Part shown: piece after piece, positions 1-64,000 of the stretch
Layout: each line of letters starts with the position of its first letter
How positions within the stretch are numbered: the stretch's first letter is position 1
Origin: Candidatus Latescibacterota bacterium
GTDB taxonomy: Bacteria; Latescibacterota; UBA2968
Direction of reading: 5' to 3'
Assembly: GCA_965208125.1 (NCBI GenBank)
Contig: OZ242320.1
Coordinates: forward strand, 1,856,001-1,920,000
Length of the DNA: 64,000 bases
The notes under the pieces: generated by a model
What the model saw: the letters and a program-made list of their open reading frames with translations, nothing else
What the model was told of the DNA's origin: nothing
Database searches by the model: none
Position numbers and translations under genes: made by a program

Positions 1-2
1 CG

Positions 3-698
3 GCGATAGAAGAATTCGGATGGGGAGCACCATTAGGCAAAACAGTGCGTATACCGTATGTGGAGCGGCAAGGACAGGTGATAGGGGTGATCGAAGATTT
101 TCATTTTGAGTCGCTCTATCAGGAGATTGTGCCAATGGCGTTTATTATGACGCCGCGCTGGTATAGCAAGTTTGTTGTTCGCGTTCAGTCCCAAAATATA
201 ATGAATACGATTGAATATCTAAAACAGACTTGGGATGTATTTGTTCCGGATCGTTCGTTTGAATTCTATTTTTTGTCTAGTCGATTAGATGGGTTATATC
301 AAGTTGAAAAAAGACGCGGACATGTTTCAGGTATTCTAACGGGATTAGCGATGTTTGTTGCTTGTTTGGGACTATTCGGTTTGGCGGCATTCACCGCAGA
401 GCGGCGGACAAAAGAGATTGGTATTCGCAAAGTGTTGGGTGCGTCGGCGGGTAGAATTGTGATGTTACTGTCAAAGGATTTTTTGACACTGGTTATGGTC
501 GCAAACCTCATTGCGTGGCCTGTTGCATACTGGGTCATGCGAGATTGGTTAACGAATTTTGCTTATCGTATAGATTTGCACTGGACAATTTTTGTGCTCA
601 GTGGCGGGTTGGCGTTGCTGGTTGCATTCCTGACAGTAAGCTATCAAGCTTGGAAAACTGCTTGTACAAATCCTGTAGATGCTCTCAAAAAAGAATAG
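3..698 (+). CDS. ABC transporter permease (FtsX/MacB-like), 5'-partial at window edge
   Basis: Frame open from window start; C-terminal FtsX signature ACLGLFGLAAFTAERRTKEIGIRKVLGAS ... NPVDALK. Confidence 0.92.
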   Translation, partial: AIEEFGWGAPLGKTVRIPYVERQGQVIGVIEDFHFESLYQEIVPMAFIMTPRWYSKFVVRVQSQNIMNTIEYLKQTWDVFVPDRSFEFYFLSSRLDGLYQVEKRRGHVSGILTGLAMFVACLGLFGLAAFTAERRTKEIGIRKVLGASAGRIVMLLSKDFLTLVMVANLIAWPVAYWVMRDWLTNFAYRIDLHWTIFVLSGGLALLVAFLTVSYQAWKTACTNPVDALKKE

Positions 699-861
699 AA
701 AAACAAAATCATGACATCGAACTTCTGGAGAATTGATAGAGGATGCACAAGCCATAGATGTTGCAAAGGAAAATTCAGAAGGCACAGAATGAATCTATAG
801 CCAAAATTAGCATTTGTGTTTTTTCCGATTTTTCCGGGTGGAAGGTCATAGCACTCACTTT

Positions 862-1275
862 TTATTGTGTTTGGTACATCACAAAATCGCTATCGGGAGA
901 GACTGCTTTTAGAAGTTGATCAAATTTTTCCAGAGTAGGCACTGACGTGCCCTGTTCGTAACGCGCATAAGCATTGCGGGATTGAACACCGAGGCGTTGG
1001 GCAACTTCAGATAATGACAAACCGCTTTTTTCGCGCTGGCGACGGAGCATAAGGCTAATCATTACACATGTATCTGAGGAACTAACTTCGAAAGTGCCGC
1101 GTTTTACGGAGTGAACTTTGACTGAAAATTCTGGGCGATTCACCAGCGTCTCTATCAGATCTTTGACCATAACACATGCTTCTTTTTTCGTATATCCCTG
1201 AGTCATAGCGTCGAGCATTGGGATTTCCGCAAGCCAAAATTTTCCATCCTTATAAATTTTACCTTGAAACCGCAT
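862..1275 (-). CDS. HicB-like antitoxin with C-terminal XRE HTH
   Basis: N-terminus WLAEIPMLDAMTQGYTKKEA (HicB RNase H-like fold), C-terminal LSLSEVAQRLG...YARYEQG..PTL HTH; start taken at MRFQGK. Confidence 0.8.
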   Translation of the reverse strand: MRFQGKIYKDGKFWLAEIPMLDAMTQGYTKKEACVMVKDLIETLVNRPEFSVKVHSVKRGTFEVSSSDTCVMISLMLRRQREKSGLSLSEVAQRLGVQSRNAYARYEQGTSVPTLEKFDQLLKAVSPDSDFVMYQTQ

Positions 1276-1289
1276 GTCAATTTCTCTAT

Positions 1290-2633
1290 TCAAAACCTCA
1301 GCGTAAAAACGGTCTTTTCTTCCGGCTTGGACTGAACGCTTATCGTACCGCGATGAACGCGCATAATCTGTCTGGAAAGTGCGAGACCTATACCCGAGCC
1401 ATCGCGTTTGGTCGTAAAAAACGGAATAAAAATCCGCTCCTGCACATCTTCCAAAATACCTGGCCCATTGTCCTGCACGCGGATGACAACGCGGCCTCGT
1501 CCATCGAGTTGTGCCGAGAGATCCATGCGGGCATTGGAACGACCTGCAAGAGCTTGCACGGCATTCCGCATCAAATTGATCAACACCTGTTCGATGAGAT
1601 CGGGATCCGCGGTAAGCTCCAGCGTCCTGGGATCAATTGTCGTATGAAGAGCAATATCATTCTTATCGCATTCCCCCTGCATCAGAAACACAACGCGGGC
1701 AAAAAGCTCGGAAACCTGAAAAATTTGAAAATCGGGACGCGATATATGCGTAAGTTGGCGATACGCCTCGACAAAATGGAGCAGACCTTCGCTGCGCGAC
1801 TGAATCGTTTCCAGAGCCGTGTGAACATCGGGCAGCGTATCGGGATCAAGCGATGAGGCGTGCGCAGAATCGGGCAAAAGATCGCGCACGGTGGAAGTGA
1901 GAGAAGAAATCGGAGTAATAGAATTCATGATCTCATGGGTCAACACGCGAATCAGCTTTTGCCACGCCTCCATTTCCTGCTCTTCGAGTTCGCTCTGGAT
2001 ATTTTGAATAGACGCCAGAATAAAAGACTCGCCCCGCATCCGCAGTTCGGTCGCATAGACAATAATCTGGAGCAGTTCGTCCTCATCCTGAATTTTGACC
2101 AGCGTCTTATCGCCCGAGCGGAGTTTGAGCAGCGCCTCTGAAAACGCCTTACTAACCGTCTCCAATTCGCGCACATCGCGCATATGGGGCTTGCGAAGCA
2201 AACGCTGCGCCGCCGTATTCATCAGTTCAATCCGACCTTCGGGCGTATAGCAAATCAGACCAATGCCCACATGCTGGACAACGGTCTGGAGATACTGAAA
2301 ATTCTCTTCTCTTTCTGCGCGCGTCTTGCGAAAAGCCTCGAGCACCTCGTTAAACGCATCCTTGAGATTGTTATACGCCGACCCCAACCCGGCACCCGTA
2401 AAAGATTGGGAAAAATCCTCATAGCGAATCGCCTGCAAAAATCGCGTGAGATCGCGCTGCGTGCGCTCCACATAGTGTATAAGTGCCCAGGTCTGATAGA
2501 CCACACACGCACCAATAATAGCAAGCGTGGCGTAGTATTCACTAAAAAAAAGACAATAAAAGAAAAGACAGGTCGTGATGCACAGAAGGGCCACGCGCAA
2601 AACACATATCAGGCGAAAGTGTTTATAAGCCAT
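1290..2633 (-). CDS. Membrane sensor histidine kinase (NtrY/NtrB-like)
   Basis: Two N-terminal TM helices, H-box LTHEIMNS, N-box NLMRNA, DNGPG, FFTTK, GSGIGL; start at MAYKHF overlapping the regulator stop. Confidence 0.93.
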   Translation of the reverse strand: MAYKHFRLICVLRVALLCITTCLFFYCLFFSEYYATLAIIGACVVYQTWALIHYVERTQRDLTRFLQAIRYEDFSQSFTGAGLGSAYNNLKDAFNEVLEAFRKTRAEREENFQYLQTVVQHVGIGLICYTPEGRIELMNTAAQRLLRKPHMRDVRELETVSKAFSEALLKLRSGDKTLVKIQDEDELLQIIVYATELRMRGESFILASIQNIQSELEEQEMEAWQKLIRVLTHEIMNSITPISSLTSTVRDLLPDSAHASSLDPDTLPDVHTALETIQSRSEGLLHFVEAYRQLTHISRPDFQIFQVSELFARVVFLMQGECDKNDIALHTTIDPRTLELTADPDLIEQVLINLMRNAVQALAGRSNARMDLSAQLDGRGRVVIRVQDNGPGILEDVQERIFIPFFTTKRDGSGIGLALSRQIMRVHRGTISVQSKPEEKTVFTLRF

Positions 2634-4005
2634 GCTTTTCGAGCCTGCGATAAAGCGCGCTACGCGTGAGACCGAGTTCACGCGCTGCGTGACTGATATT
2701 GCCGCGGTGTTTTTCAATCGCCTTGCGAATAACGGTTTTCTCCACATATTCGAGATTGAAGTCATCAAAATGAATATCGTCACCTGCGGCGGGTTCGGAA
2801 ACGCTGAGAGGAAAGTCCAGCGGTTGAAGAATGCCATTTTCGTTCATAATCACAGCCCGTTCAATCGCGTGCTGCAATTCGCGGATATTGCCCGGCCATG
2901 TGTAATTTTTGAGATGCTCAAGTGCTGCTGATTGAATGGCAATACCCGGTTTATTGTATTTCTGACCGTACGTATCGAGAAACACCTCCACAAGCAGGGG
3001 AATATCGTCAAGGCGATCGCGCAGAGGCGGCAGATGGAGTTCAACAGTATTGACGCGATACAGAAGATCTTGCCGAAAATCATTGCTGGCCACCATATCG
3101 TGAATGGGCATATTGGTCGCACAGATCAGGCGCACATCAATATCGATAGGTCGGTTGGTACCCAGGCGAATAACCGTGCGGTTTTCAAGTGCCGTCAGCA
3201 GCTTGGCCTGGAGCGGCAGCGAAAGATTGCCAATTTCATCCAAAAAAAGCGTACCACCCGACGCGATTTCAAAACGCCCCGCACGGTCTTCTCTCGCATC
3301 TGTAAAAGCACCTTTTTTGTGCCCAAAAAGCTCGCTTTCAAAAAGGCTTTCTGAAACAGCACCGAGATCAACGCGGATAAACGCCTCTGCAGCACGCCGA
3401 GACCGACGGTGCAGGGCACGGGCAACAGCATCTTTCCCCGTTCCATTCTCTCCAAGGATCAGCACATTGGCGTCGGTAGCCCCCACTTTTTGAATGGTAT
3501 CAAAGACCTCGCTCATGGCGCGCGATGTACCCACCATATCGGGAAACTGACCGTCGAGATCGGCGCGAAGCTGTTCTTGTTCGGCGCGCAACTGATTGAC
3601 CTCGAGCCGCGACCGCCGCAACCGCACAGCAGAAGAAAGGGTCGCGAGCAACTTTTCATTTTGCCACGGCTTGAGCACAAAATCCGTCGCACCCTCTTTG
3701 ATCGCTTGCACAGCCGTTTCAACACCGCCATAAGCCGTAATGAGAATGACCACTGCCGAAGAATCGATCTCGAGAATGCGACTCAGCCAGTGAAACCCCT
3801 CTTTGCCCGATGTGGCATCCTGTGCAAAATTCATATCGAGCAAAATCACGTCATAAGTATCATTTTGCAGCAGACCGGGAATGCGGTTGGGATCGGCCTC
3901 GGTATCAACGCGTTCGGCATACTGCTTGAGATAGAGTTGCGCAGCCAACAAAACATCGCGGTCATCGTCAACAATGAGAATTTTGTTGAAAGATTTCGAT
4001 TCCAT
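2623..4005 (-). CDS. Sigma-54-dependent response regulator (NtrC family)
   Basis: Receiver ILIVDDD/LLDMN/KPW, Walker A GENGTGKD, GAFTDA loop, FLDEIG, WPGNIREL, C-terminal Fis HTH; start at MESKSF. Confidence 0.95.
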   Translation of the reverse strand: MESKSFNKILIVDDDRDVLLAAQLYLKQYAERVDTEADPNRIPGLLQNDTYDVILLDMNFAQDATSGKEGFHWLSRILEIDSSAVVILITAYGGVETAVQAIKEGATDFVLKPWQNEKLLATLSSAVRLRRSRLEVNQLRAEQEQLRADLDGQFPDMVGTSRAMSEVFDTIQKVGATDANVLILGENGTGKDAVARALHRRSRRAAEAFIRVDLGAVSESLFESELFGHKKGAFTDAREDRAGRFEIASGGTLFLDEIGNLSLPLQAKLLTALENRTVIRLGTNRPIDIDVRLICATNMPIHDMVASNDFRQDLLYRVNTVELHLPPLRDRLDDIPLLVEVFLDTYGQKYNKPGIAIQSAALEHLKNYTWPGNIRELQHAIERAVIMNENGILQPLDFPLSVSEPAAGDDIHFDDFNLEYVEKTVIRKAIEKHRGNISHAARELGLTRSALYRRLEKHGL

Positions 4006-4017
4006 AACAGCCTCGGA

Positions 4018-4107
4018 CGGGCGACCACAGGGGGTCGCAGGACAACCACAGGGGGTTGTCCCTACAACAAACACACTATCGTAGGGGACGGCCCCTGTGC
4101 CGTCCCG
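4018..4107. repeat. GTAG-type REP palindrome cluster
   Basis: gggcgaccacagggggtcgc / ggacaaccacagggggttgtccctac / gtaggggacggcccctgtgccgtccc; near-identical inverted copy at 28083-28175 and related copy at 54663-54753. Confidence 0.85.
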
Positions 4108-4124
4108 CTCGCTTCTCGCCCCTT

Positions 4125-5225
4125 TTATTTCCCCAGCTTGAGAATCATAATCCACATCGGTTGCTCACCCACATGATAGACCTTGAGAGGCGTGAGACCG
4201 CCCGTCTCTCTATCGATGCGATACCCGGCCATCTTGTCTGACCGTTGACCCGCTGCGAAGAGGAAATTGCCTTCGGGATCGAGATTGAAAGGACGGGGGA
4301 TAGGTTCCGTAGGCGTTTGCCCCAGTGATTCGAGAGAACCGTCATCCTGCACAGCATAGCCCGCAATGCTATTGTGCCCGCGATTGGAGATATACAGAAA
4401 CTTGCCCGAAGGATGAATGTGGATTTGGGCACAGGTATTGCGCTCTGTAAATCCCTCTGGCAGCGTTGAAAGAGTTTGGCGGGGCGCAAGCGTTCCATTA
4501 TCCGGGTTAAAATCATACACCGTAACACTGGAGCCATTTTCATTCGCAACATAAACCACATCTAAAGTCGGGTGAAACTCGTAATGCCGCGGACCTTCGC
4601 CATAAACCGCATCGACTTTCACGACCTCATTAGCAGCCAACTCGCCCGTGGTCTCATCAAAAGTAAACTGATAAATAGCATTGACCGGCATCGTATGCGG
4701 CACAAATAGGAATTGATTGGAAGGATCGGGAAAAAAGCAATGCGCGTGTTCATCCGTGGGAATCCACTGGCGATGTGGCGCGAGCACAGCACCGTTTTTG
4801 TCAATCGCATTGATGGCCACTGCGCCCTCGCCGTAATACGCAGAAAAAAGATACCGCCCGGTCTTGTCCGTACTGATATAACAAGAGCCACCATCAAAAG
4901 GCGCAGTAGAAACATGCTCGAGCGCGCCGGTTTCGGGATCAATACTGTAAGTAACGAGTTCTTTAGACTGTCGCAACGCCGCGTAGAGATATTTTTGTTG
5001 CGGATCGGTACAAAGCGGACCAATACCGCCTTTGGCGGGAAGTTCTTCAATAAGTGTGAGGTCGCCGGTATCGGGATCCATGTCATAACGCAAGAGTTTC
5101 TTGTCTTTAGAGACAGCGACGTACATGTGATACTTCATAGTTTGTTCCTTTCTATTGAATTGTTGGGCAAACAAACTGCCCGTGAACATGGCAAAGAGTA
5201 GAAAAAAAATTGTTTTCATGGCCAT
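4125..5225 (-). CDS. Lactonase family 7-bladed beta-propeller (6-phosphogluconolactonase-like)
   Basis: HAHC, GPRH, YVANE, LYISNRGHNSIA, PRPF motifs; alternative start at 5138 (MKYHMY) with AAGGA RBS. Confidence 0.9.
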   Translation of the reverse strand: MAMKTIFFLLFAMFTGSLFAQQFNRKEQTMKYHMYVAVSKDKKLLRYDMDPDTGDLTLIEELPAKGGIGPLCTDPQQKYLYAALRQSKELVTYSIDPETGALEHVSTAPFDGGSCYISTDKTGRYLFSAYYGEGAVAINAIDKNGAVLAPHRQWIPTDEHAHCFFPDPSNQFLFVPHTMPVNAIYQFTFDETTGELAANEVVKVDAVYGEGPRHYEFHPTLDVVYVANENGSSVTVYDFNPDNGTLAPRQTLSTLPEGFTERNTCAQIHIHPSGKFLYISNRGHNSIAGYAVQDDGSLESLGQTPTEPIPRPFNLDPEGNFLFAAGQRSDKMAGYRIDRETGGLTPLKVYHVGEQPMWIMILKLGK

Positions 5226-5367
5226 ACTCCAAAAAAGTGGTCGTTATTTGTCACAATATAGCATTGGATGAAACGGATAGAAAGCAGAAAGGAACACCTG
5301 CTATAGAGTGGTTCTCGATGGGCTTGACATTGTGACAAGAGCAAAGTTTATTGATCGCGGAAGAGAC

Positions 5368-5455
5368 GTAAGAGCGGCATCCCTGCCGCGATGATCAGGG
5401 TCGGGGGGCGATGTACAACTGGTCGTTAGACCAGTTCAAAGGATTTCCCTCCTAC
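5368..5455. repeat. Degenerate REP-like palindromes
   Basis: gagcggcatccctgccgcgat and aaaggatttccctcctac both recur at 63835-63889. Confidence 0.7.
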
Positions 5456-5528
5456 ATCTCACGCACTTTGCGTTTTGTATCTTTGTGTCTTTGTGTGAGG
5501 CTATCTCACCGCCTTTAAGGAGAAAAAT

Positions 5529-6920
5529 ATGAGCAAAAAACCCAACATCCTCTTCTTTTTCACTGACGACCAGCGATTTGACACCATTCGCGCGCTGGGC
5601 AATACAGATGTGCAAACACCCGTCCTGGATCGCCTCGTAGCAGAAGGCACGACATTTACACACGCGCACATACCCGGCGGAACATCGGGCGCAATATGCA
5701 TGCCCAGCCGCGCCATGTTGCACACGGGACGCACACTCTTTCACCTCGACGGCGCGGGCCAGGGCATTCCCAATGACCACGTAATGCTGGGCGAACATCT
5801 GCAAGCCAACGGCTACCGCACCTGGGGCACGGGAAAATGGCACAATGGACCCGCTTCTTTTGCGCGCAGCTTTTCAGACGGCGCAGAGATCTTTTTCGGG
5901 GGCATGGACGACCACTGGAACGTGCCCGCATTTAATTATGACCCCACCGGCAAATACGACTCCGTACTCCTGCAGTGTCCGACTCCCAACCAATCAAACA
6001 CCTTGAAAATACGAAAAGGCGACCACGTAACCGCGGGCAAACACTCCAGCGAATTATTTGCCGAAGGTGCGATTGACTGGCTGGAAAAATACGACTCGGA
6101 CAACCCATTCTTTATGTACATCTCATTCATGGCGCCCCACGACCCGCGCACAATGCCGCAAAAATATCTCGATATGTACGACCCCGAAGACATCCCGCTC
6201 CCAGAGAACTTTATGGGCGGACATCCATTTGACAATGGCGACCTGAAAGTGCGCGATGAAGTCCTCGAAGATTTCCCTCGTGACCCCTACAAAGTCCGAC
6301 AACACATTGCCGAATACTACGCCATGATCACCCACTTAGACGCGCAGATGGGGCGCGTACTCGACACAATAAGCGCACTCGGAATGTCGGATAACACCAT
6401 CGTCGTCTTTGCCGGGGATAATGGACTCGCCGTGGGACAGCACGGACTTTTCGGCAAACAGAACATGTACGAACACAGCGTGCGCGTACCCCTGATATTT
6501 TCCGGACCGGGCGTACCCGCAGGGCAAAAACAATCCGCCTATGTGTATTTACACGATATTTTCCCAACCCTGTGCGACTTAATCGGCACCAACACACCCG
6601 ACTCTGTTGAGGGAACCAGCCTATTATCCGCACTCAACAACGGCGATGAACAGGTGCGCGACACCCTCTTCTCTGCGTACCGCGAGTGGCAACGCATGGT
6701 AAAAGACAATCGATTTAAACTAATCGAATACGCCGTAAATGGACGCCGCACAACGCAGCTATTCGATCTGGAAAACGACCCCCTGGAACTGCACAATCTC
6801 GCAGACGACAAAGCGCACGCCAGCAAAGTAGCTGACCTGCGAGAAGTACTTTTTAAATGGCGCGATGACTGGGACGATGCGAAAAGCGAATGGGGAAAAA
6901 CATTTTGGGAAGCGTTTTAA
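5529..6920 (+). CDS. Sulfatase (Cys-type, choline-sulfatase-like)
   Basis: PNILFFFTDDQR, CMPSR, GKWH, PHDP, DNG, GKQNMYE..RVPL. Confidence 0.95.
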   Translation: MSKKPNILFFFTDDQRFDTIRALGNTDVQTPVLDRLVAEGTTFTHAHIPGGTSGAICMPSRAMLHTGRTLFHLDGAGQGIPNDHVMLGEHLQANGYRTWGTGKWHNGPASFARSFSDGAEIFFGGMDDHWNVPAFNYDPTGKYDSVLLQCPTPNQSNTLKIRKGDHVTAGKHSSELFAEGAIDWLEKYDSDNPFFMYISFMAPHDPRTMPQKYLDMYDPEDIPLPENFMGGHPFDNGDLKVRDEVLEDFPRDPYKVRQHIAEYYAMITHLDAQMGRVLDTISALGMSDNTIVVFAGDNGLAVGQHGLFGKQNMYEHSVRVPLIFSGPGVPAGQKQSAYVYLHDIFPTLCDLIGTNTPDSVEGTSLLSALNNGDEQVRDTLFSAYREWQRMVKDNRFKLIEYAVNGRRTTQLFDLENDPLELHNLADDKAHASKVADLREVLFKWRDDWDDAKSEWGKTFWEAF

Positions 6921-6925
6921 AAACA

Positions 6926-7021
6926 AGCTATCAGCGGTCAGCAGTCAAGAAAACAAGCGAGATATTGCCTTTGGGTGGCTGGGCGGGAGACTGATAGCTG
7001 ATGGCTGAAAGCTGATCGCTT
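6926..7021. repeat. Inverted pair of heptamer tandem repeats
   Basis: gctatca-gcggtca-gcagtca ... ctgatag-ctgatgg-ctgaaag-ctgatcg, intergenic. Confidence 0.7.
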
Positions 7022-7036
7022 AGAAAGGAGACGACC

Positions 7037-7882
7037 ATGGATGCTTCATGTCTGGCGCATAGCTTGAGAGAAGAAGAGCGATTGCAGTTTGAACGCGATG
7101 GGTATCTGATTGTCGAAAATGCTCTCGACCCCGACCACGCCGCGCGCCTGTGCGCCGTGGTCGATCGCGTGGATGCCGAAATGCGCCCCAAACAAGGCGT
7201 GGATAAGCTCGGACGCTTGAGCGTCAGAGACTTTATCGGCCTCGACTGGGAATTTGTCGAACTGGTAGATTGGCCCAGGACCATTGCAAAAGTATGGGAC
7301 ATTTTGAGCTGGAACTTGCAAATCTATCACTCGCACCTCAACGTCACCCCCCCGGTATCAAACGGAAGTGGTGGAAAGAATCTGCGCTGGCATCAAGACA
7401 GTGCCCTGCTCAATCAGGAATTAGAAACAGATCCCCGCCCCCGCATCTCAATCAAAGTGGCATACTTCTTAACGGACTGCAGCGAAGATGGCCGGGGCAA
7501 CTTTTACATTATACCGGGCAGTCATTTGACCAACGACTACGACTTTCCCAATGGCGACCGCACATCCGAACCCAAAGATGCAATACCCGTGCTCGTCAAG
7601 CCGGGAACAGCCGTATTTTTTGACCGCAGACTCTGGCACTCGGTAAGCGCAAATTACTGGACAGAAGCGCGTCTGGCACTCTTTTACGGATATAGCTATC
7701 GCTGGTTCCGTCCCCGCGATGACGTAACGATGGATCACTGGTGGGACCGGTTAGATCCCATCCGCAAACAATTATTTGGCAACGCGCCAACCGGCGGGTA
7801 TGGTTTCACCTCTCCCACTGACGAAGATGTGCCCTTGCGCGGATGGCTATCTGAACACCTGGGCGAAGAAGCTGTGGCATAG
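7037..7882 (+). CDS. Phytanoyl-CoA dioxygenase (PhyH) family 2OG-Fe(II) oxygenase
   Basis: FERDGYLIVEN, WHQD, IPGSH, FFDRRLWH; AGGAG RBS. Confidence 0.93.
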   Translation: MDASCLAHSLREEERLQFERDGYLIVENALDPDHAARLCAVVDRVDAEMRPKQGVDKLGRLSVRDFIGLDWEFVELVDWPRTIAKVWDILSWNLQIYHSHLNVTPPVSNGSGGKNLRWHQDSALLNQELETDPRPRISIKVAYFLTDCSEDGRGNFYIIPGSHLTNDYDFPNGDRTSEPKDAIPVLVKPGTAVFFDRRLWHSVSANYWTEARLALFYGYSYRWFRPRDDVTMDHWWDRLDPIRKQLFGNAPTGGYGFTSPTDEDVPLRGWLSEHLGEEAVA

Positions 7883-7883
7883 T

Positions 7884-8072
7884 ATGAGGATCGGATTATG
7901 GAATGGGAACCCATCTTTCACGATTTTACATTCGGCGAATCCGAACGCCGAGAAATGGTGCGTGGTATATGCCTATCGCAATCCCGGCCTGCCGTCAAAT
8001 GCGCGATGGATATCCGAGGAATACGAAAAACGGCGCGTCCCTGGCGCCGAAGGCTTGTTGAGCCTTTATTAA
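7884..8072 (+). pseudogene. Probable C-terminal remnant of a second PhyH-like gene
   Basis: ILHSANPNAEKWCVVYAY resembles the terminal His strand of PhyH enzymes; no N-terminal part. Confidence 0.4.
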
Positions 8073-8087
8073 CCAGAAAGGAAAAAT

Positions 8088-8753
8088 ATGAACATCTTAC
8101 TCCTGCGGCATTCAGCTGGTTTTGAACACAGCTATTTGCCCGACGCAGAAGTGGCTCTGAAAGCAATCGGCAAAGAGAACGGGTGGCGCGTTTTAACCAC
8201 GCACAGGTTGGACCGCATTTCCGCTGAGAACCTGGAAAAATTTGACATCCTCGCATTTGCGACAACCGGAAACCTGCCCTTTACCGATGAGCAAAAAACC
8301 GCGATCCTGAACTTTGTCCGCAACGGCAAATCATTCTTCGGCATACACAACGCAACCGACACCTGCTATGACTGGCCCGAATACGGCGAAATGCTCGGCG
8401 GATGGTTCAACGGCCATCCCTGGCACCATGAAGTGGGGATCATTGTCGAAGACACCAATCACCCCGCGACAAAAATGCTGGGCGACTATTTTCGGGTAAC
8501 AGATGAAATCTACACATTCAAAAATTACGACCGCAACAAGACCCATATCCTGATGCGGATCGACAACGAAACCGTAGATCTGGAAAAAGGCAACCGCGAA
8601 GATAACGACTACGCCATGGGCTGGTGCCACGAATACGGCAAAGGCCGCGTCATGTACACCGCCCTGGGACATCCCGATGCCCTGTGGCACGAAGACTGGT
8701 TCCACGCGCACATCACGGGATGTATCAAATGGGCTGCAAGGTTGGAGGATTAA
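8088..8753 (+). CDS. ThuA-like (class I glutamine amidotransferase-like) protein
   Basis: GFEHS, GIHNATD, GGWFNGHPW, DEIY, YGKGRVMYTALGH. Confidence 0.92.
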   Translation: MNILLLRHSAGFEHSYLPDAEVALKAIGKENGWRVLTTHRLDRISAENLEKFDILAFATTGNLPFTDEQKTAILNFVRNGKSFFGIHNATDTCYDWPEYGEMLGGWFNGHPWHHEVGIIVEDTNHPATKMLGDYFRVTDEIYTFKNYDRNKTHILMRIDNETVDLEKGNREDNDYAMGWCHEYGKGRVMYTALGHPDALWHEDWFHAHITGCIKWAARLED

Positions 8754-8754
8754 A

Positions 8755-9720
8755 ATGCCAAAATTTGTATTCATGCCGCCGCAGGACGACCTCAAGCGCG
8801 CATTCGCCGTCCGCCTGTCGGACGAACTCCCCGAATACGACGTCCTATCGCCCGAAACCGACGAAGACGCCATAGAGGCAATACGCGATGCCGACGCCGC
8901 ATTCGGCTGGATACCGCCCGATGCACTCGCCGTCGCCAAAAAACTCGCCTGGCTGCACAATCCAGACGCCGGTCCCTTCTTCGGCTACTACTACAAAGAA
9001 CTGACCAAACACCCGCTAACCATCACAAATCCCCGCGGCATATACTTCGACCACATATCCCACCACATCCTCATGTTCCTGCTCGCACTGGCGCGCGGGC
9101 TACCGTGGTACATAGACGCACAGCGGCGCAGAATATGGGACAAAAACGCGCGCAAATCCCCGTACATAGACCTCGCTGGCGCAACAGCCCTCATCAACGG
9201 CGTGGGCGGCATCGGACACGAGACAGCCCGCCTGTGCAATGAACTGGGAATGACCGTCATCGGCATCGAACCCCGGCCCGAGTACGAACTGCCCTACGTC
9301 GAATTCCACACCCCGGACGAAATTGACACAGTTCTGCCACTCGCGGACTTTGTGATCACAACCGTCCCACACACACCTGAAACCGAAGGCATGTTCGACG
9401 CACGGCGCTTCACCCTGATGAAACCCTCGGCGTACTTCATCAACATCGGACGCGGCAAAGTATGCAAAATAGACGACCTCGCCAACGCCATCGAATCCGG
9501 CACAATAGCGGGCGCCGGTCTCGACGTATTCGAACAAGAACCCCTGCCCTCCGACCACAAGCTATGGGGCTTGCCCAACGTACTGATAACCCCCCACATT
9601 GCCGTCAGAGACGCCGGCAACATAAACGAGCGACGCTACGAAATACTCATCGACAACGCCCGTCGCTTTCTCGAGGGTGAAGAACTGACCAATGTCGTGG
9701 ATAAATCAAAATGGTACTAG
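8755..9720 (+). CDS. D-2-hydroxyacid dehydrogenase family protein
   Basis: GVGGIG, FINIGRG, GAGLDVFEQEPLP, ITPH; start at MPKFVF. Confidence 0.93.
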   Translation: MPKFVFMPPQDDLKRAFAVRLSDELPEYDVLSPETDEDAIEAIRDADAAFGWIPPDALAVAKKLAWLHNPDAGPFFGYYYKELTKHPLTITNPRGIYFDHISHHILMFLLALARGLPWYIDAQRRRIWDKNARKSPYIDLAGATALINGVGGIGHETARLCNELGMTVIGIEPRPEYELPYVEFHTPDEIDTVLPLADFVITTVPHTPETEGMFDARRFTLMKPSAYFINIGRGKVCKIDDLANAIESGTIAGAGLDVFEQEPLPSDHKLWGLPNVLITPHIAVRDAGNINERRYEILIDNARRFLEGEELTNVVDKSKWY

Positions 9721-9721
9721 T

Positions 9722-10618
9722 CTATCCCAACCCCTTTAGATGTGTGCGCGCGCGGTACAAATACCCATCTATAGCCGTGACATAGAGCGACTGCAAATCT
9801 TCATCGCCAAAGGCGCAATTGGTCGGATTAATGGGAAAAGGATGTGCTCCGAGTATCTCTCCATCGGGCGCAAAAACGTAAATCATCGGACCGGGACCGC
9901 TATCCGGCCAACCCGCACTCGCGACAATATTGAGATCCGCATCCAGCCTCATACCATCTATACCCCGATGGGCACCAAAATCGTGCAGCACCTCACAAGC
10001 ACCCAGCGACCCATCTTCCGCAATCGGATACGCGCGCAATTCCCGAGGCGTCTCGGGGAGATAATCGCTCTGCGCCACATACAGGGTCTTCATATCCGGC
10101 GTAACAATCAGACCATTGGGCTTTGTCGTATCAAAAGTCACCCGCACAGTCGCGTACGTCCCATCGTCCTGGGGATCAGCCCGATACACCGACTCGTGAC
10201 CGATATCCATACATGACTTATCATCGCCATATCTCGGATCCGTGAACCAGACCCGGCCCTTTGCATCCACCACGAGATCATTGGGACTGTTGAAACGGTT
10301 CCCTTCAAAATTGTCGGAAATCACAGTCGTTGAGCCATCTCTTTCATACCGTGCAATGCGACGCCCAGGACCATCCACGAATCTGTCACCACTCGGATCA
10401 AAAGTCCCCTCTGCGCCATAGACCCGACCCTCAGCATCAGTAGTCAGCCCATTTGCCCGATTCGTACCCGTGCGCCACTCGTCGCAAACACCCGTCCTGT
10501 GATCGTAGCGCATCGCGCGATCCCCCGGCATATCTGTAAACAACAGCACATCACCCACCCACACCGGACCCTCGGTAAAACCAAACGGACCCGCCACCTG
10601 TTCAAAATTCCATTCCAT
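9722..10618 (-). CDS. SMP-30/gluconolactonase family protein
   Basis: FTEGPVW, ANGL, NSPNDL, FTDP, PNGL, DGMRLD, PTNCAFG. Confidence 0.94.
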   Translation of the reverse strand: MEWNFEQVAGPFGFTEGPVWVGDVLLFTDMPGDRAMRYDHRTGVCDEWRTGTNRANGLTTDAEGRVYGAEGTFDPSGDRFVDGPGRRIARYERDGSTTVISDNFEGNRFNSPNDLVVDAKGRVWFTDPRYGDDKSCMDIGHESVYRADPQDDGTYATVRVTFDTTKPNGLIVTPDMKTLYVAQSDYLPETPRELRAYPIAEDGSLGACEVLHDFGAHRGIDGMRLDADLNIVASAGWPDSGPGPMIYVFAPDGEILGAHPFPINPTNCAFGDEDLQSLYVTAIDGYLYRARTHLKGLG

Positions 10619-10683
10619 AAAACGCTCCTTTGCTTCTCAATAAAATTACTCAATTTCGCCCCCAACATACGCCATTGCTCGCG

Positions 10684-10762
10684 TGAAGGGAAGTGAGAAG
10701 TGTGAGGTGAGAAGTGTGAAGGGAAAAGCAACCACAGATTAACACAGATAAACACAGATAAA
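10684..10762. repeat. Short tandem repeats (gaagtga-type heptamers; cacagataa nonamers)
   Basis: gaagtgagaagtgtgaggtgagaagtgtgaag followed by cacagattaa-cacagataaa-cacagataaa; related tracts at 17054-17069, 22381-22402, 27208-27310. Confidence 0.7.
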
Positions 10763-10800
10763 AGGCAAAAACAACCGCAAGATCAAACTTTCAAACGACG

Positions 10801-10879
10801 TGGTGTTAAGCTGCGATCCAGTGTTTGCAAATGTAGGGGCGGTGCCCCTGTGTCCACCCGTATCTATTGGCAAAGTGAG
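10801..10879 (+). repeat. Left long inverted repeat of island 1 (composite REP)
   Basis: tggtgttaagctgcgatccagtgtttgcaaatgtaggggcggtgcccctgtgtccacccgt matches the reverse complement of 16957-17030, with an identical 30-bp core. Confidence 0.9.
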
Positions 10880-10953
10880 GGGTGGCGCGATTTCGCATGA
10901 TTCCGTACATTGATGCATGCATGCTTTGCAATATCGACCACCCTATATAAACA

Positions 10954-11937
10954 ATGAAAATCGAAAAACCACCATACACAATCACGCCGGACATTCTCTT
11001 TCGCATTGAAGAAATCGGTGAAGCGATTGGTCGCGCAACGGGCATCTCGCAGGACTTGCGCCTGCGACGAATCAACCGCATCCTCACGATTCGTGGATCC
11101 CTCGCCATTGAAGGCAATATCCTCAGCGAAGAACAGGTCTCCACAATACTCGACGGCAAGCCTGTCATAGCACCACTCAGAGACATACAGGAAGCCCGTA
11201 ACGCCATCAAAGCCTACGATCAATACCAGCAGTGGAATCCCGCCAGCGAAGCCGACCTATTGCGCGCTCACGAAATTCTGATGATCGGTCTATTAGATGC
11301 GCCCGGACAATATCGCCGCAGAGACATTGGCGTGATGGGCGGAGGCGAAGTCCATCACATCGGCCCGCCCCCCAGTCGCGTACCGCAACTCATGGCAAAC
11401 TTGCTGGCCTGGCTGGGCAGCACCGATGAACACCCGCTAATTGCCAGTTCGGTTTTTCACTACGAATTTGAGTTCATTCACCCCTTTGAGGATGGCAACG
11501 GACGAATGGGAAGGCTCTGGCAAACCCTGATACTGACCCGCTGGAAACCCCTGTTCGCCCACATCCCCGTAGAAAGTCTGGTCCATGCCAGACAAAGCGA
11601 CTACTACAAAGCCATCAGACAGAGTTCGTCAGAGGGCGAAAGCACGCCATTCATTGCATTCATGCTGGAAATTATTCTGGATGCTCTCCAGGTAACCGAT
11701 CAAGTAACCGATCAAGTAACCGACCAGGTAGCGCGGCTACTCACCGCCTTGCGAACAGGACCAAAAACCACCGCCGAACTCATGACGGAACTGGGCCTAT
11801 CGCACCGTCCCACATTCCGCAACAACTACATTCGCCCGGCAATCTCCGCAGGACTCGTGGAAATGACACGCCCCGAAGCACCCACCGCGAGAAACCAAAA
11901 ATATCGTCTCACCGCACGCGGAAGGGAGATGCAATAA
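10954..11937 (+). CDS. fic: Fic family protein with C-terminal wHTH
   Basis: HPFEDGNGRMGR motif, N-terminal SLAIEGN inhibitory motif, (QVTD)3 linker, C-terminal RPEAPTARNQKYRLT. Confidence 0.95.
   Translation: MKIEKPPYTITPDILFRIEEIGEAIGRATGISQDLRLRRINRILTIRGSLAIEGNILSEEQVSTILDGKPVIAPLRDIQEARNAIKAYDQYQQWNPASEADLLRAHEILMIGLLDAPGQYRRRDIGVMGGGEVHHIGPPPSRVPQLMANLLAWLGSTDEHPLIASSVFHYEFEFIHPFEDGNGRMGRLWQTLILTRWKPLFAHIPVESLVHARQSDYYKAIRQSSSEGESTPFIAFMLEIILDALQVTDQVTDQVTDQVARLLTALRTGPKTTAELMTELGLSHRPTFRNNYIRPAISAGLVEMTRPEAPTARNQKYRLTARGREMQ
11689..11730 (+). repeat. In-frame 12-bp tandem repeat x3.5 (QVTD)
   Basis: caggtaaccgat caagtaaccgat caagtaaccgac caggta. Confidence 0.95.
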
Positions 11938-12009
11938 GCGTCAAAGTTTAAGTAGATTTGTGTTGCTTGTCGAAAGTGCTGAATAATTCCACCTTTTTTA
12001 TCTTTGTTC

Positions 12010-12196
12010 TGCCTTCGGCGACCGACTTTTTGTCAGCAGCCACAAAAAGTCGGCAAAAAAGGCCGCTCTCAAACGCCGAGAGGCTGGCACAGCGCAAATC
12101 GCTTCTATGGTAATACACCATCCAGTGGCCTTCACAGTCGGGCTGCCATAAGGATGTTCTCTGCGAGACGGTCTCACGCGCTGTGTGTAATGACTT
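12010..12196 (+). repeat. ~190-bp structured dispersed repeat (MITE- or ncRNA-like), copy A
   Basis: Homologous to the reverse complement of 61291-61477; hairpin ccgactttttgt-N-acaaaaagtcgg. Confidence 0.85.
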
Positions 12197-12251
12197 TGTC
12201 TAATCGCGTTTTGTAATGGATCATTTTGTAAGTAAGTGGAGAATTTTTAGT

Positions 12252-12911
12252 ATGAAACAGAACCAGCAAAATGATAAACAAAAACCAAAAACAATTACAT
12301 TAAGACAATTTCTTCGCTATTTCGAAGAACAACGAAATCGAAAGTTTTGTTTTATTTTAGGGGCCGGCGCATCCAAAAGCTCCGGCATTCCCACCGGCGC
12401 AGAATTAGCATTTCAATGGCTCAATGAGATTGAAGAAGACCTGGACAAAGATCAGTTTGAAGCATGGCTCGAAGAGGAGCGCATTGATAAAAATGATCCC
12501 GCCAGTTTTTATCCCCAAATTTTTGCCAAGCGCTTTGAGGTCGATCATCAGGGAGGCTATGATTTTTTTGAGAAGATTATGGATAAAGCAGAACCAAGCT
12601 GTGGTTATTCATTCCTGGCAGAGATCCTGGCACAAGGAACGCACGATATTGTTATCACAACCAATTTTGACAGCTTGACCGAAGATGCGCTTTTCATTTA
12701 CACAGCAAAAAAGCCGTTAGTAATCGGACATGCGGATTTGGCAGGTTTTATCAATATCCAGCTACAACGACCACAGGTTATCAAGGTTCACCACGACCTC
12801 TTTTTTTCACCGCAAAACACAGAGGATGAAACAGGGCATATTGATGAAAAACTGGAACGGGGTTTACAGGATATTTTTAAATCTTATATCTCGATTGTAA
12901 TTGGCTTATGA
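12252..12911 (+). pseudogene. SIR2-like (SIR2_2) protein, 3'-truncated
   Basis: FILGAGASKSSGIP, ITTNFD, IKVH; stops at IVIGL where the GY motif and the rest of the domain are expected, overlapping the next ATG. Confidence 0.8.
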
Positions 12912-14371
12912 ACAAAAAAACACTCTCCAACATAACCGCCCTTGGCGAAGGTTTTACCACAGAGTTCAAACGCTCCATGTCCTCTAACCTGGGCCGTGAA
13001 ATCTGTGCCTTTGCGAACGCCACCGGCGGCGTCATACTTATCGGCGTAACAGACGGTGGCGAAGTTGTTGGTGTAGCGAACCACAACAAGCTGAAGTCGC
13101 AAGTCCAGTCCATCGCACGATCAGCGGATCCGCCGATAGCAGTGGAAACGGAATCTGTCAATGGCGTACTCTGCATCACAATACCAGAGCAACATGGCAA
13201 GCCCTACGCCTTTGGCGGCAAGTATTACATCCGCGAAGGCGCGAGTTCGCAACAAATGTCACGCGATGAAATCCGCGAATTCTTTTTTAAGGAAGGACTC
13301 ATTCGATTCGACAAAACACCATGCCATAACTTCAAAATAGATAAAGACCTGACGCCAGAAGCCTGGGCGCGGTTCGCCAAGCGGGCGCATATTCCCGATG
13401 GAATGGACCCAATCGTGGCATTGGAAAACCTGCACCTGCTCGAAGGTGGGATCATGACCCATGCTGGCGCGTGGCTATTAGCGGAAGACATCACACGTTA
13501 CACATTGACAGCGGGTGTGACCTGCGCGGTTCTTCGCGGCATAAACAATACACATATCATCGATCTCAAGAACTTCACGGGCGATATATGTTCCATCTAC
13601 GATGACTGTATAGCCTACATGCAGGCGAAATTGAACACAGCCCTGATTCCCCATGCTCGCGGACGGGATGAACGGCTCGAACTGCCTGAAGACGCACTCC
13701 GCGAGGCAATGGTCAACGCCATCGCACATCGAGACTACCGATCCAACGCTAACGTGCAGGTACACATATTCCATGATCGACTGGAAATCGTCACACCGGG
13801 TGGGTTGCCAGCGGGAATGCGGGAAGAAGATTTGGGAATCAGAAGCGTGCCGCGGAATCCACTTCTATTCGGAATGTTCCATCGCATGGGAATGGTAGAA
13901 CAGATCGGCAGCGGCATCCGGCGCATTCGACAGGAGTGCCGTGACTACGGGGTAGAGGAACCCGTGATTGAGGTCTCGGATAACTGGGTAGTCACGACAT
14001 TCAAACGGCAGGTTGAACATGGTGGGCAGATAACCCCGCATGTCACCGAACAAGTGCCCTACAGATACCCGACAATTCCAGAGCAAGTCAAGACTAAGCC
14101 AGAGTCACAGCCAGAGTCACAGCCAGAGTCACGCCGAGCAAGCCTTGAACAGAGAGTTTTATCACTTGTTATCCAAGCTCCCCTGTCGAAATCGTCCATC
14201 TCAACTGGTCTGGGTCAAAAAACCGTGTCAGGACAGCTCAACAAGGTGATTCGCGCATTGAGAAAAGACGGATTGATCAAATATACGATTCCAGAAAAAC
14301 CTGGAAGCCGATTGCAGAAATACCAAATTACGGAAAACGGCAGAAACAGATTGACAGAGTTGGTAAATTGA
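12908..14371 (+). CDS. AlbA_2 (Schlafen-like) + HATPase_c_4 + C-terminal wHTH protein
   Basis: GEGFTTEFK, ICAFANATGGVILIGVTD, REAMVNAIAHRDY, PRNP, EQIGSGI, TIPEKPGSRLQKYQIT. Confidence 0.92.
   Translation: MNKKTLSNITALGEGFTTEFKRSMSSNLGREICAFANATGGVILIGVTDGGEVVGVANHNKLKSQVQSIARSADPPIAVETESVNGVLCITIPEQHGKPYAFGGKYYIREGASSQQMSRDEIREFFFKEGLIRFDKTPCHNFKIDKDLTPEAWARFAKRAHIPDGMDPIVALENLHLLEGGIMTHAGAWLLAEDITRYTLTAGVTCAVLRGINNTHIIDLKNFTGDICSIYDDCIAYMQAKLNTALIPHARGRDERLELPEDALREAMVNAIAHRDYRSNANVQVHIFHDRLEIVTPGGLPAGMREEDLGIRSVPRNPLLFGMFHRMGMVEQIGSGIRRIRQECRDYGVEEPVIEVSDNWVVTTFKRQVEHGGQITPHVTEQVPYRYPTIPEQVKTKPESQPESQPESRRASLEQRVLSLVIQAPLSKSSISTGLGQKTVSGQLNKVIRALRKDGLIKYTIPEKPGSRLQKYQITENGRNRLTELVN
14097..14132 (+). 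repeat. In-frame 12-bp tandem repeat x3 (PESQ)
   Basis: agccagagtcac repeated three times. Confidence 0.95.
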
Positions 14372-14384
14372 TGTGGAAAAATGC

Positions 14385-14918
14385 ATGAAGGATAAGAAAA
14401 TCATTATCATCGCGGGACCAAACGGAGCGGGCAAAACAACCTTTGGGCAGGAGTATTTGCCCAACGAAGCGGATTGCCCTATTTTCGTCAATGCCGACCT
14501 GATAGCAGCGGGGCTATCTCCCTTTCGTCCTGCTGACGCGGCCATCCGCGCCGGGCGGCTGATGATGGAAGAAATTGACAACCACGCCCGTGCAGGCAGA
14601 AATTTCGCTATTGAAACGACGCTATCCGGCCGGGGTTATGTGAGAAGGATCCGTCAATGGCGCGCTGATGGTTACACAGTAAAGCTCATATTTCTGTCTC
14701 TTGCAACGCCCGAAGAAGCGCTCACGCGCGTAAAATCGCGCGTAAGTCAGGGCGGACATGATGTTCCAGAAGCCGTTATACGTCGTCGTTTTCACGCGGG
14801 CTTGCGGAACTTTCAGGACATTTATCGACATTGCGTTGACGATTGGTTTTTGTATAATAACAGCGGCACAATACCCATCCTTCTGGAGAAGAAAAACGAT
14901 GATGAAACAACCGTCTGA
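14385..14918 (+). CDS. Zeta-toxin-like P-loop ATPase (COG4185-like)
   Basis: IIAGPNGAGKTT, FVNADLIA, ETTLSG, RVSQGGHDVPE; start at MKDKK. Confidence 0.9.
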   Translation: MKDKKIIIIAGPNGAGKTTFGQEYLPNEADCPIFVNADLIAAGLSPFRPADAAIRAGRLMMEEIDNHARAGRNFAIETTLSGRGYVRRIRQWRADGYTVKLIFLSLATPEEALTRVKSRVSQGGHDVPEAVIRRRFHAGLRNFQDIYRHCVDDWFLYNNSGTIPILLEKKNDDETTV

Positions 14919-15090
14919 AAAAGAGCTAACAAAGCCCCACAGCGATGAAGAAGGCGTGACAGCCGCGCTCATACGCGCCGCCAAACGCGCACACCTGATC
15001 GCGCATCAAACCGGCACTAAAGTTGTGGTCATGCGCGATGGCAAAGTCGTAGAAATTGAACCAGACCCGGAGATGTACAACGACATTTGA
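14899..15090 (+). CDS. Small 63-aa protein coupled to the zeta-like ATPase (candidate antitoxin)
   Basis: GGAG RBS, overlaps ATPase 3' end; ALIRAAKRAHLIAHQTGTKVVVMRDGKVVEI. Confidence 0.7.
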   Translation: MMKQPSEKELTKPHSDEEGVTAALIRAAKRAHLIAHQTGTKVVVMRDGKVVEIEPDPEMYNDI

Positions 15091-15219
15091 GATAGAGCAT
15101 TTCTGCCCATATAGATGTGCAGGGGTGGCATAACTTCGCCTGATTCGCTACATTTATTGCGTAGTAGCATTTTAAATACGCCATCTATTACTGGAGGGGA
15201 GGGATGGAGGAGAGGGATA

Positions 15220-15903
15220 ATGTTAACGACGAAGAGGATTGTGTGTCTGGCAAACTCGCGAAAACTATCTGGCCGGTGCATCGCCGGACGGGAGCTTGTT
15301 GCTGGTTTACCGGGGCGCTGGATTCGCCCTGTGAGTGCCCGCGAACATCAAGAGGTATCGGAGTATGAACGTCAATACAAAGACGGAAGCGACCCCAAGC
15401 CACTGGATATCCTGGACATTCCATTGGAAAAACATCAACCCAGGGATTACCAGCAAGAGAACTGGCTACTTGATCCGGAGTATTATTGGAGAAAAGTTGC
15501 AAAATACTCGTGGAATAACCTGCAAAAATTATCCGAAACAGGGGGGACCTTGTGGCGAAATGAAGATAGCTCCTACAGTGGGAAAAACGATCGAATCTCG
15601 CTACAACAAGCAAAGGACGAAACAAGCTCCCTGAAATTGATCCACATCGATAAACTGAGCCTGCGCGTATTTGCGCCGGGCGAGGCTTTCGGAAATTCGA
15701 AGCGCCGCGTACAGGGACAGTTCCGTTTTGGCTATCACTCCTACGCTCTATGGATCACTGATCCTGACATTGAAAGAGCTTATCTCAAACGTGAAGATGG
15801 CAATTATAACCTGGGTGACTGTTATTTGACAATCAGTTTGGGTGAACCACATGACTCGTATTGCTACAAGCTGATTGCCGCCGTAATGGAGAAACCGCGA
15901 TGA
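15220..15903 (+). CDS. Dual OB-fold-like protein
   Basis: IVCLANSRK..GRCIAG, WIRPVS, QQENW, ITDP, LTISLGE, YKLIAAV; strong RBS before MLTTK; family assignment recalled, not searched. Confidence 0.75.
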   Translation: MLTTKRIVCLANSRKLSGRCIAGRELVAGLPGRWIRPVSAREHQEVSEYERQYKDGSDPKPLDILDIPLEKHQPRDYQQENWLLDPEYYWRKVAKYSWNNLQKLSETGGTLWRNEDSSYSGKNDRISLQQAKDETSSLKLIHIDKLSLRVFAPGEAFGNSKRRVQGQFRFGYHSYALWITDPDIERAYLKREDGNYNLGDCYLTISLGEPHDSYCYKLIAAVMEKPR

Positions 15904-16496
15904 CAGAAACGAGAATATTCACCGTGGGACACTCGACGCACGCGCTTGAGGATTTCGTCTCCCTCCTGAAACAACATGGCGTGGATGCCATTGCAGACGT
16001 AAGGTCAGTTCCATACAGCCGCTGGCAACCACAATTCAATCGCGAAGATCTGGCGGAGACCCTGAAAGCCCGGGGTATTGCCTATGTATTCCTCGGCGAG
16101 GAACTCGGCGCACGCAGTGACGACCCACAATGCTACGAGAACGGCCGGGTGCAGTATCGCGCGCTCGCCGAAACTCCTCTTTTTCAATCCGGAATAAAGC
16201 GTGTCTGGGACGGAAGCAGGCACAGGCGCATTGCCTTAATGTGTGCGGAAAAGGATCCCCTGGACTGCCATCGGACAATTCTAGTCGCTCGCGAATTGGT
16301 GGCAAGTGGAGTAGATGTCACACACATTCTTGAGGATGGATCACTGGAACCACACGACGAGACCCTGAAACGCCTCTCTGAGCAGTTGCGACTGCCAGCA
16401 CAGGATCTGTTTCTCACCGCTGATGAATTGGAGGACCGGGCATACGCGGCACAGGAACAGCGTATTGCGTATGTTGAGAAGGAGACTGCACAATGA
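15900..16496 (+). CDS. DUF488 domain protein
   Basis: IFTVGHS, DVRSVPYS, ELGAR, ALMCAEKDPLDCHR; ATGA overlap with the upstream gene. Confidence 0.9.
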   Translation: MTETRIFTVGHSTHALEDFVSLLKQHGVDAIADVRSVPYSRWQPQFNREDLAETLKARGIAYVFLGEELGARSDDPQCYENGRVQYRALAETPLFQSGIKRVWDGSRHRRIALMCAEKDPLDCHRTILVARELVASGVDVTHILEDGSLEPHDETLKRLSEQLRLPAQDLFLTADELEDRAYAAQEQRIAYVEKETAQ

Positions 16497-16930
16497 AAAT
16501 TTTCACCATTGGCTTCACCAAAAAGAGCGCGGAACAGTTCTTCGACAACTTGCAAACAGCAGGCGTCAAGCGGGTCGTTGATGTGCGACTCAATAACGTA
16601 TCCCAGTTGTCTGGATTCGCAAAAAAAAATGATCTTGCCTACTTTCTAAAACAGATTTGCGGCATGGAGTACACGCATCTGCCGAGCTTGGCACCGACAA
16701 AGGACATACTGGACGCCTATAAGAAAAAGCGCGGCAGTTGGGAGACTTATGAACGCGACTTTATCGATCTCATGGCCGCCCGGAAAATAGAAAACGAGAT
16801 TGAGCAGGAAACCCTTGAAGATGCATGCCTGCTGTGCAGCGAGGACAAACCCCATTACTGCCACAGACGTCTGGTAGCCGAGTATCTACGAGAATACTGG
16901 GGGAATATTGAAATCAAGCACCTGGGATAG
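16493..16930 (+). CDS. DUF488 domain protein (short type)
   Basis: IFTIGFTKKSAE, DVRLNN, LAPT, CLLCSEDKPHYCHR; ATGA overlap. Confidence 0.9.
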   Translation: MKIFTIGFTKKSAEQFFDNLQTAGVKRVVDVRLNNVSQLSGFAKKNDLAYFLKQICGMEYTHLPSLAPTKDILDAYKKKRGSWETYERDFIDLMAARKIENEIEQETLEDACLLCSEDKPHYCHRRLVAEYLREYWGNIEIKHLG

Positions 16931-16956
16931 AAGTAGCCGACCAAGTAGCGCAGTTA

Positions 16957-17042
16957 CTCACTGACAATACACGGGCGGGCACGGGGGCCCGCCCCTACAT
17001 TTGCAAACACTGGATCGCGGCTCAACACCATGCCGCGATGAC
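16957..17042 (-). repeat. Right long inverted repeat of island 1 (GTAG REP + tggatcgcgg...ccgcgatgac palindrome)
   Basis: gggcgggcacgggggcccgcccctacatttgcaaacactggatcgcggctcaacaccatgccgcgatgac. Confidence 0.9.
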
Positions 17043-17070
17043 AGCCTTTCTTTACACTTCACACTTCACC

Positions 17071-18369
17071 ATGCCCAAAACCACCAACCGAAAAACCATC
17101 ATCTCGTGGATGATGTATGACTTTGCAAACTCGTCTTTTGCCAACAACGTCACCACATTTATCTACGCGGCGTTCTTTACCAAAGTCATCGCTGAAAATG
17201 AAATCATAGGCACCGCCTTATGGTCTCGCGGCGTCGGCATTATCATGCTCGTCGTCGCACTGCTATCGCCACCCCTCGGCGCGCTATCTGACCAGGGCGG
17301 GTATCGCAAACGCTTTTTAATATTCTTCACATTCCTCGCCGTCATCTTCACCGCACTGCTCTATTTCCCACAACAAGGACAAGCAATCTATGCATTGACC
17401 CTCTACATCATCGCCTGTATCTGCTTTGAAATGGGCATCGTATTTTACAACGCCTTCTTGCCCGACATTGCCCCGCCCGAACGCATCGGTCGCATATCGG
17501 GACAGGCCTGGGGCGTGGGATATTTCGGAGGCCTGCTCTCAATGGCCGTCCTCATGATCGGTTTCGTATCCGCAGAAACCCCGTGGTTTGGCCTCACCAA
17601 AGAAACCCATGCACACATCCGGGCGACAAACATCGGCGTGGCAATCTGGTTTGCCATCTTCAGCCTCCCAGCCCTCTTCTATTTACCCCAAACACCTGCG
17701 CGACAAACCGACGGCAAACTAAGTCTGGCTGCATCCTACCGGCGCATCCTGCAAACCTTCCGCGAACTCCAGCGCTACCGGGAAATCTTCAAACTACTGC
17801 TCGCGCGCCTCGTCTATAACGACGGCCTCATCACCGTCTTTGCGTTTGGCGGCATTTATGCGGTAGGCACTTATGGATTCACATTTGAAGAAGTCCTCTT
17901 CTTCGGCATCATCGTCAACATCGCAGCCGGCATCGGTGCCTGGTGTTTTGGATACCTGGACGACCGCCTGGGCGGCAAACTCACCATCCAGATCACCCTC
18001 GTCGGATTCGTCATCGCAACGATCATTGCCGTCGTACCCCAGGAAAAAATCTGGTTCTGGGTCGCGGGCATTCTCGTCGGCCTATTTGCCGGTCCCAACC
18101 AATCGGCCAGCCGGTCGCTCATGGGGCGTTTCGTCCCCGAAAACAAAGAAACCGAATTCTACGGCTTCTACGCCTTCTCGGGAAAAGCCACCGCATTTCT
18201 CGGCCCCCTCCTCATGGGCGTCATCACACAAGCCTCTGGATCCCAGCGTTACGGCATGGCAACCGTGGGCCTGTTCTTCATCATAGGCGGCCTCCTCTTG
18301 CGCACCATTGACGAACAAAAAGGCATCCGCATGGCGCGTGAAAAAACGCCATCGGAAACAGACGCCTGA
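17071..18369 (+). CDS. MFS transporter, ATG22/UMF1 family
   Basis: WMMYDFANS, FYNAFLPDI, LVYNDG, QSASRS, EFYGFY; about 12 hydrophobic segments. Confidence 0.92.
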   Translation: MPKTTNRKTIISWMMYDFANSSFANNVTTFIYAAFFTKVIAENEIIGTALWSRGVGIIMLVVALLSPPLGALSDQGGYRKRFLIFFTFLAVIFTALLYFPQQGQAIYALTLYIIACICFEMGIVFYNAFLPDIAPPERIGRISGQAWGVGYFGGLLSMAVLMIGFVSAETPWFGLTKETHAHIRATNIGVAIWFAIFSLPALFYLPQTPARQTDGKLSLAASYRRILQTFRELQRYREIFKLLLARLVYNDGLITVFAFGGIYAVGTYGFTFEEVLFFGIIVNIAAGIGAWCFGYLDDRLGGKLTIQITLVGFVIATIIAVVPQEKIWFWVAGILVGLFAGPNQSASRSLMGRFVPENKETEFYGFYAFSGKATAFLGPLLMGVITQASGSQRYGMATVGLFFIIGGLLLRTIDEQKGIRMAREKTPSETDA

Positions 18370-18412
18370 CGCTGGATCACCCACCCGAAATCCTTCAAAA
18401 TAGAAATTTCCC

Positions 18413-18454
18413 TTGACAACTTCTTGTCATATTGTCATATTTTACTATGACAAT
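18413..18454 (+). promoter_or_regulatory. Sigma70-type promoter overlapped by a palindromic operator
   Basis: TTGACA (18413) - 17 bp - CATATT; perfect ATTGTCATA-N6-TATGACAAT palindrome at 18431-18454. Confidence 0.7.
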
Positions 18455-18501
18455 AATATAATGTGTAAAAACTACCCGTCGTTTACACAAAGGAGACGAA
18501 C

Positions 18502-20073
18502 ATGAAACGCTTCTATCTGTTGATCTCATGTATCGCCATTGTCTTCATATCCACCCAAAACACCCGGGTCCTTGCTCAAGAAACGACGAAGCCATCCAGA
18601 CCCACTCTGAAAGTTGTAGCCTCTCCAACAGACGCCATCATCGCCATATCTTACACTATTCCCGAATCTTCTTTTGTCAACCTGAGCATATCGGGCACGG
18701 TTGGCGGCGTAATTGCCATCCCCGTATATGAGCCTCGTATCCCAGGGGAATACACAGTCAAACTCAATAAGAACCATTGGCCGCAAGAGGTCTATACCAT
18801 CTCCGTTGTTTTAAACCATGATCGGAAAAGGCGCAGAGCCAGACGCTTTACCCATCATGCGCCCGACAGGCAAATAGCTTCAGATGAACAACTTCAGCAA
18901 GTATGGATCCAGGCTATATCAAGCATGAGATTTGATCCCGAAACTTCCGTAAAACACTGGGAAACACTGCTCGAAAACACAGATTATGAAAATCGCGGCG
19001 CGGCATTTCTCTATTCTTGCGGACCATTGCTGAAAGTGGCGGATAGTATGCGCGTGCATGCTCAGATAGACAGCGCGGTAAAGTGGGTCCCCCGTTCCAG
19101 TGTTTATAAAGTTATCGCCAGGATCATGAACGGTCAGGAAGTACCGTCCTCGTATGGCGATGTGAAATTATACCCATCTACCGCACTGAAATACGCAAAG
19201 AAAGCAATCGCTTCTGCCGATGATATTCCCCTACCGCACCGCAACCATGCCCTTTGCGACTACTATCGCGTTTTGGGACATTCTTATCTCGCTGCAGAGC
19301 AACCCAATGACGCAGAGATAGCATTTCAGAAAGTACTGTCCCTCTTCGGAGAACTTCCTGAGCATCACACACTTGTAAAAAATAAATGGGATGGTATCGT
19401 CTTAAAAGACCTGGGAATGGTAAAAACGCTCAAACGCGATTACGATGGCGCACTGCAATTATATTCAGATGCACTTGTCAAAAATCCTTGGGATACCGAC
19501 CTCTGGAATATGCTTCAGCGCGTTTACACCCTTCGGCATGGCACGGACGAAGGGTATCGCGCATTTGCGACGCGCCTCGAACAGAGACTTCCCTCAAAAA
19601 ACAAGGCAGATACACGCTCAATTATCGGCAGGGATTTTCCAGATTTCTCATTGAAAACCATCGAAGGCGAAACCATTAACTTTGCCGATTTGAAGGGCCA
19701 GGTCGTCGTCGTGAACTTCTGGGGATCCTGGTGCGGGCCGTGCATTCCAGAACTGTCGAAGTTAGAAAAAATCCATAGCGAATATAGCGATGCGCCCGTC
19801 AAAGTAATCGCCATCCACGACATGTTCAGACGGGGAATCTTCAAAGATTATTTATCTACGATCCAAAAAATTGCAGAACAGACGAACATCTCCTTTCCAA
19901 TGCTTTACGACACAAAGGAAGTAAACATAGCAGGCAGGAGTGATATTCGGCATACGCCAACGACACTCATAATAGATAAGGAAGGCAAAATTCAATATGA
20001 GGAAATGGGTTATGTTGAGACCCGGTTCTTACCCCAGGTAAAGGCAATAATCGAAAAACTGATCGCTGGATAA
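18502..20073 (+). CDS. Exported TPR + TlpA/ResA-like redoxin protein
   Basis: Signal peptide, TPR-like helices, C-terminal PDFSLKT..VNFWGSWCGPC..TPTTLIIDKEG. Confidence 0.85.
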   Translation: MKRFYLLISCIAIVFISTQNTRVLAQETTKPSRPTLKVVASPTDAIIAISYTIPESSFVNLSISGTVGGVIAIPVYEPRIPGEYTVKLNKNHWPQEVYTISVVLNHDRKRRRARRFTHHAPDRQIASDEQLQQVWIQAISSMRFDPETSVKHWETLLENTDYENRGAAFLYSCGPLLKVADSMRVHAQIDSAVKWVPRSSVYKVIARIMNGQEVPSSYGDVKLYPSTALKYAKKAIASADDIPLPHRNHALCDYYRVLGHSYLAAEQPNDAEIAFQKVLSLFGELPEHHTLVKNKWDGIVLKDLGMVKTLKRDYDGALQLYSDALVKNPWDTDLWNMLQRVYTLRHGTDEGYRAFATRLEQRLPSKNKADTRSIIGRDFPDFSLKTIEGETINFADLKGQVVVVNFWGSWCGPCIPELSKLEKIHSEYSDAPVKVIAIHDMFRRGIFKDYLSTIQKIAEQTNISFPMLYDTKEVNIAGRSDIRHTPTTLIIDKEGKIQYEEMGYVETRFLPQVKAIIEKLIAG

Positions 20074-20103
20074 AAAACCAATTCCAGAAGTGAGGAATAG
20101 TCG

Positions 20104-20487
20104 ATGAATTTTGAATTAGACCCCAGAAGTGGTATCCCTTTCTATCGCCAGATCATTGACCAGATTCGTTATGGCATTGCTGCTGGCAAATTGAACGTAG
20201 GTGACCAACTGCCCACCGTTCGCGCTCTGGCCGTAGAACTCAAGGTCAATCTCAACACCATCAGCAAAGCCTATCGGGAACTGGAAATTAAAAACATTCT
20301 GGAAACCCAGCAGGGTTCAGGAACGTTTATCGCGCCAGTAAAAGTAGAGATTCCCGACAACGAAAAAGAAAAAAAGCTGACTGGTATATGCAACGAATTC
20401 CAGAGCATTGCCTCGGCCTACGGATTCAACCTTGCAGACTTGATCAAAGAACTACAACAACGACAAGGAGCAAATCATGAACGCTAA
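20104..20487 (+). CDS. GntR family regulator, YtrA subfamily
   Basis: PFYRQI, GDQLPTVRALA, VNLNTISKAYREL, GSGTFI; short C-terminal domain. Confidence 0.93.
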   Translation: MNFELDPRSGIPFYRQIIDQIRYGIAAGKLNVGDQLPTVRALAVELKVNLNTISKAYRELEIKNILETQQGSGTFIAPVKVEIPDNEKEKKLTGICNEFQSIASAYGFNLADLIKELQQRQGANHER

Positions 20488-21388
20488 AATTCCTCTGAAC
20501 AAGCATATCAATCTCGTCTCGATCTTCATTTTCCTCATCCTCACACTGGCAAACGCAATCCTGTTCTATACGGACCTGATTTCTTTAACCATTGCCCTGA
20601 TCGGACTGGCTGCTACGCTATTCATTGCCGCCACATTGAAAATCTCTGACCAGTGGGAAAAAGCCGTGGTCTTGCGTATGGGAAAATTTATTGGATTAAA
20701 AGGTCCGGGTTGGTTTCTCATCATTCCCATCATCGACCGGGTCGATAAATATATCGACCAGCGAGTCCGGGTTACTGACATTAGAGCCGACTCTACCCTG
20801 ACAAAAGACACTGTCCCGGTCAATGTCGATGCCGTCGTCTATTGGACCGTGTGGGATGCTGAAAAAGCCGCCCTCGAAGTTCAGGAATATGAATACGCCG
20901 TTTCACTCGTCTCCCGGACTGGTCTGCGCGACATCATCGGCAAACACGAATTGGCAGATCTCCTGCAAAATCGAGAAAAGATCGCCGAGGCATTGCAACA
21001 GGCCCTCGACGAAACGACCAGTTCCTGGGGTATCACCTGTCAAAGTGTAGGCATCAAAGACATTGTTATACCAAACGACCTTGCAGACGCCATGAGCAAG
21101 CAAGCCCAGGCAGAAAGAGAACGCCAGGCCCGGATCATCCTGGGCACAGCCGAAACCGAAATCTCAGAAAAATTCTCTCAGGCCAGCGAAAACTACCACA
21201 ATAATCCCGTTGCCCTGCAACTGCGCGGTATGAACATGCTCTTTGAAGGACTCAAAGAAAAAGGATCTCTGGTAATCGTACCGAGTTCTGCCCTGGAATC
21301 GATGAACCTGGGGGCCATTGGTGGACTGACAGCCCTTGCCGAGCAAAACACAAACGAAACGCCCGACCCGACTGAAAAAACGGCTTAA
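20477..21388 (+). CDS. SPFH/stomatin-like (slipin) membrane protein
   Basis: QWEKAVVLRMG, LTKDTVPVNVDAV, QAQAERERQAR, ALQLR. Confidence 0.93.
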   Translation: MNAKIPLNKHINLVSIFIFLILTLANAILFYTDLISLTIALIGLAATLFIAATLKISDQWEKAVVLRMGKFIGLKGPGWFLIIPIIDRVDKYIDQRVRVTDIRADSTLTKDTVPVNVDAVVYWTVWDAEKAALEVQEYEYAVSLVSRTGLRDIIGKHELADLLQNREKIAEALQQALDETTSSWGITCQSVGIKDIVIPNDLADAMSKQAQAERERQARIILGTAETEISEKFSQASENYHNNPVALQLRGMNMLFEGLKEKGSLVIVPSSALESMNLGAIGGLTALAEQNTNETPDPTEKTA

Positions 21389-21402
21389 ACGCCATCAGGA
21401 AC

Positions 21403-21431
21403 AAAAAAAGCCGCTCAAACGAGCGGCTTTT
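21403..21431. terminator. Bidirectional intrinsic terminator
   Basis: aaaaaaagccgctc-aaac-gagcggctttt between convergent genes. Confidence 0.85.
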
Positions 21432-21448
21432 GCATTAGGAAAGCTGAA

Positions 21449-22279
21449 TCACTCCACTCGAAAAACCACAGAATCCGCGGCCATAGAAGCGAACAACCCA
21501 ATCCCCCCCTTCACATGAAACTGCGGCTCATCCAACGCCGCCTCATCCTGCGCGCTCGAAATCAAATAATCGCCGTAATTCCCATCCAGCGCATAGACCG
21601 CAAATGAATATATACCATAATACGAAAACTGTCTCGGATTCAGGGTCAACGAGCGCCCCTGCAAAAAACGCCATTGATCTGCCCGGGCAATACTATCCCG
21701 CAGTGCGCCCAGCCCCGTGGTATCCGCTGCGCCACCAAAACCCCCACCAAATCTTCCAAACTGAGTCGCCAGCGGAATTTGCTCCAAAAGCTCCACAGAC
21801 TTGCGCGTCGTAACATACCCCCCCTTTGTCTCCCCCTCCCAGGTAACCCGATACGCATCGCCGCCAATCAGCAACGAAGACGCACCTGAAACTTGCGGTG
21901 CAACCGGCACAGTCGTCTGCGCTGTCGCCGTACCCAACCCCGTCGTAACAGACAGATGATAGGTCTTACCCGACTCAACAATCAGATCCGGTTGCTCGTA
22001 ATAACCCGGCCTATCCACCACAGGTGACAACTCGTACGACACCTCATCCACCTCAATCGTCACCAGCGCATCGGACAGCGCACTCGCCTCCCGATCATAC
22101 ACACTGGAAAGCGGCATCGTTGTACCCACAAACAAATCGGACACAGGACTCCCCGCCCGCAAATAACCCTCGATATAAACCGTCTCTCGAAACTCCCCCA
22201 ATGACTCAGTCGGCGCCGTGCTACAACCCCCAGCACCAAGACCGAGAACAAAACAAAATATCCATTGTACCTTTTTCAT
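21449..22279 (-). CDS. Lipoprotein partner of TonB receptor (DUF4249-like)
   Basis: Lipobox AGGC, YIEGYL, GKTYHL, C-terminal HVKGGIGLFAS; follows the TonB receptor. Confidence 0.75.
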   Translation of the reverse strand: MKKVQWIFCFVLGLGAGGCSTAPTESLGEFRETVYIEGYLRAGSPVSDLFVGTTMPLSSVYDREASALSDALVTIEVDEVSYELSPVVDRPGYYEQPDLIVESGKTYHLSVTTGLGTATAQTTVPVAPQVSGASSLLIGGDAYRVTWEGETKGGYVTTRKSVELLEQIPLATQFGRFGGGFGGAADTTGLGALRDSIARADQWRFLQGRSLTLNPRQFSYYGIYSFAVYALDGNYGDYLISSAQDEAALDEPQFHVKGGIGLFASMAADSVVFRVE

Positions 22280-22326
22280 CACAAACTCCTCTGCATTAAT
22301 ATCGCAATAACGGGCAACCACGTGGG

Positions 22327-22352
22327 AGGGCGGGTTTAAAACCCGCCCCTAC
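22327..22352. repeat. GTAG-type REP palindrome
   Basis: agggcgggtttaaaacccgcccctac. Confidence 0.7.
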
Positions 22353-22403
22353 AATCAGACGAATGATTTTTCACCCTATGTTTTATCTGTGTCCATCTGC
22401 GGA

Positions 22404-24848
22404 TCACATATTAAAACGAAAACCAACACTCGGCAAAATCGGCTGAAGAAGCACATCCTGCACCTGAATCTCCGGCTCAGTCGCATCAAACGAGCGATAC
22501 CACACATTGCGTCGATTATAGACATTGAACACACTGAACACCAACTGCCCACCAACACTACCCCACCTGAAATCGCGCGTAATACCCAGATCCATGCGGT
22601 GATAAGCCGGCAACCGATAGGCATTCTTTTCCGACACATGCACATAGGGAATGGACTGTCCCGTCGGCTGCTGCACCTCATAGCGCGCCTCCGGAAGCGT
22701 ATATGCCTGCCCCGTGCCATAAACCCAATTGGCATTCAAATTCCAGCCCCTGCCCAGATAATAATCCGTCACAACAGAAACATCGTGTCGCCGGTCGTAC
22801 TTTGGCGGAAACGGATTGCCCTGGTTCAAAGCGTCAAAAGTGTGCTCTGTCTTACTCAACGTATAGCCAATCCAACCCTTCAAACGCCCCTCTGTCTTGC
22901 GAAGCAAAAACTCGCCACCATAAGATCTTCCCGAACCCGTGGCGAACAAATCAGACAGCGGCGTCGAATCACTCAGACGAACCTGGGACTGAAACTCCAC
23001 CAGATCATCCATATCCTTATAATAAAACTCCAGATCAATCTGCCAGGCATCACCCGGCGTCAACATAAGGCCAAACGCATTGTGAACAGCTTTGCCAGGT
23101 GTCAAAGTCTCATCCACCGGCAGCCACATATCCGTCGTATAAGTATTGGCCTCAATCGAAATCAAATTGACAAACTGGTGATAAATGCCCCAACCGCCCT
23201 TAAACGCGATCCTATCATCCAATTGAAACAACCCCGCCACGCGCGGAGACCATCGGGTATAATTGCCACTCTGGAAATGACTCACGCGCACCCCAGGCGT
23301 CAACTCCAGACGCCCCCAGCGCATCGTATGCTCGAGAAAACCCGTCTGATAAAAAGACGACGTATTAATCTCTGACCGGATCGAATCTCCCACGCCCTGC
23401 TTGTAAAAAGCGTCATACGATGTAAACTGGGCACCTGCGCGCGTCGTGTGAAAAGGACCCGAATAGAGATCAAACGTCAACTTTGCCGTCAAATCATTCA
23501 ACTCATTATTGCGATTCAATCCAAAACCGCGCCGCCCGCCTCCACCTTCCCCGGTCTGCCCGCTATTGGCAGCCTCGTTTTGATTGGTCGCAACATCAAA
23601 ATTGGATATATAACGACTCGCCGAAACCTGCACATTGCCGATCAAATTATCCGTGTATAGATGCAACCACTTAAACCGCGCAATCCGATTGCCCCAATCC
23701 ATAAGCTGATCGCGCGTCTGCTCTCGAAAAGACGGCAGCGACAGATTGAGCGCATCATTGCCCATATATCCACTCACCGAAACCCGGTCATTGTCAGACA
23801 CATCCAAATTGAACTTGAAATTTGTATCGTAGAACCCGTAATCCTGCCCAAAATCGCTCGTCTGCTGCTGAAAATTGAACCGCGCCTGCCCAAAGCGTCC
23901 CCCGCCTTGCCGTCCAAAGCCACCACCCCCAAATCCCCCCGGCCCACCGCCAGTAACCGGACCCGCGCCAATTGTGCCAATGCGCGTACTGAACATTTCA
24001 TCCACGATATGTTCAAAAAGAGGTGAATTTAAAACCTCTTGATACGTGCGCCGCCCCGAAAACATCCACGAACCGAGATCGCCCACAGGCCCGCCAACCG
24101 TCAACCCCGCACTGATCAAATCCATGGACGCCCGCGCATCAAAAGACTTTCTGTTGCCATCCAAATTTGTAATATCCAGCACACTCGACAGACGGTCGCC
24201 ATACCGCGCGGGAAACGTCCCCTTAATCAGTGTGACATCCTTCAATGCATCGGGATTAAACGTGCTAAAAAACCCAAACAAATGATTCGGATTATAGACC
24301 ACCACATCATCCAGCAGAATCAAATTTTGCCCCGGCGTGCCCCCGCGCACATACAAACCCGCGGAATTTTCACTCGCAGCCTGCACGCCTGGAAGCAATT
24401 GAATCCCGCGCATCAAATCGGGCTGACCCACCGTTGGAATGCGCGCTAACTCCGTCACCCGCGTACCAAATGCACTCACAGGCGTCACCTCAGTCGGCGC
24501 CACGCGCTCGCCTATGGCCTCAATCTCTTCCCTCATCAATTCCGCAGGCTCCAACTCAATCACAATCCGCGCAGTCTCACCCTGTATAACCACGACCTGA
24601 ACAGACCGGCTCTCATAGCCGATATAACTCGCCGAAACCCTGTGCAAACCCGGCGACAGATTCCCAATGACAAAATAACCGGCCTTATCTGTCGTAATAC
24701 CAATACTCAAACTATCGATCACAACATTGGCATTCGGCAACGTCTCGCCATTGGAAGCATCGCGCACCGTACCTCGCACCGCACCCTGACCATAAGCCTG
24801 TGTACTGATGGCAACACATACTAAAAACAACTGCACAATTCTCTTCAT
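22404..24848 (-). CDS. TonB-dependent receptor with N-terminal carboxypeptidase-regulatory-like domain
   Basis: Signal peptide, GTVRDASNGETLP, LLPGV, YVRGG..QNLILLD, C-terminal barrel ending VGFRFNM; start at MKRIVQ. Confidence 0.93.
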   Translation of the reverse strand: MKRIVQLFLVCVAISTQAYGQGAVRGTVRDASNGETLPNANVVIDSLSIGITTDKAGYFVIGNLSPGLHRVSASYIGYESRSVQVVVIQGETARIVIELEPAELMREEIEAIGERVAPTEVTPVSAFGTRVTELARIPTVGQPDLMRGIQLLPGVQAASENSAGLYVRGGTPGQNLILLDDVVVYNPNHLFGFFSTFNPDALKDVTLIKGTFPARYGDRLSSVLDITNLDGNRKSFDARASMDLISAGLTVGGPVGDLGSWMFSGRRTYQEVLNSPLFEHIVDEMFSTRIGTIGAGPVTGGGPGGFGGGGFGRQGGGRFGQARFNFQQQTSDFGQDYGFYDTNFKFNLDVSDNDRVSVSGYMGNDALNLSLPSFREQTRDQLMDWGNRIARFKWLHLYTDNLIGNVQVSASRYISNFDVATNQNEAANSGQTGEGGGGRRGFGLNRNNELNDLTAKLTFDLYSGPFHTTRAGAQFTSYDAFYKQGVGDSIRSEINTSSFYQTGFLEHTMRWGRLELTPGVRVSHFQSGNYTRWSPRVAGLFQLDDRIAFKGGWGIYHQFVNLISIEANTYTTDMWLPVDETLTPGKAVHNAFGLMLTPGDAWQIDLEFYYKDMDDLVEFQSQVRLSDSTPLSDLFATGSGRSYGGEFLLRKTEGRLKGWIGYTLSKTEHTFDALNQGNPFPPKYDRRHDVSVVTDYYLGRGWNLNANWVYGTGQAYTLPEARYEVQQPTGQSIPYVHVSEKNAYRLPAYHRMDLGITRDFRWGSVGGQLVFSVFNVYNRRNVWYRSFDATEPEIQVQDVLLQPILPSVGFRFNM

Positions 24849-24942
24849 GGTCTCTCCTTTTCCCCTCCCAGGACAGTGTGAAATAATCCTCCCTTCTGAC
24901 ATTTATTAGATTCACAGAAAGACCTTCCCGTTCCCCATTTTC

Positions 24943-24980
24943 TGTATGAAAATTGTTAAGATTCTGTTAAAGTCTGTAAA
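24943..24980 (-). promoter_or_regulatory. Direct-repeat array resembling a PhoP/OmpR-family binding site
   Basis: On the minus strand TTTACA, TTAACA, TTAACA, CATACA at 10-11 bp periodicity upstream of the TonB receptor. Confidence 0.5.
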
Positions 24981-24983
24981 ACA

Positions 24984-25014
24984 AAACGCGCCCATTGTTC
25001 AATGGACGCGCTTT
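24984..25014 (-). terminator. Probable intrinsic terminator
   Basis: aaacgcgcccatt-gttc-aatggacgcgcttt just downstream of the epimerase gene. Confidence 0.6.
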
Positions 25015-25038
25015 ATCGTTCAAGATGTAAAACTGCTC

Positions 25039-25842
25039 TTAGACCGTCGTCTGCAACTCTTTCAAATAACTCAGCGTATCGCGGATACTCGCCTCTGTCG
25101 TATCTGACGCGCCCTTCTCCACACACAGCGGACCTGCGTAATCTGCCGCATTCAGAATTTCCAAACACGTCTTCAAATCATACCCCATAGCTTTCCCATC
25201 CCGCTCCCACGCCTGCACCCCATCGTCACTGTAATTAAACACCTTAACATGGCATGAAAACGCGCGCGGTGCCAGCACGCGCATCCCCGCCTCCCAATCG
25301 CCATCGGGAAAATTTGCCGTATCTGGACAGGTACCAAACCAATCGGAATCCACCCCATCCAGAATCCGCTGCAAATTATCAGAAGACGACGACACACCCC
25401 CGTGATTCTCCACCAGCAGCTTCACATCCGCCTGCTCGCCCACAGCCACCAGTTCCCGATACCCCTCAATCACCCGGCTCATCGCCCCATCATCATCCGC
25501 GTGACCCGTATTAATCCGTATCGCCTCAGAACCCACAGCCGACGCCGTGTAAAACCACTGCTTCAACGCCTCCAGATCCGTGCGCCGCACAGCCTCATCA
25601 TCACCTGCAATATTGCCCATATCCACCGCGATATTGCGCACCGAAAGTCCATTATCAGCCAACCGATTCCGAAGCTCATTCAAATACCTCGCATCCTGAG
25701 ACTCAAAAAACCGCGAACACAACTCCACCGTCTCCACCCCATGCGCGGCACACACCTCGGGAAAATCGAGCAAAGTCAGCGACTTCTCCCGCAAAATTTC
25801 ACCACTGAGCACCCATCCGGCAATACCGACTTCGAGATCCAT
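25039..25842 (-). CDS. Sugar phosphate isomerase/epimerase (TIM barrel)
   Basis: VELC, IRINTG, LLVENHGG, CPDTANF, CHVK, LCVE; AGGAG RBS before MDLEV. Confidence 0.9.
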   Translation of the reverse strand: MDLEVGIAGWVLSGEILREKSLTLLDFPEVCAAHGVETVELCSRFFESQDARYLNELRNRLADNGLSVRNIAVDMGNIAGDDEAVRRTDLEALKQWFYTASAVGSEAIRINTGHADDDGAMSRVIEGYRELVAVGEQADVKLLVENHGGVSSSSDNLQRILDGVDSDWFGTCPDTANFPDGDWEAGMRVLAPRAFSCHVKVFNYSDDGVQAWERDGKAMGYDLKTCLEILNAADYAGPLCVEKGASDTTEASIRDTLSYLKELQTTV

Positions 25843-25941
25843 AGTCATTTCTCCTTTCATTGATACTATCGACACATTTGCCCCAAACACCTATATTTAC
25901 CATGTTATATCACATGCCCCCACAACACAAGGAGGTTTTGC

Positions 25942-27207
25942 GTGGAATCCGTTATCGGCATCATCTTAGGCGGTGGCGCGGGGTCACGCCTCTATCCCCT
26001 GACCAAATACCGCTCCAAACCCGCCGTTCCCATCGGCGGCAAATATCGCCTCATCGACATACCCATCAGCAACTGCCTGCACTCGGGCCTCACACGCATC
26101 TACGCCCTCACCCAATTCAACTCCGCCTCTCTCAACCGCCACATCGCCCAAACCTATCGCTTCGACGCCTTTTCAAACGGCTTTGTCGAAATCCTCGCCG
26201 CCGAACAAACCGAAGACCGCCTCGACTGGTATCAGGGCACAGCAGACGCGGTTCGCCAGCAACTCCGCCACTTCCTATCCTACCAGATAGATCAATACCT
26301 CATCCTCTCTGGCGACCACCTCTACCGCATGAACTACCGGGACTTCATCGCCGAACACCGCGAAAAAGGCGCAGACCTCACCATCGCAGTCAAACCCGTC
26401 ACACGAGAAATCGCGCCCGAACTCGGCATCCTCAAAGTAGATGACTCCGGACGCATCATCGACTTCGTAGAAAAACCGCAAACCGACGCCGAACTGGACG
26501 ACCTCAAACTCGACCCCGCACCTGGCAGCAACCCCGACGAAGCGTACATGGCCTCAATGGGCATATACGTCTTTGAAAAAGACAGCCTGAGAACACTCCT
26601 CGCGGAAAACAGCGGCGACGACTTTGGCAAACACATCATCCCCGCCGCCATCCACAGCCACAACGTCTATGCCCACCGATTCGAGGGATACTGGGAAGAC
26701 ATCGGCACCATCCGCGCCTTCTACGAAGCCAACCTCGCGCTCACAACCCCGGCGCCCCTCTTCACCTTTTATCAACCCGGCGCCCCCATCTACACCCACC
26801 CGCGCTACCTCGCCGCGACCAAACTGGATGGATGCCACCTCAAACAATGCAAAATCGGCGACGGCTCCGACATACAAGACGCAGAAATCGAGCATTCTGT
26901 CATCGGTATCCGCAGCATCGTTGGTCCCCGCGTCAATCTCACCAACACCGTCATGATGGGCGCTGACTTTTACGAAACCCCCGAAGACAGAAAACGCAAC
27001 CAACAAAAAGGCATCCCAAACGTAGGCATCGGTCCGGGATGCGTAATCGACAACGCAATCATCGACAAAAACGCGCGCATTGGGGAAAACGTCACCATCC
27101 TGAACGCAAAAAACATCCGCGAAGCAGAACGCGACGCCTACGCCATCCGAGACGGCATCGTCGTCATCACCAAAGACGCCATCATTCCTTCAGGGACAGT
27201 GATTTAG
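25942..27207 (+). CDS. glgC: Glucose-1-phosphate adenylyltransferase
   Basis: ILGGGAGSRLYPLT..RSKPAVP, WYQGTADAV, LSGDHLYRM, FVEKP, DFGK, YWEDIGT. Confidence 0.97.
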   Translation: MESVIGIILGGGAGSRLYPLTKYRSKPAVPIGGKYRLIDIPISNCLHSGLTRIYALTQFNSASLNRHIAQTYRFDAFSNGFVEILAAEQTEDRLDWYQGTADAVRQQLRHFLSYQIDQYLILSGDHLYRMNYRDFIAEHREKGADLTIAVKPVTREIAPELGILKVDDSGRIIDFVEKPQTDAELDDLKLDPAPGSNPDEAYMASMGIYVFEKDSLRTLLAENSGDDFGKHIIPAAIHSHNVYAHRFEGYWEDIGTIRAFYEANLALTTPAPLFTFYQPGAPIYTHPRYLAATKLDGCHLKQCKIGDGSDIQDAEIEHSVIGIRSIVGPRVNLTNTVMMGADFYETPEDRKRNQQKGIPNVGIGPGCVIDNAIIDKNARIGENVTILNAKNIREAERDAYAIRDGIVVITKDAIIPSGTVI

Positions 27208-27310
27208 GAAGTAAGAAGTAAGAAGTGAGAAGTGAGAAAACCACCCAACACCACCCCAGGGCGGGTGCTTTTTCACCTTTCACCCTTCACACTTCCTACT
27301 TCACACTTCA
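27208..27310. repeat. Inverted heptamer arrays around a terminator-like hairpin
   Basis: gaagtaa-gaagtaa-gaagtga-gaagtga ... ttcacac/ttcctac repeats between convergent genes. Confidence 0.75.
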
Positions 27311-28092
27311 CCCTGCTTTTGTGCAAACAGCCAGTCCCATACATTTTCGGTTTTGTCGCACTGATCGCTGGCAAAATGCGTGATAAATCCGCGTTGTGGG
27401 TCATCGCCTGTGTACGCAAATCCGTAAGCACTGGCATTGTGTCCCACGTCTTTTAATTCCGTATATTTGGTATTGGCATTCAGCGCGTTCAGCTGGCGAA
27501 AAGCGTCCCGGGTCAAGTCAACGGGTACGACTGCATCGGCATCGCCGTGAAATGTCCAGATGGGAACTTCTACAATACGGCTGATGTCATTCCAGGGTTC
27601 GCATCCGCCAGCAGAGGGAATCGCGGCAGCAAAACGACCGGGTTGTGCGCAGATAGCGTTCCAGGTACCAAAACCACCCATGGAATGCCCCAGCACATAG
27701 ATGCGGTCCTGATCAATTGGAAATTCATCGCATATCGCGTCCAGCAGATCAAAGGCTCTACCCAAATCACCCACTGAGAGATCATCACCCCGATCCAGCA
27801 ACCGCTTAACGCGCGCTTGCCAGATACCCGAGAGCGAGTCGATATATTCCTGTGTGACCTCGGGCATGGAATTGGGCACCAGCCAGCGCAGGGGCGTTTG
27901 AGGTGCAAGCACGAAGCAGGGATATTTGCGGCGATGTGTTTCATCTGCCAGTGGTGATTCGTTCCAGTGGCGCAGATTTTTTATATTATCCGTGCCCTTA
28001 CCTCCCGCACCGTGCAAGCTGAAGATAAGGGGATACGCTTTATCGGGATGATCTGCGATATCAATAGGTCTGAGGGAATAATGGGACGGCAC
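27301..28092 (-). CDS. Alpha/beta-hydrolase (predicted peptidase/esterase), probably 5'-truncated
   Basis: YPLIFSLHGAG, FVLAPQ, GHSMGG, FHGDAD, GH; the only start codon lies inside a REP with no RBS. Confidence 0.8.
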   Translation of the reverse strand: MPSHYSLRPIDIADHPDKAYPLIFSLHGAGGKGTDNIKNLRHWNESPLADETHRRKYPCFVLAPQTPLRWLVPNSMPEVTQEYIDSLSGIWQARVKRLLDRGDDLSVGDLGRAFDLLDAICDEFPIDQDRIYVLGHSMGGFGTWNAICAQPGRFAAAIPSAGGCEPWNDISRIVEVPIWTFHGDADAVVPVDLTRDAFRQLNALNANTKYTELKDVGHNASAYGFAYTGDDPQRGFITHFASDQCDKTENVWDWLFAQKQGEV

Positions 28093-28175
28093 AGGGGCCG
28101 TCCCCTACAATGATGTTGTGGTTTGTTGTAGGGACAACCCCCTGTGGTTGTCCTGCGACCCCCTGTGGTCGCCCG
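28083..28175. repeat. GTAG-type REP palindrome cluster
   Basis: Inverted near-copy of 4018-4107. Confidence 0.85.
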
Positions 28176-28190
28176 CTGACCGCTATGATT

Positions 28191-28643
28191 TCAAGTGGTA
28201 TTTTTACACAGATAAAGACCCAGGTCTTTATCTGCCTCTTCCTCTAACAGACCAACCTGCACGGGAATATCCGCATCTTTGAGAATTTGAATACCGCGCC
28301 CTTGATTCTTGGGATGCGGGTCAATGAGTGCGACAAAAACATCCCGGACTTTTCTCTCTACAAGTGCCTGAGCGCAAGAAGGCGTGCGCCCGTGAAAAGA
28401 ACACGGCTCCAGAGTGACAAATGCCGTGACATCTTTTAGCGATCCCTCTACTTGCGCGAGAGCCATTGCCTCTGCGTGAAATTGACCCGGCGGATTGGTA
28501 TAACCCCGGGCAATAATTTTGCCTTCTCGCACCAGCACACACCCGACCGGTGGATTGGGCAAACACTTGGGAAGTGCTCTTCTGCCTTCCACGAGCGCGG
28601 CGGTCATGAAGTTTTCCAATTCAATTTGCGAATAATTGGACAT
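28191..28643 (-). CDS. Stand-alone RibD-type zinc deaminase domain
   Basis: PNPPVGCV, HAE, TLEPCSFHGRTPSC, DPHP; no reductase domain. Confidence 0.88.
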   Translation of the reverse strand: MSNYSQIELENFMTAALVEGRRALPKCLPNPPVGCVLVREGKIIARGYTNPPGQFHAEAMALAQVEGSLKDVTAFVTLEPCSFHGRTPSCAQALVERKVRDVFVALIDPHPKNQGRGIQILKDADIPVQVGLLEEEADKDLGLYLCKNTT

Positions 28644-28660
28644 TGGACATACCTGACGCG

Positions 28661-28693
28661 AAAAACGCCCCGGCACAGCGATGCTGGGGCGTT
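28661..28693 (-). terminator. Intrinsic terminator after the PQQ-repeat gene
   Basis: Minus strand aacgccccagca-tcgctg-tgccggggcg-ttttt. Confidence 0.7.
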
Positions 28694-28714
28694 CTCTTTT
28701 TGAACTGACTCCGT

Positions 28715-30016
28715 TTACTCCTCACCATACCCAATACAATACAAATGCGTCGCCGTCCGAATAAAAAGCTGTGACCCGGATGACACGGGCGATGACAGCG
28801 TGTACGTGCCATCCAGTTCATTCGTACCCAAAACCTCAAATTTTGGACCCGCGGCCAGAACAGTCGTCACGGCATATTCATTCAGCAAAAACAACTTGCC
28901 ATCAGCCAGATGGGGTGACGCGCTCACAATACCCTGCGTCGTCCGCTCAGGACCCCAAACCACAGCCCCGGTCTTTGCGTCCAGACACATCGCCAGCCCG
29001 CGATCATCAACCATATAAAAATACTTCCCATCACTCGTCGGCGTAGGCACATCCGGCGCAGCAGCACCCTCCCACTTCCACACCACATTGTCGGAAACAT
29101 CGCCCGTGCCACCAGCCGCCAGTGCCAGCAAGGGCCGTTGCCGGGTCGGCGCATAAATCATATCGCCGACCACCACGGGAGACGCCACAATCCGATAATT
29201 GCCCCTCCGACCGGGATTCAACCCATTTGCCCGCCAGACCTCACGCCCCGTATCCGGATCGTGTCCCGTCACACAATCCCCACCCGTAATAACAATCTGC
29301 GTCTTGCCATCGCGATTCAAAAGCGTGGGCGTCGTGTACGAATCGGGAGACTCTCGAATAGCATCTGTCGGACGCTCCTTGCGCCAGACCTCCTTCCCAC
29401 TACTGGCATCCAGCGCGAAGACATACGAAGGATCATCCGTACGCATCCCGTGAAGCACCTGAAGAATGAGCTTGCCATCGTACAGAATCGGCGAAGACGC
29501 ATACCCGAAAAGCAGGCCAAATCTGCCGTAATCCTTTTGAATATCGCGCGACCAGATCGCCTTTCCATCCACATCCAGACACGTCACAACCCCATTGCCC
29601 GTAACCACCCACACATGCGCCCCATCCGTAATGGGTGACGGCGACGTAGTATTGTGCTTGCGCCGCAGCACATTGCCCTCATCCAACTTATAGCGCCAGA
29701 GTTCACTCCCGTCTATCCTCGACAAACACAAAATATAAATCTCCGATCCTCCCGGTTCCCGTTCCTCTGGCCTCTGTGCAGGCGACGGCGACATCAGAAA
29801 AATGCGATCTTCCCAGATAACGGGCGTACTCCCGCTCCACGAAGGCAACTCCGCCTTCCAGATAATATTCTCTTCCAAACTCCAGGACGCGGGCAAATTC
29901 TTAGCCGTACTGGCCCCATCTTGCTGCGGACCCCGCCACTGCGGCCAGTTATCCGCTTGAACACCCAGCGGAACAAGTGCCAGAATACAAACCATACGAA
30001 CAATATGACGAATCAT
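28715..30016 (-). CDS. PQQ-binding-like beta-propeller repeat protein
   Basis: Signal peptide, NWPQWRGP, repeated S(T/S)P and G..vW motifs. Confidence 0.92.
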   Translation of the reverse strand: MIRHIVRMVCILALVPLGVQADNWPQWRGPQQDGASTAKNLPASWSLEENIIWKAELPSWSGSTPVIWEDRIFLMSPSPAQRPEEREPGGSEIYILCLSRIDGSELWRYKLDEGNVLRRKHNTTSPSPITDGAHVWVVTGNGVVTCLDVDGKAIWSRDIQKDYGRFGLLFGYASSPILYDGKLILQVLHGMRTDDPSYVFALDASSGKEVWRKERPTDAIRESPDSYTTPTLLNRDGKTQIVITGGDCVTGHDPDTGREVWRANGLNPGRRGNYRIVASPVVVGDMIYAPTRQRPLLALAAGGTGDVSDNVVWKWEGAAAPDVPTPTSDGKYFYMVDDRGLAMCLDAKTGAVVWGPERTTQGIVSASPHLADGKLFLLNEYAVTTVLAAGPKFEVLGTNELDGTYTLSSPVSSGSQLFIRTATHLYCIGYGEE

Positions 30017-30126
30017 AGAAATTCCTCCTCAATAGTGTGATTTTCGACTTGTTTTTCACCCAATTTGACAGATATTTCCCCTTGATTGTTCCTGCCATCC
30101 TTCAGCGTTAAGATAGAAAGGCTCAC

Positions 30127-31548
30127 ATGCAACGGCAACCCAATATTTTGCTCTTCATCACCGATCAACAGCGCTCCGACACCATGGCGTGTTACGGCAA
30201 CGACTGGATCCAGGCATCGAACATGAACGCCCTCGCCAACGAAAGCTTTGTCTTCGAAAACCCCTATTGCGCGCAACCCGTCTGCACGCCATCGCGCGCA
30301 ACCCTCGTAACGGGACTGTATCCACACGCCGCCAGAATGACCAAAAACAACATCCTGCTCGATCCAGAAATCAAATCCATCGCAGAAATGACGTCAAACG
30401 ATTACCACAAAGCCTACTACGGTAAATGGCACCTGGGCAAAGAAACAACGCGACAACACGGATTTGACGAATGGCTACCCGTCGCTGAACTGCCCTGGGT
30501 CATCGACCACCCGGACACACCCTATCACCAGTTCCTGGTGGAAAATGGAATCGAACCAGATAAAACAACAGAAGCCGGACACCGCGTATTCTCCGGACAA
30601 TTGCGCGCAGACTTGCCCGAACACCTCTCCATGGTATCCTTTCTATGTGACGAAGCCACCCGCTTTTTGATGGCAGAGCGAGACAAACCATTCATGCTAC
30701 AGGTCCACTGCTTCGAACCACACCCACCCGTCTCGGGACCGATGAAACATGTACACGACCCCAACAAAATGCCCGTAGGTCCCGCATTCACGCGCTATCC
30801 CAAGGGCGCATCGCTATTTAACAGACTGAGGGCAGAACGCAATATACAACCCGATGCAACCCCCGAAGAACAACGCGCTGCAGAAGCAAAACTCCGAAAA
30901 TTCCGCGCCGAATACTACGGCACCGTCACACTCGTAGATCGCGCCCTCGGCAGACTGATGGACGCCCTTGAAAAATCGGGCCACGCCGACAACACCATAG
31001 TCGTATTCAGCTCTGACCACGGCGAAATGGCAGGCGACCAGGGCATGCGGGAAAAACGCGCATTCTACGAACCCTCTGCCAAAGTCCCCCTCATGATGCG
31101 GATACCCCATCTCGGGCGCGAACACCGAATGATCCCCGGCAACATCGGCCATATCGATCTCGTCCCCACCTTATTAGACCTCATGGGACAACCCGTGCCC
31201 GATCACCTGCAAGGCACCAGCCGCGTACCCGTCCTCGAAGGCAGGGAAACACTCGACAATAACGACGTCTTCATCCAGTGGAACGGACTGGGAGATCGCA
31301 ACCTCGGCTCACCGCAAATCAACTTAATCGCCACCCTCCCCTGGCGCGCAATCGTAACAGCCGACCGATGGAAACTCAACCTGTGCGCGGGCGACCAATG
31401 CGAATTATTCGACCTGAACAGCGACCCCCATGAACTCACAAACCTGTTCGACGAACCTGTACACAGAGACCGCATACGCAAAATGGCGGCAAAAATTCGC
31501 CTCTGGCAACATGAAACGGACGACGACGCGCCATTACCTACAGTGTAA
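30127..31548 (+). CDS. Sulfatase (Cys-type)
   Basis: PNILLFITDQQR, CTPSR, GKWH, PHPP, SDHG. Confidence 0.95.
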   Translation: MQRQPNILLFITDQQRSDTMACYGNDWIQASNMNALANESFVFENPYCAQPVCTPSRATLVTGLYPHAARMTKNNILLDPEIKSIAEMTSNDYHKAYYGKWHLGKETTRQHGFDEWLPVAELPWVIDHPDTPYHQFLVENGIEPDKTTEAGHRVFSGQLRADLPEHLSMVSFLCDEATRFLMAERDKPFMLQVHCFEPHPPVSGPMKHVHDPNKMPVGPAFTRYPKGASLFNRLRAERNIQPDATPEEQRAAEAKLRKFRAEYYGTVTLVDRALGRLMDALEKSGHADNTIVVFSSDHGEMAGDQGMREKRAFYEPSAKVPLMMRIPHLGREHRMIPGNIGHIDLVPTLLDLMGQPVPDHLQGTSRVPVLEGRETLDNNDVFIQWNGLGDRNLGSPQINLIATLPWRAIVTADRWKLNLCAGDQCELFDLNSDPHELTNLFDEPVHRDRIRKMAAKIRLWQHETDDDAPLPTV

Positions 31549-31564
31549 GCTCAGGAGAAATTTC

Positions 31565-32590
31565 ATGAACACAATCAAAAAGCGAACCGTTGGCCAAACA
31601 GGCCTCGAAGTAACCGAAATGGGCATGGGCGGCGCACCCATAGGTGATCTATTCGAACTCGTAAGCGAAACACAGGCGCAAGACACCTTACAAGCCGCAT
31701 GGGATGCGGGCATTCGATATTTCGACACCGCCCCCTTTTACGGCTATGGCAAAAGCGAGCATCGCTTCGGACATTTCTTGCGACAACAAAACAGAGAAGA
31801 ATTTGCCATCTCCACCAAAGTCGGACGCGTATTAAAAGCCACGCGCGACCTCAAAACATTTGACAAAGACATGTGGATCGGCGGCTTGCCCTTTGAATAC
31901 GCCTTTGACTACAGCTATGACGGCATCATGCGATCTTATGAAGACAGCCTCCAGCGACTGAGCTTACACGCCGTAGAACTCCTCCTCATACACGACCCCG
32001 ACTACTTCTTTCACACCTCCGAAGACATGGTAACCGCCACCCTCGCCCAAATCTACACAAGCGGCTGGCGCGCCCTTGACGAACTGCGCTCAAGCGGACA
32101 AATCAAAGGCATTGGCGTGGGACTCAACATGCTGGGACTCATCCCCCGATTCCTGGACATGATCGATATCGACTTCTTCATCGTCGCCATGCCCTATACC
32201 CTCCTGGACCAGGATCCCCTGGACGAAGAATTTCCAAAATGCGCCGAACACGGCGCCGACATCGTCATCGGATCCGTATTTGCCTCGGGCATCCTCGCCA
32301 CAGGACCAGTGGAAGGCGCATTATACGCTTACGACACCGCAACCTCAGAAATCATAGAAAAAACTCGCAAAATAGAAACAATCTGCCAGGCGCACAACGT
32401 ACCGCTCCCGGCAGCAGCCATCCAGTTCCCACTCGCACACCCCAGCGTCGCCGCCATCATCCCCGGCGCTCTCAAACCCGAATACATCCATGCAAATATC
32501 AAAAACTATCAGCACCCCATACCCTCAGACCTCTGGGCAGAACTAAAATCCGAGGGCTTATTGAGAGAAGACGCGCCGACACCGGGATAA
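31565..32590 (+). CDS. Aldo/keto reductase (D-threo-aldose dehydrogenase-like)
   Basis: FDTAPFYGYG.SE, STKVGR, FDYSYDG, LLIHD, YTLLDQ; start at MNTIKK. Confidence 0.93.
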   Translation: MNTIKKRTVGQTGLEVTEMGMGGAPIGDLFELVSETQAQDTLQAAWDAGIRYFDTAPFYGYGKSEHRFGHFLRQQNREEFAISTKVGRVLKATRDLKTFDKDMWIGGLPFEYAFDYSYDGIMRSYEDSLQRLSLHAVELLLIHDPDYFFHTSEDMVTATLAQIYTSGWRALDELRSSGQIKGIGVGLNMLGLIPRFLDMIDIDFFIVAMPYTLLDQDPLDEEFPKCAEHGADIVIGSVFASGILATGPVEGALYAYDTATSEIIEKTRKIETICQAHNVPLPAAAIQFPLAHPSVAAIIPGALKPEYIHANIKNYQHPIPSDLWAELKSEGLLREDAPTPG

Positions 32591-32633
32591 ATGAATCGGG
32601 ATAATAACTGAATTTTATCGAAAGGACCTTCTA

Positions 32634-33605
32634 ATGCAAACAGTAAAATGGGGCATCATCGGTTGTGGTGACGTATGCGAAGTCAAAAGTGGTCCGGGAT
32701 TTTACAAAGCGGACCACTCGGAACTCGTCATCGTCATGCGCCGGGACGGTGAAAAAGCCGCGGACTTCGCCAAACGCCACGGCATATCCCAATCCACCAA
32801 CAACGCCGACGAAGTCATCCATCACCCCGACGTCAACGCCGTGTACATCGCCACACCGCCCTCCTCACACTGCGACTACGCATTGCGAGTTGCCGAAGCG
32901 GGCAAACCCTGTTACGTCGAAAAACCCATGGCCATAAACCACCGCGAATGCGTACAAATGGTCGAAACCTTCAAAGCCAAAAACCTCCCCCTCTTCGTCG
33001 CCTATTACCGCCGCGGACTCCCGCGCTTTCTAAAAGTCCGCGAACTCCTCCGCGAAGGCGCGATAGGAACCCTCACATCTGTACACATCGTCCAATACGG
33101 CAAACTCGACACAAACCCCAACAACTGGCGATTCGACCCATCCATCGCCGGCGCGGGCAAATTCCTCGACCTCGCATCACACGGCATCGACATCCTCGAC
33201 TTCCTCGTCAGCCCCATCACCCGCGCCAGCGGCTACGCGCTCAACACCGGCGGAACGTACGAAGCCGAAGACGTAACAACCGCCGCATTTGAATTTGAAA
33301 GCGGCGTCGCAGGAACAGGCATCTGGAACTTCCACGCCGACCACTCCGACAACCGCATCACATTTACGGGATCCGAAGGCGAAATCCAGACCCCCGTCTT
33401 CGCAGACACCGACATCATCCTCAAACGCAATGGCACAGAAGAACACATCTCCGCACCCAATCCCCCACACGTCCAGCAACCCCTGATACAAACCATCGTC
33501 AACGAACTGCGCGGCGAAGGCAAATGCGTATCCACCGGAGAAACCGGTGCCCGTGCATCCTGGGTCATGGACCAGTGCTTGATCACCTATTACGGCGAGC
33601 GATAG
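32634..33605 (+). CDS. Gfo/Idh/MocA oxidoreductase
   Basis: WGIIGCG, YIATPP, VEKPMA, DLASH. Confidence 0.94.
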   Translation: MQTVKWGIIGCGDVCEVKSGPGFYKADHSELVIVMRRDGEKAADFAKRHGISQSTNNADEVIHHPDVNAVYIATPPSSHCDYALRVAEAGKPCYVEKPMAINHRECVQMVETFKAKNLPLFVAYYRRGLPRFLKVRELLREGAIGTLTSVHIVQYGKLDTNPNNWRFDPSIAGAGKFLDLASHGIDILDFLVSPITRASGYALNTGGTYEAEDVTTAAFEFESGVAGTGIWNFHADHSDNRITFTGSEGEIQTPVFADTDIILKRNGTEEHISAPNPPHVQQPLIQTIVNELRGEGKCVSTGETGARASWVMDQCLITYYGER

Positions 33606-33692
33606 CGAATAGCGGTGTACAACTGGCCGCATCTCAGGCCAGTTCATCAACGAAATCCGCCCAACCACCCAACTGCTACCAGGGAGAACATT

Positions 33693-34640
33693 ATGAAATC
33701 CGTCCGACTCCTCAGCGTCTCATTTCCCAGAGGTGGGTACAAAAACGTAGAACAAAATGTAGAACACATGGTGCGCCACCTCGAAGAAACAGCCCCTTAT
33801 TGCCCCGACTTTGTGTGCTTCACCGAAGTCGCCCGAGAACTCGGCTGTCCGCAAGACAGCGATGCCTGGATGGGCGAACCCATACCCGGTCCCACAACCG
33901 AAGCCATTGGCAAAGCAGCCGCAGAAATTGGCACCCATGTCATCGTCGGCATGCAAGAGTTGTGGGAAGACCAGACCTTCAACGCCGCCGTCCTCATCGG
34001 CCGAGATGGAAACGTCATGGGCCGCTACCACAAAGTGCAACCCACCGTCAACGAAATGGAACGCGGCACCCTGCCCGGCACACAGGCCAACTCTTATGCC
34101 ACAGACTGTGGTCGCGTGGGCATGTGCATCTGCTTTGACCTCAAATTTCCCGAAGTTGCCATGATGCTCGCCCGCTCGGGTGCGCGCATGGTCTTCTTCC
34201 CCAGCATGTTCAACGGCGGCATGCGACACGCCGCATGGGCACGCGATTACGGCGTCTTTCTCATCGTCAGCCAATCCCAGGAAAGCTCCATCACCGACAT
34301 GTGCGGCCACCGCCTCGCGTGGCAGGGATATAGTGAACCCCTCGTAGAACAAGGCAAACTCCCGCCCTTTGCATTTGCCGAAATCAACGCAGACACCAGA
34401 GCGTACCACCTCGACTTCAACCAGAACAAACTCGGCGACATCCACAGCACCTATGGCGCAGGCGTCCGCATCCACATCATGCGCCCCGAAGCCACATTCG
34501 TACTCGAATCCCTCATGGAAGACATCTCCGTAGAAGACATCGAAGCGGAATTTGAACTCGAAGACCTGTGGACTTATTACGACCGCTCGCGCGCCATGCG
34601 CGGCGAATGTCTCACAGAACCCGTCGCAATCACAAACTAA
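33693..34640 (+). CDS. Carbon-nitrogen hydrolase (nitrilase superfamily)
   Basis: Triad FTE / YHK / ICFD; start at MKSVRL. Confidence 0.92.
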   Translation: MKSVRLLSVSFPRGGYKNVEQNVEHMVRHLEETAPYCPDFVCFTEVARELGCPQDSDAWMGEPIPGPTTEAIGKAAAEIGTHVIVGMQELWEDQTFNAAVLIGRDGNVMGRYHKVQPTVNEMERGTLPGTQANSYATDCGRVGMCICFDLKFPEVAMMLARSGARMVFFPSMFNGGMRHAAWARDYGVFLIVSQSQESSITDMCGHRLAWQGYSEPLVEQGKLPPFAFAEINADTRAYHLDFNQNKLGDIHSTYGAGVRIHIMRPEATFVLESLMEDISVEDIEAEFELEDLWTYYDRSRAMRGECLTEPVAITN

Positions 34641-34651
34641 AAGGAGGCTAC

Positions 34652-35230
34652 ATGCAACTCTTTGACGGCAAAACCCTCAACGGCTGGGCAGCCACCGGCA
34701 ATCCCGACGGCTGGATTGTAGATCACGGCTGCCTCTTCTGCACCGCAGAACAAGGGAAATACCTGTATTACACAGAAGACCAGTTCAAAAACTTTGAACT
34801 CTCGCTCGAATTCAAACATCCTCCCAGAACCAACAGCGGCGTCTTCTTCCGCTGGACCGATCTGGACAACCCCGTGCAAACCGGCATTGAAATCCAAATC
34901 CTGGACACGTATGGCCACGAACCCGCAACCACCAAATGCTGCGGCGCAGTCTATGATTTACAAGCCCCTACGCACAACACCTGCAAACCCGCGGGCGAAT
35001 GGAATCACATGATCCTCTACGCCATGGACAACATCATCCGCGTCACCTTAAACGGCGAGCAAATCACCGACATGGACCTCAACCGCTGGACCACGCCGAA
35101 CCAGAACCCGGACGGCACCCGCAACAAATTCAACCGTCCATACTGCGAAATGACCGAAGCCGGGTACATCGGCCTTCAAGACCACGGCAACCAGATCTGG
35201 TTCCGCAACATAGACATTGAAAAACTCTAA
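34652..35230 (+). CDS. DUF1080 (3-keto-disaccharide hydrolase-like) protein
   Basis: LFDGKTLNGW, NSGVFFR, EIQILD, GEWN, IGLQDHG, FRNI. Confidence 0.93.
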   Translation: MQLFDGKTLNGWAATGNPDGWIVDHGCLFCTAEQGKYLYYTEDQFKNFELSLEFKHPPRTNSGVFFRWTDLDNPVQTGIEIQILDTYGHEPATTKCCGAVYDLQAPTHNTCKPAGEWNHMILYAMDNIIRVTLNGEQITDMDLNRWTTPNQNPDGTRNKFNRPYCEMTEAGYIGLQDHGNQIWFRNIDIEKL

Positions 35231-35249
35231 CACGCGATGCAATAACAAA

Positions 35250-35277
35250 TAGGCGCGACCGGCCTGGTCGCGCCTAC
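35250..35277. repeat. GTAG-type REP palindrome
   Basis: taggcgcgacc-ggcct-ggtcgcgcctac. Confidence 0.7.
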
Positions 35278-35297
35278 CTTCATCGCAAATATCCAAT

Positions 35298-36808
35298 ATG
35301 AAGCCCTACGCGCACATCGCTATTCTCGTATGCCTCTTGCCGTGTACCTGCACGGCCTACGAACTTATCGGCACAGCAACATTATCTGAAACACTCGTCG
35401 CACAGCACTACACCATCAACCCCAGGCTCGACGCCGTCATCGTCGTCGATCGCATTATCCCGTCCTTTGAATACCAGACCTTCTATTGCGCGGGTTTTGC
35501 AGATGAAGCCGAAGGCGAACAAGGACGGCTCCACTTTTTAGAGCATATTATGATAGACAGAGGAAGCTATAAACCGGGCGAACTCAAACAAATTATCGCC
35601 GACAATGGCGGGCAAAGTCACGCCGCGACGTATTATCATTTTACGCGTTTTACACTCAGATTTCCAAAAGACAAATTTGATCTCGCCGTCGAGATAGACC
35701 GCAACATATATTACGATACAATAATCGATGAAGAAGTCGTCGAAAAAGAAAAAAAGATCGTACTGACAGAAAGAAGCCAAAGACTGGCACGAGCAACACG
35801 CCGATCTTCGAATTATTTTTACAGTTTAATCTATGGAAAGAAAAATTTTAATGGCCTTGGCACGGAGACATTTATTAAACAACTCGAACCCGTTGGCTTG
35901 AAAGATTACTACGAAAATTTCCTGCGCGAGCAAAAAAGACTCATCGTTATCATCGGCGATGTGGATATCGACCATGTCCTCACCAAACTCGACGAGGCTT
36001 ATGGCAATGATATAGCGCCGGTCAAATTGTACGCACCCCCACCCCCGATCATGACGTACTTGGAAAAAGATTAAAACGCTCATCGAACAATCTCAACTTT
36101 ACCATATTCAGGAAGGGCTGGTACACCCCCAATTTAGGCCATCGCGACCATGCGGGTCTGCTCATTGTAGAACGTCTATTGGAAAAGCCCTCAAATTCCC
36201 TGCGCGCATCTCTCGTCGATTCTCGGCTCGCAAAATCTTTCAGCGTCTCAGTAGGCAGCTATAAGGGATTCGGCTTGATGACTTGCTATGCAGAACTGCC
36301 CCATAATACATCCCGAAATACGATCCAGGACATGATCTATGTGGCATTGGCGAATCTGAAAACCATTTCTGATGCAGAACTCAATGCCGCCCGAAACCAG
36401 AAGTTGTCCAGCCTATATTCCGCATTTTACAACCGATCGCGCATGGCGACAGCATTTGGCAGCGCATTTGCCCACGCCGATGATCCCCTCCTCTATCCCA
36501 AATTGATACAAGACCTTAAATCCATCCGCGCAGAAGATATTCCACGCATCATCGACGAATATCTGAAAGATGACAATTCAATCACCCACTCCCTCACAGA
36601 AATAGAAAAAAAAGAACCGCCCCCGCGAAAGCCCCGAACCTTTGGATACTATTCAGGTATAGTATTGGCATTGGTCGGTTTTCTAACGCTGTTGGGCGGT
36701 GTTGTCGCGCTATTTGTATGGGGAATAAAAAAATGGCGGAGCAAGACCGAGACGATCATTTCTCCAAAGGTGATACTCAATGATGCGATTTTTAATCCCG
36801 ATATTTAG
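35298..36808 (+). pseudogene. M16 zinc peptidase, frameshifted near 36036-36046
   Basis: HFLEH inverted zinc motif in 35298-36074; the M16 C-domain continues in the -1 frame from ~36011 to 36808 and ends in a TM anchor. Confidence 0.8.
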
Positions 36809-38123
36809 TTTTGTCCTATTTGGCAGCCTATCTGCGTTTGCCGAAATTCCCAACCACCACATCTTTTATCGCATCGACAAACGCGCCCCCCTCACCAGAA
36901 TCGAGATTGTCTTTCTCGGTGCGGGAAGCGGTGTGGACGGCCCTTCGCAGATTGGCCGTGCACAAACAGTCTCAAAATTGATTCGGGAGACAGCCAAAAA
37001 ACAGGGGTATTCGGATCAACTCGAAGCATTGGGCATCAGTCTGAGTGTCGCGACCTACACCGAATACCAGACCATCTCCATTTACGGCTTATCCGAGAAT
37101 ATCGGCAAAACAATAGAAATAGTCCGCGATCTGATATATAACCTCGCGTTTACAGAGTATGATCTGAAATATGTAAAATCACAACTAAGTGCCGATTACA
37201 AAGATGGGGTCAAAAGCGGAACCTATCTCTATACACTAATGAGAAACCTGGCACTGTCACAGACCTTTGACATCCTGAAAATACGCTCATTAAAAACGCT
37301 GAATGATCTCTCGTTGGACGACGTCAGACAATACGCGGATCGGCTCCAGAAAACAGACGTGGTATTCTTTAAAGTCATCTCAGACCGCGATTCCTCTGAA
37401 ATTGCGGACTTACTTCGTCCCCTCACAGAAGAAAGGAAGATGCACTGGCAGGCGGGCGGCTTTGTACATTCATTGAATTTCCCATCAACAAATGTCAAAG
37501 TTGGTCCTGCTGCTTTTATTTATGAGGGTTATTCACACTTAAAAAATGTATTCTGCTATTGGGTAATCCCCTGCGGTCACATAGGTGAAGAAAATTATAT
37601 TCCAAACCTGTTATCGGACACGCTTGGTCAATCGCCTGAGTCCAGGTTGCTCTATGAATATTTCAGAGAAGAATTGAAATTAATCTATACGACTTATGTC
37701 AGGTATCTATCCGAACAAAATGTCCGATATCTCGAAATTTACGCCGATCCCCAACTCCATAATAGCGAAGAATTGATCACAAAAATGTCCGACTTTATCC
37801 AAAACCTGCCCGACAACCCTCGCTTTTGGGAAACACTCAAAGAACAGCGCGAAACGATCAATGAGTCTTTTGTCCACGACGAAACACCGCAGCAAAGCCT
37901 CAACCAGGAAGCAAGCAGAGCCATTCACAATACACAAATCCGCAAAGGCGGATTTGATGCCGTCACCGATGATGAAGTGCGCGCCTTTCTCGAAAAATAC
38001 TTTGTGCCGGAGAATATGCTCATGATCTTCCTCGGCCCCAGGGATCACATTACCGAAATTCTAAATACCCATTGGCCCAAAATCGATATTCGCGTTCACA
38101 ATGTGAAAGAATTGATTGAATGA
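36780..38123 (+). CDS. M16 family non-catalytic partner subunit
   Basis: Signal peptide, GAGS..D, FREELKLIY, VTDDEVRAFLEKYF; no HxxEH. Confidence 0.75.
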   Translation: MMRFLIPIFSFVLFGSLSAFAEIPNHHIFYRIDKRAPLTRIEIVFLGAGSGVDGPSQIGRAQTVSKLIRETAKKQGYSDQLEALGISLSVATYTEYQTISIYGLSENIGKTIEIVRDLIYNLAFTEYDLKYVKSQLSADYKDGVKSGTYLYTLMRNLALSQTFDILKIRSLKTLNDLSLDDVRQYADRLQKTDVVFFKVISDRDSSEIADLLRPLTEERKMHWQAGGFVHSLNFPSTNVKVGPAAFIYEGYSHLKNVFCYWVIPCGHIGEENYIPNLLSDTLGQSPESRLLYEYFREELKLIYTTYVRYLSEQNVRYLEIYADPQLHNSEELITKMSDFIQNLPDNPRFWETLKEQRETINESFVHDETPQQSLNQEASRAIHNTQIRKGGFDAVTDDEVRAFLEKYFVPENMLMIFLGPRDHITEILNTHWPKIDIRVHNVKELIE

Positions 38124-38237
38124 AAGTAACCCACGCAATTCTCTTGCAGCATTCAGCATTCTGCTCTACATTAAAAACGCCGGGGATCGTCAAACACTTC
38201 TGTTTTGTGTATTTTTAACGCACAGGCACGATAACTT

Positions 38238-39068
38238 ATGATCTACTGGCGTTTTTTATTTTGCATTCTGATCGCATTTTACGGCTGTGGAATCGACAGT
38301 GTAAATGACCCTTACGAGCAAGGGCTGACTTATGATCTCGACAAAACAGTACTCATTCCCGCCGGCGCATTCGTCATGGGATCCAATTCATGGTCTGACT
38401 CCGAGCAACCATCCCACACTGTTTTTTTAAACGCGTATCGCATTGATACATACGAAGTGACCAATGAACAGTACGCGTTCTATCTGCGCCTCACGGAAAA
38501 ACTGGAAGATGCAGAAGGCAACGCGTTGGTTGACCTCGATGATCGCGACATACAAATCGGATTTACTCTAAATGGGCTTGTCGTGCTCGACTCGACCAAA
38601 TCCGATCATCCGATGACGGAAGTTTCCTGGTACGGCGCAAAAGCATATTGTGAACTCATCGGCGGGCGCTTGCCCACTGAGGCGGAATGGGAAAAAGCAG
38701 CACGCGGTGAAAGTGGGCAGCATTTTCCCTGGTCCAATGACCCCCTTGACACATCTCTATTAGTGGATTGGAGTACTGAAGGACCAACAGCTGCTGTGGG
38801 TGCGCATGAGGTCGATGTGAGTCCTTATGGTGTACGCGATATGGGTGGCAATGTGGCAGAGTGGGTCTGGGATTGGTACGATCCAAATTATTATGCCGCC
38901 AGTCCTGAGAGAAATCCTTCAGGCCCTGAAACGGGTACTCACCGGGTAGTGCGAGGCGGGGCTACGTCGCCGCTTCCTCAGGACATGCGTTCAACAATAA
39001 GACGCCGCTTTTTCCCACGCACGACCAGTGGATCCATCGGTTTTCGTTGTGTTTACGATGTGGAGTAA
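38238..39068 (+). CDS. FGE-sulfatase (SUMF1-like) domain lipoprotein
   Basis: Lipobox FYGC, IPAGAFVMG, YEVTN, RLPTEAEWEKAARG, DMGGNVAEW, RGG, IGFRC. Confidence 0.92.
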   Translation: MIYWRFLFCILIAFYGCGIDSVNDPYEQGLTYDLDKTVLIPAGAFVMGSNSWSDSEQPSHTVFLNAYRIDTYEVTNEQYAFYLRLTEKLEDAEGNALVDLDDRDIQIGFTLNGLVVLDSTKSDHPMTEVSWYGAKAYCELIGGRLPTEAEWEKAARGESGQHFPWSNDPLDTSLLVDWSTEGPTAAVGAHEVDVSPYGVRDMGGNVAEWVWDWYDPNYYAASPERNPSGPETGTHRVVRGGATSPLPQDMRSTIRRRFFPRTTSGSIGFRCVYDVE

Positions 39069-40150
39069 CCGACCTCCAAAAACGCATTCAAATCCTCCAA
39101 CCCCATCCCCTCAATCCCCAACTCGCGCACGCTGCGCCCTGAAGTCCATCCATCAAACCCCATCACCACAGACGCAATATCCACCAGCCCGCGCATCAAA
39201 GGCGCCTCCACCCCGTATTGCGCGCCCACATCGTGCCAGGCTGAAAGACCGTAGGGAATATCCTCCGTGAGCCATCGGCTCTCCAGCGACCCCGGCGCCT
39301 TGAGTTGCGTCAGCATCCGGCTGCCATTAATCGCCGCCCACAAATCGCCCTTCGGACCAAAACCCGCGCGATAAAACGCCTCATCAGCCGCCACCAGATC
39401 ATACCCCAAAGCCTTAGCAATCGCTCTGCGCTCTGCATCCACAGCCATAATCGTCTTCGCCACAGATGGGGAAACCCCCTCCTCGTAAAAATAGAACTCC
39501 CCGTGAGAATACTCAATCCGCCCCGCATTCATCAACACACCCGCGGGATGCACAACCGGATTCATCGCGGACAAACCGCACGCCATCGCCGTTGGATACG
39601 ACTGAATCCCCGGAAAAAAAGGCGATAAACGCTCGCGCACCCGCTCTGTATCACTCGCCGGCAAAACTCCCAACCCCAACCCCGTCACAGTACCCCAAAT
39701 CGTCGCTGTATCCGGCGCAGTCTTCCGACACACATAAGGCGCGGTATCCACCTCGGCAAGCGCGACACCTGCCACACCTCGTTCTCTCAGCAGCGTCGCC
39801 CACTCCAGCGTACCCAGCGTACCCGGCATCAGCACAACCGTATGCTCGGGTCCCAGATAGGGCGCACACGCCAGCGCAAAAGGCTTATGTGCATACGCCG
39901 GCACAATCACCAGAATCAGATCCGAAGCATTCAAAGCCGCCTCAATATCCGTGGTCAAAGTGTGAACCCTCGCCGCCCCCGTCTCCTCCACACCTACCAG
40001 ATGAATCACCCCACTATCGCGCACGGGATCGAGCATCTCCCCAAACTCCGGCAATTCGCAAAGCGTAACCCCAAACCCCTTCAAAGTCAGATTCGCAGCC
40101 GCAGCAAACGCCGTATTACCCCCACCCAAAATTGTAATATGTTCAGACAT
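39053..40150 (-). CDS. NAD/NADP opine (octopine/nopaline) dehydrogenase family protein
   Basis: ILGGGN, NPVVHP, FYFY.EG, DAER, RWLTEDIPYGL. Confidence 0.92.
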   Translation of the reverse strand: MSEHITILGGGNTAFAAAANLTLKGFGVTLCELPEFGEMLDPVRDSGVIHLVGVEETGAARVHTLTTDIEAALNASDLILVIVPAYAHKPFALACAPYLGPEHTVVLMPGTLGTLEWATLLRERGVAGVALAEVDTAPYVCRKTAPDTATIWGTVTGLGLGVLPASDTERVRERLSPFFPGIQSYPTAMACGLSAMNPVVHPAGVLMNAGRIEYSHGEFYFYEEGVSPSVAKTIMAVDAERRAIAKALGYDLVAADEAFYRAGFGPKGDLWAAINGSRMLTQLKAPGSLESRWLTEDIPYGLSAWHDVGAQYGVEAPLMRGLVDIASVVMGFDGWTSGRSVRELGIEGMGLEDLNAFLEVGYSTS

Positions 40151-40177
40151 GATAGAATCCTGTTAATATCGAATTGG

Positions 40178-40211
40178 ATTGTCATTGCGGCATGGTTTTA
40201 GCCGCAATCCA
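40178..40211 (+). repeat. Palindromic repeat, left boundary of DISARM-like island
   Basis: attgtcattgcggcatggttttagccgcaatcca; reverse complement matches 52269-52302 at 31 of 34 positions. Confidence 0.9.
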
Positions 40212-40274
40212 GCGGAATTAAAGAAAGAACGCAACCTTACACACTACTGGCGTTGTGCTATTTAAAGTCTCACA

Positions 40275-42143
40275 TTACTTAGCGTACTGTAAACTCTGAA
40301 GATAGTCGTTGAAGAAACCGAGTTCCGGTTTTTGTGGAGAACCCACAACCAGCACGCGATCCAGTAATCGGTTGCCTTCCTCACATGAGGTTTCAGGCAA
40401 GAGAGCACAGGCATGACAGGCAGCCAAATTGCACGAATCAGGACCCTGACCACTACTCTCTACACAGGTTGGATCGGACGAACACCAGAGCGCGGTCCGA
40501 AGAGCGCGGATTAAAACTCGTTCAAGCCTTCCTTGTTCACCTTGTCTTACAAGACCGCCCAATGTCCCTTCAGAGTCTCCAGATGCTGTGTAAATCAGTA
40601 CACCGCTCATCGGATAGGAACGATCTTCTTCATCACAGTAGATACGTTCACGAAGCGATGCACTACCATAGCCACACTCAAAACAAAGCTGATTGATCAA
40701 CAGATGCGCCATCGTGTGAATCAGGACGAATTTAGGGGAGAACGGCCTTTTGCTCTGGCCACGACCTTCTCGAACCCGGTTGTATTCATTCCGCAGTCTG
40801 TCGAATCGCTCAATAACATCAGGCTTCTGCTCCCAAGTCGCTAATCTTTTCTCATCCGGCTTGAGAAATATACCTTCGCCTCGAACTTTGATAGCGGGGA
40901 GCCAGTTTATTGTATTATCAAGGCGTAGATCTTCAATATATTCTTCGAATTTTCTCTTTTCATTAGGCAAATATCGTGAGAATCCGTAAAAGGCCCGCGT
41001 TTCCCGTAATTTGCGTACCAGCATGATATTCTCAAAATAGTCTTGAACAGGAGGACCATATTCAGCCCGATCTCTTGGGACAATGTAGAGCTCTGTTTGG
41101 TCAGCACCCCGAGCTGTTGTCATTGCCTCATATTCAGCTTGCCGATATTTTTCTTCTGTTTGCCCATCAGCCTTGGTAACCTGTTCCAAATCATCAAGGC
41201 GCCGTTGTGCCGCTTCACATAATTCCTCAGGATCAATGCCTTTGCATTTGGGATTGAACTCACAAATTCCTTTGCAGCGTTCCAGATCAATGCGACCATT
41301 AACCAGAGCACGTGAAAGGTTCTGCCATATATCGGTATCTTCCACAAGTTCAACAACCCCCCGGGATGTACTTTCTGCCCACAGTGGTAGATAAATCGAA
41401 CTTGCTACATGGGCGAAGTAAACGTTCGAAGCACCACGCTGTAATACTCGGAGACTGTTGCCGCACTTTGTTGACTTTGGCGTCATGTCACCAAGCCAGG
41501 GACGTAATCCTCCACAGGACACATTCACATTATCCAATGCCTCTTCACTAAAAGCACCGGCCATTGATCTATATTTACCACAGGAGCACTGGATAGTGAT
41601 TCCGGAGAGTCCTGCTGCACTTCTTCCTGCACGTAAGCGCAACTTGCAATCAGGCGCACAGTTATCGTTGCGATGGACCCACTCCATAAAAGGAAAATCC
41701 TGTATATGACCCTGATCACAAACCGCCATAAAACGAACAGGTACCAATCCTGGTCGTCTCCACTGATTGAGGGAAACGCAGTTAAGACCTTCAGCGTAGT
41801 TCGGAGCATTGCACTTCTGCGGACCACTAAAGGGAGAGAGTTCCTGCATGTTGCCGCATCGAGGACAATAATACCATTGAGGAAACCGGACAAAAGGAAT
41901 TTTCAGGTTCGGATGTTGCACTCCCGGTGCAGGTATTCGATAATCAGGTGGCAACCGAAAATGGTTGACTCGCAATCGTGCCTGAAGACGTTCCTCTTCA
42001 AATTTGAAATCTATCGGGCATTCTTCTTTTGCGAATGGCCAAGCATCAAGACCACAAACCATCAAAGATTCGTCACCGGGAAAGTCAATCATGCTACCAA
42101 TCCCCCAGGGGGAAATGAGTTGGGAGCGTCGTATCGGTTTCAT
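40275..42143 (-). CDS. drmB: DISARM DrmB (DUF1998) protein
   Basis: IRRSQLISPWGIG, RFMAVC..GHIQDFP, RGEGIF, HTMAHLL, GYGSASLRER, EGTLGGL, CSSDPTC, AACHAC, ETSCE. Confidence 0.93.
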   Translation of the reverse strand: MKPIRRSQLISPWGIGSMIDFPGDESLMVCGLDAWPFAKEECPIDFKFEEERLQARLRVNHFRLPPDYRIPAPGVQHPNLKIPFVRFPQWYYCPRCGNMQELSPFSGPQKCNAPNYAEGLNCVSLNQWRRPGLVPVRFMAVCDQGHIQDFPFMEWVHRNDNCAPDCKLRLRAGRSAAGLSGITIQCSCGKYRSMAGAFSEEALDNVNVSCGGLRPWLGDMTPKSTKCGNSLRVLQRGASNVYFAHVASSIYLPLWAESTSRGVVELVEDTDIWQNLSRALVNGRIDLERCKGICEFNPKCKGIDPEELCEAAQRRLDDLEQVTKADGQTEEKYRQAEYEAMTTARGADQTELYIVPRDRAEYGPPVQDYFENIMLVRKLRETRAFYGFSRYLPNEKRKFEEYIEDLRLDNTINWLPAIKVRGEGIFLKPDEKRLATWEQKPDVIERFDRLRNEYNRVREGRGQSKRPFSPKFVLIHTMAHLLINQLCFECGYGSASLRERIYCDEEDRSYPMSGVLIYTASGDSEGTLGGLVRQGEQGRLERVLIRALRTALWCSSDPTCVESSGQGPDSCNLAACHACALLPETSCEEGNRLLDRVLVVGSPQKPELGFFNDYLQSLQYAK

Positions 42144-42144
42144 A

Positions 42145-45100
42145 TTAATCTACCTCGTCAGGCTCAGGATATTGATGGATGGTTTCTGCTTCACAACTGG
42201 CATCTACATTCCGCATGGAAGATGGAGTAGGCCATGACCGTCTGACCCAGTCTTCCAACGGCTCAGACCCCGCTGGATACATAAGCGGTATATTGGACCC
42301 CGGTGGACCAAAACCGCCATATTCCGGGGGAAGAACACGCCTCCAATGATCAACCTGTTCATCAAAATACTTCAGAGTCAGATCTTGTTCACCAGAATCT
42401 ATGCCCTTAACCCGTTCCTCAATAACTGAACGGATATTCGCTATTAAGTCGGCATCGGGAAACGGTTGAGGACGCTCCCTATTATCAGAATGACCCCAGT
42501 ATCGGACGAGTGCGACCAGAAGAGCACGGAGCGCACGCTCTCTAACAGGAGCAGCAAACGGCGTCACACTCGTTGGTTCAACATGGCGATAAATACTCGC
42601 ATGAAATGACCGAAAGTGTTCATAATGTGACCGATCACGGGGTTTGCCCGTGTTGTAGATGGAAATAACCAGCCCAGGATGTCTGCGTCCTACCCGGCTG
42701 GTGGCCTGAATATATTCAGACGTGGTTTTGGGCTGTCCAACTACTGCCATTAGACCAAGGCGGGAAACGTCAATACCTACAGAGATCATATTGGTTGCGA
42801 GACAAATGTCCACAGGTTGATCCTGTGAAGAGTACTTGTGTTCCAGCTTCTGAAGTGATTCAGGAATATCAGTACTGGAAACACGGCTGGTTAATTCGAG
42901 TACCTGGTTAATAAACCTTCGTTCATCAAAAGTACTCGTCTTTTCAATCTTCTTGCGATTCCACATCGCATTCAGATATTCACGGATGTCAGCACGAATA
43001 AGTGTAGCCGCATGTCCAAGTTCGCGCAAACTATTGAAGTAATCAATCAAAGTCCAGTATGAATCTCGATCACTTTCATTGGATACCCGAGCCGAGCGCG
43101 TGGCCTGTAGCAGGGCTGCAATTACCCGCACTTGTGCCGTAACATGCGATGGCAACGCAGATGCATGAACACCAGCATACAATCTACCCGGCGAACAGTT
43201 GTCTTCCTCAGCAAAAAACGAATCACCGGCCTGCAAACACTGAGGGGGAAAAAGGAAAACGTTCCGGGCATACAGAGACTGAACCTGTTCTTCAGCACGA
43301 GAAATGGTTGCTGTCGATGCAATAATTTTTGGCCTGATTTTACGGTCTTCTTTTATATGTGAACAGAGTTCGTCAATGACCGTTTCATAATGACCCACCA
43401 TTGAACCCAATGGGCCGGAGATCAGATGCAACTCATCCTGAATAACCAGGTTTGGTGGCGAAACATTATCTCCGTCTCTAATACCAAAGAGTTTACGTGC
43501 ATCTGGAAACCAGGGCAATAGGGCAAATTTGTCAACGGTTCCAATAAGTAGCGTTGGTGGAGATTCATAGATTTCCTCGTCAATAACCTTCAATGGCAGT
43601 TCCCTACTAAAGTCACAGGCTGAATCATGACATCTAAATTTCACTGTTGATGGACGTAGCCTTTTTTCATACCCAAAAATCCTGACTCGATTCCCTGTAC
43701 TTACAGGTCCCATCTGAGCACTACACCAGGGACATTGAAGAACGATAAATGGATTTTCGCGTGTTTTGCCTTGACTGAGGCGAGTCAAGGCAGTGACTGC
43801 ATCACTCCGCTTATTGGGCGTGAGACTTCCTCCTACCCAAAGACCGATAGTGATAGGATCCGATCCAAGGTCCGGAGATCTACGTCTGATGATTTCACAG
43901 GCACAGATCAGCGATGCTGAACGCTGGAATTGTTGCGTTGTCAATAGCCGCAAAGTGTAGCGCATCAACACCGCTGTGCCCGCATCATCAAGATCAATAA
44001 GACGTCGAAAGAAAATGGTAAATGCGGTGAGTCCGAGATACGCTTCTGTTTTACCTCCACCTGTAGGAAACCAGATCAGATCTACAATATCGCGTTCATC
44101 ATCAAGTATCGCAATTGAACGAAGATTCATGAGAATAAACGCAATCTGAAAAGGATACCAAGAACCCAGACCACACCGTGGATTAGCCGGATCAGGCCAT
44201 GTTACAGGATCGATTTTCTTTTGACTTATATCTTTCCAAGTTCGCGGAGAAAGATCATAATGCAATTGCTGAAGCAACATCGCATGGTTGGCCAGCCGAA
44301 AAGCACGCATAACTATAGAATCGGTCTTAAGCAGATCCAGACCAGAGCGCATACGGCGTAAGCATTCCCGACACTTGTTAAGATGGCGCAATGCAGCCTT
44401 TTGAAATTCCTGTGGAAAGTCTGGACCATCCATAGTGACTTGTTGTTGCTCTATCCACTCTTCGTATTTATCGCATAGAGAATTAAGAACAGGATCTATA
44501 GCTGCTTCGTCGCCCAGTGTGCTCAGATCATACATTTTAAGATCAAGGTCTGGAAAACTTGTTGGAACAATAGGTTTGATCTCGTAGCTCGGAATAATAT
44601 CCGACTGAATCATATCAGCACGGTCTTCATCTACCTCGTTCCAATCGGCAGCACAACCATGCCCCACGGCATACGTCTTACGATGACGATACAGAAGCCT
44701 CAATGATTCCTCTTCCTTGTCCAGAGATTCGCCTTCTTTATCGGGATATTCAAGAAACGGAGCACTCTGGTCAGCAGCCCGCAACCTGAGTTCAACCTGA
44801 AAAAAGCATTTTTTGTTATCAGCCTGACCTGTCGTTGATTCGTGGCGGTTGATTAGCGCGACAGTCAAAAGTCGCCGGGATCTTCCATCCTCTCCTGGCT
44901 GCCGGGGCCTGCTGAGAATCCGAACTTGAAGATTTACGTCTTCACCTTTTTTATTTTTTACACTCCCGGGCCACATTTGAATGCCCTTGCCATCCAGCTC
45001 AGAAGAAGGAACTTCAAGGACACATTCAAGCGGTGTCCGAAGGTACTGGCGACCTTTTCTCGTTTCACCACTTTTCGTTATATATTCCCGGGGTTCTTCA

Positions 45101-45495
45101 TGATAGATTCCGGCTTTGACCTCAACGAGAAAACCCGCTTCTGGTAAGGTAGTCAGACAACTGAAACCGATTGCAGAAGGCAGATAAGAATTGGTCAACG
45201 AAGTAATTTCTTCAGCACTCTGGTCCTCAATGATTTCGCGTCCCCCACGGTCCTCCTTAACATCAATGTCCGTTTCTTCTGTTTCTATTTCTACTTCTAC
45301 TCCGGTCGTTTCTGCACTTTCTACATCCTCGGATTTTTCAGCAGACACACCCTGTGGGAAAAGCACACCTGCTCCATAACGTAGCCGGGGCGGATCGGTG
45401 ATAAGGATTTCTTCACCATTGTCCTGGACATCTGGCGGAATAGGATCTGGACCGATCAGTTCAGCACGCAAAAAATCTATAATCTGGTCTCTCAT
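42145..45495 (-). CDS. drmA: DISARM DrmA SF2 helicase
   Basis: YAVGHGC, WFPTGGGKTEAY, RYTLRLLT.QQ, TVDKFA, QDELH, LATNMISVGID, YIQATSRVGR, SVTPF. Confidence 0.93.
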   Translation of the reverse strand: MRDQIIDFLRAELIGPDPIPPDVQDNGEEILITDPPRLRYGAGVLFPQGVSAEKSEDVESAETTGVEVEIETEETDIDVKEDRGGREIIEDQSAEEITSLTNSYLPSAIGFSCLTTLPEAGFLVEVKAGIYHEEPREYITKSGETRKGRQYLRTPLECVLEVPSSELDGKGIQMWPGSVKNKKGEDVNLQVRILSRPRQPGEDGRSRRLLTVALINRHESTTGQADNKKCFFQVELRLRAADQSAPFLEYPDKEGESLDKEEESLRLLYRHRKTYAVGHGCAADWNEVDEDRADMIQSDIIPSYEIKPIVPTSFPDLDLKMYDLSTLGDEAAIDPVLNSLCDKYEEWIEQQQVTMDGPDFPQEFQKAALRHLNKCRECLRRMRSGLDLLKTDSIVMRAFRLANHAMLLQQLHYDLSPRTWKDISQKKIDPVTWPDPANPRCGLGSWYPFQIAFILMNLRSIAILDDERDIVDLIWFPTGGGKTEAYLGLTAFTIFFRRLIDLDDAGTAVLMRYTLRLLTTQQFQRSASLICACEIIRRRSPDLGSDPITIGLWVGGSLTPNKRSDAVTALTRLSQGKTRENPFIVLQCPWCSAQMGPVSTGNRVRIFGYEKRLRPSTVKFRCHDSACDFSRELPLKVIDEEIYESPPTLLIGTVDKFALLPWFPDARKLFGIRDGDNVSPPNLVIQDELHLISGPLGSMVGHYETVIDELCSHIKEDRKIRPKIIASTATISRAEEQVQSLYARNVFLFPPQCLQAGDSFFAEEDNCSPGRLYAGVHASALPSHVTAQVRVIAALLQATRSARVSNESDRDSYWTLIDYFNSLRELGHAATLIRADIREYLNAMWNRKKIEKTSTFDERRFINQVLELTSRVSSTDIPESLQKLEHKYSSQDQPVDICLATNMISVGIDVSRLGLMAVVGQPKTTSEYIQATSRVGRRHPGLVISIYNTGKPRDRSHYEHFRSFHASIYRHVEPTSVTPFAAPVRERALRALLVALVRYWGHSDNRERPQPFPDADLIANIRSVIEERVKGIDSGEQDLTLKYFDEQVDHWRRVLPPEYGGFGPPGSNIPLMYPAGSEPLEDWVRRSWPTPSSMRNVDASCEAETIHQYPEPDEVD

Positions 45496-47273
45496 TCTGT
45501 TCCTTTCTGAATGCTCCTGCGAATCGCTTCCTGGTACTCTCCTCGCGCAGAATCAGAGATCAAAACTGATAACCTGTATTTAGCGCGAGACATTCCCACA
45601 TACAGCAGTGCCCGGTTACGGTCATTGAGCACCTGTTTAATATCAGTAATAATAATAACAGAACTCTCAAGTCCCTTGAATGAGTGAATTGTTGAAAATC
45701 TGATAACATTCCGAAGTCGTTTCTGTAACCCTGATCTGGTAAGGTCTGCTATTTTGAAAGATATATGATCGCCTGCTGCAAGACATGAGTGCTCAAATGT
45801 CGCTGGGGATAGAATGGTTATGGTCTCGCTTTTGATACCATCAGCACGAAGTTGGTTGATAATTTCGTCTATCTGTTTACATTGATCAGCGTCATCACTG
45901 TAGAATCTGTAATCTACAGGCATCCCTTCTATACTGGCAGGTAAAAACGGCGGTATGTCAAATCCCGAAATGAACGAGACTTCTTCCCCTATTGGACGTG
46001 TGTTTCGACAATTGGTAAGCAGACGAAATCGTGTATATTGAGCCGTGCGCTGTCCAAGCTCACAAAGCATTGTATTTTCATCGGTATCTCCGTAGATCGT
46101 CTGGTGATGGAAGTCGCAGAAAATTGCCCATGTGCCACCGGCAAGCCCCCCTTTGAGTAGCCCATCAAAAACATCCAGATATTCGGAACGAATAAGATCC
46201 TGACCTTCATCAATGATAAGCGTATCATACGATTCAGTCACATTTTCTGATAGGGCATCAAGCGCAAATAGCGGATATAGTTCGCCAAAAAGATAATTTT
46301 GATCTTCTGTTTGTTTTATTTTGCGAAACTCATTGCTAACACTTGAAGCAGCAATTAAGCGATCAAGAAAATGGTGGAAAGAGTCAATTTCAATGGAGTG
46401 GGGAAGTGTGTTCCCTTTCTCTAAAGCAAGCCATTGTCCTAACAACTTATTAAAACAAATTAGCAAGACTTTTCTACCTGAAGATGCTTCACGGCGGGCA
46501 AATTCAAGAGCAAGTAGCGTTTTTCCAGTCCCGGCACCACCATCGAACAAACATCGCGGATTATCCTGAAGCTGATCAAGGCAGCGATATTGCTCCTCAG
46601 TCAGCCGCAGGATCTGTTCCTCTGTCTCAATTAACACATCAGAAGGTTTGACGATTTGCTCAAAATTACCTCGCAGAAAATCCACAAGTTCCCGGATGTC
46701 TGACAGCGAAGGACGAGATCCCTGTTCATCATACCAGGGCTGGGATTGCACATTGCGACGGGTATTTATGGAAAGATTGAGAATATATCTGCTTACTGGT
46801 TGGCGGCGAGAATCCCTGTCATAGACCTGCCAGGATTCAATCTCTGGATCATCTTGAGCAAAGGAGATATGTGGGAACACGAGACCAAAACCATACAGGA
46901 GTCTGGTAAAACGATGTTGCCGACCAAAGTGTTTTCGAACAGCCTCAAGCAGGGAAAACATGCCATCCCTGGCCTGCCTGAATGGACCAACAGTGCTCGT
47001 TGACACGTCGCCGTATTTGTTGGTATAATTCCAGACGCCTTCTTGACGAGCGACCCTGCCGGATTTGATTTCCAGACAGAAAATTCCTTCATTTGGAATG
47101 AGTACCACAAAGTCAATCTCGCCATAGACTCGCTTCACATGCCTTGCAAGACTGAGAGAATGCAGGCAAACCCAATCAGCCGTTGCAGGATCATGTCGCA
47201 ATAGATCAAAGAACTGCTTCTCCCCGGTGCTTTTGATCTCTTCTGGATAATAGGGGGGGATCATTCGAGCCAT
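45492..47273 (-). CDS. NERD nuclease fused to SF1 (UvrD-like) helicase
   Basis: GEIDFVV..LEIKSG nuclease motif; GGAGTGKT, DEGQD, NCRNT, STIHSFKGLE, YVGMSRA. Confidence 0.9.
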   Translation of the reverse strand: MARMIPPYYPEEIKSTGEKQFFDLLRHDPATADWVCLHSLSLARHVKRVYGEIDFVVLIPNEGIFCLEIKSGRVARQEGVWNYTNKYGDVSTSTVGPFRQARDGMFSLLEAVRKHFGRQHRFTRLLYGFGLVFPHISFAQDDPEIESWQVYDRDSRRQPVSRYILNLSINTRRNVQSQPWYDEQGSRPSLSDIRELVDFLRGNFEQIVKPSDVLIETEEQILRLTEEQYRCLDQLQDNPRCLFDGGAGTGKTLLALEFARREASSGRKVLLICFNKLLGQWLALEKGNTLPHSIEIDSFHHFLDRLIAASSVSNEFRKIKQTEDQNYLFGELYPLFALDALSENVTESYDTLIIDEGQDLIRSEYLDVFDGLLKGGLAGGTWAIFCDFHHQTIYGDTDENTMLCELGQRTAQYTRFRLLTNCRNTRPIGEEVSFISGFDIPPFLPASIEGMPVDYRFYSDDADQCKQIDEIINQLRADGIKSETITILSPATFEHSCLAAGDHISFKIADLTRSGLQKRLRNVIRFSTIHSFKGLESSVIIITDIKQVLNDRNRALLYVGMSRAKYRLSVLISDSARGEYQEAIRRSIQKGTE

Positions 47274-49939
47274 TAGAACTCATCCCTGAACAGACGATTG
47301 ACTTCAGTAAGAGGAACCTTTATCTCCTCCTCGTCAATATCTTCAACACAGACTACGAAAGCCTGCCCGATATCTTCAATTTCAATAGTGTGAGATTCGA
47401 CAAGACCTTGCTTTAACAGTGAAGGAACTTGGGCGATGAGCTTTTGAGCAAGAAAATTGGCTGCCTGGAGATGGGCACCACGAACTTCCTTGATTGCTCG
47501 TCGAACATAGTCAAGTTGTTCCTGAAGTTCTTGATCGCCGCTCACGCGAGCAATAATTTCGATGTCCTGCTCATTGCGAGGACCGATGCGGTGTTCGTCA
47601 TTCAGCCAACTTCGGATAGTAATTTCAGTGGGTTTAAGCCCCTCATCCCATAACTCTATCAAAGCTCCGTCAAAACCATCCGAATGCTCACATACGAATC
47701 GCCTGAGTGCTTGCTTCCATAAACCGGCTACCTCTCGATGCTCATTTTTACCTGCCCCAGCAAGCCCTATGTCCGCAATAGCCCGTAAAAGATCACTGTC
47801 CGAACCCTCCCGGAAAATTACATAATCACCGACTTTTAATTGAGAGACGTCCTTGGAAGGAATACCTGCTGATTCGTCAGCATGACCATCAATAAAATCG
47901 GTAACCACAGACACTTTATAATTTGGGCGCAAGTAGGCATACATGTCTTGGGAAAAATCTACAAAACGTGCCTTTGTCGTAGTCTCACCTGGAGCAGACG
48001 GTCTGGCATAGAGGTCACGCCTATAAGTGCGCAGACGAAGTTCAAAATCAACTATGTCAAAATCTGTTTCAGGAGATGGATCAGGCGGTTTTTCCTCTTT
48101 AAACTTTCGTATATCCGAAAGATTTTCTGGTTGTGTCTGAAGAATCTTTGCTTTCTGGGGTTGAGTAAGTTCGGCTTTCCTTAGCTTTTCCTTTTGTCTG
48201 CGCCATCTACTTACTGCCGAGCGGAACCATTCCTGTTCAAAAGGATACATAAGGACTGTGATAGACGGAGCAATACAGTAATCAAACAACTTTCTCATCC
48301 GTTCTGTCCCGAGCCATCCACACACGATGAGATCGTCATAACCCTGCTCAAAGTCAAGTTCAGATGGAGTAACAAAGTGAATACCTTTTTGTTTCCTTCT
48401 GGAAACAATGTCCTCCCAATATCTCTTCGTAATTGACACCTCAGAGGCATCCGCGAGAACAATAGCACTTTGATTTTTTTCAGTCTTATTCTGAAGTATC
48501 TTTTCAAGTTCTGTTATTTTGCCTGAAATACTATTCGGATTTTCTATAAGAGTCTTGATTTTATTTACAAATTCATGGGCTGTATCTACAGCATCTTTTT
48601 CCAACCATATCGCCTTATTTTTAACGTCCAACTGTATTTGTTCAATAAGATTTTCCAGAGCCTTATCCCTGACAACATCATCCTCAACGCCAAACGGACG
48701 CAGTAATCGAGAAAGATTGAGCAGGCAATAGTAAAATCTGCGTTCAATACTTCTGTGTTCGAGATTATCTGAATGACACTGGTTTGAGAATATCTGTAAC
48801 TTCTCTGCTGCAATATCCAACTCTGAGCGTTCACATATCGTTTCCTCAATTTGCCGGACATTGTAATTCTGGACTGTGCGACGAAAATGACGGAAAGGTA
48901 TCTGTTGATTGGATACATCAATGCTTTCGGCAAGCGCAAACTGTTGCAGGTCGTGCTCTGACCAGACCCAGGTCTCAAACCCTCGATCCTCAAGATATTT
49001 GAGATGGTCTATATGCCGATTTTCCATCAGAGCAAGAACGGGATATCCTTCATCAACGATTTCATCAAGTGCCTGAAGATCATTGGCAAATGGAAGATTA
49101 CCGTCAAGAATGATCAGCACATCTGATGATTGACGGTTGGAAAGGTATTCCCAAAGCGTGGTGAGATTGGGAGCAACTCCAATGACAGGTTCTGCGGCGA
49201 TTTGTTGATGCCTCCACCGTTTAAGTTCACCTTCTACCGTAATGCTACCCCACTGGAATAAATCGCGCAATGAAACTGAGTCCTCTGGAGATGCAGGATT
49301 GACGATGCGGGTTTTTTCAGCAAATTGGCGCACTCTTGTCAACCGGGAGACGAGGACTACTTCGTTAGTAAAAATAGAGCGGTTGCCAAAAGAGGGTATG
49401 CCAAGAAGCTTATCAAGAGGATGGACAGGTGGTTGGAAATGCATCTTTTCTATTGGCGTCAATGGCATTTTAGTATCTGTTGCTTGAAAACGCAACCGGT
49501 CACCAATAGGAAATGCCTTGGTAGTATTTTCAGGTCTTTGACCTGCTTTGCCTTTTGCGCTCATCTTCATCCATAAGAACTGGGTTCCATCAAACTTCTC
49601 CTCCTTTATGTATTCTACAACATGTTTATCGTCTAACCGCAATTTTTGACCTGGCGAAAGAGGTTCCAAATTTTCTATAGCATGCCAGAAAGTTTTTTTG
49701 ATAGCTGCAAGTGAGCAGCCCACAGCGATCCACTCTGGACAGTCGAGCAGGAGAGGGAAAATCATTGTCAGACGTTTATACTCCGGGTCTTCACACCGCA
49801 GATTCTCTGCAATATCAAAACCGGCTTGCAGGGCTTCAGGTAGTAGTGATGAGAAGTCCTCCGATCCACAGACCTCAAGTTGCCTGAGAAATGGATGTCG
49901 CTTTTTGATATTCTGTAAGATATTCGTCCAACCAGACAC
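47273..49939 (-). CDS. drmE: DrmE-like large protein
   Basis: ~888 aa, no intact NTPase motif, C-terminal LKVGDYVIF...WKQAL...IRSWL region recalled from DrmE; position upstream of drmA; GTG start 2 nt after the upstream stop with G-rich RBS. Confidence 0.65.
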   Translation of the reverse strand: MSGWTNILQNIKKRHPFLRQLEVCGSEDFSSLLPEALQAGFDIAENLRCEDPEYKRLTMIFPLLLDCPEWIAVGCSLAAIKKTFWHAIENLEPLSPGQKLRLDDKHVVEYIKEEKFDGTQFLWMKMSAKGKAGQRPENTTKAFPIGDRLRFQATDTKMPLTPIEKMHFQPPVHPLDKLLGIPSFGNRSIFTNEVVLVSRLTRVRQFAEKTRIVNPASPEDSVSLRDLFQWGSITVEGELKRWRHQQIAAEPVIGVAPNLTTLWEYLSNRQSSDVLIILDGNLPFANDLQALDEIVDEGYPVLALMENRHIDHLKYLEDRGFETWVWSEHDLQQFALAESIDVSNQQIPFRHFRRTVQNYNVRQIEETICERSELDIAAEKLQIFSNQCHSDNLEHRSIERRFYYCLLNLSRLLRPFGVEDDVVRDKALENLIEQIQLDVKNKAIWLEKDAVDTAHEFVNKIKTLIENPNSISGKITELEKILQNKTEKNQSAIVLADASEVSITKRYWEDIVSRRKQKGIHFVTPSELDFEQGYDDLIVCGWLGTERMRKLFDYCIAPSITVLMYPFEQEWFRSAVSRWRRQKEKLRKAELTQPQKAKILQTQPENLSDIRKFKEEKPPDPSPETDFDIVDFELRLRTYRRDLYARPSAPGETTTKARFVDFSQDMYAYLRPNYKVSVVTDFIDGHADESAGIPSKDVSQLKVGDYVIFREGSDSDLLRAIADIGLAGAGKNEHREVAGLWKQALRRFVCEHSDGFDGALIELWDEGLKPTEITIRSWLNDEHRIGPRNEQDIEIIARVSGDQELQEQLDYVRRAIKEVRGAHLQAANFLAQKLIAQVPSLLKQGLVESHTIEIEDIGQAFVVCVEDIDEEEIKVPLTEVNRLFRDEF

Positions 49940-49941
49940 AA

Positions 49942-50607
49942 TTACCCCCCCAATATGCTTCTGCCATAGCAACAGTGCTGCTTTACTGAACACTCATTAC
50001 ATAGAGGATTGCGGCTACGACAGATAAGCGCTCCGTGGTCAAGGAGCGCAAAATTAAATTTACGTGGATGTTTAGTATCAACAAGGATCTCTAACAGGTT
50101 ACGGAATTTTTTGCTACGTCTGGATCCATCAGTCACAGGGATATCCAGAAGCCTCCCGCATATCCTGACTGTATTGGTGTCCAGCAGGGCATCGGGATAC
50201 CCATAAGCAAAACACCGAATTGCTGTTGCGATATAATGGCTGACCCCAGGCAGTGATTCCAGATCTTCACGCTCAGTAGGAATTTGATCCCCAAATCTTG
50301 AATGTAACTCCTGAGCCATGTTATAGAGTAACTCTACGCGCCAGTGCAACCCCAATGGGTAAATCAAAGTTTTAAGTTCTTCGATAGATGCCTTGGCCAG
50401 TTGACTGACGGATGGATACTTTGCTAAAAATTTCTGATACGTCGGCACGACTTGATCAGCACGAGTTCTATGGAGAAGCACTTCAGCAATGGCAATCGCA
50501 TACGGGTCTCGTGTTTCTCGCCAGGGATAATTCCGCTTATTTTTGTTCCACCAGGCAAGCAAATCCTTGCGAAAGGTTTTCAAATCGAAATTGTCGGGAA
50601 AATTCAT
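49942..50607 (-). CDS. HhH-GPD DNA glycosylase with 4Fe-4S motif, MIG (T:G mismatch)-like
   Basis: YPWR, AEVLLHRT, HhH LPGVSHY (Tyr at the MIG position), DTN, C-x6-C-x2-C-x5-C; lacks the MutY C-terminal domain. Confidence 0.85.
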   Translation of the reverse strand: MNFPDNFDLKTFRKDLLAWWNKNKRNYPWRETRDPYAIAIAEVLLHRTRADQVVPTYQKFLAKYPSVSQLAKASIEELKTLIYPLGLHWRVELLYNMAQELHSRFGDQIPTEREDLESLPGVSHYIATAIRCFAYGYPDALLDTNTVRICGRLLDIPVTDGSRRSKKFRNLLEILVDTKHPRKFNFALLDHGALICRSRNPLCNECSVKQHCCYGRSILGG

Positions 50608-50608
50608 C

Positions 50609-52219
50609 TCACGGAATCACACCTTTCCGCTTCAGTACATCGTGGACGATATCTGCAATCTGTCTGGCCAAAAGAGGTGGCACAGCATTACCAACCTGAA
50701 CGTATTGCGATGTACGTGGACCGCAAAAAAAATAATTATCCGGGAAGGTTTGAAGTCTTGCTGCCTCCCGGACAGTGAGGCTACGGCACTGCGTCGGATC
50801 GTGATGGATATAGTAATGCCCGTCTTTCGATATATGTGAAGTGACTGTAGTGGCAAGTCTATCGCCAATCTGCACCCGAAATCGATCACTAAAAAGAGGT
50901 TTCCCATTGGCAGCGCGTTTTGCGTTCTTGTGGGCAGGCAAAAGATCGGTGGGAAAATTTTCTAATTTTGGAGATTGCCTCTCAATCTCTGCGAAGCAAG
51001 CAGCATAGAAATAGCGATATAGATCACTCACCATATGCCCGCGCGTGGTGTGGTTGCACACGCCTTCGATACGAGAATCGAGAAACCACTCGGGTTCATA
51101 GTCGATAGCCGTATCACAAGAGATGAACTCACCACCGCGATCAAGGTCAACACTATGGCGAATTTCTTTTAATGCAGTATCCAATTTTTCATGAATTTTG
51201 CCATTCCCTTCTGTTTGCGGCGAAACAAACCAGGGATACTCAGCCATTTTATACAGCCACTTGCGCCAGGCGTCAGCACTATCTTTTTCTCGGGATAATC
51301 CGCTTCTTAATTCGGGTAATCCGGACAATACCTTGCCCGCGGCAACAGTACTCTGTGGTTTAAGAGTCTTTGGCTTAATATCATTAATATCAATAATATC
51401 TTCCCGGATTCCGAGGATAATAACACGATGACGTGCCTGGGGAATACCAAAATATTCCATATGAACTACAAAATCAGAAAGGTTTAAATTACTGACTTCA
51501 CCGGGTTTAATCAACGAGTATAATTTGTATCGACACGGCTTGCGGACCTGCTCAGATATCTGAACCGGACGGTCCTCACGTTTCAGGGCTTCTTCTGGTT
51601 CCTGAAGATCCTTATACATACGTTTGAAGATGTACTGGTTCTTTAAGGTAGCGGACAATAATCCTTTGACGTTTTCCATCACAAAGATAGCTGGTTGGTA
51701 TTCCGCAATGATTTGTAAGTATTCTAAATATAAATATTGTCGGTGATCTTTTTCTGCCTGATAATCAGAGTTCCCACGATTACGAGATCTACCGACAACA
51801 GAGTATGCCTGACAGGGAGGCCCACCGATCAACACCCACTCACAATCCTCTAAAGCATCCTGAATCCATTTATGAATTGTATGAGGATCATCTTTTCCCA
51901 ACTCGGCAAGACGTGCTTCTTGTTGAACTTGTTTATATTTTTCGGGGTACCGACTAAACAGCTTATTTCGTCGCTCATTTTCTCGAATACCAGCCTGGCG
52001 CAGATAATTATAGTAGGCATCCGGGACCTTGTCATGGGGAAACTGGCGAAAGAAGCTACGCAACTGAAGTGTCTGGTGAGCCACAGGATCTTTTTCTATA
52101 GAGAGTTTGATCTGAAAAGGATGCTCACCAGAATATTTATAAGCAGAAAACCCCTCGCCCAGTCCGCCTGGCCCAGCAAATAAGTCAATAACAGGAATTT
52201 TAGTAGTATTTCCCGGCAA
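50609..52219 (-). CDS. DNA (cytosine-5) methyltransferase (DrmMII-position)
   Basis: DLFAGPGG, GGPPCQ, ENV, QARHR, RSLTVREAARLQTFPD, GNAVPP. Confidence 0.96.
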   Translation of the reverse strand: MPGNTTKIPVIDLFAGPGGLGEGFSAYKYSGEHPFQIKLSIEKDPVAHQTLQLRSFFRQFPHDKVPDAYYNYLRQAGIRENERRNKLFSRYPEKYKQVQQEARLAELGKDDPHTIHKWIQDALEDCEWVLIGGPPCQAYSVVGRSRNRGNSDYQAEKDHRQYLYLEYLQIIAEYQPAIFVMENVKGLLSATLKNQYIFKRMYKDLQEPEEALKREDRPVQISEQVRKPCRYKLYSLIKPGEVSNLNLSDFVVHMEYFGIPQARHRVIILGIREDIIDINDIKPKTLKPQSTVAAGKVLSGLPELRSGLSREKDSADAWRKWLYKMAEYPWFVSPQTEGNGKIHEKLDTALKEIRHSVDLDRGGEFISCDTAIDYEPEWFLDSRIEGVCNHTTRGHMVSDLYRYFYAACFAEIERQSPKLENFPTDLLPAHKNAKRAANGKPLFSDRFRVQIGDRLATTVTSHISKDGHYYIHHDPTQCRSLTVREAARLQTFPDNYFFCGPRTSQYVQVGNAVPPLLARQIADIVHDVLKRKGVIP

Positions 52220-52268
52220 GATTTACCTTTCGTTGGAAGGAGAAGTCGCGTTTAGACAGCGTCCCCTA

Positions 52269-52302
52269 TGGATTGCGGCTAACACCAGGCCGCAATGACG
52301 AT
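52269..52302 (-). repeat. Palindromic repeat, right boundary of DISARM-like island
   Basis: tggattgcggctaacaccaggccgcaatgacgat; same family as 17011-17042. Confidence 0.9.
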
Positions 52303-52312
52303 TGCAGAGAAC

Positions 52313-52882
52313 CTACCATCTCAAATCAGCAATCCGAAGCTCAAACCCGGGCAATTGATCAGAATTATAAACATCCCCCTCCTGCAATTCCCGAGACAGA
52401 TAATCGCGCTCGCCACGCGAAAGAACTGTAACAACCCGTCGAAAAGGATCGACAATCACATATTCTGCCACACCTGTATCAAAATATTCTCCACGCTTCA
52501 AAATATAATCTCGCTCTTCGCTCCCCTGGCTCACAACCTCAAAAACGAGATCGGGAACCAGATCGTAAATATGTTCAGCAGACACATCCTCCAAATACAC
52601 GGCAATATCACCGACCCGGTCCGTCTGATCCGAAGTCCGGATCCAGCCCTCGGGCGCAATGAGTTCAATCGCTCCCAAATGGGTATGTCTATACACATAG
52701 AGCTTTTCGAGAATAGCGGAAACGACCTGCATATGCGGCAAATCGCTCGGCTCCATCACAACCAATCGCTCTTCCACGCGCTCATACCGATACGGCGCAT
52801 CCCACTCCGCCTGGGCAAACTCCTCATCCGTCATCAATCGCCCCTGATCTTTCAAACCCAATTTCAAGTGTGTTTTTGTCAT
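52313..52882 (-). CDS. Uma2 family endonuclease-like protein
   Basis: RYERVE..LVVM.P...H, PDLVFEVVS, DYILKR.EY, EYVIVDP, LPGF. Confidence 0.9.
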   Translation of the reverse strand: MTKTHLKLGLKDQGRLMTDEEFAQAEWDAPYRYERVEERLVVMEPSDLPHMQVVSAILEKLYVYRHTHLGAIELIAPEGWIRTSDQTDRVGDIAVYLEDVSAEHIYDLVPDLVFEVVSQGSEERDYILKRGEYFDTGVAEYVIVDPFRRVVTVLSRGERDYLSRELQEGDVYNSDQLPGFELRIADLRW

Positions 52883-52887
52883 AATAC

Positions 52888-53463
52888 TCACCATCCCAAA
52901 TTGGCAATCGAAAACTCAAACCCGGGCAATTGATCAGAAGTATAAACATCGCCCTCCTGCAATTCCCGAGCCAAATAATCGTGCTCACCGCGCGAAAGAA
53001 CTGTAACCACCTTTCGAAAGGGATCGACAATCACGTACTCTGCCACACCTGTATCAAAATATTCTCCACGCTTCAAAATATAATCTCGCTCTTCACTCCC
53101 TCTGCTTACAACCTCGAAAACAACGCGGGGAATCCTCTCGGACTGTTGATCGGACTGCGGCTCATCTTCCGTGAGATAAACGCCGACATCCGCCATGCGG
53201 TCCTGTCCTTCCCCCGTGCGAATCCACGCCTCTGTCGCTGCCATTTCAATTATTCCCGGATGGGCTGCATCGTAAAGAGAGAGCTCTTTCACAACAGCCC
53301 ATACCAACCCCAAATGCGTCTTACCACTTGGCGACATAACCACAAGCCTCCCTTCCACGCGTTCATATCGATAGGGCGCATCGCACTCTGCCCGAGCAAA
53401 CTCCTCATCCGTCAGCAACCGCCCCTGATCTTTCAAACCCAATCTCAATTTTGTCTCCAGCAT
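52888..53463 (-). CDS. Uma2 family endonuclease-like protein (tandem paralogue)
   Basis: Same motifs; 3' third nearly identical in DNA to the downstream copy. Confidence 0.9.
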   Translation of the reverse strand: MLETKLRLGLKDQGRLLTDEEFARAECDAPYRYERVEGRLVVMSPSGKTHLGLVWAVVKELSLYDAAHPGIIEMAATEAWIRTGEGQDRMADVGVYLTEDEPQSDQQSERIPRVVFEVVSRGSEERDYILKRGEYFDTGVAEYVIVDPFRKVVTVLSRGEHDYLARELQEGDVYTSDQLPGFEFSIANLGW

Positions 53464-53477
53464 GGCCTGACCTCCGT

Positions 53478-54638
53478 TCACGACTCATCTCTCATCGCCC
53501 ACTGTTGCTTCTTCTCCCTCATCTCCGCATTCAATTCCACCTCGCGATGCGGCGTCTGATTCGCGCTATCCTGAACCCACTCACCCTCGCGCGACTTCTC
53601 CACCGGCTGTCGCTGTGCCACATCTATAATCCCAAATGGGCGATGCGGCTCTTTTTGATACCAGTAAGCCACAGACGCCATCTCATTCGCCAGATGATTC
53701 CCGTGCCCGTGCTCAATCGTCACCTTAATCTCCTTTTCAAACCGCACGGGATTGGTCAAATGAAAAACATAAGACGTCTGATACCCCCCCGTATTCCGCT
53801 CGTAAATCGACGACCCATTCATCAAAAACGCATTATCCTGCATCCCCCACGCCTGATTGAGATAATCTTCGCTACCTGTACCGTGCAACTCCGGCGGCCA
53901 CTTGTACCCATCTACCCAGATCATATCATCGCCCTCGCCCCACCACGTCCCCTGAAAATTCGTCACCGACAAATTGCACCCAATATAATGCCCGACACCC
54001 GTCGCCTCCAGAATCGCGTAATTGCCATCCCACGCCTGCCGCTCAACATTGACAATATTCGCCTCTGGCGTATTGACGCGAATTTCATGCCCCCAGCCAT
54101 CGCAGGGATTTTCCCTGTGAAATTGCGCGTGAAAATACGCCGTATCTTCTCCCCAGGGATCGTCGTACAACTCGTAATCCACATAAAAATACTGCCGATA
54201 AGACTCATCGCCCTCATTCGTCACCTCAACGCGCGCAGAAAGATTAAACGGCATCAGCAAATAGCAATTCAGCGCGGCATTGGGCACAAACTGATTCTCG
54301 CGCTGTGCATTGGCAGACGCGGAAAAAGGCAGCGATTGAAAAGACGTGGAAATACCGTGCCCCAAACAAAAGAAATCTCCCAACGGCACCTCGACACTCG
54401 GATCGTCTTCACCATCCCAAAACATCTTCAAAACCACATTGCGAAAAGCACCCTCCCCGCTTTGCGTCATCCAAATATGCGTAATACACCCCGGTCCCTT
54501 GAGATCGGCCAACACGCGCGTCTCGCCGCCCTCAATAACCCATGCATCGCCATTGCGTCCACTGTTATCCCACGACGACGCCCGCAGCGTCCTCGCCTTT
54601 TTGGTCTGTGTAAGTGAAGCGAGCAAATGAGCGTCCAT
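53478..54638 (-). CDS. DUF2961 / GH172 family glycoside hydrolase
   Basis: SSWD.SG.NGD, GPGCITHIWMT, PLGDFF, WWGEGDD, GTGSEDY, IEHGH; start at MDAHLL. Confidence 0.93.
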   Translation of the reverse strand: MDAHLLASLTQTKKARTLRASSWDNSGRNGDAWVIEGGETRVLADLKGPGCITHIWMTQSGEGAFRNVVLKMFWDGEDDPSVEVPLGDFFCLGHGISTSFQSLPFSASANAQRENQFVPNAALNCYLLMPFNLSARVEVTNEGDESYRQYFYVDYELYDDPWGEDTAYFHAQFHRENPCDGWGHEIRVNTPEANIVNVERQAWDGNYAILEATGVGHYIGCNLSVTNFQGTWWGEGDDMIWVDGYKWPPELHGTGSEDYLNQAWGMQDNAFLMNGSSIYERNTGGYQTSYVFHLTNPVRFEKEIKVTIEHGHGNHLANEMASVAYWYQKEPHRPFGIIDVAQRQPVEKSREGEWVQDSANQTPHREVELNAEMREKKQQWAMRDES

Positions 54639-54662
54639 ATCTCCGATCCTTTCTTTTTTGCA

Positions 54663-54753
54663 GGCGACCACAGGGGGTCGCCCCTACAAAACCAGATTAA
54701 CAATATCATCGTAGGGGACGGCCCCTGTGCCGTCCCGTTCCCCGTGCCCGCCC
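54663..54753. repeat. GTAG-type REP doublet
   Basis: ggcgaccacagggggtcgcccctac ... gtaggggacggcccctgtgccgtccc. Confidence 0.85.
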
Positions 54754-54963
54754 AATCCACCCCTATCAACACCCAGAATATTCGGAATTTTACCCACCGC
54801 GTCAAAGGGTTTTTTTAGAAAAAAACAATACGTCAAAAAAATGTATGGTTTTCTCTATCGCACATGCGAAACCCGTTTTCCCCAGTCCCCGCTTTTTTGC
54901 TCTAAATCTCGCATATACAGGCAATTGGATGCACGCACAACCCAACACCAGTAAAATTGCGAT

Positions 54964-55011
54964 TTACATATATTTGGTATTGACTTTTTTGATAGACCAC
55001 CATATATTGTG
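54964..55011 (+). promoter_or_regulatory. nrdA promoter region with NrdR box
   Basis: TTGACT at 54980; accaccatatattgtg at 54996-55011 fits the NrdR consensus; weaker box about 31 bp upstream. Confidence 0.65.
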
Positions 55012-55329
55012 CTTGCAGTTGTTAGTGGAAATTTATCCTCTCCCCCCCTTTAACTATTTTTTGCAGATTCAAACAAATTATTACAACTGCGTAAGTTATT
55101 AATATTTTCGGGAAAACAAATCCATTATTCGCAGTCTCTCCCCACCTCTGCGATTGGGATTTCCAACCTTATGTTTTCCCGATTTGTTGTCTTAAAAACA
55201 AATCCCCAGGATCATTTTTTTACCCCTCCCCGTTGTGGTTTTTGTGCAGCGGTTACGGGTTTATTTTTTTTGCCAGAACGCGCGGGAGCAGGCTCCTATT
55301 GGTTCTCGGCTCGCATTTGGGAGGTATGC

Positions 55330-58218
55330 ATGGCCGAAATAGTTGACACTTTACTGGAAGCGGTTGATTTTGCGGTACGCAAACGCGATGGTCGGGTCGT
55401 GGATTTTGACCGCTCGCGCATTGAACGCGCGATTGAGGCGGCATTTAGAGCCGAGTTGGGATTGTCCAACGACCATTCATTGCCGCCCAAAATTGGAACC
55501 GATGTGTCGGAACTCACCGACGCTGTTATTACTGAAATTGAAAGTGAATTGCACGAGCCGGATGACAGCGTAGATGTCGAACGCATTCAGGATAAAGTCG
55601 AAATCCAGTTAATGCGTGCAGGCCATTTTGCGGTTGCCCGACGCTACATCGTCTATCGAGAAGATCACAAAAAAGCCCGCGTGCTCAGCGGCAAAGAAGA
55701 ACCCCAGGACCCCAACGCGCCCAAACTCCGCGTACAAACAGCCGACGGCAATCGCGAACCCCTGGATGCCAACCGCATTCGCACCGAGGTATTTGCCGTT
55801 TGCGATGACGAGGCAGATCCCCAGGCCCTGCTCAATGAAATATATCGCTCCCTCTACGACGACATCAAACCCGACGACATAGAACGCGCCATGATATTGG
55901 CAGCACGCAGCCGAGTAGAAAAAGAACCCGCCTATAGCAAAGTCGCAATGCGCTTGCTCCTCAATGTGATCTATCGCCACGCCCTCGGGTTCAAGCCCGC
56001 GCTTGAAGATAGGGACACAGCCTGTCGGCAGGGATTTGCAAAATTTATTGAAACGGGCGTTGAAAACGACCGCTTAGACCCCAAATTGCGCGTATTTGAT
56101 CTGGAGCGTCTATCTGCGGCCTTAAAACCCGAGCGCGATGAAGACTTTGAGTACCTGGGCGTACAAACGATTTTTGATCGCTATTTGCTCCACGTCAACG
56201 AGCGCCGTATTGAAACCCCACAGTTCTTCTGGATGCGCGTGGCAATGGGCCTCGCCTGGGACGAAGACGACAAAGAGGCGCGCGCCATTCAATTTTACGA
56301 AGTACTCTCTTCCTTCAGATTTGTCTCTGCCACACCCACCCTGTTCAATGCTGGCACCCTGCATCCGCAGTTGTCCTCGTGTTACTTGTCAACCGCGCAA
56401 GACGATCTGGAACACATTTTCAAAATGGTATCCGACAATGCCAAATTGTCCAAATGGGCAGGCGGTCTGGGCAATGACTGGACAAATGTGCGCGCGACAA
56501 ATTCCTATATCCGCGGCACAAATGGCAGAAGCCAGGGCGTCATTCCATTTTTGAAAGTCGTGAACGACACGGCAGTTGCCGTCAACCAGGGCGGAAAACG
56601 CAAAGGGGCGGTATGCTCCTATCTGGAAACCTGGCACCTGGACATCGAAGATTTTATGGAGTTGCGTAAAAACACGGGCGATGACCGCCGCCGCACACAC
56701 GACATGAACACGGCCAACTGGATCCCCGACCTGTTTATGAAGCGCGTCATGGAAAAGGGAACCTGGACCCTGTTCAGCCCGGATGAAGTCTCCGACCTGC
56801 ACGACTTGTACGGCAAAGCCTTTGAAGAAAAATACCTCGCGTATGAACAAATGGCCGAAGCCGGGGAACTGCAACAACATCGCCAGATCGATGCCGTGCA
56901 ATTGTGGCGCAAAATGTTGTCCATGCTCTTTGAAACCGGGCACCCGTGGATCACATTTAAGGACCCGTCCAACATTCGCTCGCCCCAGGATCACGCGGGC
57001 GTTGTCCACAGCTCGAACTTGTGTACTGAAATTTTGTTGAACACGAGCCGCGAAGAAACCGCGGTATGCAACCTCGGCTCCGTAAACCTCGTGGCACACA
57101 TCACACCCACGGGCCTCAACCGCGAGTTGTTGGAAGACACGATATCGACAGCACTCAGAATGCTGGACAACGTGATCGACATCAATTTCTATCCCACAGA
57201 AGAAGCCGCTACATCCAACAAACGCCACCGCCCCGTGGGCCTGGGCGTAATGGGATTTCAGGACGCGCTCTACCTGTTGAATTTGCCCTACGATTCGCAA
57301 GGGGCGGTTGACTTTGCCGACATCAGCATGGAAATGATCTCGTATTACGCCATCCTCGCCTCAACGCACCTATCCGAAGAACGCGGCACATATCACTCCT
57401 ACATCGGTTCAAAATGGGACCGCGGCATATTGCCCATCGATACCCTAACGGTGTTGGGACAAGAACGCGGGGCGTACCTCGAAGTCGATACATCCGCGCA
57501 CCTGGACTGGAATGTCGTGCGCGAGGCAGTCGCCAAACACGGCATGCGAAACAGCAACGTCATGGCCATTGCCCCAACCGCCACCATATCGAATATCTCG
57601 GGCGTGACCCAATCCATCGAGCCGATGTATCGCAACCTGTATGTAAAAGCAAATCTGTCCGGAGATTTTACCGTATTAAATCCCTACATGGTCGATGCCT
57701 TAAAAGCGCGCGACCTGTGGGACGACCAGATGGTAGATGATCTGAAATACTTCGACGGATCAGTCCAGGAAATCGACCGCGTGCCGCAAGACGTGAAAGA
57801 CCTCTACAAAACCGCATTTGAAGTGGCACCCGAGTGGCTCATCGAATGCGCCAGCCGCCGGCAAAAGTGGATCGACATGGGCCAATCGCTAAATCTGTAC
57901 ATCGCCGCCCCCAGCGGCAAAGCACTGGACGACATGTACAAACTCGCCTGGATACGCGGGCTGAAAACCACGTACTACTTGCGCTCACTCGCTGCGACCC
58001 AGATCGAGAAATCCACCATGGACATCAACAAACGCGGCGTCCAGCCCCGGTGGATGCAGTCCAAATCCGCTTCGAGCGATGTGCAAGTGCAACGCGAAGA
58101 TGCATCAGTTGAAACAGACGCGTCTCCCAACGGGCAGGTACACCAGACCCCTGCCGCCCCAGCACCAACAGCCGAGTCATGCGATATTACAGATGGCACA
58201 TGCGAGGCGTGTCAATAA
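55330..58218 (+). CDS. nrdA: Class I ribonucleotide reductase alpha subunit with two ATP-cones
   Basis: VRKRDG ATP-cone plus second degenerate cone, [42 protein letters not shown]-terminal CEACQ; start at MAEIV. Confidence 0.97.
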
Positions 58219-58259
58219 ATAGATCGAGCGCAAGTCTCAAAAGATAGACACCAATAACT

Positions 58260-58293
58260 AAGGGAGTGCAGATTTACTTTACACTCCCTTTTT
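58260..58293 (+). terminator. Intrinsic terminator after nrdA
   Basis: aagggagtg-loop-cactccctt followed by a T run. Confidence 0.75.
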
Positions 58294-58350
58294 CGTTAAT
58301 ACACCAGGGCAGGTCAGAGTAATTTTTTTCAAAAAAAGTGCCTTTTGGGG

Positions 58351-58438
58351 TTGACAGTACGCGAGTACTTTTACTATAATAGGCACATCTTTACCACAAC
58401 ATTTTGTGCTCTTTTTTTCTTAATTACTAAATATTGTG
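58351..58438 (+). promoter_or_regulatory. nrdB sigma70 promoter with tandem NrdR boxes
   Basis: TTGACA-N18-TATAAT; accacaacattttgtg (58393) and attactaaatattgtg (58423). Confidence 0.75.
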
Positions 58439-58683
58439 TCGTAAGTAGAACTGCAACAATAATTTAAAGCGATAGAGGCATCGCTTCAGGATCATCCCTC
58501 TCCTCACAGTTTCTCCCCGGTGAACGAGCCCCTCGGTATGCTTGTCCAGGACCTGGATACATACCTATCCGGCAGAATGCGACCAAAGAAAAAAACATCG
58601 CTTGTATTCCCTCTAAAGCGGTATATAGACATCTATAAAATAATCATCCACAGGTCTCCCCGCAGAATATAAGGAGTTGTGAT

Positions 58684-59865
58684 ATGGCCAAGCTCATATT
58701 TGAAGACGAAGATGTTGAAAGTCATGCAAATATGGACTACCAAAACGGTGGTCACGCACAGCAAAACGGTATTCATGCACCCGTTGAAGCGGATAATACT
58801 CCCTCCGCGCTGTGTTGTGGTGCCACTGGCGAAGCGTATGACCTGACCAAGCGCATCAACCCGGAAGACAAGCGATTGCTCAACTGCCGGCAGGTAGATG
58901 TGAACCAGTTGATGCCCCTCAAATATGAATGGGCATGGGAACACTATCTCAACGGATGCGCCAATCACTGGATGCCGACAGAAGTGCCCATGCAGCGCGA
59001 CATAGAACTCTGGCGCTCAAATGCCCTGAACGACGCCGAACGAAAAGTCATCTTGCGAAACCTCGGATTCTTCAGCACGGGCGAAAGCCTCGTCGGCAAC
59101 AACATCGTACTCGCAATCTTCAAACACATCACAAACTCCGAAGCCCGGCAATACCTCTTGCGTCAGGCATTTGAAGAAGCCATACACACGCACACATTCC
59201 ACTACATCGTCGAATCCCTGGGGCTAAACGCACGCGAAGTATTCAACATGTATCACGAAGTCGCCTCCATCGAAGGCAAAGACAAATTCGTGATGGAACT
59301 AACCGAAGATGTACTGGACCCCAACTTCACAACACAAAGCATTGAAGGCATACAGAAATTCGTGAAAAATCTCGTCGGCTTTTACGTCATCATGGAAGGC
59401 ATATTCTTCTACAGCGGCTTTGTCATGATCCTCTCCTTCCATCGGCAAAACCGCATGACCGGCATCGGCGAACAATTCCAGTACATCCTGCGCGACGAAA
59501 CCATACATCTGAATTTCGGCATTGACCTGATCAACACCATCAAACTCGAAAATCCAGAAATATGGACAACGGAACTGCAGCGCGACATCTACGACCTCAT
59601 CCACGAAGCCGTGGAATACGAAGTCATCTATGCGCGGGATTGTGTGCCCGACGGCGTACTGGGCCTCAATGAAGAATTATTCCGCGAATACGTGCAATTC
59701 ATCGCCGATCGTCGCCTGGAACGAATCGGCCTACAAAGCGTATATGGATCGAAAAATCCATTCCCGTGGATGGGTGAAACCATTGACATCGCAAAAGAAA
59801 AGAACTTCTTCGAAACGCGCGTCACGGATTATCAAAGCGCTGGATCCTTGCAGTGGGATGATTAA
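58684..59865 (+). CDS. nrdB: Ribonucleotide reductase beta subunit, class Ic-type
   Basis: [45 protein letters not shown]. Confidence 0.96.
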
Positions 59866-59929
59866 ACCTGAAACTTAAAAAATAATACATCTATTCAGGC
59901 TGACGGGGGAAGGGAAATCAGAGCCTGAT

Positions 59930-59964
59930 ACGGGGTGGAAGACACACATCTTCCACCCCGTTTT
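59930..59964. terminator. Intrinsic terminator between nrdB and epmA
   Basis: acggggtggaaga-cacaca-tcttccaccccgt-ttt. Confidence 0.85.
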
Positions 59965-59971
59965 GTTTAGA

Positions 59972-61225
59972 CTAAAGATCAGACATGGGAAAAGCCATAA
60001 CCTCGCCTATAGAAGACGCCCCAGTAAGCAACATAATGAGACGATCCACCCCAAGCGCAACACCGCCAGAAGGCGGCATCCCATATTCGAGAGCCGCAAG
60101 AAAACACTCATCAACGGGATACGCCGGATTTCCCTCTCTCACGCGCTGGGCGGCTTCCTCTTCCAAACGCTGGCGTTGCTCATCCGGATCGTTCAACTCT
60201 GTAAACGCATTGCACAGCTCCACCCCCGCAATATAAACCTCAAAACGCTCGGCCAGATCTGGCGCGCTGGACTTGCGTTTGGCAAGCGCCGCCATCGGCG
60301 CGGGATAATCGTACAAAATCGCGGGCTTCTGCACACCCAGATGGGCTTCAACCCGATCGAGAAAAACCTTGAAAAACGCGACATCTGGCGGATCGTTCTC
60401 ATCAACCGTCGCATGCCCCGCCTGCCTGATAAACGCAGCCGTCTCCAAATACGGATCAGCACGAATACCCGCGTAGCGCAACATCGCCTCCCGCACAGAA
60501 ATACGCTCCCACGGAGGCGTCAGATCAACCGCGTACTCATCCGTCCGCACAACAGGCTCTCCATATAAATCTGTCGCAAGTTCGGCAATCAAATACTCGG
60601 TATCCACCATAATATCGGTATAATCCGCGTACGCCCGATACCACTCCAGCATCGTAAACTCCGGCGTATGCATCCTGCCAACAGGCTCGTGCCGAAACAC
60701 CTTGCAAACCTGGTATATCCGTTCAAACCCAGCCGCCAGCAGGCGCTTCATCGCATACTCAGGCGACGTATGCAGATAAAACTGACGCATCTCATACATC
60801 GTCTGAAACGCCTCGAGATGCGGCTCCATACCCGGTTGCGGCACCATCAGAGGGGTCTCAACCTCAACAAAACCCCTCTCATCAAAAAAGCGGCGAATCG
60901 CCGAGATAATTTTGGCGCGCTTGCGTAAATTCGTCTGCACGCTCTGGCTTAAAGGCATCACGCCATCACGCGACGGCACCAGCACCCGCAGCCCCGCAAC
61001 GTGAAAAACATCGCCTTCAAAACGCCCCTCAACCTCCACAATATCTCCCACCTTCGCCCCGTGCGCGACGTTAAAACACAGACACACCGTCCCCGTCTCA
61101 TCGGAAAGCGAATCTCGACCAGCAAGCCGCCCGGCCAAAACCGCAAACGCACCCGACTGAAGATCACAGATCCGATGGGTACGCTTACACCGTGCGGGAT
61201 ATTGTGGAGATGGATATTCGCGCAT
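59972..61225 (-). CDS. epmA: EF-P lysine aminoacylase EpmA/GenX with N-terminal extension
   Basis: [46 protein letters not shown]...[19 protein letters not shown]. Confidence 0.92.
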
Positions 61226-61290
61226 CTATATTGTCCTTGATTATATTATTAAAATCACACATCAATAAGCCATCAGTTCCCACATCAAGC

Positions 61291-61477
61291 AGAGCCATCA
61301 CGCACAGCGCGCAAGACCGACTTGCAACCACTCCAATGTACTCCCAAAAATTGAAGGCCACCTGCATTTGTGGAGTCACCATAAACGGTTTGCGCTGTGC
61401 CAGCCCCTCGGCGTTTGAGAGCGGCATTTTTTGCTTACTTTTTGTTGCTGCTGACAAAAAGTAAGTCGCCGAAGGCA
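61291..61477 (-). repeat. ~190-bp structured dispersed repeat, copy B
   Basis: Reverse-complement homologue of 12010-12196. Confidence 0.85.
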
Positions 61478-61584
61478 AAAAGATATAAAAAAACTCTATA
61501 CGTCATTATACCACAAAAAATGAATGATGCACACCCCTCATATATTATTGTTTTATTTGCCGCGCAAATTTGAAAGGACCCACC

Positions 61585-62430
61585 ATGCGACCGTACATCT
61601 GTTGTCACAACCACATCGGACGAACCATTAACCGCGCACCCACCGTCGGGCAAAACGCCCAGATGTGTTTATCCCGATTTGCCGAAACCGACATTTACGC
61701 AGCCATATCAATGCCAACAGCCGTGGGAAGCCCAATCACCCGGGGAATACAGGACATCCGGGAACAAAACGAAGCCATTGCCCGCGCGTGCAAAAAATTT
61801 CCCCACGTATTTCCCATTGGCATGGCACTCATCGAGCCGCGGTTTGGCGAACTCGGCATTGACGAAGCCGAAAAAGCCATGGACGACCTGGACCTCGTCG
61901 GAGTAGCTGGACATCCCCCGATGAAAGAAGAAATCCTCCCCATGGTAGAAGTCGCAGCCTCGCGAAACGGACTGTGCAACCTGCACTGGCACGACAGCTT
62001 GATGGACCGCACCGCCCGAACATTTCCAAACGCACAATTTATCGTACACGCCAGCACATGGGCTGCGGAAAACCTATCACAGCACGATAATCTCTGGTTC
62101 GAAGTCGTACAATACCCCGACGGACGGAACTCCACCTGGGACTTCAAATGGTTCGCCAACAAAGTCGGACGCGAGCGACTCATATTCGGCGCAGACCTCC
62201 CGTATTACGACTACCGCTTCCTCCAGCACACAATAGAAGAAGCCGACTGCGACGACGACTTAAAAGATCGAATCGCCCATCAAAATGTCATGACCCTGAT
62301 CAAACAATACAAACCGGACTGGACATTGCCGACGCAGCCGCCTCAAACGCCCCGTGTGTACAATCCGGAACACCTCTGGGCGTCCAACCCGGATCAGACA
62401 GATCGGTTGACCGTAGATATCTTGCCCTGA
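61585..62430 (+). CDS. Amidohydrolase-family (Amidohydro_2-like) protein
   Basis: N-terminal HNH, HP, LHW, IVHA, RLIFGADLPY; start at MRPYI. Confidence 0.8.
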   Translation: MRPYICCHNHIGRTINRAPTVGQNAQMCLSRFAETDIYAAISMPTAVGSPITRGIQDIREQNEAIARACKKFPHVFPIGMALIEPRFGELGIDEAEKAMDDLDLVGVAGHPPMKEEILPMVEVAASRNGLCNLHWHDSLMDRTARTFPNAQFIVHASTWAAENLSQHDNLWFEVVQYPDGRNSTWDFKWFANKVGRERLIFGADLPYYDYRFLQHTIEEADCDDDLKDRIAHQNVMTLIKQYKPDWTLPTQPPQTPRVYNPEHLWASNPDQTDRLTVDILP

Positions 62431-62439
62431 GGCACAAAA

Positions 62440-63819
62440 ATGACCCGTAAACGACCAAACATAATCGCATTTTTAACCGACGACCAGGGCTATGGCGATC
62501 TGGGAATCTATGGAAATCCGGACCTGGACACGCCCCACATAGACCGCATCGGCCAGGAAGGACTCTGCCTGAATCAGCACTACACCGCATCCCCAATCTG
62601 CGCGCCTGCCCGAGCCGCTTTTTTAACCGGACGCTACAACCACCGCGTAGGCGCATTGAGCGTAGAATCAAACCGGGGACTGGACCGAATCGCACTCGGA
62701 GAATCCACAATCGCGGATTTATTCAAAGCAAACGGCTATGCAACGGGAATGGTGGGAAAATGGCACAACGGACTACACGACATGCGGTATCATCCGAACA
62801 ACCGGGGATTCGATGAATTCGCTGGATTCTTAAACGGCGGAATGAATTACTGGAACTGGATCATCGAATACAACGGACAGCCAAAATGGTCAGACGGCCG
62901 GTATCTCACAGACGTATTCACGCAGGACGCCATCGAATTTATCGAACGGCACAAAACAGAACCGTTCTTTCTCTACATAGCCTATAACGCGCCGCACGGA
63001 CCCCTCGAAGCCCCAGAAGAAGACGTCCGACCCTTTGAAGAAATGGAAAAATTCACCCGCGCCGTATGCCTCACCTACGGAATGATCCGGCGCATAGACA
63101 CTGGAATCGGACAAATCCTGGACACACTCGAACAACACAGCCTGGCGGAAGATACGATAATCCTTTACACCAGCGACAACGGACCGGTCCACCTCGGCAA
63201 AGGAGAAAACGACCAGACCCGCTACAACGGGCCATTTCGGGGCATGAAATACGATGTACTCGAAGGCGGAATCCGCGTACCCGGTCTGATCCGCTGGCCC
63301 GCGGGCTTGCCCCAGGGCAAGACCTGTGACGGAATGCTACATTTTACAGACTGGATGCCCACCTTCTTAAACGCCTGCGGAATCGACATACAGACGCCCT
63401 CAGACGGGATGGATGTCATGCCCGCATTACAGGGTGAACCCCAAAAACTCCCGACCAAACGATACTGGCAATTCAACCGCTACGACCCCATCGGCACATG
63501 CAATGCCGCGATGCGAGATGGGGAATGGAAGCTCTACTGGCCCCGCATTGAAGAAGCCATGCAAAAACTCAAATCCGATGGTCCGCCTTTCCAGAAAAAT
63601 TTCGAAGTACCGCATTTTCTCATGAACGTAGAAAATCCATCCGTGGAACGGACACTATCACCGCCCGGCGACCCGGAACTCTACAATATTGAAAACGATC
63701 CGCACGAAAACAGCAACCTCGCCCAACAACAGCCAGACCGCGTACACCGCATGAAACGCGAACTGGAAACGTGGTTCGAAGCCGTAGAAACGGATCGGCG
63801 ACGCATCGCATCGTCATAA
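62440..63819 (+). CDS. Arylsulfatase (Cys-type)
   Basis: LTDDQGYGDL, CAPAR, GKWH, APHGP, SDNG, EGGIRVP. Confidence 0.95.
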   Translation: MTRKRPNIIAFLTDDQGYGDLGIYGNPDLDTPHIDRIGQEGLCLNQHYTASPICAPARAAFLTGRYNHRVGALSVESNRGLDRIALGESTIADLFKANGYATGMVGKWHNGLHDMRYHPNNRGFDEFAGFLNGGMNYWNWIIEYNGQPKWSDGRYLTDVFTQDAIEFIERHKTEPFFLYIAYNAPHGPLEAPEEDVRPFEEMEKFTRAVCLTYGMIRRIDTGIGQILDTLEQHSLAEDTIILYTSDNGPVHLGKGENDQTRYNGPFRGMKYDVLEGGIRVPGLIRWPAGLPQGKTCDGMLHFTDWMPTFLNACGIDIQTPSDGMDVMPALQGEPQKLPTKRYWQFNRYDPIGTCNAAMRDGEWKLYWPRIEEAMQKLKSDGPPFQKNFEVPHFLMNVENPSVERTLSPPGDPELYNIENDPHENSNLAQQQPDRVHRMKRELETWFEAVETDRRRIASS

Positions 63820-63834
63820 GTCGCAGAGTCGGGA

Positions 63835-63889
63835 AAAGGATTTCCCTCCTACGACTCGCTTACTGTTGGAGCGGCATCCCTGCCGCGAT
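63835..63889. repeat. Degenerate REP-like doublet
   Basis: aaaggatttccctcctac and ggagcggcatccctgccgcgat, shared with 5368-5455. Confidence 0.7.
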
Positions 63890-64000
63890 CACCCAATTTC
63901 GAGAACCTAATGCAAGATTGCTATATCTGATTAGTATCACAGATATAAACCTAAAATCGGTACAAATCTCAAGTTTAACTTGAAATATGTACCGATTTGC

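What the first reader, a model, noticed from the sequence alone, without database searches (positions are those of the whole stretch)
40275..52219. Variant class II DISARM operon: no DrmC, with NERD-SF1 helicase and MIG glycosylase
Seen: six co-oriented genes with gaps of 2 bp or less, or overlaps: C5 MTase, HhH glycosylase, DrmE-like, NERD-helicase, DrmA, DrmB. No HKD phospholipase D gene is present. Known: class II DISARM is drmE, drmA, drmB, drmC, drmMII, and its killing effector is unresolved. Inference: here the NERD nuclease-helicase may be the effector activated by DrmAB, making this a distinct subtype.
Basis: partly seen in the sequence, partly recalled or inferred. Interest (0 to 1): 0.85.

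Follow-up and report, generated by a model that had tools for sequence, protein, structure and literature searches.

The report
DISARM variant with NERD helicase-nuclease
This is a bacterial anti-phage DISARM operon that lacks the usual DrmC nuclease and instead carries a NERD nuclease fused to a helicase, a swap that recurs in many bacterial phyla and may show how such systems attack invading DNA.

Summary
Six tightly packed minus-strand genes at 40275-52219 encode DrmMII, a MIG/MutY-like glycosylase, a DrmE-family protein, a NERD-SF1 helicase, DrmA (short form) and DrmB. No PLD/DrmC gene lies in the window.

The NERD-helicase is not a chance insertion:
- DrmAB-linked copies form their own group in the NERD-helicase tree.
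- They co-diverge with DrmA over 48 linked loci (r=0.97).
- They sit before DrmA or in the DrmC slot after DrmB (L036, L043).
- In one genome the NERD domain is fused to DrmA (L061).
- In a census of 168 genomes of the phylum, 8 of 20 DrmA loci carry NERD, 8 carry DrmC and none carries both.

The NERD-helicase is nevertheless dispensable for keeping the operon. Among the 8 closest loci it is intact in 4, frameshifted in 1, reduced to a 196-bp remnant in 2 and absent in 1. The glycosylase is an optional repair partner of the methyltransferase; other loci carry Vsr instead.

I read this as a distinct DrmC-less DISARM lineage whose nuclease slot is filled by a NERD-SF1 helicase. The effector role is inferred, not shown. 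I found no description of it in the searchable literature. It is a new variant of a known kind.

The parts
50609..52219 (-). DrmMII, C5 cytosine DNA methyltransferase (self-marking)
   Evidence: PADLOC DrmMII PDLC02649 6.4e-94. Pfam PF00145 2e-45. TIGR00675 135.8 bits against a cut-off of 100.65. 65-75% identical orthologues stand at the head of L002-L007.
49942..50607 (-). MIG/MutY-like HhH-GPD DNA glycosylase of 221 aa, without a MutY C-terminal domain. Likely T:G (5mC deamination) repair partner of the methyltransferase.
   Evidence: Pfam HhH-GPD and HHH. PADLOC REase_II 'type II nicking endonuclease' 3.6e-42 over the full length. PDB MutY 6q0c 6.6e-41 and 1KEA 'possible G-T mismatch repair enzyme' (221 aa) 9e-40. 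The catalytic Asp and the C-terminal Cys cluster align. Present in 4 of the 8 closest loci. Vsr takes this role in L043 and L046.
47273..49939 (-). DrmE-family protein of 888 aa, with the start revised to GTG 49939. Function unknown.
   Evidence: NCBIfam DrmE_fam NF038316 334.6 bits against a cut-off of 80. The DISARM_DrmE equivalog NF038323 scores only 36.7 against 250. Pfam DrmE_C 2.1e-7. 42 homologues are 58-88% identical and one is 26% identical. The start follows from the alignment and the sequence. The AF2 model is poor (pLDDT 60).
45492..47273 (-). NERD (PD-(D/E)xK) nuclease domain fused to an SF1 helicase, 593 aa. Proposed nuclease-motor component that fills the DrmC slot.
   Evidence: Pfam NERD 4.7e-10, UvrD_C_2 and ResIII. 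PADLOC RTasNERD-Hel 8.1e-44 and C3a187 'NERD+UvrD' 3.3e-21. D54, E68, K70, Walker A GxGKT 248-252 and Walker B DExQD 355-359 are invariant in 19 sequences. The AF2 model has pLDDT 81 and its best fold matches are SLFN11/14, UvrD and Upf1. Linkage evidence.
42145..45495 (-). DrmA, YprA-family SF2 helicase (short form)
   Evidence: NCBIfam DISARM_DrmAS NF038325 989.7 bits against a cut-off of 950. PADLOC DrmA 8.7e-229.
40275..42143 (-). DrmB, DUF1998/MZB zinc-binding partner of DrmA
   Evidence: NCBIfam DrmB_fam 484.3 bits against a cut-off of 240. PADLOC DrmB 1.3e-75. Pfam MZB 2.4e-8.
40178..40211 (.). REP-like hairpin just beyond the DrmB stop. One arm of a 34-nt inverted repeat that brackets the cassette.
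   Evidence: the repeat finder pair I1, 91% complementary. The motif occurs 39 times in the genome at up to 2 mismatches, against 0 for the control. It is therefore a dispersed repeat, not an end specific to the cassette.
52269..52302 (.). Second REP-like hairpin, 50 nt upstream of the DrmMII start

Best explanation
The locus is a DrmC-less DISARM operon of the class 2 type, acquired horizontally by a Latescibacterota chromosome. In it a NERD nuclease fused to an SF1 helicase is an integral, co-evolving component that occupies the nuclease slot held by the PLD protein DrmC in canonical DISARM.

Proposed working:
1. DrmMII methylates host cytosines. The MIG-like glycosylase repairs the T:G mismatches that 5mC deamination creates.
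2. DrmA and DrmB, with DrmE, engage invading DNA that lacks the mark. This step is inferred by analogy with the class 1 DrmAB structure.
3. The NERD-SF1 helicase translocates on that DNA and cuts it.

Shown: the gene content; the absence of DrmC; intact and conserved nuclease and ATPase motifs; lineage-wide linkage, co-divergence, positional replacement of DrmC, and a natural NERD-DrmA fusion.

Inferred: any physical contact with DrmAB; the order of action; that cleavage by the NERD domain is what stops the phage.
For: 1. Family calls for all six genes.

2. No PLD gene:
- No PLD domain in the flanking ORFs.
- No DrmC tblastn hit in the window or in any of the 11 sequence-inspected loci that carry NERD. 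The same query hits 8 of 8 DrmC-type loci, all confirmed as PF13091/PF00614.
- The PLD hits in the window's own genome lie at least 0.87 Mb away.

3. Phylum census, 20 DrmA places in 19 of 168 genomes: NERD (gene, broken gene, remnant or fusion) in 8, DrmC in 8, both in 0, neither or cut by a contig end in 4.

4. Recurrence outside the phylum:
- Rhodococcus opacus pROB02 has DrmE_C-like, NERD, DrmA, DrmB.
- Deinococcus gobiensis P4 has NERD-helicase, DrmA, DrmB.
- IMG/VR locus L043 has UvrD-like, DrmA, DrmB, NERD-helicase, C5 methyltransferase, Vsr.
- Brevibacillus nitrificans has adjacent locus tags, EDM59_15280 (NERD) and EDM59_15285 (DrmA).
- 33 of 88 DrmA hits below 70% identity share an exact longest-contig length with a listed NERD-helicase hit, against about 0.3 expected by chance.

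5. Pairwise distances of the NERD-helicase and DrmA over 48 linked loci correlate with r=0.97. None of 2000 permutations reached that value. Within the 33 distant pairs r=0.93.

6. DrmAB-linked NERD-helicases are separated from chromosomal paralogues that sit beside TPR genes by a branch with 100% SH-aLRT support.

7. NERD-linked DrmAs form a clade with 98% SH-aLRT support, distinct from the DrmC-linked clade. A single side of a branch for all 20 is present in the best tree, with support 68.

8. In L036 and L043 the NERD-helicase sits directly after DrmB, where DrmC sits in L050 and in the eight DrmC loci.

9. L061 encodes one 1829-aa ORF with a NERD domain, a protein kinase domain and DrmA. 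DrmB follows, then a 391-aa SF1 helicase. The NERD D...ExK motif is intact there and in the 7 other loci aligned.

10. Nuclease and Walker A/B residues are invariant in 19 sequences.

11. Contigs from metatranscriptome libraries of two studies carry pieces of all six genes. They bridge 4 of the 5 junctions, including both sides of the NERD-helicase gene. This is weak evidence, because DNA carry-over is not excluded.

12. Bravo et al. [quoted passage not shown]
Against: - Among the 8 closest loci the NERD-helicase is intact in only 4. It is frameshifted in L004 and absent in L005. In L002 and L003 a clean 1586-bp deletion leaves 196 bp, while DrmE, DrmA and DrmB stay full-length. The rest of the system can therefore persist without it.
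- In L019 the gene lies in three reading frames.
- Two plasmid DrmAs inside the NERD-type clade (L048, L049) have no NERD-helicase next to them.
- The domain architecture is that of stand-alone nuclease-helicase defence genes. The best PADLOC model for this protein is a partner of reverse-transcriptase systems.
- Genes embedded in DISARM operons are common and are often independent systems (Payne et al. preprint, passages read).
- Co-divergence shows stable linkage, not functional dependence.
- Nothing here shows binding, activation or nuclease activity.
- Only 2 of 86 plasmid records with a DrmA homologue also have a NERD-helicase hit.
Confidence: 0.6

Rival explanations
1. The NERD-SF1 helicase is an independent single-gene defence, of the Nhi-like nuclease-helicase kind. 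It is merely embedded in the DISARM operon for co-regulation and co-transfer and does not depend on DrmAB.
For: - Embedded defence genes are frequent in DISARM, BREX and type I RM operons, and 96.7% of them are co-oriented with the operon (Payne et al. preprint, passages read).
- The gene is lost or broken in 4 of the 8 closest loci, and the DrmE, DrmA and DrmB genes stay intact in 3 of those 4.
- The nuclease plus helicase architecture could suffice on its own.
- PADLOC's best models link the family to other systems (RTasNERD-Hel, C3a187).
- An orphan, decayed copy (62% identity) stands without any Drm gene on a 17.7-kb contig.
Against: - DrmAB-linked copies form their own group and co-diverge with DrmA down to about 30% identity across phyla.
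- The gene keeps its link to DrmAB while its position changes, from before DrmA to after DrmB.
- It is never found together with DrmC: 0 of 20 loci in the census and 0 of 11 inspected NERD loci.
- A NERD domain is fused to DrmA in L061.
Confidence: 0.2
2. The NERD-SF1 helicase belongs to the system but acts upstream or beside DrmAB rather than as the killing effector. It might resect or unwind DNA ends to create the single-stranded overhangs on which DrmAB loads. It might also be the second motor of a bipolar SF1+SF2 machine in which DrmAB or DrmE does the blocking.
For: - Class 1 DrmAB is activated by 5' single-stranded overhangs and may act by blocking replication without any nuclease (PMC9142583, passages read).
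- Loss of the NERD-helicase in L002, L003 and L005 with the rest intact fits an enhancer role.
- Other loci of the lineage add further SF1 helicases: UvrD-like genes in L036 and L043, a HelD-like gene in L047 and a separate helicase in L061.
Against: The exclusivity with DrmC, and the position of the gene in the DrmC slot, point to the same role as DrmC. The role of DrmC is itself unproven.
Confidence: 0.15
3. The glycosylase and the NERD-helicase form a DNA-repair pair that handles methylation damage and have no part in defence.
For: - The two genes are present together in 4 loci (window, L004, L006, L007) and absent together in 3 (L002, L003, L005).
- The glycosylase is a MIG/MutY-type repair enzyme.
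Against: - L008 has the NERD-helicase but neither the glycosylase nor a methyltransferase in the DNA held.
- The distant NERD-bearing loci L019, L036, L043, L046 and L047 lack this glycosylase.
- The NERD-helicase tracks DrmA, not the methyltransferase. The L036 methyltransferase is 85% identical to the window's, while its DrmA is only 35-39% identical.
Confidence: 0.03

Closest known systems
Class 2 DISARM (drmE, drmA, drmB, drmC, drmMII). Definition taken from the introduction of the Aparicio-Maldonado et al. preprint 10.1101/2021.12.28.474362 (passages read). The original Ofir et al. 2018 paper is not held.
   Same: It has a C5 methyltransferase DrmMII, a DrmE-family protein, the short form of DrmA and DrmB, all co-oriented in one tight operon.
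   Different: - It has no PLD DrmC.
- A NERD-SF1 helicase sits between drmE and drmA.
- A MIG-like glycosylase follows the methyltransferase.
- The methyltransferase stands first, not last.
- DrmE passes only the subfamily model NF038316, not the equivalog NF038323.
- I could not place the experimentally studied Bacillus prototype on the DrmA tree, because no sequence of it was at hand.
Class 1 DISARM (drmD, drmMI, drmA, drmB, drmC), for example Planktothrix plasmid locus L050 and the Serratia system of PMC9142583
   Same: It shares the DrmA-DrmB helicase/DUF1998 core, and by analogy the presumed sensing of unmethylated DNA ends.
   Different: It has no SNF2 DrmD, no PglX-type adenine methyltransferase and no DrmC. 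The DrmA here belongs to a separate clade.
TALON systems (Bell et al. 2025 preprint, PMC12458937, passages read)
   Same: A YprA-family helicase is paired with a PD-(D/E)xK nuclease of the NERD subtype. This is a precedent for NERD serving a YprA-type helicase.
   Different: TALON uses an ARMADA-like, unsplit YprA helicase with TPR-CSD and TBP proteins. It has no DrmB, DrmE or methyltransferase, and its NERD is not described as fused to an SF1 helicase. That paper and its held supplements label DISARM relatives only as 'DISARM-like helicase' and do not mention NERD for them.
NERD-helicase and nuclease-helicase defence genes: PADLOC RTasNERD-Hel (partner of DRT systems), C3a187 'NERD+UvrD', and Nhi
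   Same: They share the architecture of an N-terminal NERD nuclease and a C-terminal SF1 helicase. RTasNERD-Hel matches over the full length (8.1e-44).
   Different: The Nhi and AbiO models match only about 60 residues around the P-loop. The genomic partner here is DrmAB, and the DrmAB-linked copies form their own group.
Genes embedded in DISARM operons (Payne et al. 2024 preprint 10.1101/2024.01.29.577857, passages read)
   Same: It is a co-oriented extra gene nested between core DISARM genes.
   Different: Here the nested gene co-diverges with DrmA, excludes DrmC, changes position while staying linked, and is found fused to DrmA. These are not the marks of a sporadic passenger.
MIG (M. thermoautotrophicum T:G glycosylase, PDB 1KEA) and Vsr, the deamination-repair partners of C5 methyltransferases
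   Same: It is a single-domain HhH-GPD/MutY-type protein of 221 aa placed directly after a C5 methyltransferase. Vsr holds the same place in L043 and stands near the methyltransferase in L046.
   Different: Substrate specificity is untested. The gene is optional in this operon family.
Human Schlafen 11/14 (structural resemblance only)
   Same: These are the best Foldseek matches to the NERD-helicase model over about 630 columns. They too have an N-terminal nuclease module, a linker and an SF1 helicase.
   Different: Sequence identity is 13-15% and the TM-score about 0.4. The Schlafen nuclease core is not a NERD domain (this last point is recalled, not tested).

Membership tests
DISARM (core triplet) | drmA: helicase with pfam00271 | tested here: met
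   PF00271 6.9e-7. NF038325 scores 989.7 bits against a cut-off of 950.
DISARM (core triplet) | drmB: DUF1998/MZB, pfam09369, next to drmA | tested here: met
   PF09369 2.4e-8. NF038324 scores 484 bits against a cut-off of 240. A 1-nt gap separates it from drmA.
DISARM (core triplet) | drmC: PLD-domain protein, pfam13091 | tested here: not met
   The flanking ORFs have no PLD domain. A DrmC tblastn query finds nothing in the window. PF13091 hits in the genome lie at least 0.87 Mb away.
DISARM class 2 | drmMII: C5 cytosine methyltransferase, pfam00145 | tested here: met
   PF00145 2e-45. PADLOC DrmMII 6.4e-94.
DISARM class 2 | drmE | tested here: inconclusive
   The subfamily model NF038316 is passed (334.6 against 80) and PF24957 DrmE_C is passed (31.3 against 27). 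The equivalog NF038323 is failed (36.7 against 250).
DISARM (function) | Protects against phage; the methyltransferase marks self DNA | not testable with these tools
   No experiment was possible. RNA-library contigs cover the genes, which is only weak evidence of expression.
NERD-SF1 helicase family | NERD domain with the D...(D/E)xK catalytic motif | tested here: met
   PF08378 4.7e-10. D54, E68 and K70 are invariant in 19 sequences and in the 8 loci aligned.
NERD-SF1 helicase family | SF1 helicase core with Walker A and Walker B | tested here: met
   GxGKT at 248-252 and DExQD at 355-359 are invariant. UvrD_C_2 3.6e-8. Fold matches to UvrD, Upf1, RecD2 and SLFN11.
Nhi | Full-length match to the Nhi profile | tested here: not met
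   PADLOC Nhi matches only residues 224-287 of 593 (6.5e-10).
MIG/MutY-type glycosylase | HhH-GPD fold, catalytic Asp, C-terminal Cys cluster, no MutY C-terminal domain | tested here: met
   It aligns over the full length to MutY catalytic domains and to 1KEA (221 aa). The Asp and the four Cys are seen in the alignment.
MIG/MutY-type glycosylase | T:G mismatch specificity | not testable with these tools
   Inferred only from its place after a C5 methyltransferase and from Vsr holding the same place in other loci.
Independent embedded defence gene (Payne et al.) | The same family is found often outside the host system, as a stand-alone unit | tested here: inconclusive
   Copies found outside DrmAB loci are one decayed orphan (L041), one long-branch IMG/VR copy (L044) and distant paralogues of 25-29% identity beside TPR genes. 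Context was seen only for loci I could fetch.

The most novel reading that the evidence does not exclude
DrmC-less DISARM operons with a NERD-SF1 helicase form a third, phylogenetically coherent class of DISARM spread over many phyla. In this class the NERD-helicase is the missing executioner. It docks on or is handed DNA by DrmAB, giving a two-motor (SF2 plus SF1) nuclease machine that resembles RecBCD/AddAB in logic. This would answer, for this class, how DISARM destroys DNA without DrmC.
Probability: 0.35. Interest if true: 0.8.

Novelty: new variant of a known kind. Interest (0 to 1): 0.68.

Why it matters
How DISARM stops phage is unresolved. [quoted passage not shown]

This locus belongs to a DrmA lineage found in Latescibacterota, Poribacteria, Actinomycetota and Deinococcota, and, by the names sources give to linked database proteins, in Brevibacillus (Bacillota), Pirellulales (Planctomycetota) and Desulfobacterales. 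In that lineage a different nuclease, fused to its own motor, holds the DrmC slot, never co-occurs with DrmC and is once fused to DrmA itself.

That gives a concrete and testable candidate for the effector step. It also offers natural 'knock-out' alleles for comparison (L002, L003, L005). Defence-system finders could add a rule for it: DrmA, DrmB and NERD-helicase, with or without DrmE and DrmMII.

Tried and rejected
- Complex prediction of DrmB (full length) with NERD-helicase residues 1-215 returned no verdict (score 0.00, controls not run). This is no evidence either way. Full-length DrmA with the NERD-helicase exceeds the size limit.
- The promoter and terminator scan of 39900-52600 was at chance level: 21 promoter-like sites against 19.1 expected, and 12 terminator-like sites against 10.3.
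- The 34-nt inverted repeat that brackets the cassette looked like the ends of a mobile element. It is a genome-wide REP-like hairpin.
- The DrmE structure model is poor (pLDDT 60, pTM 0.38). Its Foldseek matches to RIG-I-like and other SF2 helicase cores have TM-scores of only 0.2-0.3. I treat them as a lead, not a finding.
- A profile of the NERD-helicase against PDB sequences gave only weak helicase-motif matches.
- The tblastn search of plasmids with the NERD-helicase found only 5 records. The scan of viral contigs found 3 loci.
- The genome and metagenome scans with the DrmE profile found only 6 loci and 1 locus.
- The 1099-aa protein of L036 is not DrmE-like by hhalign.
- The record behind L008 could not be searched for a methyltransferase.
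- The Ofir et al. 2018 paper is not held.
- Parts of the operon without cover in RNA-library contigs, and a single low-support joint in run X1 (48569 to 51654, 22 letters on the shorter side), are not interpreted.
- I considered and dropped the idea that the glycosylase is a restriction glycosylase. The review I checked (PMC10273834) concerns the unrelated PabI fold, and this protein is MutY/MIG-like.

Full report
**What is there**

One search lists six minus-strand ORFs that tile 40275-52219. Profile searches name them:

| Coordinates | Gene | Main evidence |
|---|---|---|
| 50609-52219 | DrmMII, C5 methyltransferase | PADLOC DrmMII 6.4e-94 |
| 49942-50607 | HhH-GPD glycosylase | PADLOC 'type II nicking endonuclease' 3.6e-42 |
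| 47273-49993 | DrmE-family protein | NF038316 334.6 bits against a cut-off of 80; the equivalog NF038323 scores only 36.7 against 250 |
| 45492-47273 | NERD plus SF1 helicase | Pfam NERD 4.7e-10; PADLOC RTasNERD-Hel 8.1e-44 |
| 42145-45495 | DrmA, short form | NF038325 989.7 bits against a cut-off of 950 |
| 40275-42143 | DrmB | NF038324 484 bits |

The homologue alignment and the sequence put the DrmE start at GTG 49939, 2 nt after the glycosylase stop. The five junctions are then a 1-nt gap, a 2-nt gap, a 1-nt overlap, a 4-nt overlap and a 1-nt gap.

The flanking genes are octopine dehydrogenase, FGE-sulfatase and two M16 peptidases on one side, and two Uma2 genes, DUF2961 and ribonucleotide reductase on the other. 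No PLD gene is present: a DrmC query finds nothing in the window, and the genome's four PF13091 hits lie at least 0.87 Mb away. G+C drops to 43-48% across the cassette, against 50-55% in the flanks.

**The glycosylase**

It aligns over its full length with MutY catalytic domains (6.6e-41) and with the 221-aa MIG protein 1KEA (9e-40). It is itself 221 aa, keeps the catalytic Asp and the C-terminal Cys cluster, and has no MutY C-terminal domain.

It directly follows a C5 methyltransferase. Vsr, the other known repair enzyme for 5mC deamination, holds the same place in L043 and lies near the methyltransferase in L046. I read it as the repair partner of DrmMII. It is present in only 4 of the 8 closest loci.

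**Nearest relatives**

The DrmE protein has 43 homologue clusters. Of these, 42 are 58-88% identical and one is 26% identical. Profile scans found 6 loci in species genomes and 1 in metagenomes. By record title these are Latescibacterota, Poribacteria and 'Gemmatimonadota'. The last one is placed in the window's own order by the genome search.

tblastn and blastn give the following.

| Locus | Content |
|---|---|
| L006, L007 | All six genes |
| L008 | DrmE, NERD-helicase, DrmA, DrmB; no methyltransferase or glycosylase in the 7.2 kb held upstream |
| L004 | All six genes, but a DDE transposase gene splits DrmE and the NERD-helicase is frameshifted |
| L005 | Methyltransferase, DrmE, DrmA; no glycosylase and no NERD-helicase; the contig ends inside DrmA |
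| L002, L003 | Same chromosomal site as the window (same downstream octopine dehydrogenase); no glycosylase; NERD-helicase reduced to a remnant |

In L002 and L003 the glycosylase is missing exactly. A clean 1586-bp deletion starts at the NERD-helicase start codon and leaves its last 196 bp in front of an intact DrmA.

Counting the window, the NERD-helicase is intact in 4 of 8 loci, frameshifted in 1, a remnant in 2 and absent in 1. The remnants show that it was ancestral and was lost. No PLD gene follows DrmB in any of the 7 loci that reach that far.

**Is the NERD-helicase a passenger?**

Four lines of evidence say it is not.

First, it recurs with DrmAB at much greater distances:
- L019 (same phylum, DrmA 41-45% identical) has DrmE, NERD-helicase, DrmA and DrmB. 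The NERD-helicase there lies in three reading frames.
- L036 (same genus, DrmA 35-39% identical) has DrmMII, a UvrD-like gene, DrmA, DrmB and then the NERD-helicase.
- IMG/VR locus L043 has a UvrD-like gene, DrmA, DrmB, the NERD-helicase, a C5 methyltransferase and Vsr.
- Rhodococcus opacus pROB02 has a 507-aa protein that matches the DrmE C-terminal region (hhalign 4.6e-5), then NERD, DrmA and DrmB.
- Deinococcus gobiensis P4 has the NERD-helicase, DrmA and DrmB.

In the protein database both families are large. The NERD-helicase has 5098 hits among 8000 scored candidates, and DrmA has 7862. Only the best 120 of each are listed. Of 88 listed DrmA hits below 70% identity, 33 share an exact longest-contig length with a listed NERD-helicase hit. 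Chance would give about 0.3 such matches. This is a lower bound, because both lists are cut. Brevibacillus nitrificans shows adjacent locus tags for the two genes. Matched pairs carry the source names Pirellulales and Desulfobacterales.

Second, the two proteins co-diverge:
- The test used 48 linked pairs. Nine came from loci. L004 was left out because of its frameshift, and L019 entered with its helicase ORF only. The other 39 came from contig matches, with one fragmentary pair left out.
- Pairwise distances correlate with r=0.97, and none of 2000 permutations reached that value. Within the 33 distant pairs r=0.93. Related loci are not independent, so this shows stable co-inheritance rather than a probability.
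- In a tree of 53 NERD-helicases, a branch with 100% SH-aLRT support separates the DrmAB-linked copies from four chromosomal paralogues of 25-29% identity that sit beside TPR genes. One long-branch viral-contig copy with no Drm gene in the DNA held (L044) falls on the DrmAB side.

Third, the NERD-helicase excludes DrmC. A census of 168 genomes of the phylum with DrmA (E up to 1e-30) found 20 places in 19 genomes. After fetching them, they sort as follows.

| Group | Places | Loci |
|---|---|---|
| NERD present as a gene, broken gene, remnant or fusion | 8 | G000, G047, G089, G107 first locus, G008, G090, G077, G145 |
| DrmA, DrmB, DrmC, with the PLD confirmed by PF13091 and PF00614 | 8 | L057-L060, L062-L064, L066 |
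| Both NERD and DrmC | 0 | none |
| Neither, or cut short | 4 | L017; L065, L055 (cut by a contig end); L056 (decayed remnant) |

- In the DrmA tree of 34 rows, the DrmC-linked proteins form one clade (support 92). Sixteen NERD-linked proteins and the two remnant loci fall in another (support 98), together with two plasmid DrmAs that have no NERD-helicase (L048, L049). L036 and L043 are unresolved at the base.
- The best tree already puts all 20 NERD-linked rows on one side of a branch, with weak support of 68.
- In L036 and L043 the NERD-helicase stands exactly where DrmC stands in the DrmC loci.

Fourth, there is a natural fusion. L061 (G145) has one 1829-aa ORF with a NERD domain (residues 15-83, 4.4e-10), a protein kinase domain (463-671) and DrmA. 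DrmB follows, then a separate 391-aa SF1 helicase. The D...ExK motif is intact in this fusion and in the seven other loci aligned.

**The protein itself**

D54, E68, K70, the Walker A motif (residues 248-252), the Walker B motif (355-359) and later helicase motifs are invariant in 19 sequences that reach down to 31% identity. The AF2 model (pLDDT 81, pTM 0.61) best matches human SLFN11/14, which are also a nuclease followed by an SF1 helicase. UvrD, Upf1, HelD and RecD2 come next. No close solved relative exists by sequence.

**Expression**

Contigs from three metatranscriptome libraries (two studies) match pieces of all six genes at 90-99% identity. They bridge the junctions between the methyltransferase and the glycosylase, DrmE and the NERD-helicase, the NERD-helicase and DrmA, and DrmA and DrmB. 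Contigs cannot show a transcript, and DNA carry-over is not excluded, so this is weak support only.

**Mechanism**

Two facts come from the literature passages I read.
[quoted passage not shown] Class 1 DrmAB is activated by unmethylated 5' single-stranded overhangs (PMC9142583).
- In class 2, drmA, drmB and drmE are each required, and loss of drmMII is deleterious (preprint 10.1101/2021.12.28.474362).

My reading is that DrmMII marks self DNA, the glycosylase repairs deamination damage, and DrmAB with DrmE senses unmarked invading DNA. The NERD-SF1 helicase would then be the nuclease component in this lineage, the analogue of DrmC. Like DrmC it is often lost, which suggests that it strengthens the system rather than being strictly needed.

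The linkage is shown. The effector role, any binding and the order of action are inferred. The rivals are an independent embedded defence gene (0.2), an upstream end-processing or second-motor role (0.15) and a repair role (0.03).

**Comparison with what is known, and novelty**

By the published core definition (drmA, drmB, drmC) the locus fails one defining feature, so it is DISARM-like rather than canonical DISARM. The absence of DrmC is itself already known to be common.

The closest precedents are:
- class 2 DISARM;
- TALON, where a YprA helicase is paired with a NERD nuclease;
- stand-alone NERD-helicases in PADLOC;
- the concept of embedded defence genes.

Full-text searches for DISARM or DrmE with NERD, for DUF1998 with NERD, and for DrmA or DrmB with NERD or Nhi found no description of a DrmAB system with a NERD-helicase. 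The broad YprA survey and its held supplements label such loci only as 'DISARM-like helicase'. The supplements of the embedded-genes preprint and the original DISARM paper could not be seen, and they might list it.

**Verdict**

This is a new variant of a known kind. It is well supported as a coherent subtype, and its functional claim is testable but untested.

Noticed in passing
L061 (G145:C8) 7269-15741: One 1829-aa ORF joins a NERD domain, a Ser/Thr protein kinase domain and DrmA. DrmB follows, then a 391-aa SF1 helicase. A kinase inside a DISARM helicase is unusual.
   Followed up: partly
L002 5079-8323, L003 5086-8330, L006 4447-7676: A co-oriented gene pair sits directly upstream of DrmMII in three relatives and is absent from the window. 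One gene is a 695-697-aa protein with two GHKL ATPase domains. The other is 384-415 aa; the 384-aa L002 copy has a weak match to a response-regulator receiver, and the 415-aa L006 copy has no family match.
   Followed up: partly
L036 (G089:C1) 17858-19456: The DrmMII of a different DrmAB system in the same genus is 85% identical to the window's, while the DrmA proteins are only 35-39% identical. The methyltransferase module appears to have been exchanged between systems.
   Followed up: no
L017 (G082) 6216-16114 and L018 (G079) 5837-13891: This is another DrmC-less variant: a GNAT plus ABC-ATPase protein (with an added ASCH domain in L018), then DrmE, DrmA and, in L017, DrmB (L018 ends within DrmA). 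No methyltransferase is adjacent. L017 has a type I RM specificity gene upstream.
   Followed up: partly
window 40178-40211 and 52269-52302: A 34-nt hairpin-forming repeat brackets the cassette. The motif occurs 39 times across the genome at up to 2 mismatches (control 0), which makes it a REP-like element family.
   Followed up: yes
window 52313-53481: Two tandem Uma2-family (putative restriction endonuclease) paralogues lie just upstream of the operon. DNA repeats of 243 nt and 182 nt between them are 88% and 76% identical.
   Followed up: no
window 35298-36808: The first M16 peptidase gene is split into two ORFs (258 aa and 209 aa). The corresponding gene in L002 is a single 504-aa ORF. This is a possible frameshift or pseudogene.
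   Followed up: no
L056 (G083:C1) 5754-9354: This is a decayed copy of the same system in a genome of the same genus. Only the C-terminal half of DrmA (92% identical) and DrmB remain. No DrmE, NERD-helicase or methyltransferase lies within 20 kb.
   Followed up: partly
L041 (G063:C794) 1457-2869: An orphan, degraded NERD-helicase (62% identity, with an internal stop and a missing segment) lies next to an IetA-like AAA ATPase and an integrase-core gene. No Drm gene is on the 17.7-kb contig.
   Followed up: partly
window 47273-49939 (DrmE): The low-confidence AF2 model of DrmE (pLDDT 60) gives weak Foldseek matches to SF2 helicase cores (RIG-I/LGP2/MDA5, Hef, Snf2), with TM-scores of 0.2-0.3. 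DrmE may contain a degenerate two-RecA-domain core.
   Followed up: partly
L005 and L007 (two contigs of one MAG by record title): One Poribacteria MAG carries two copies of this operon family, one with the glycosylase and NERD-helicase and one without either.
   Followed up: no
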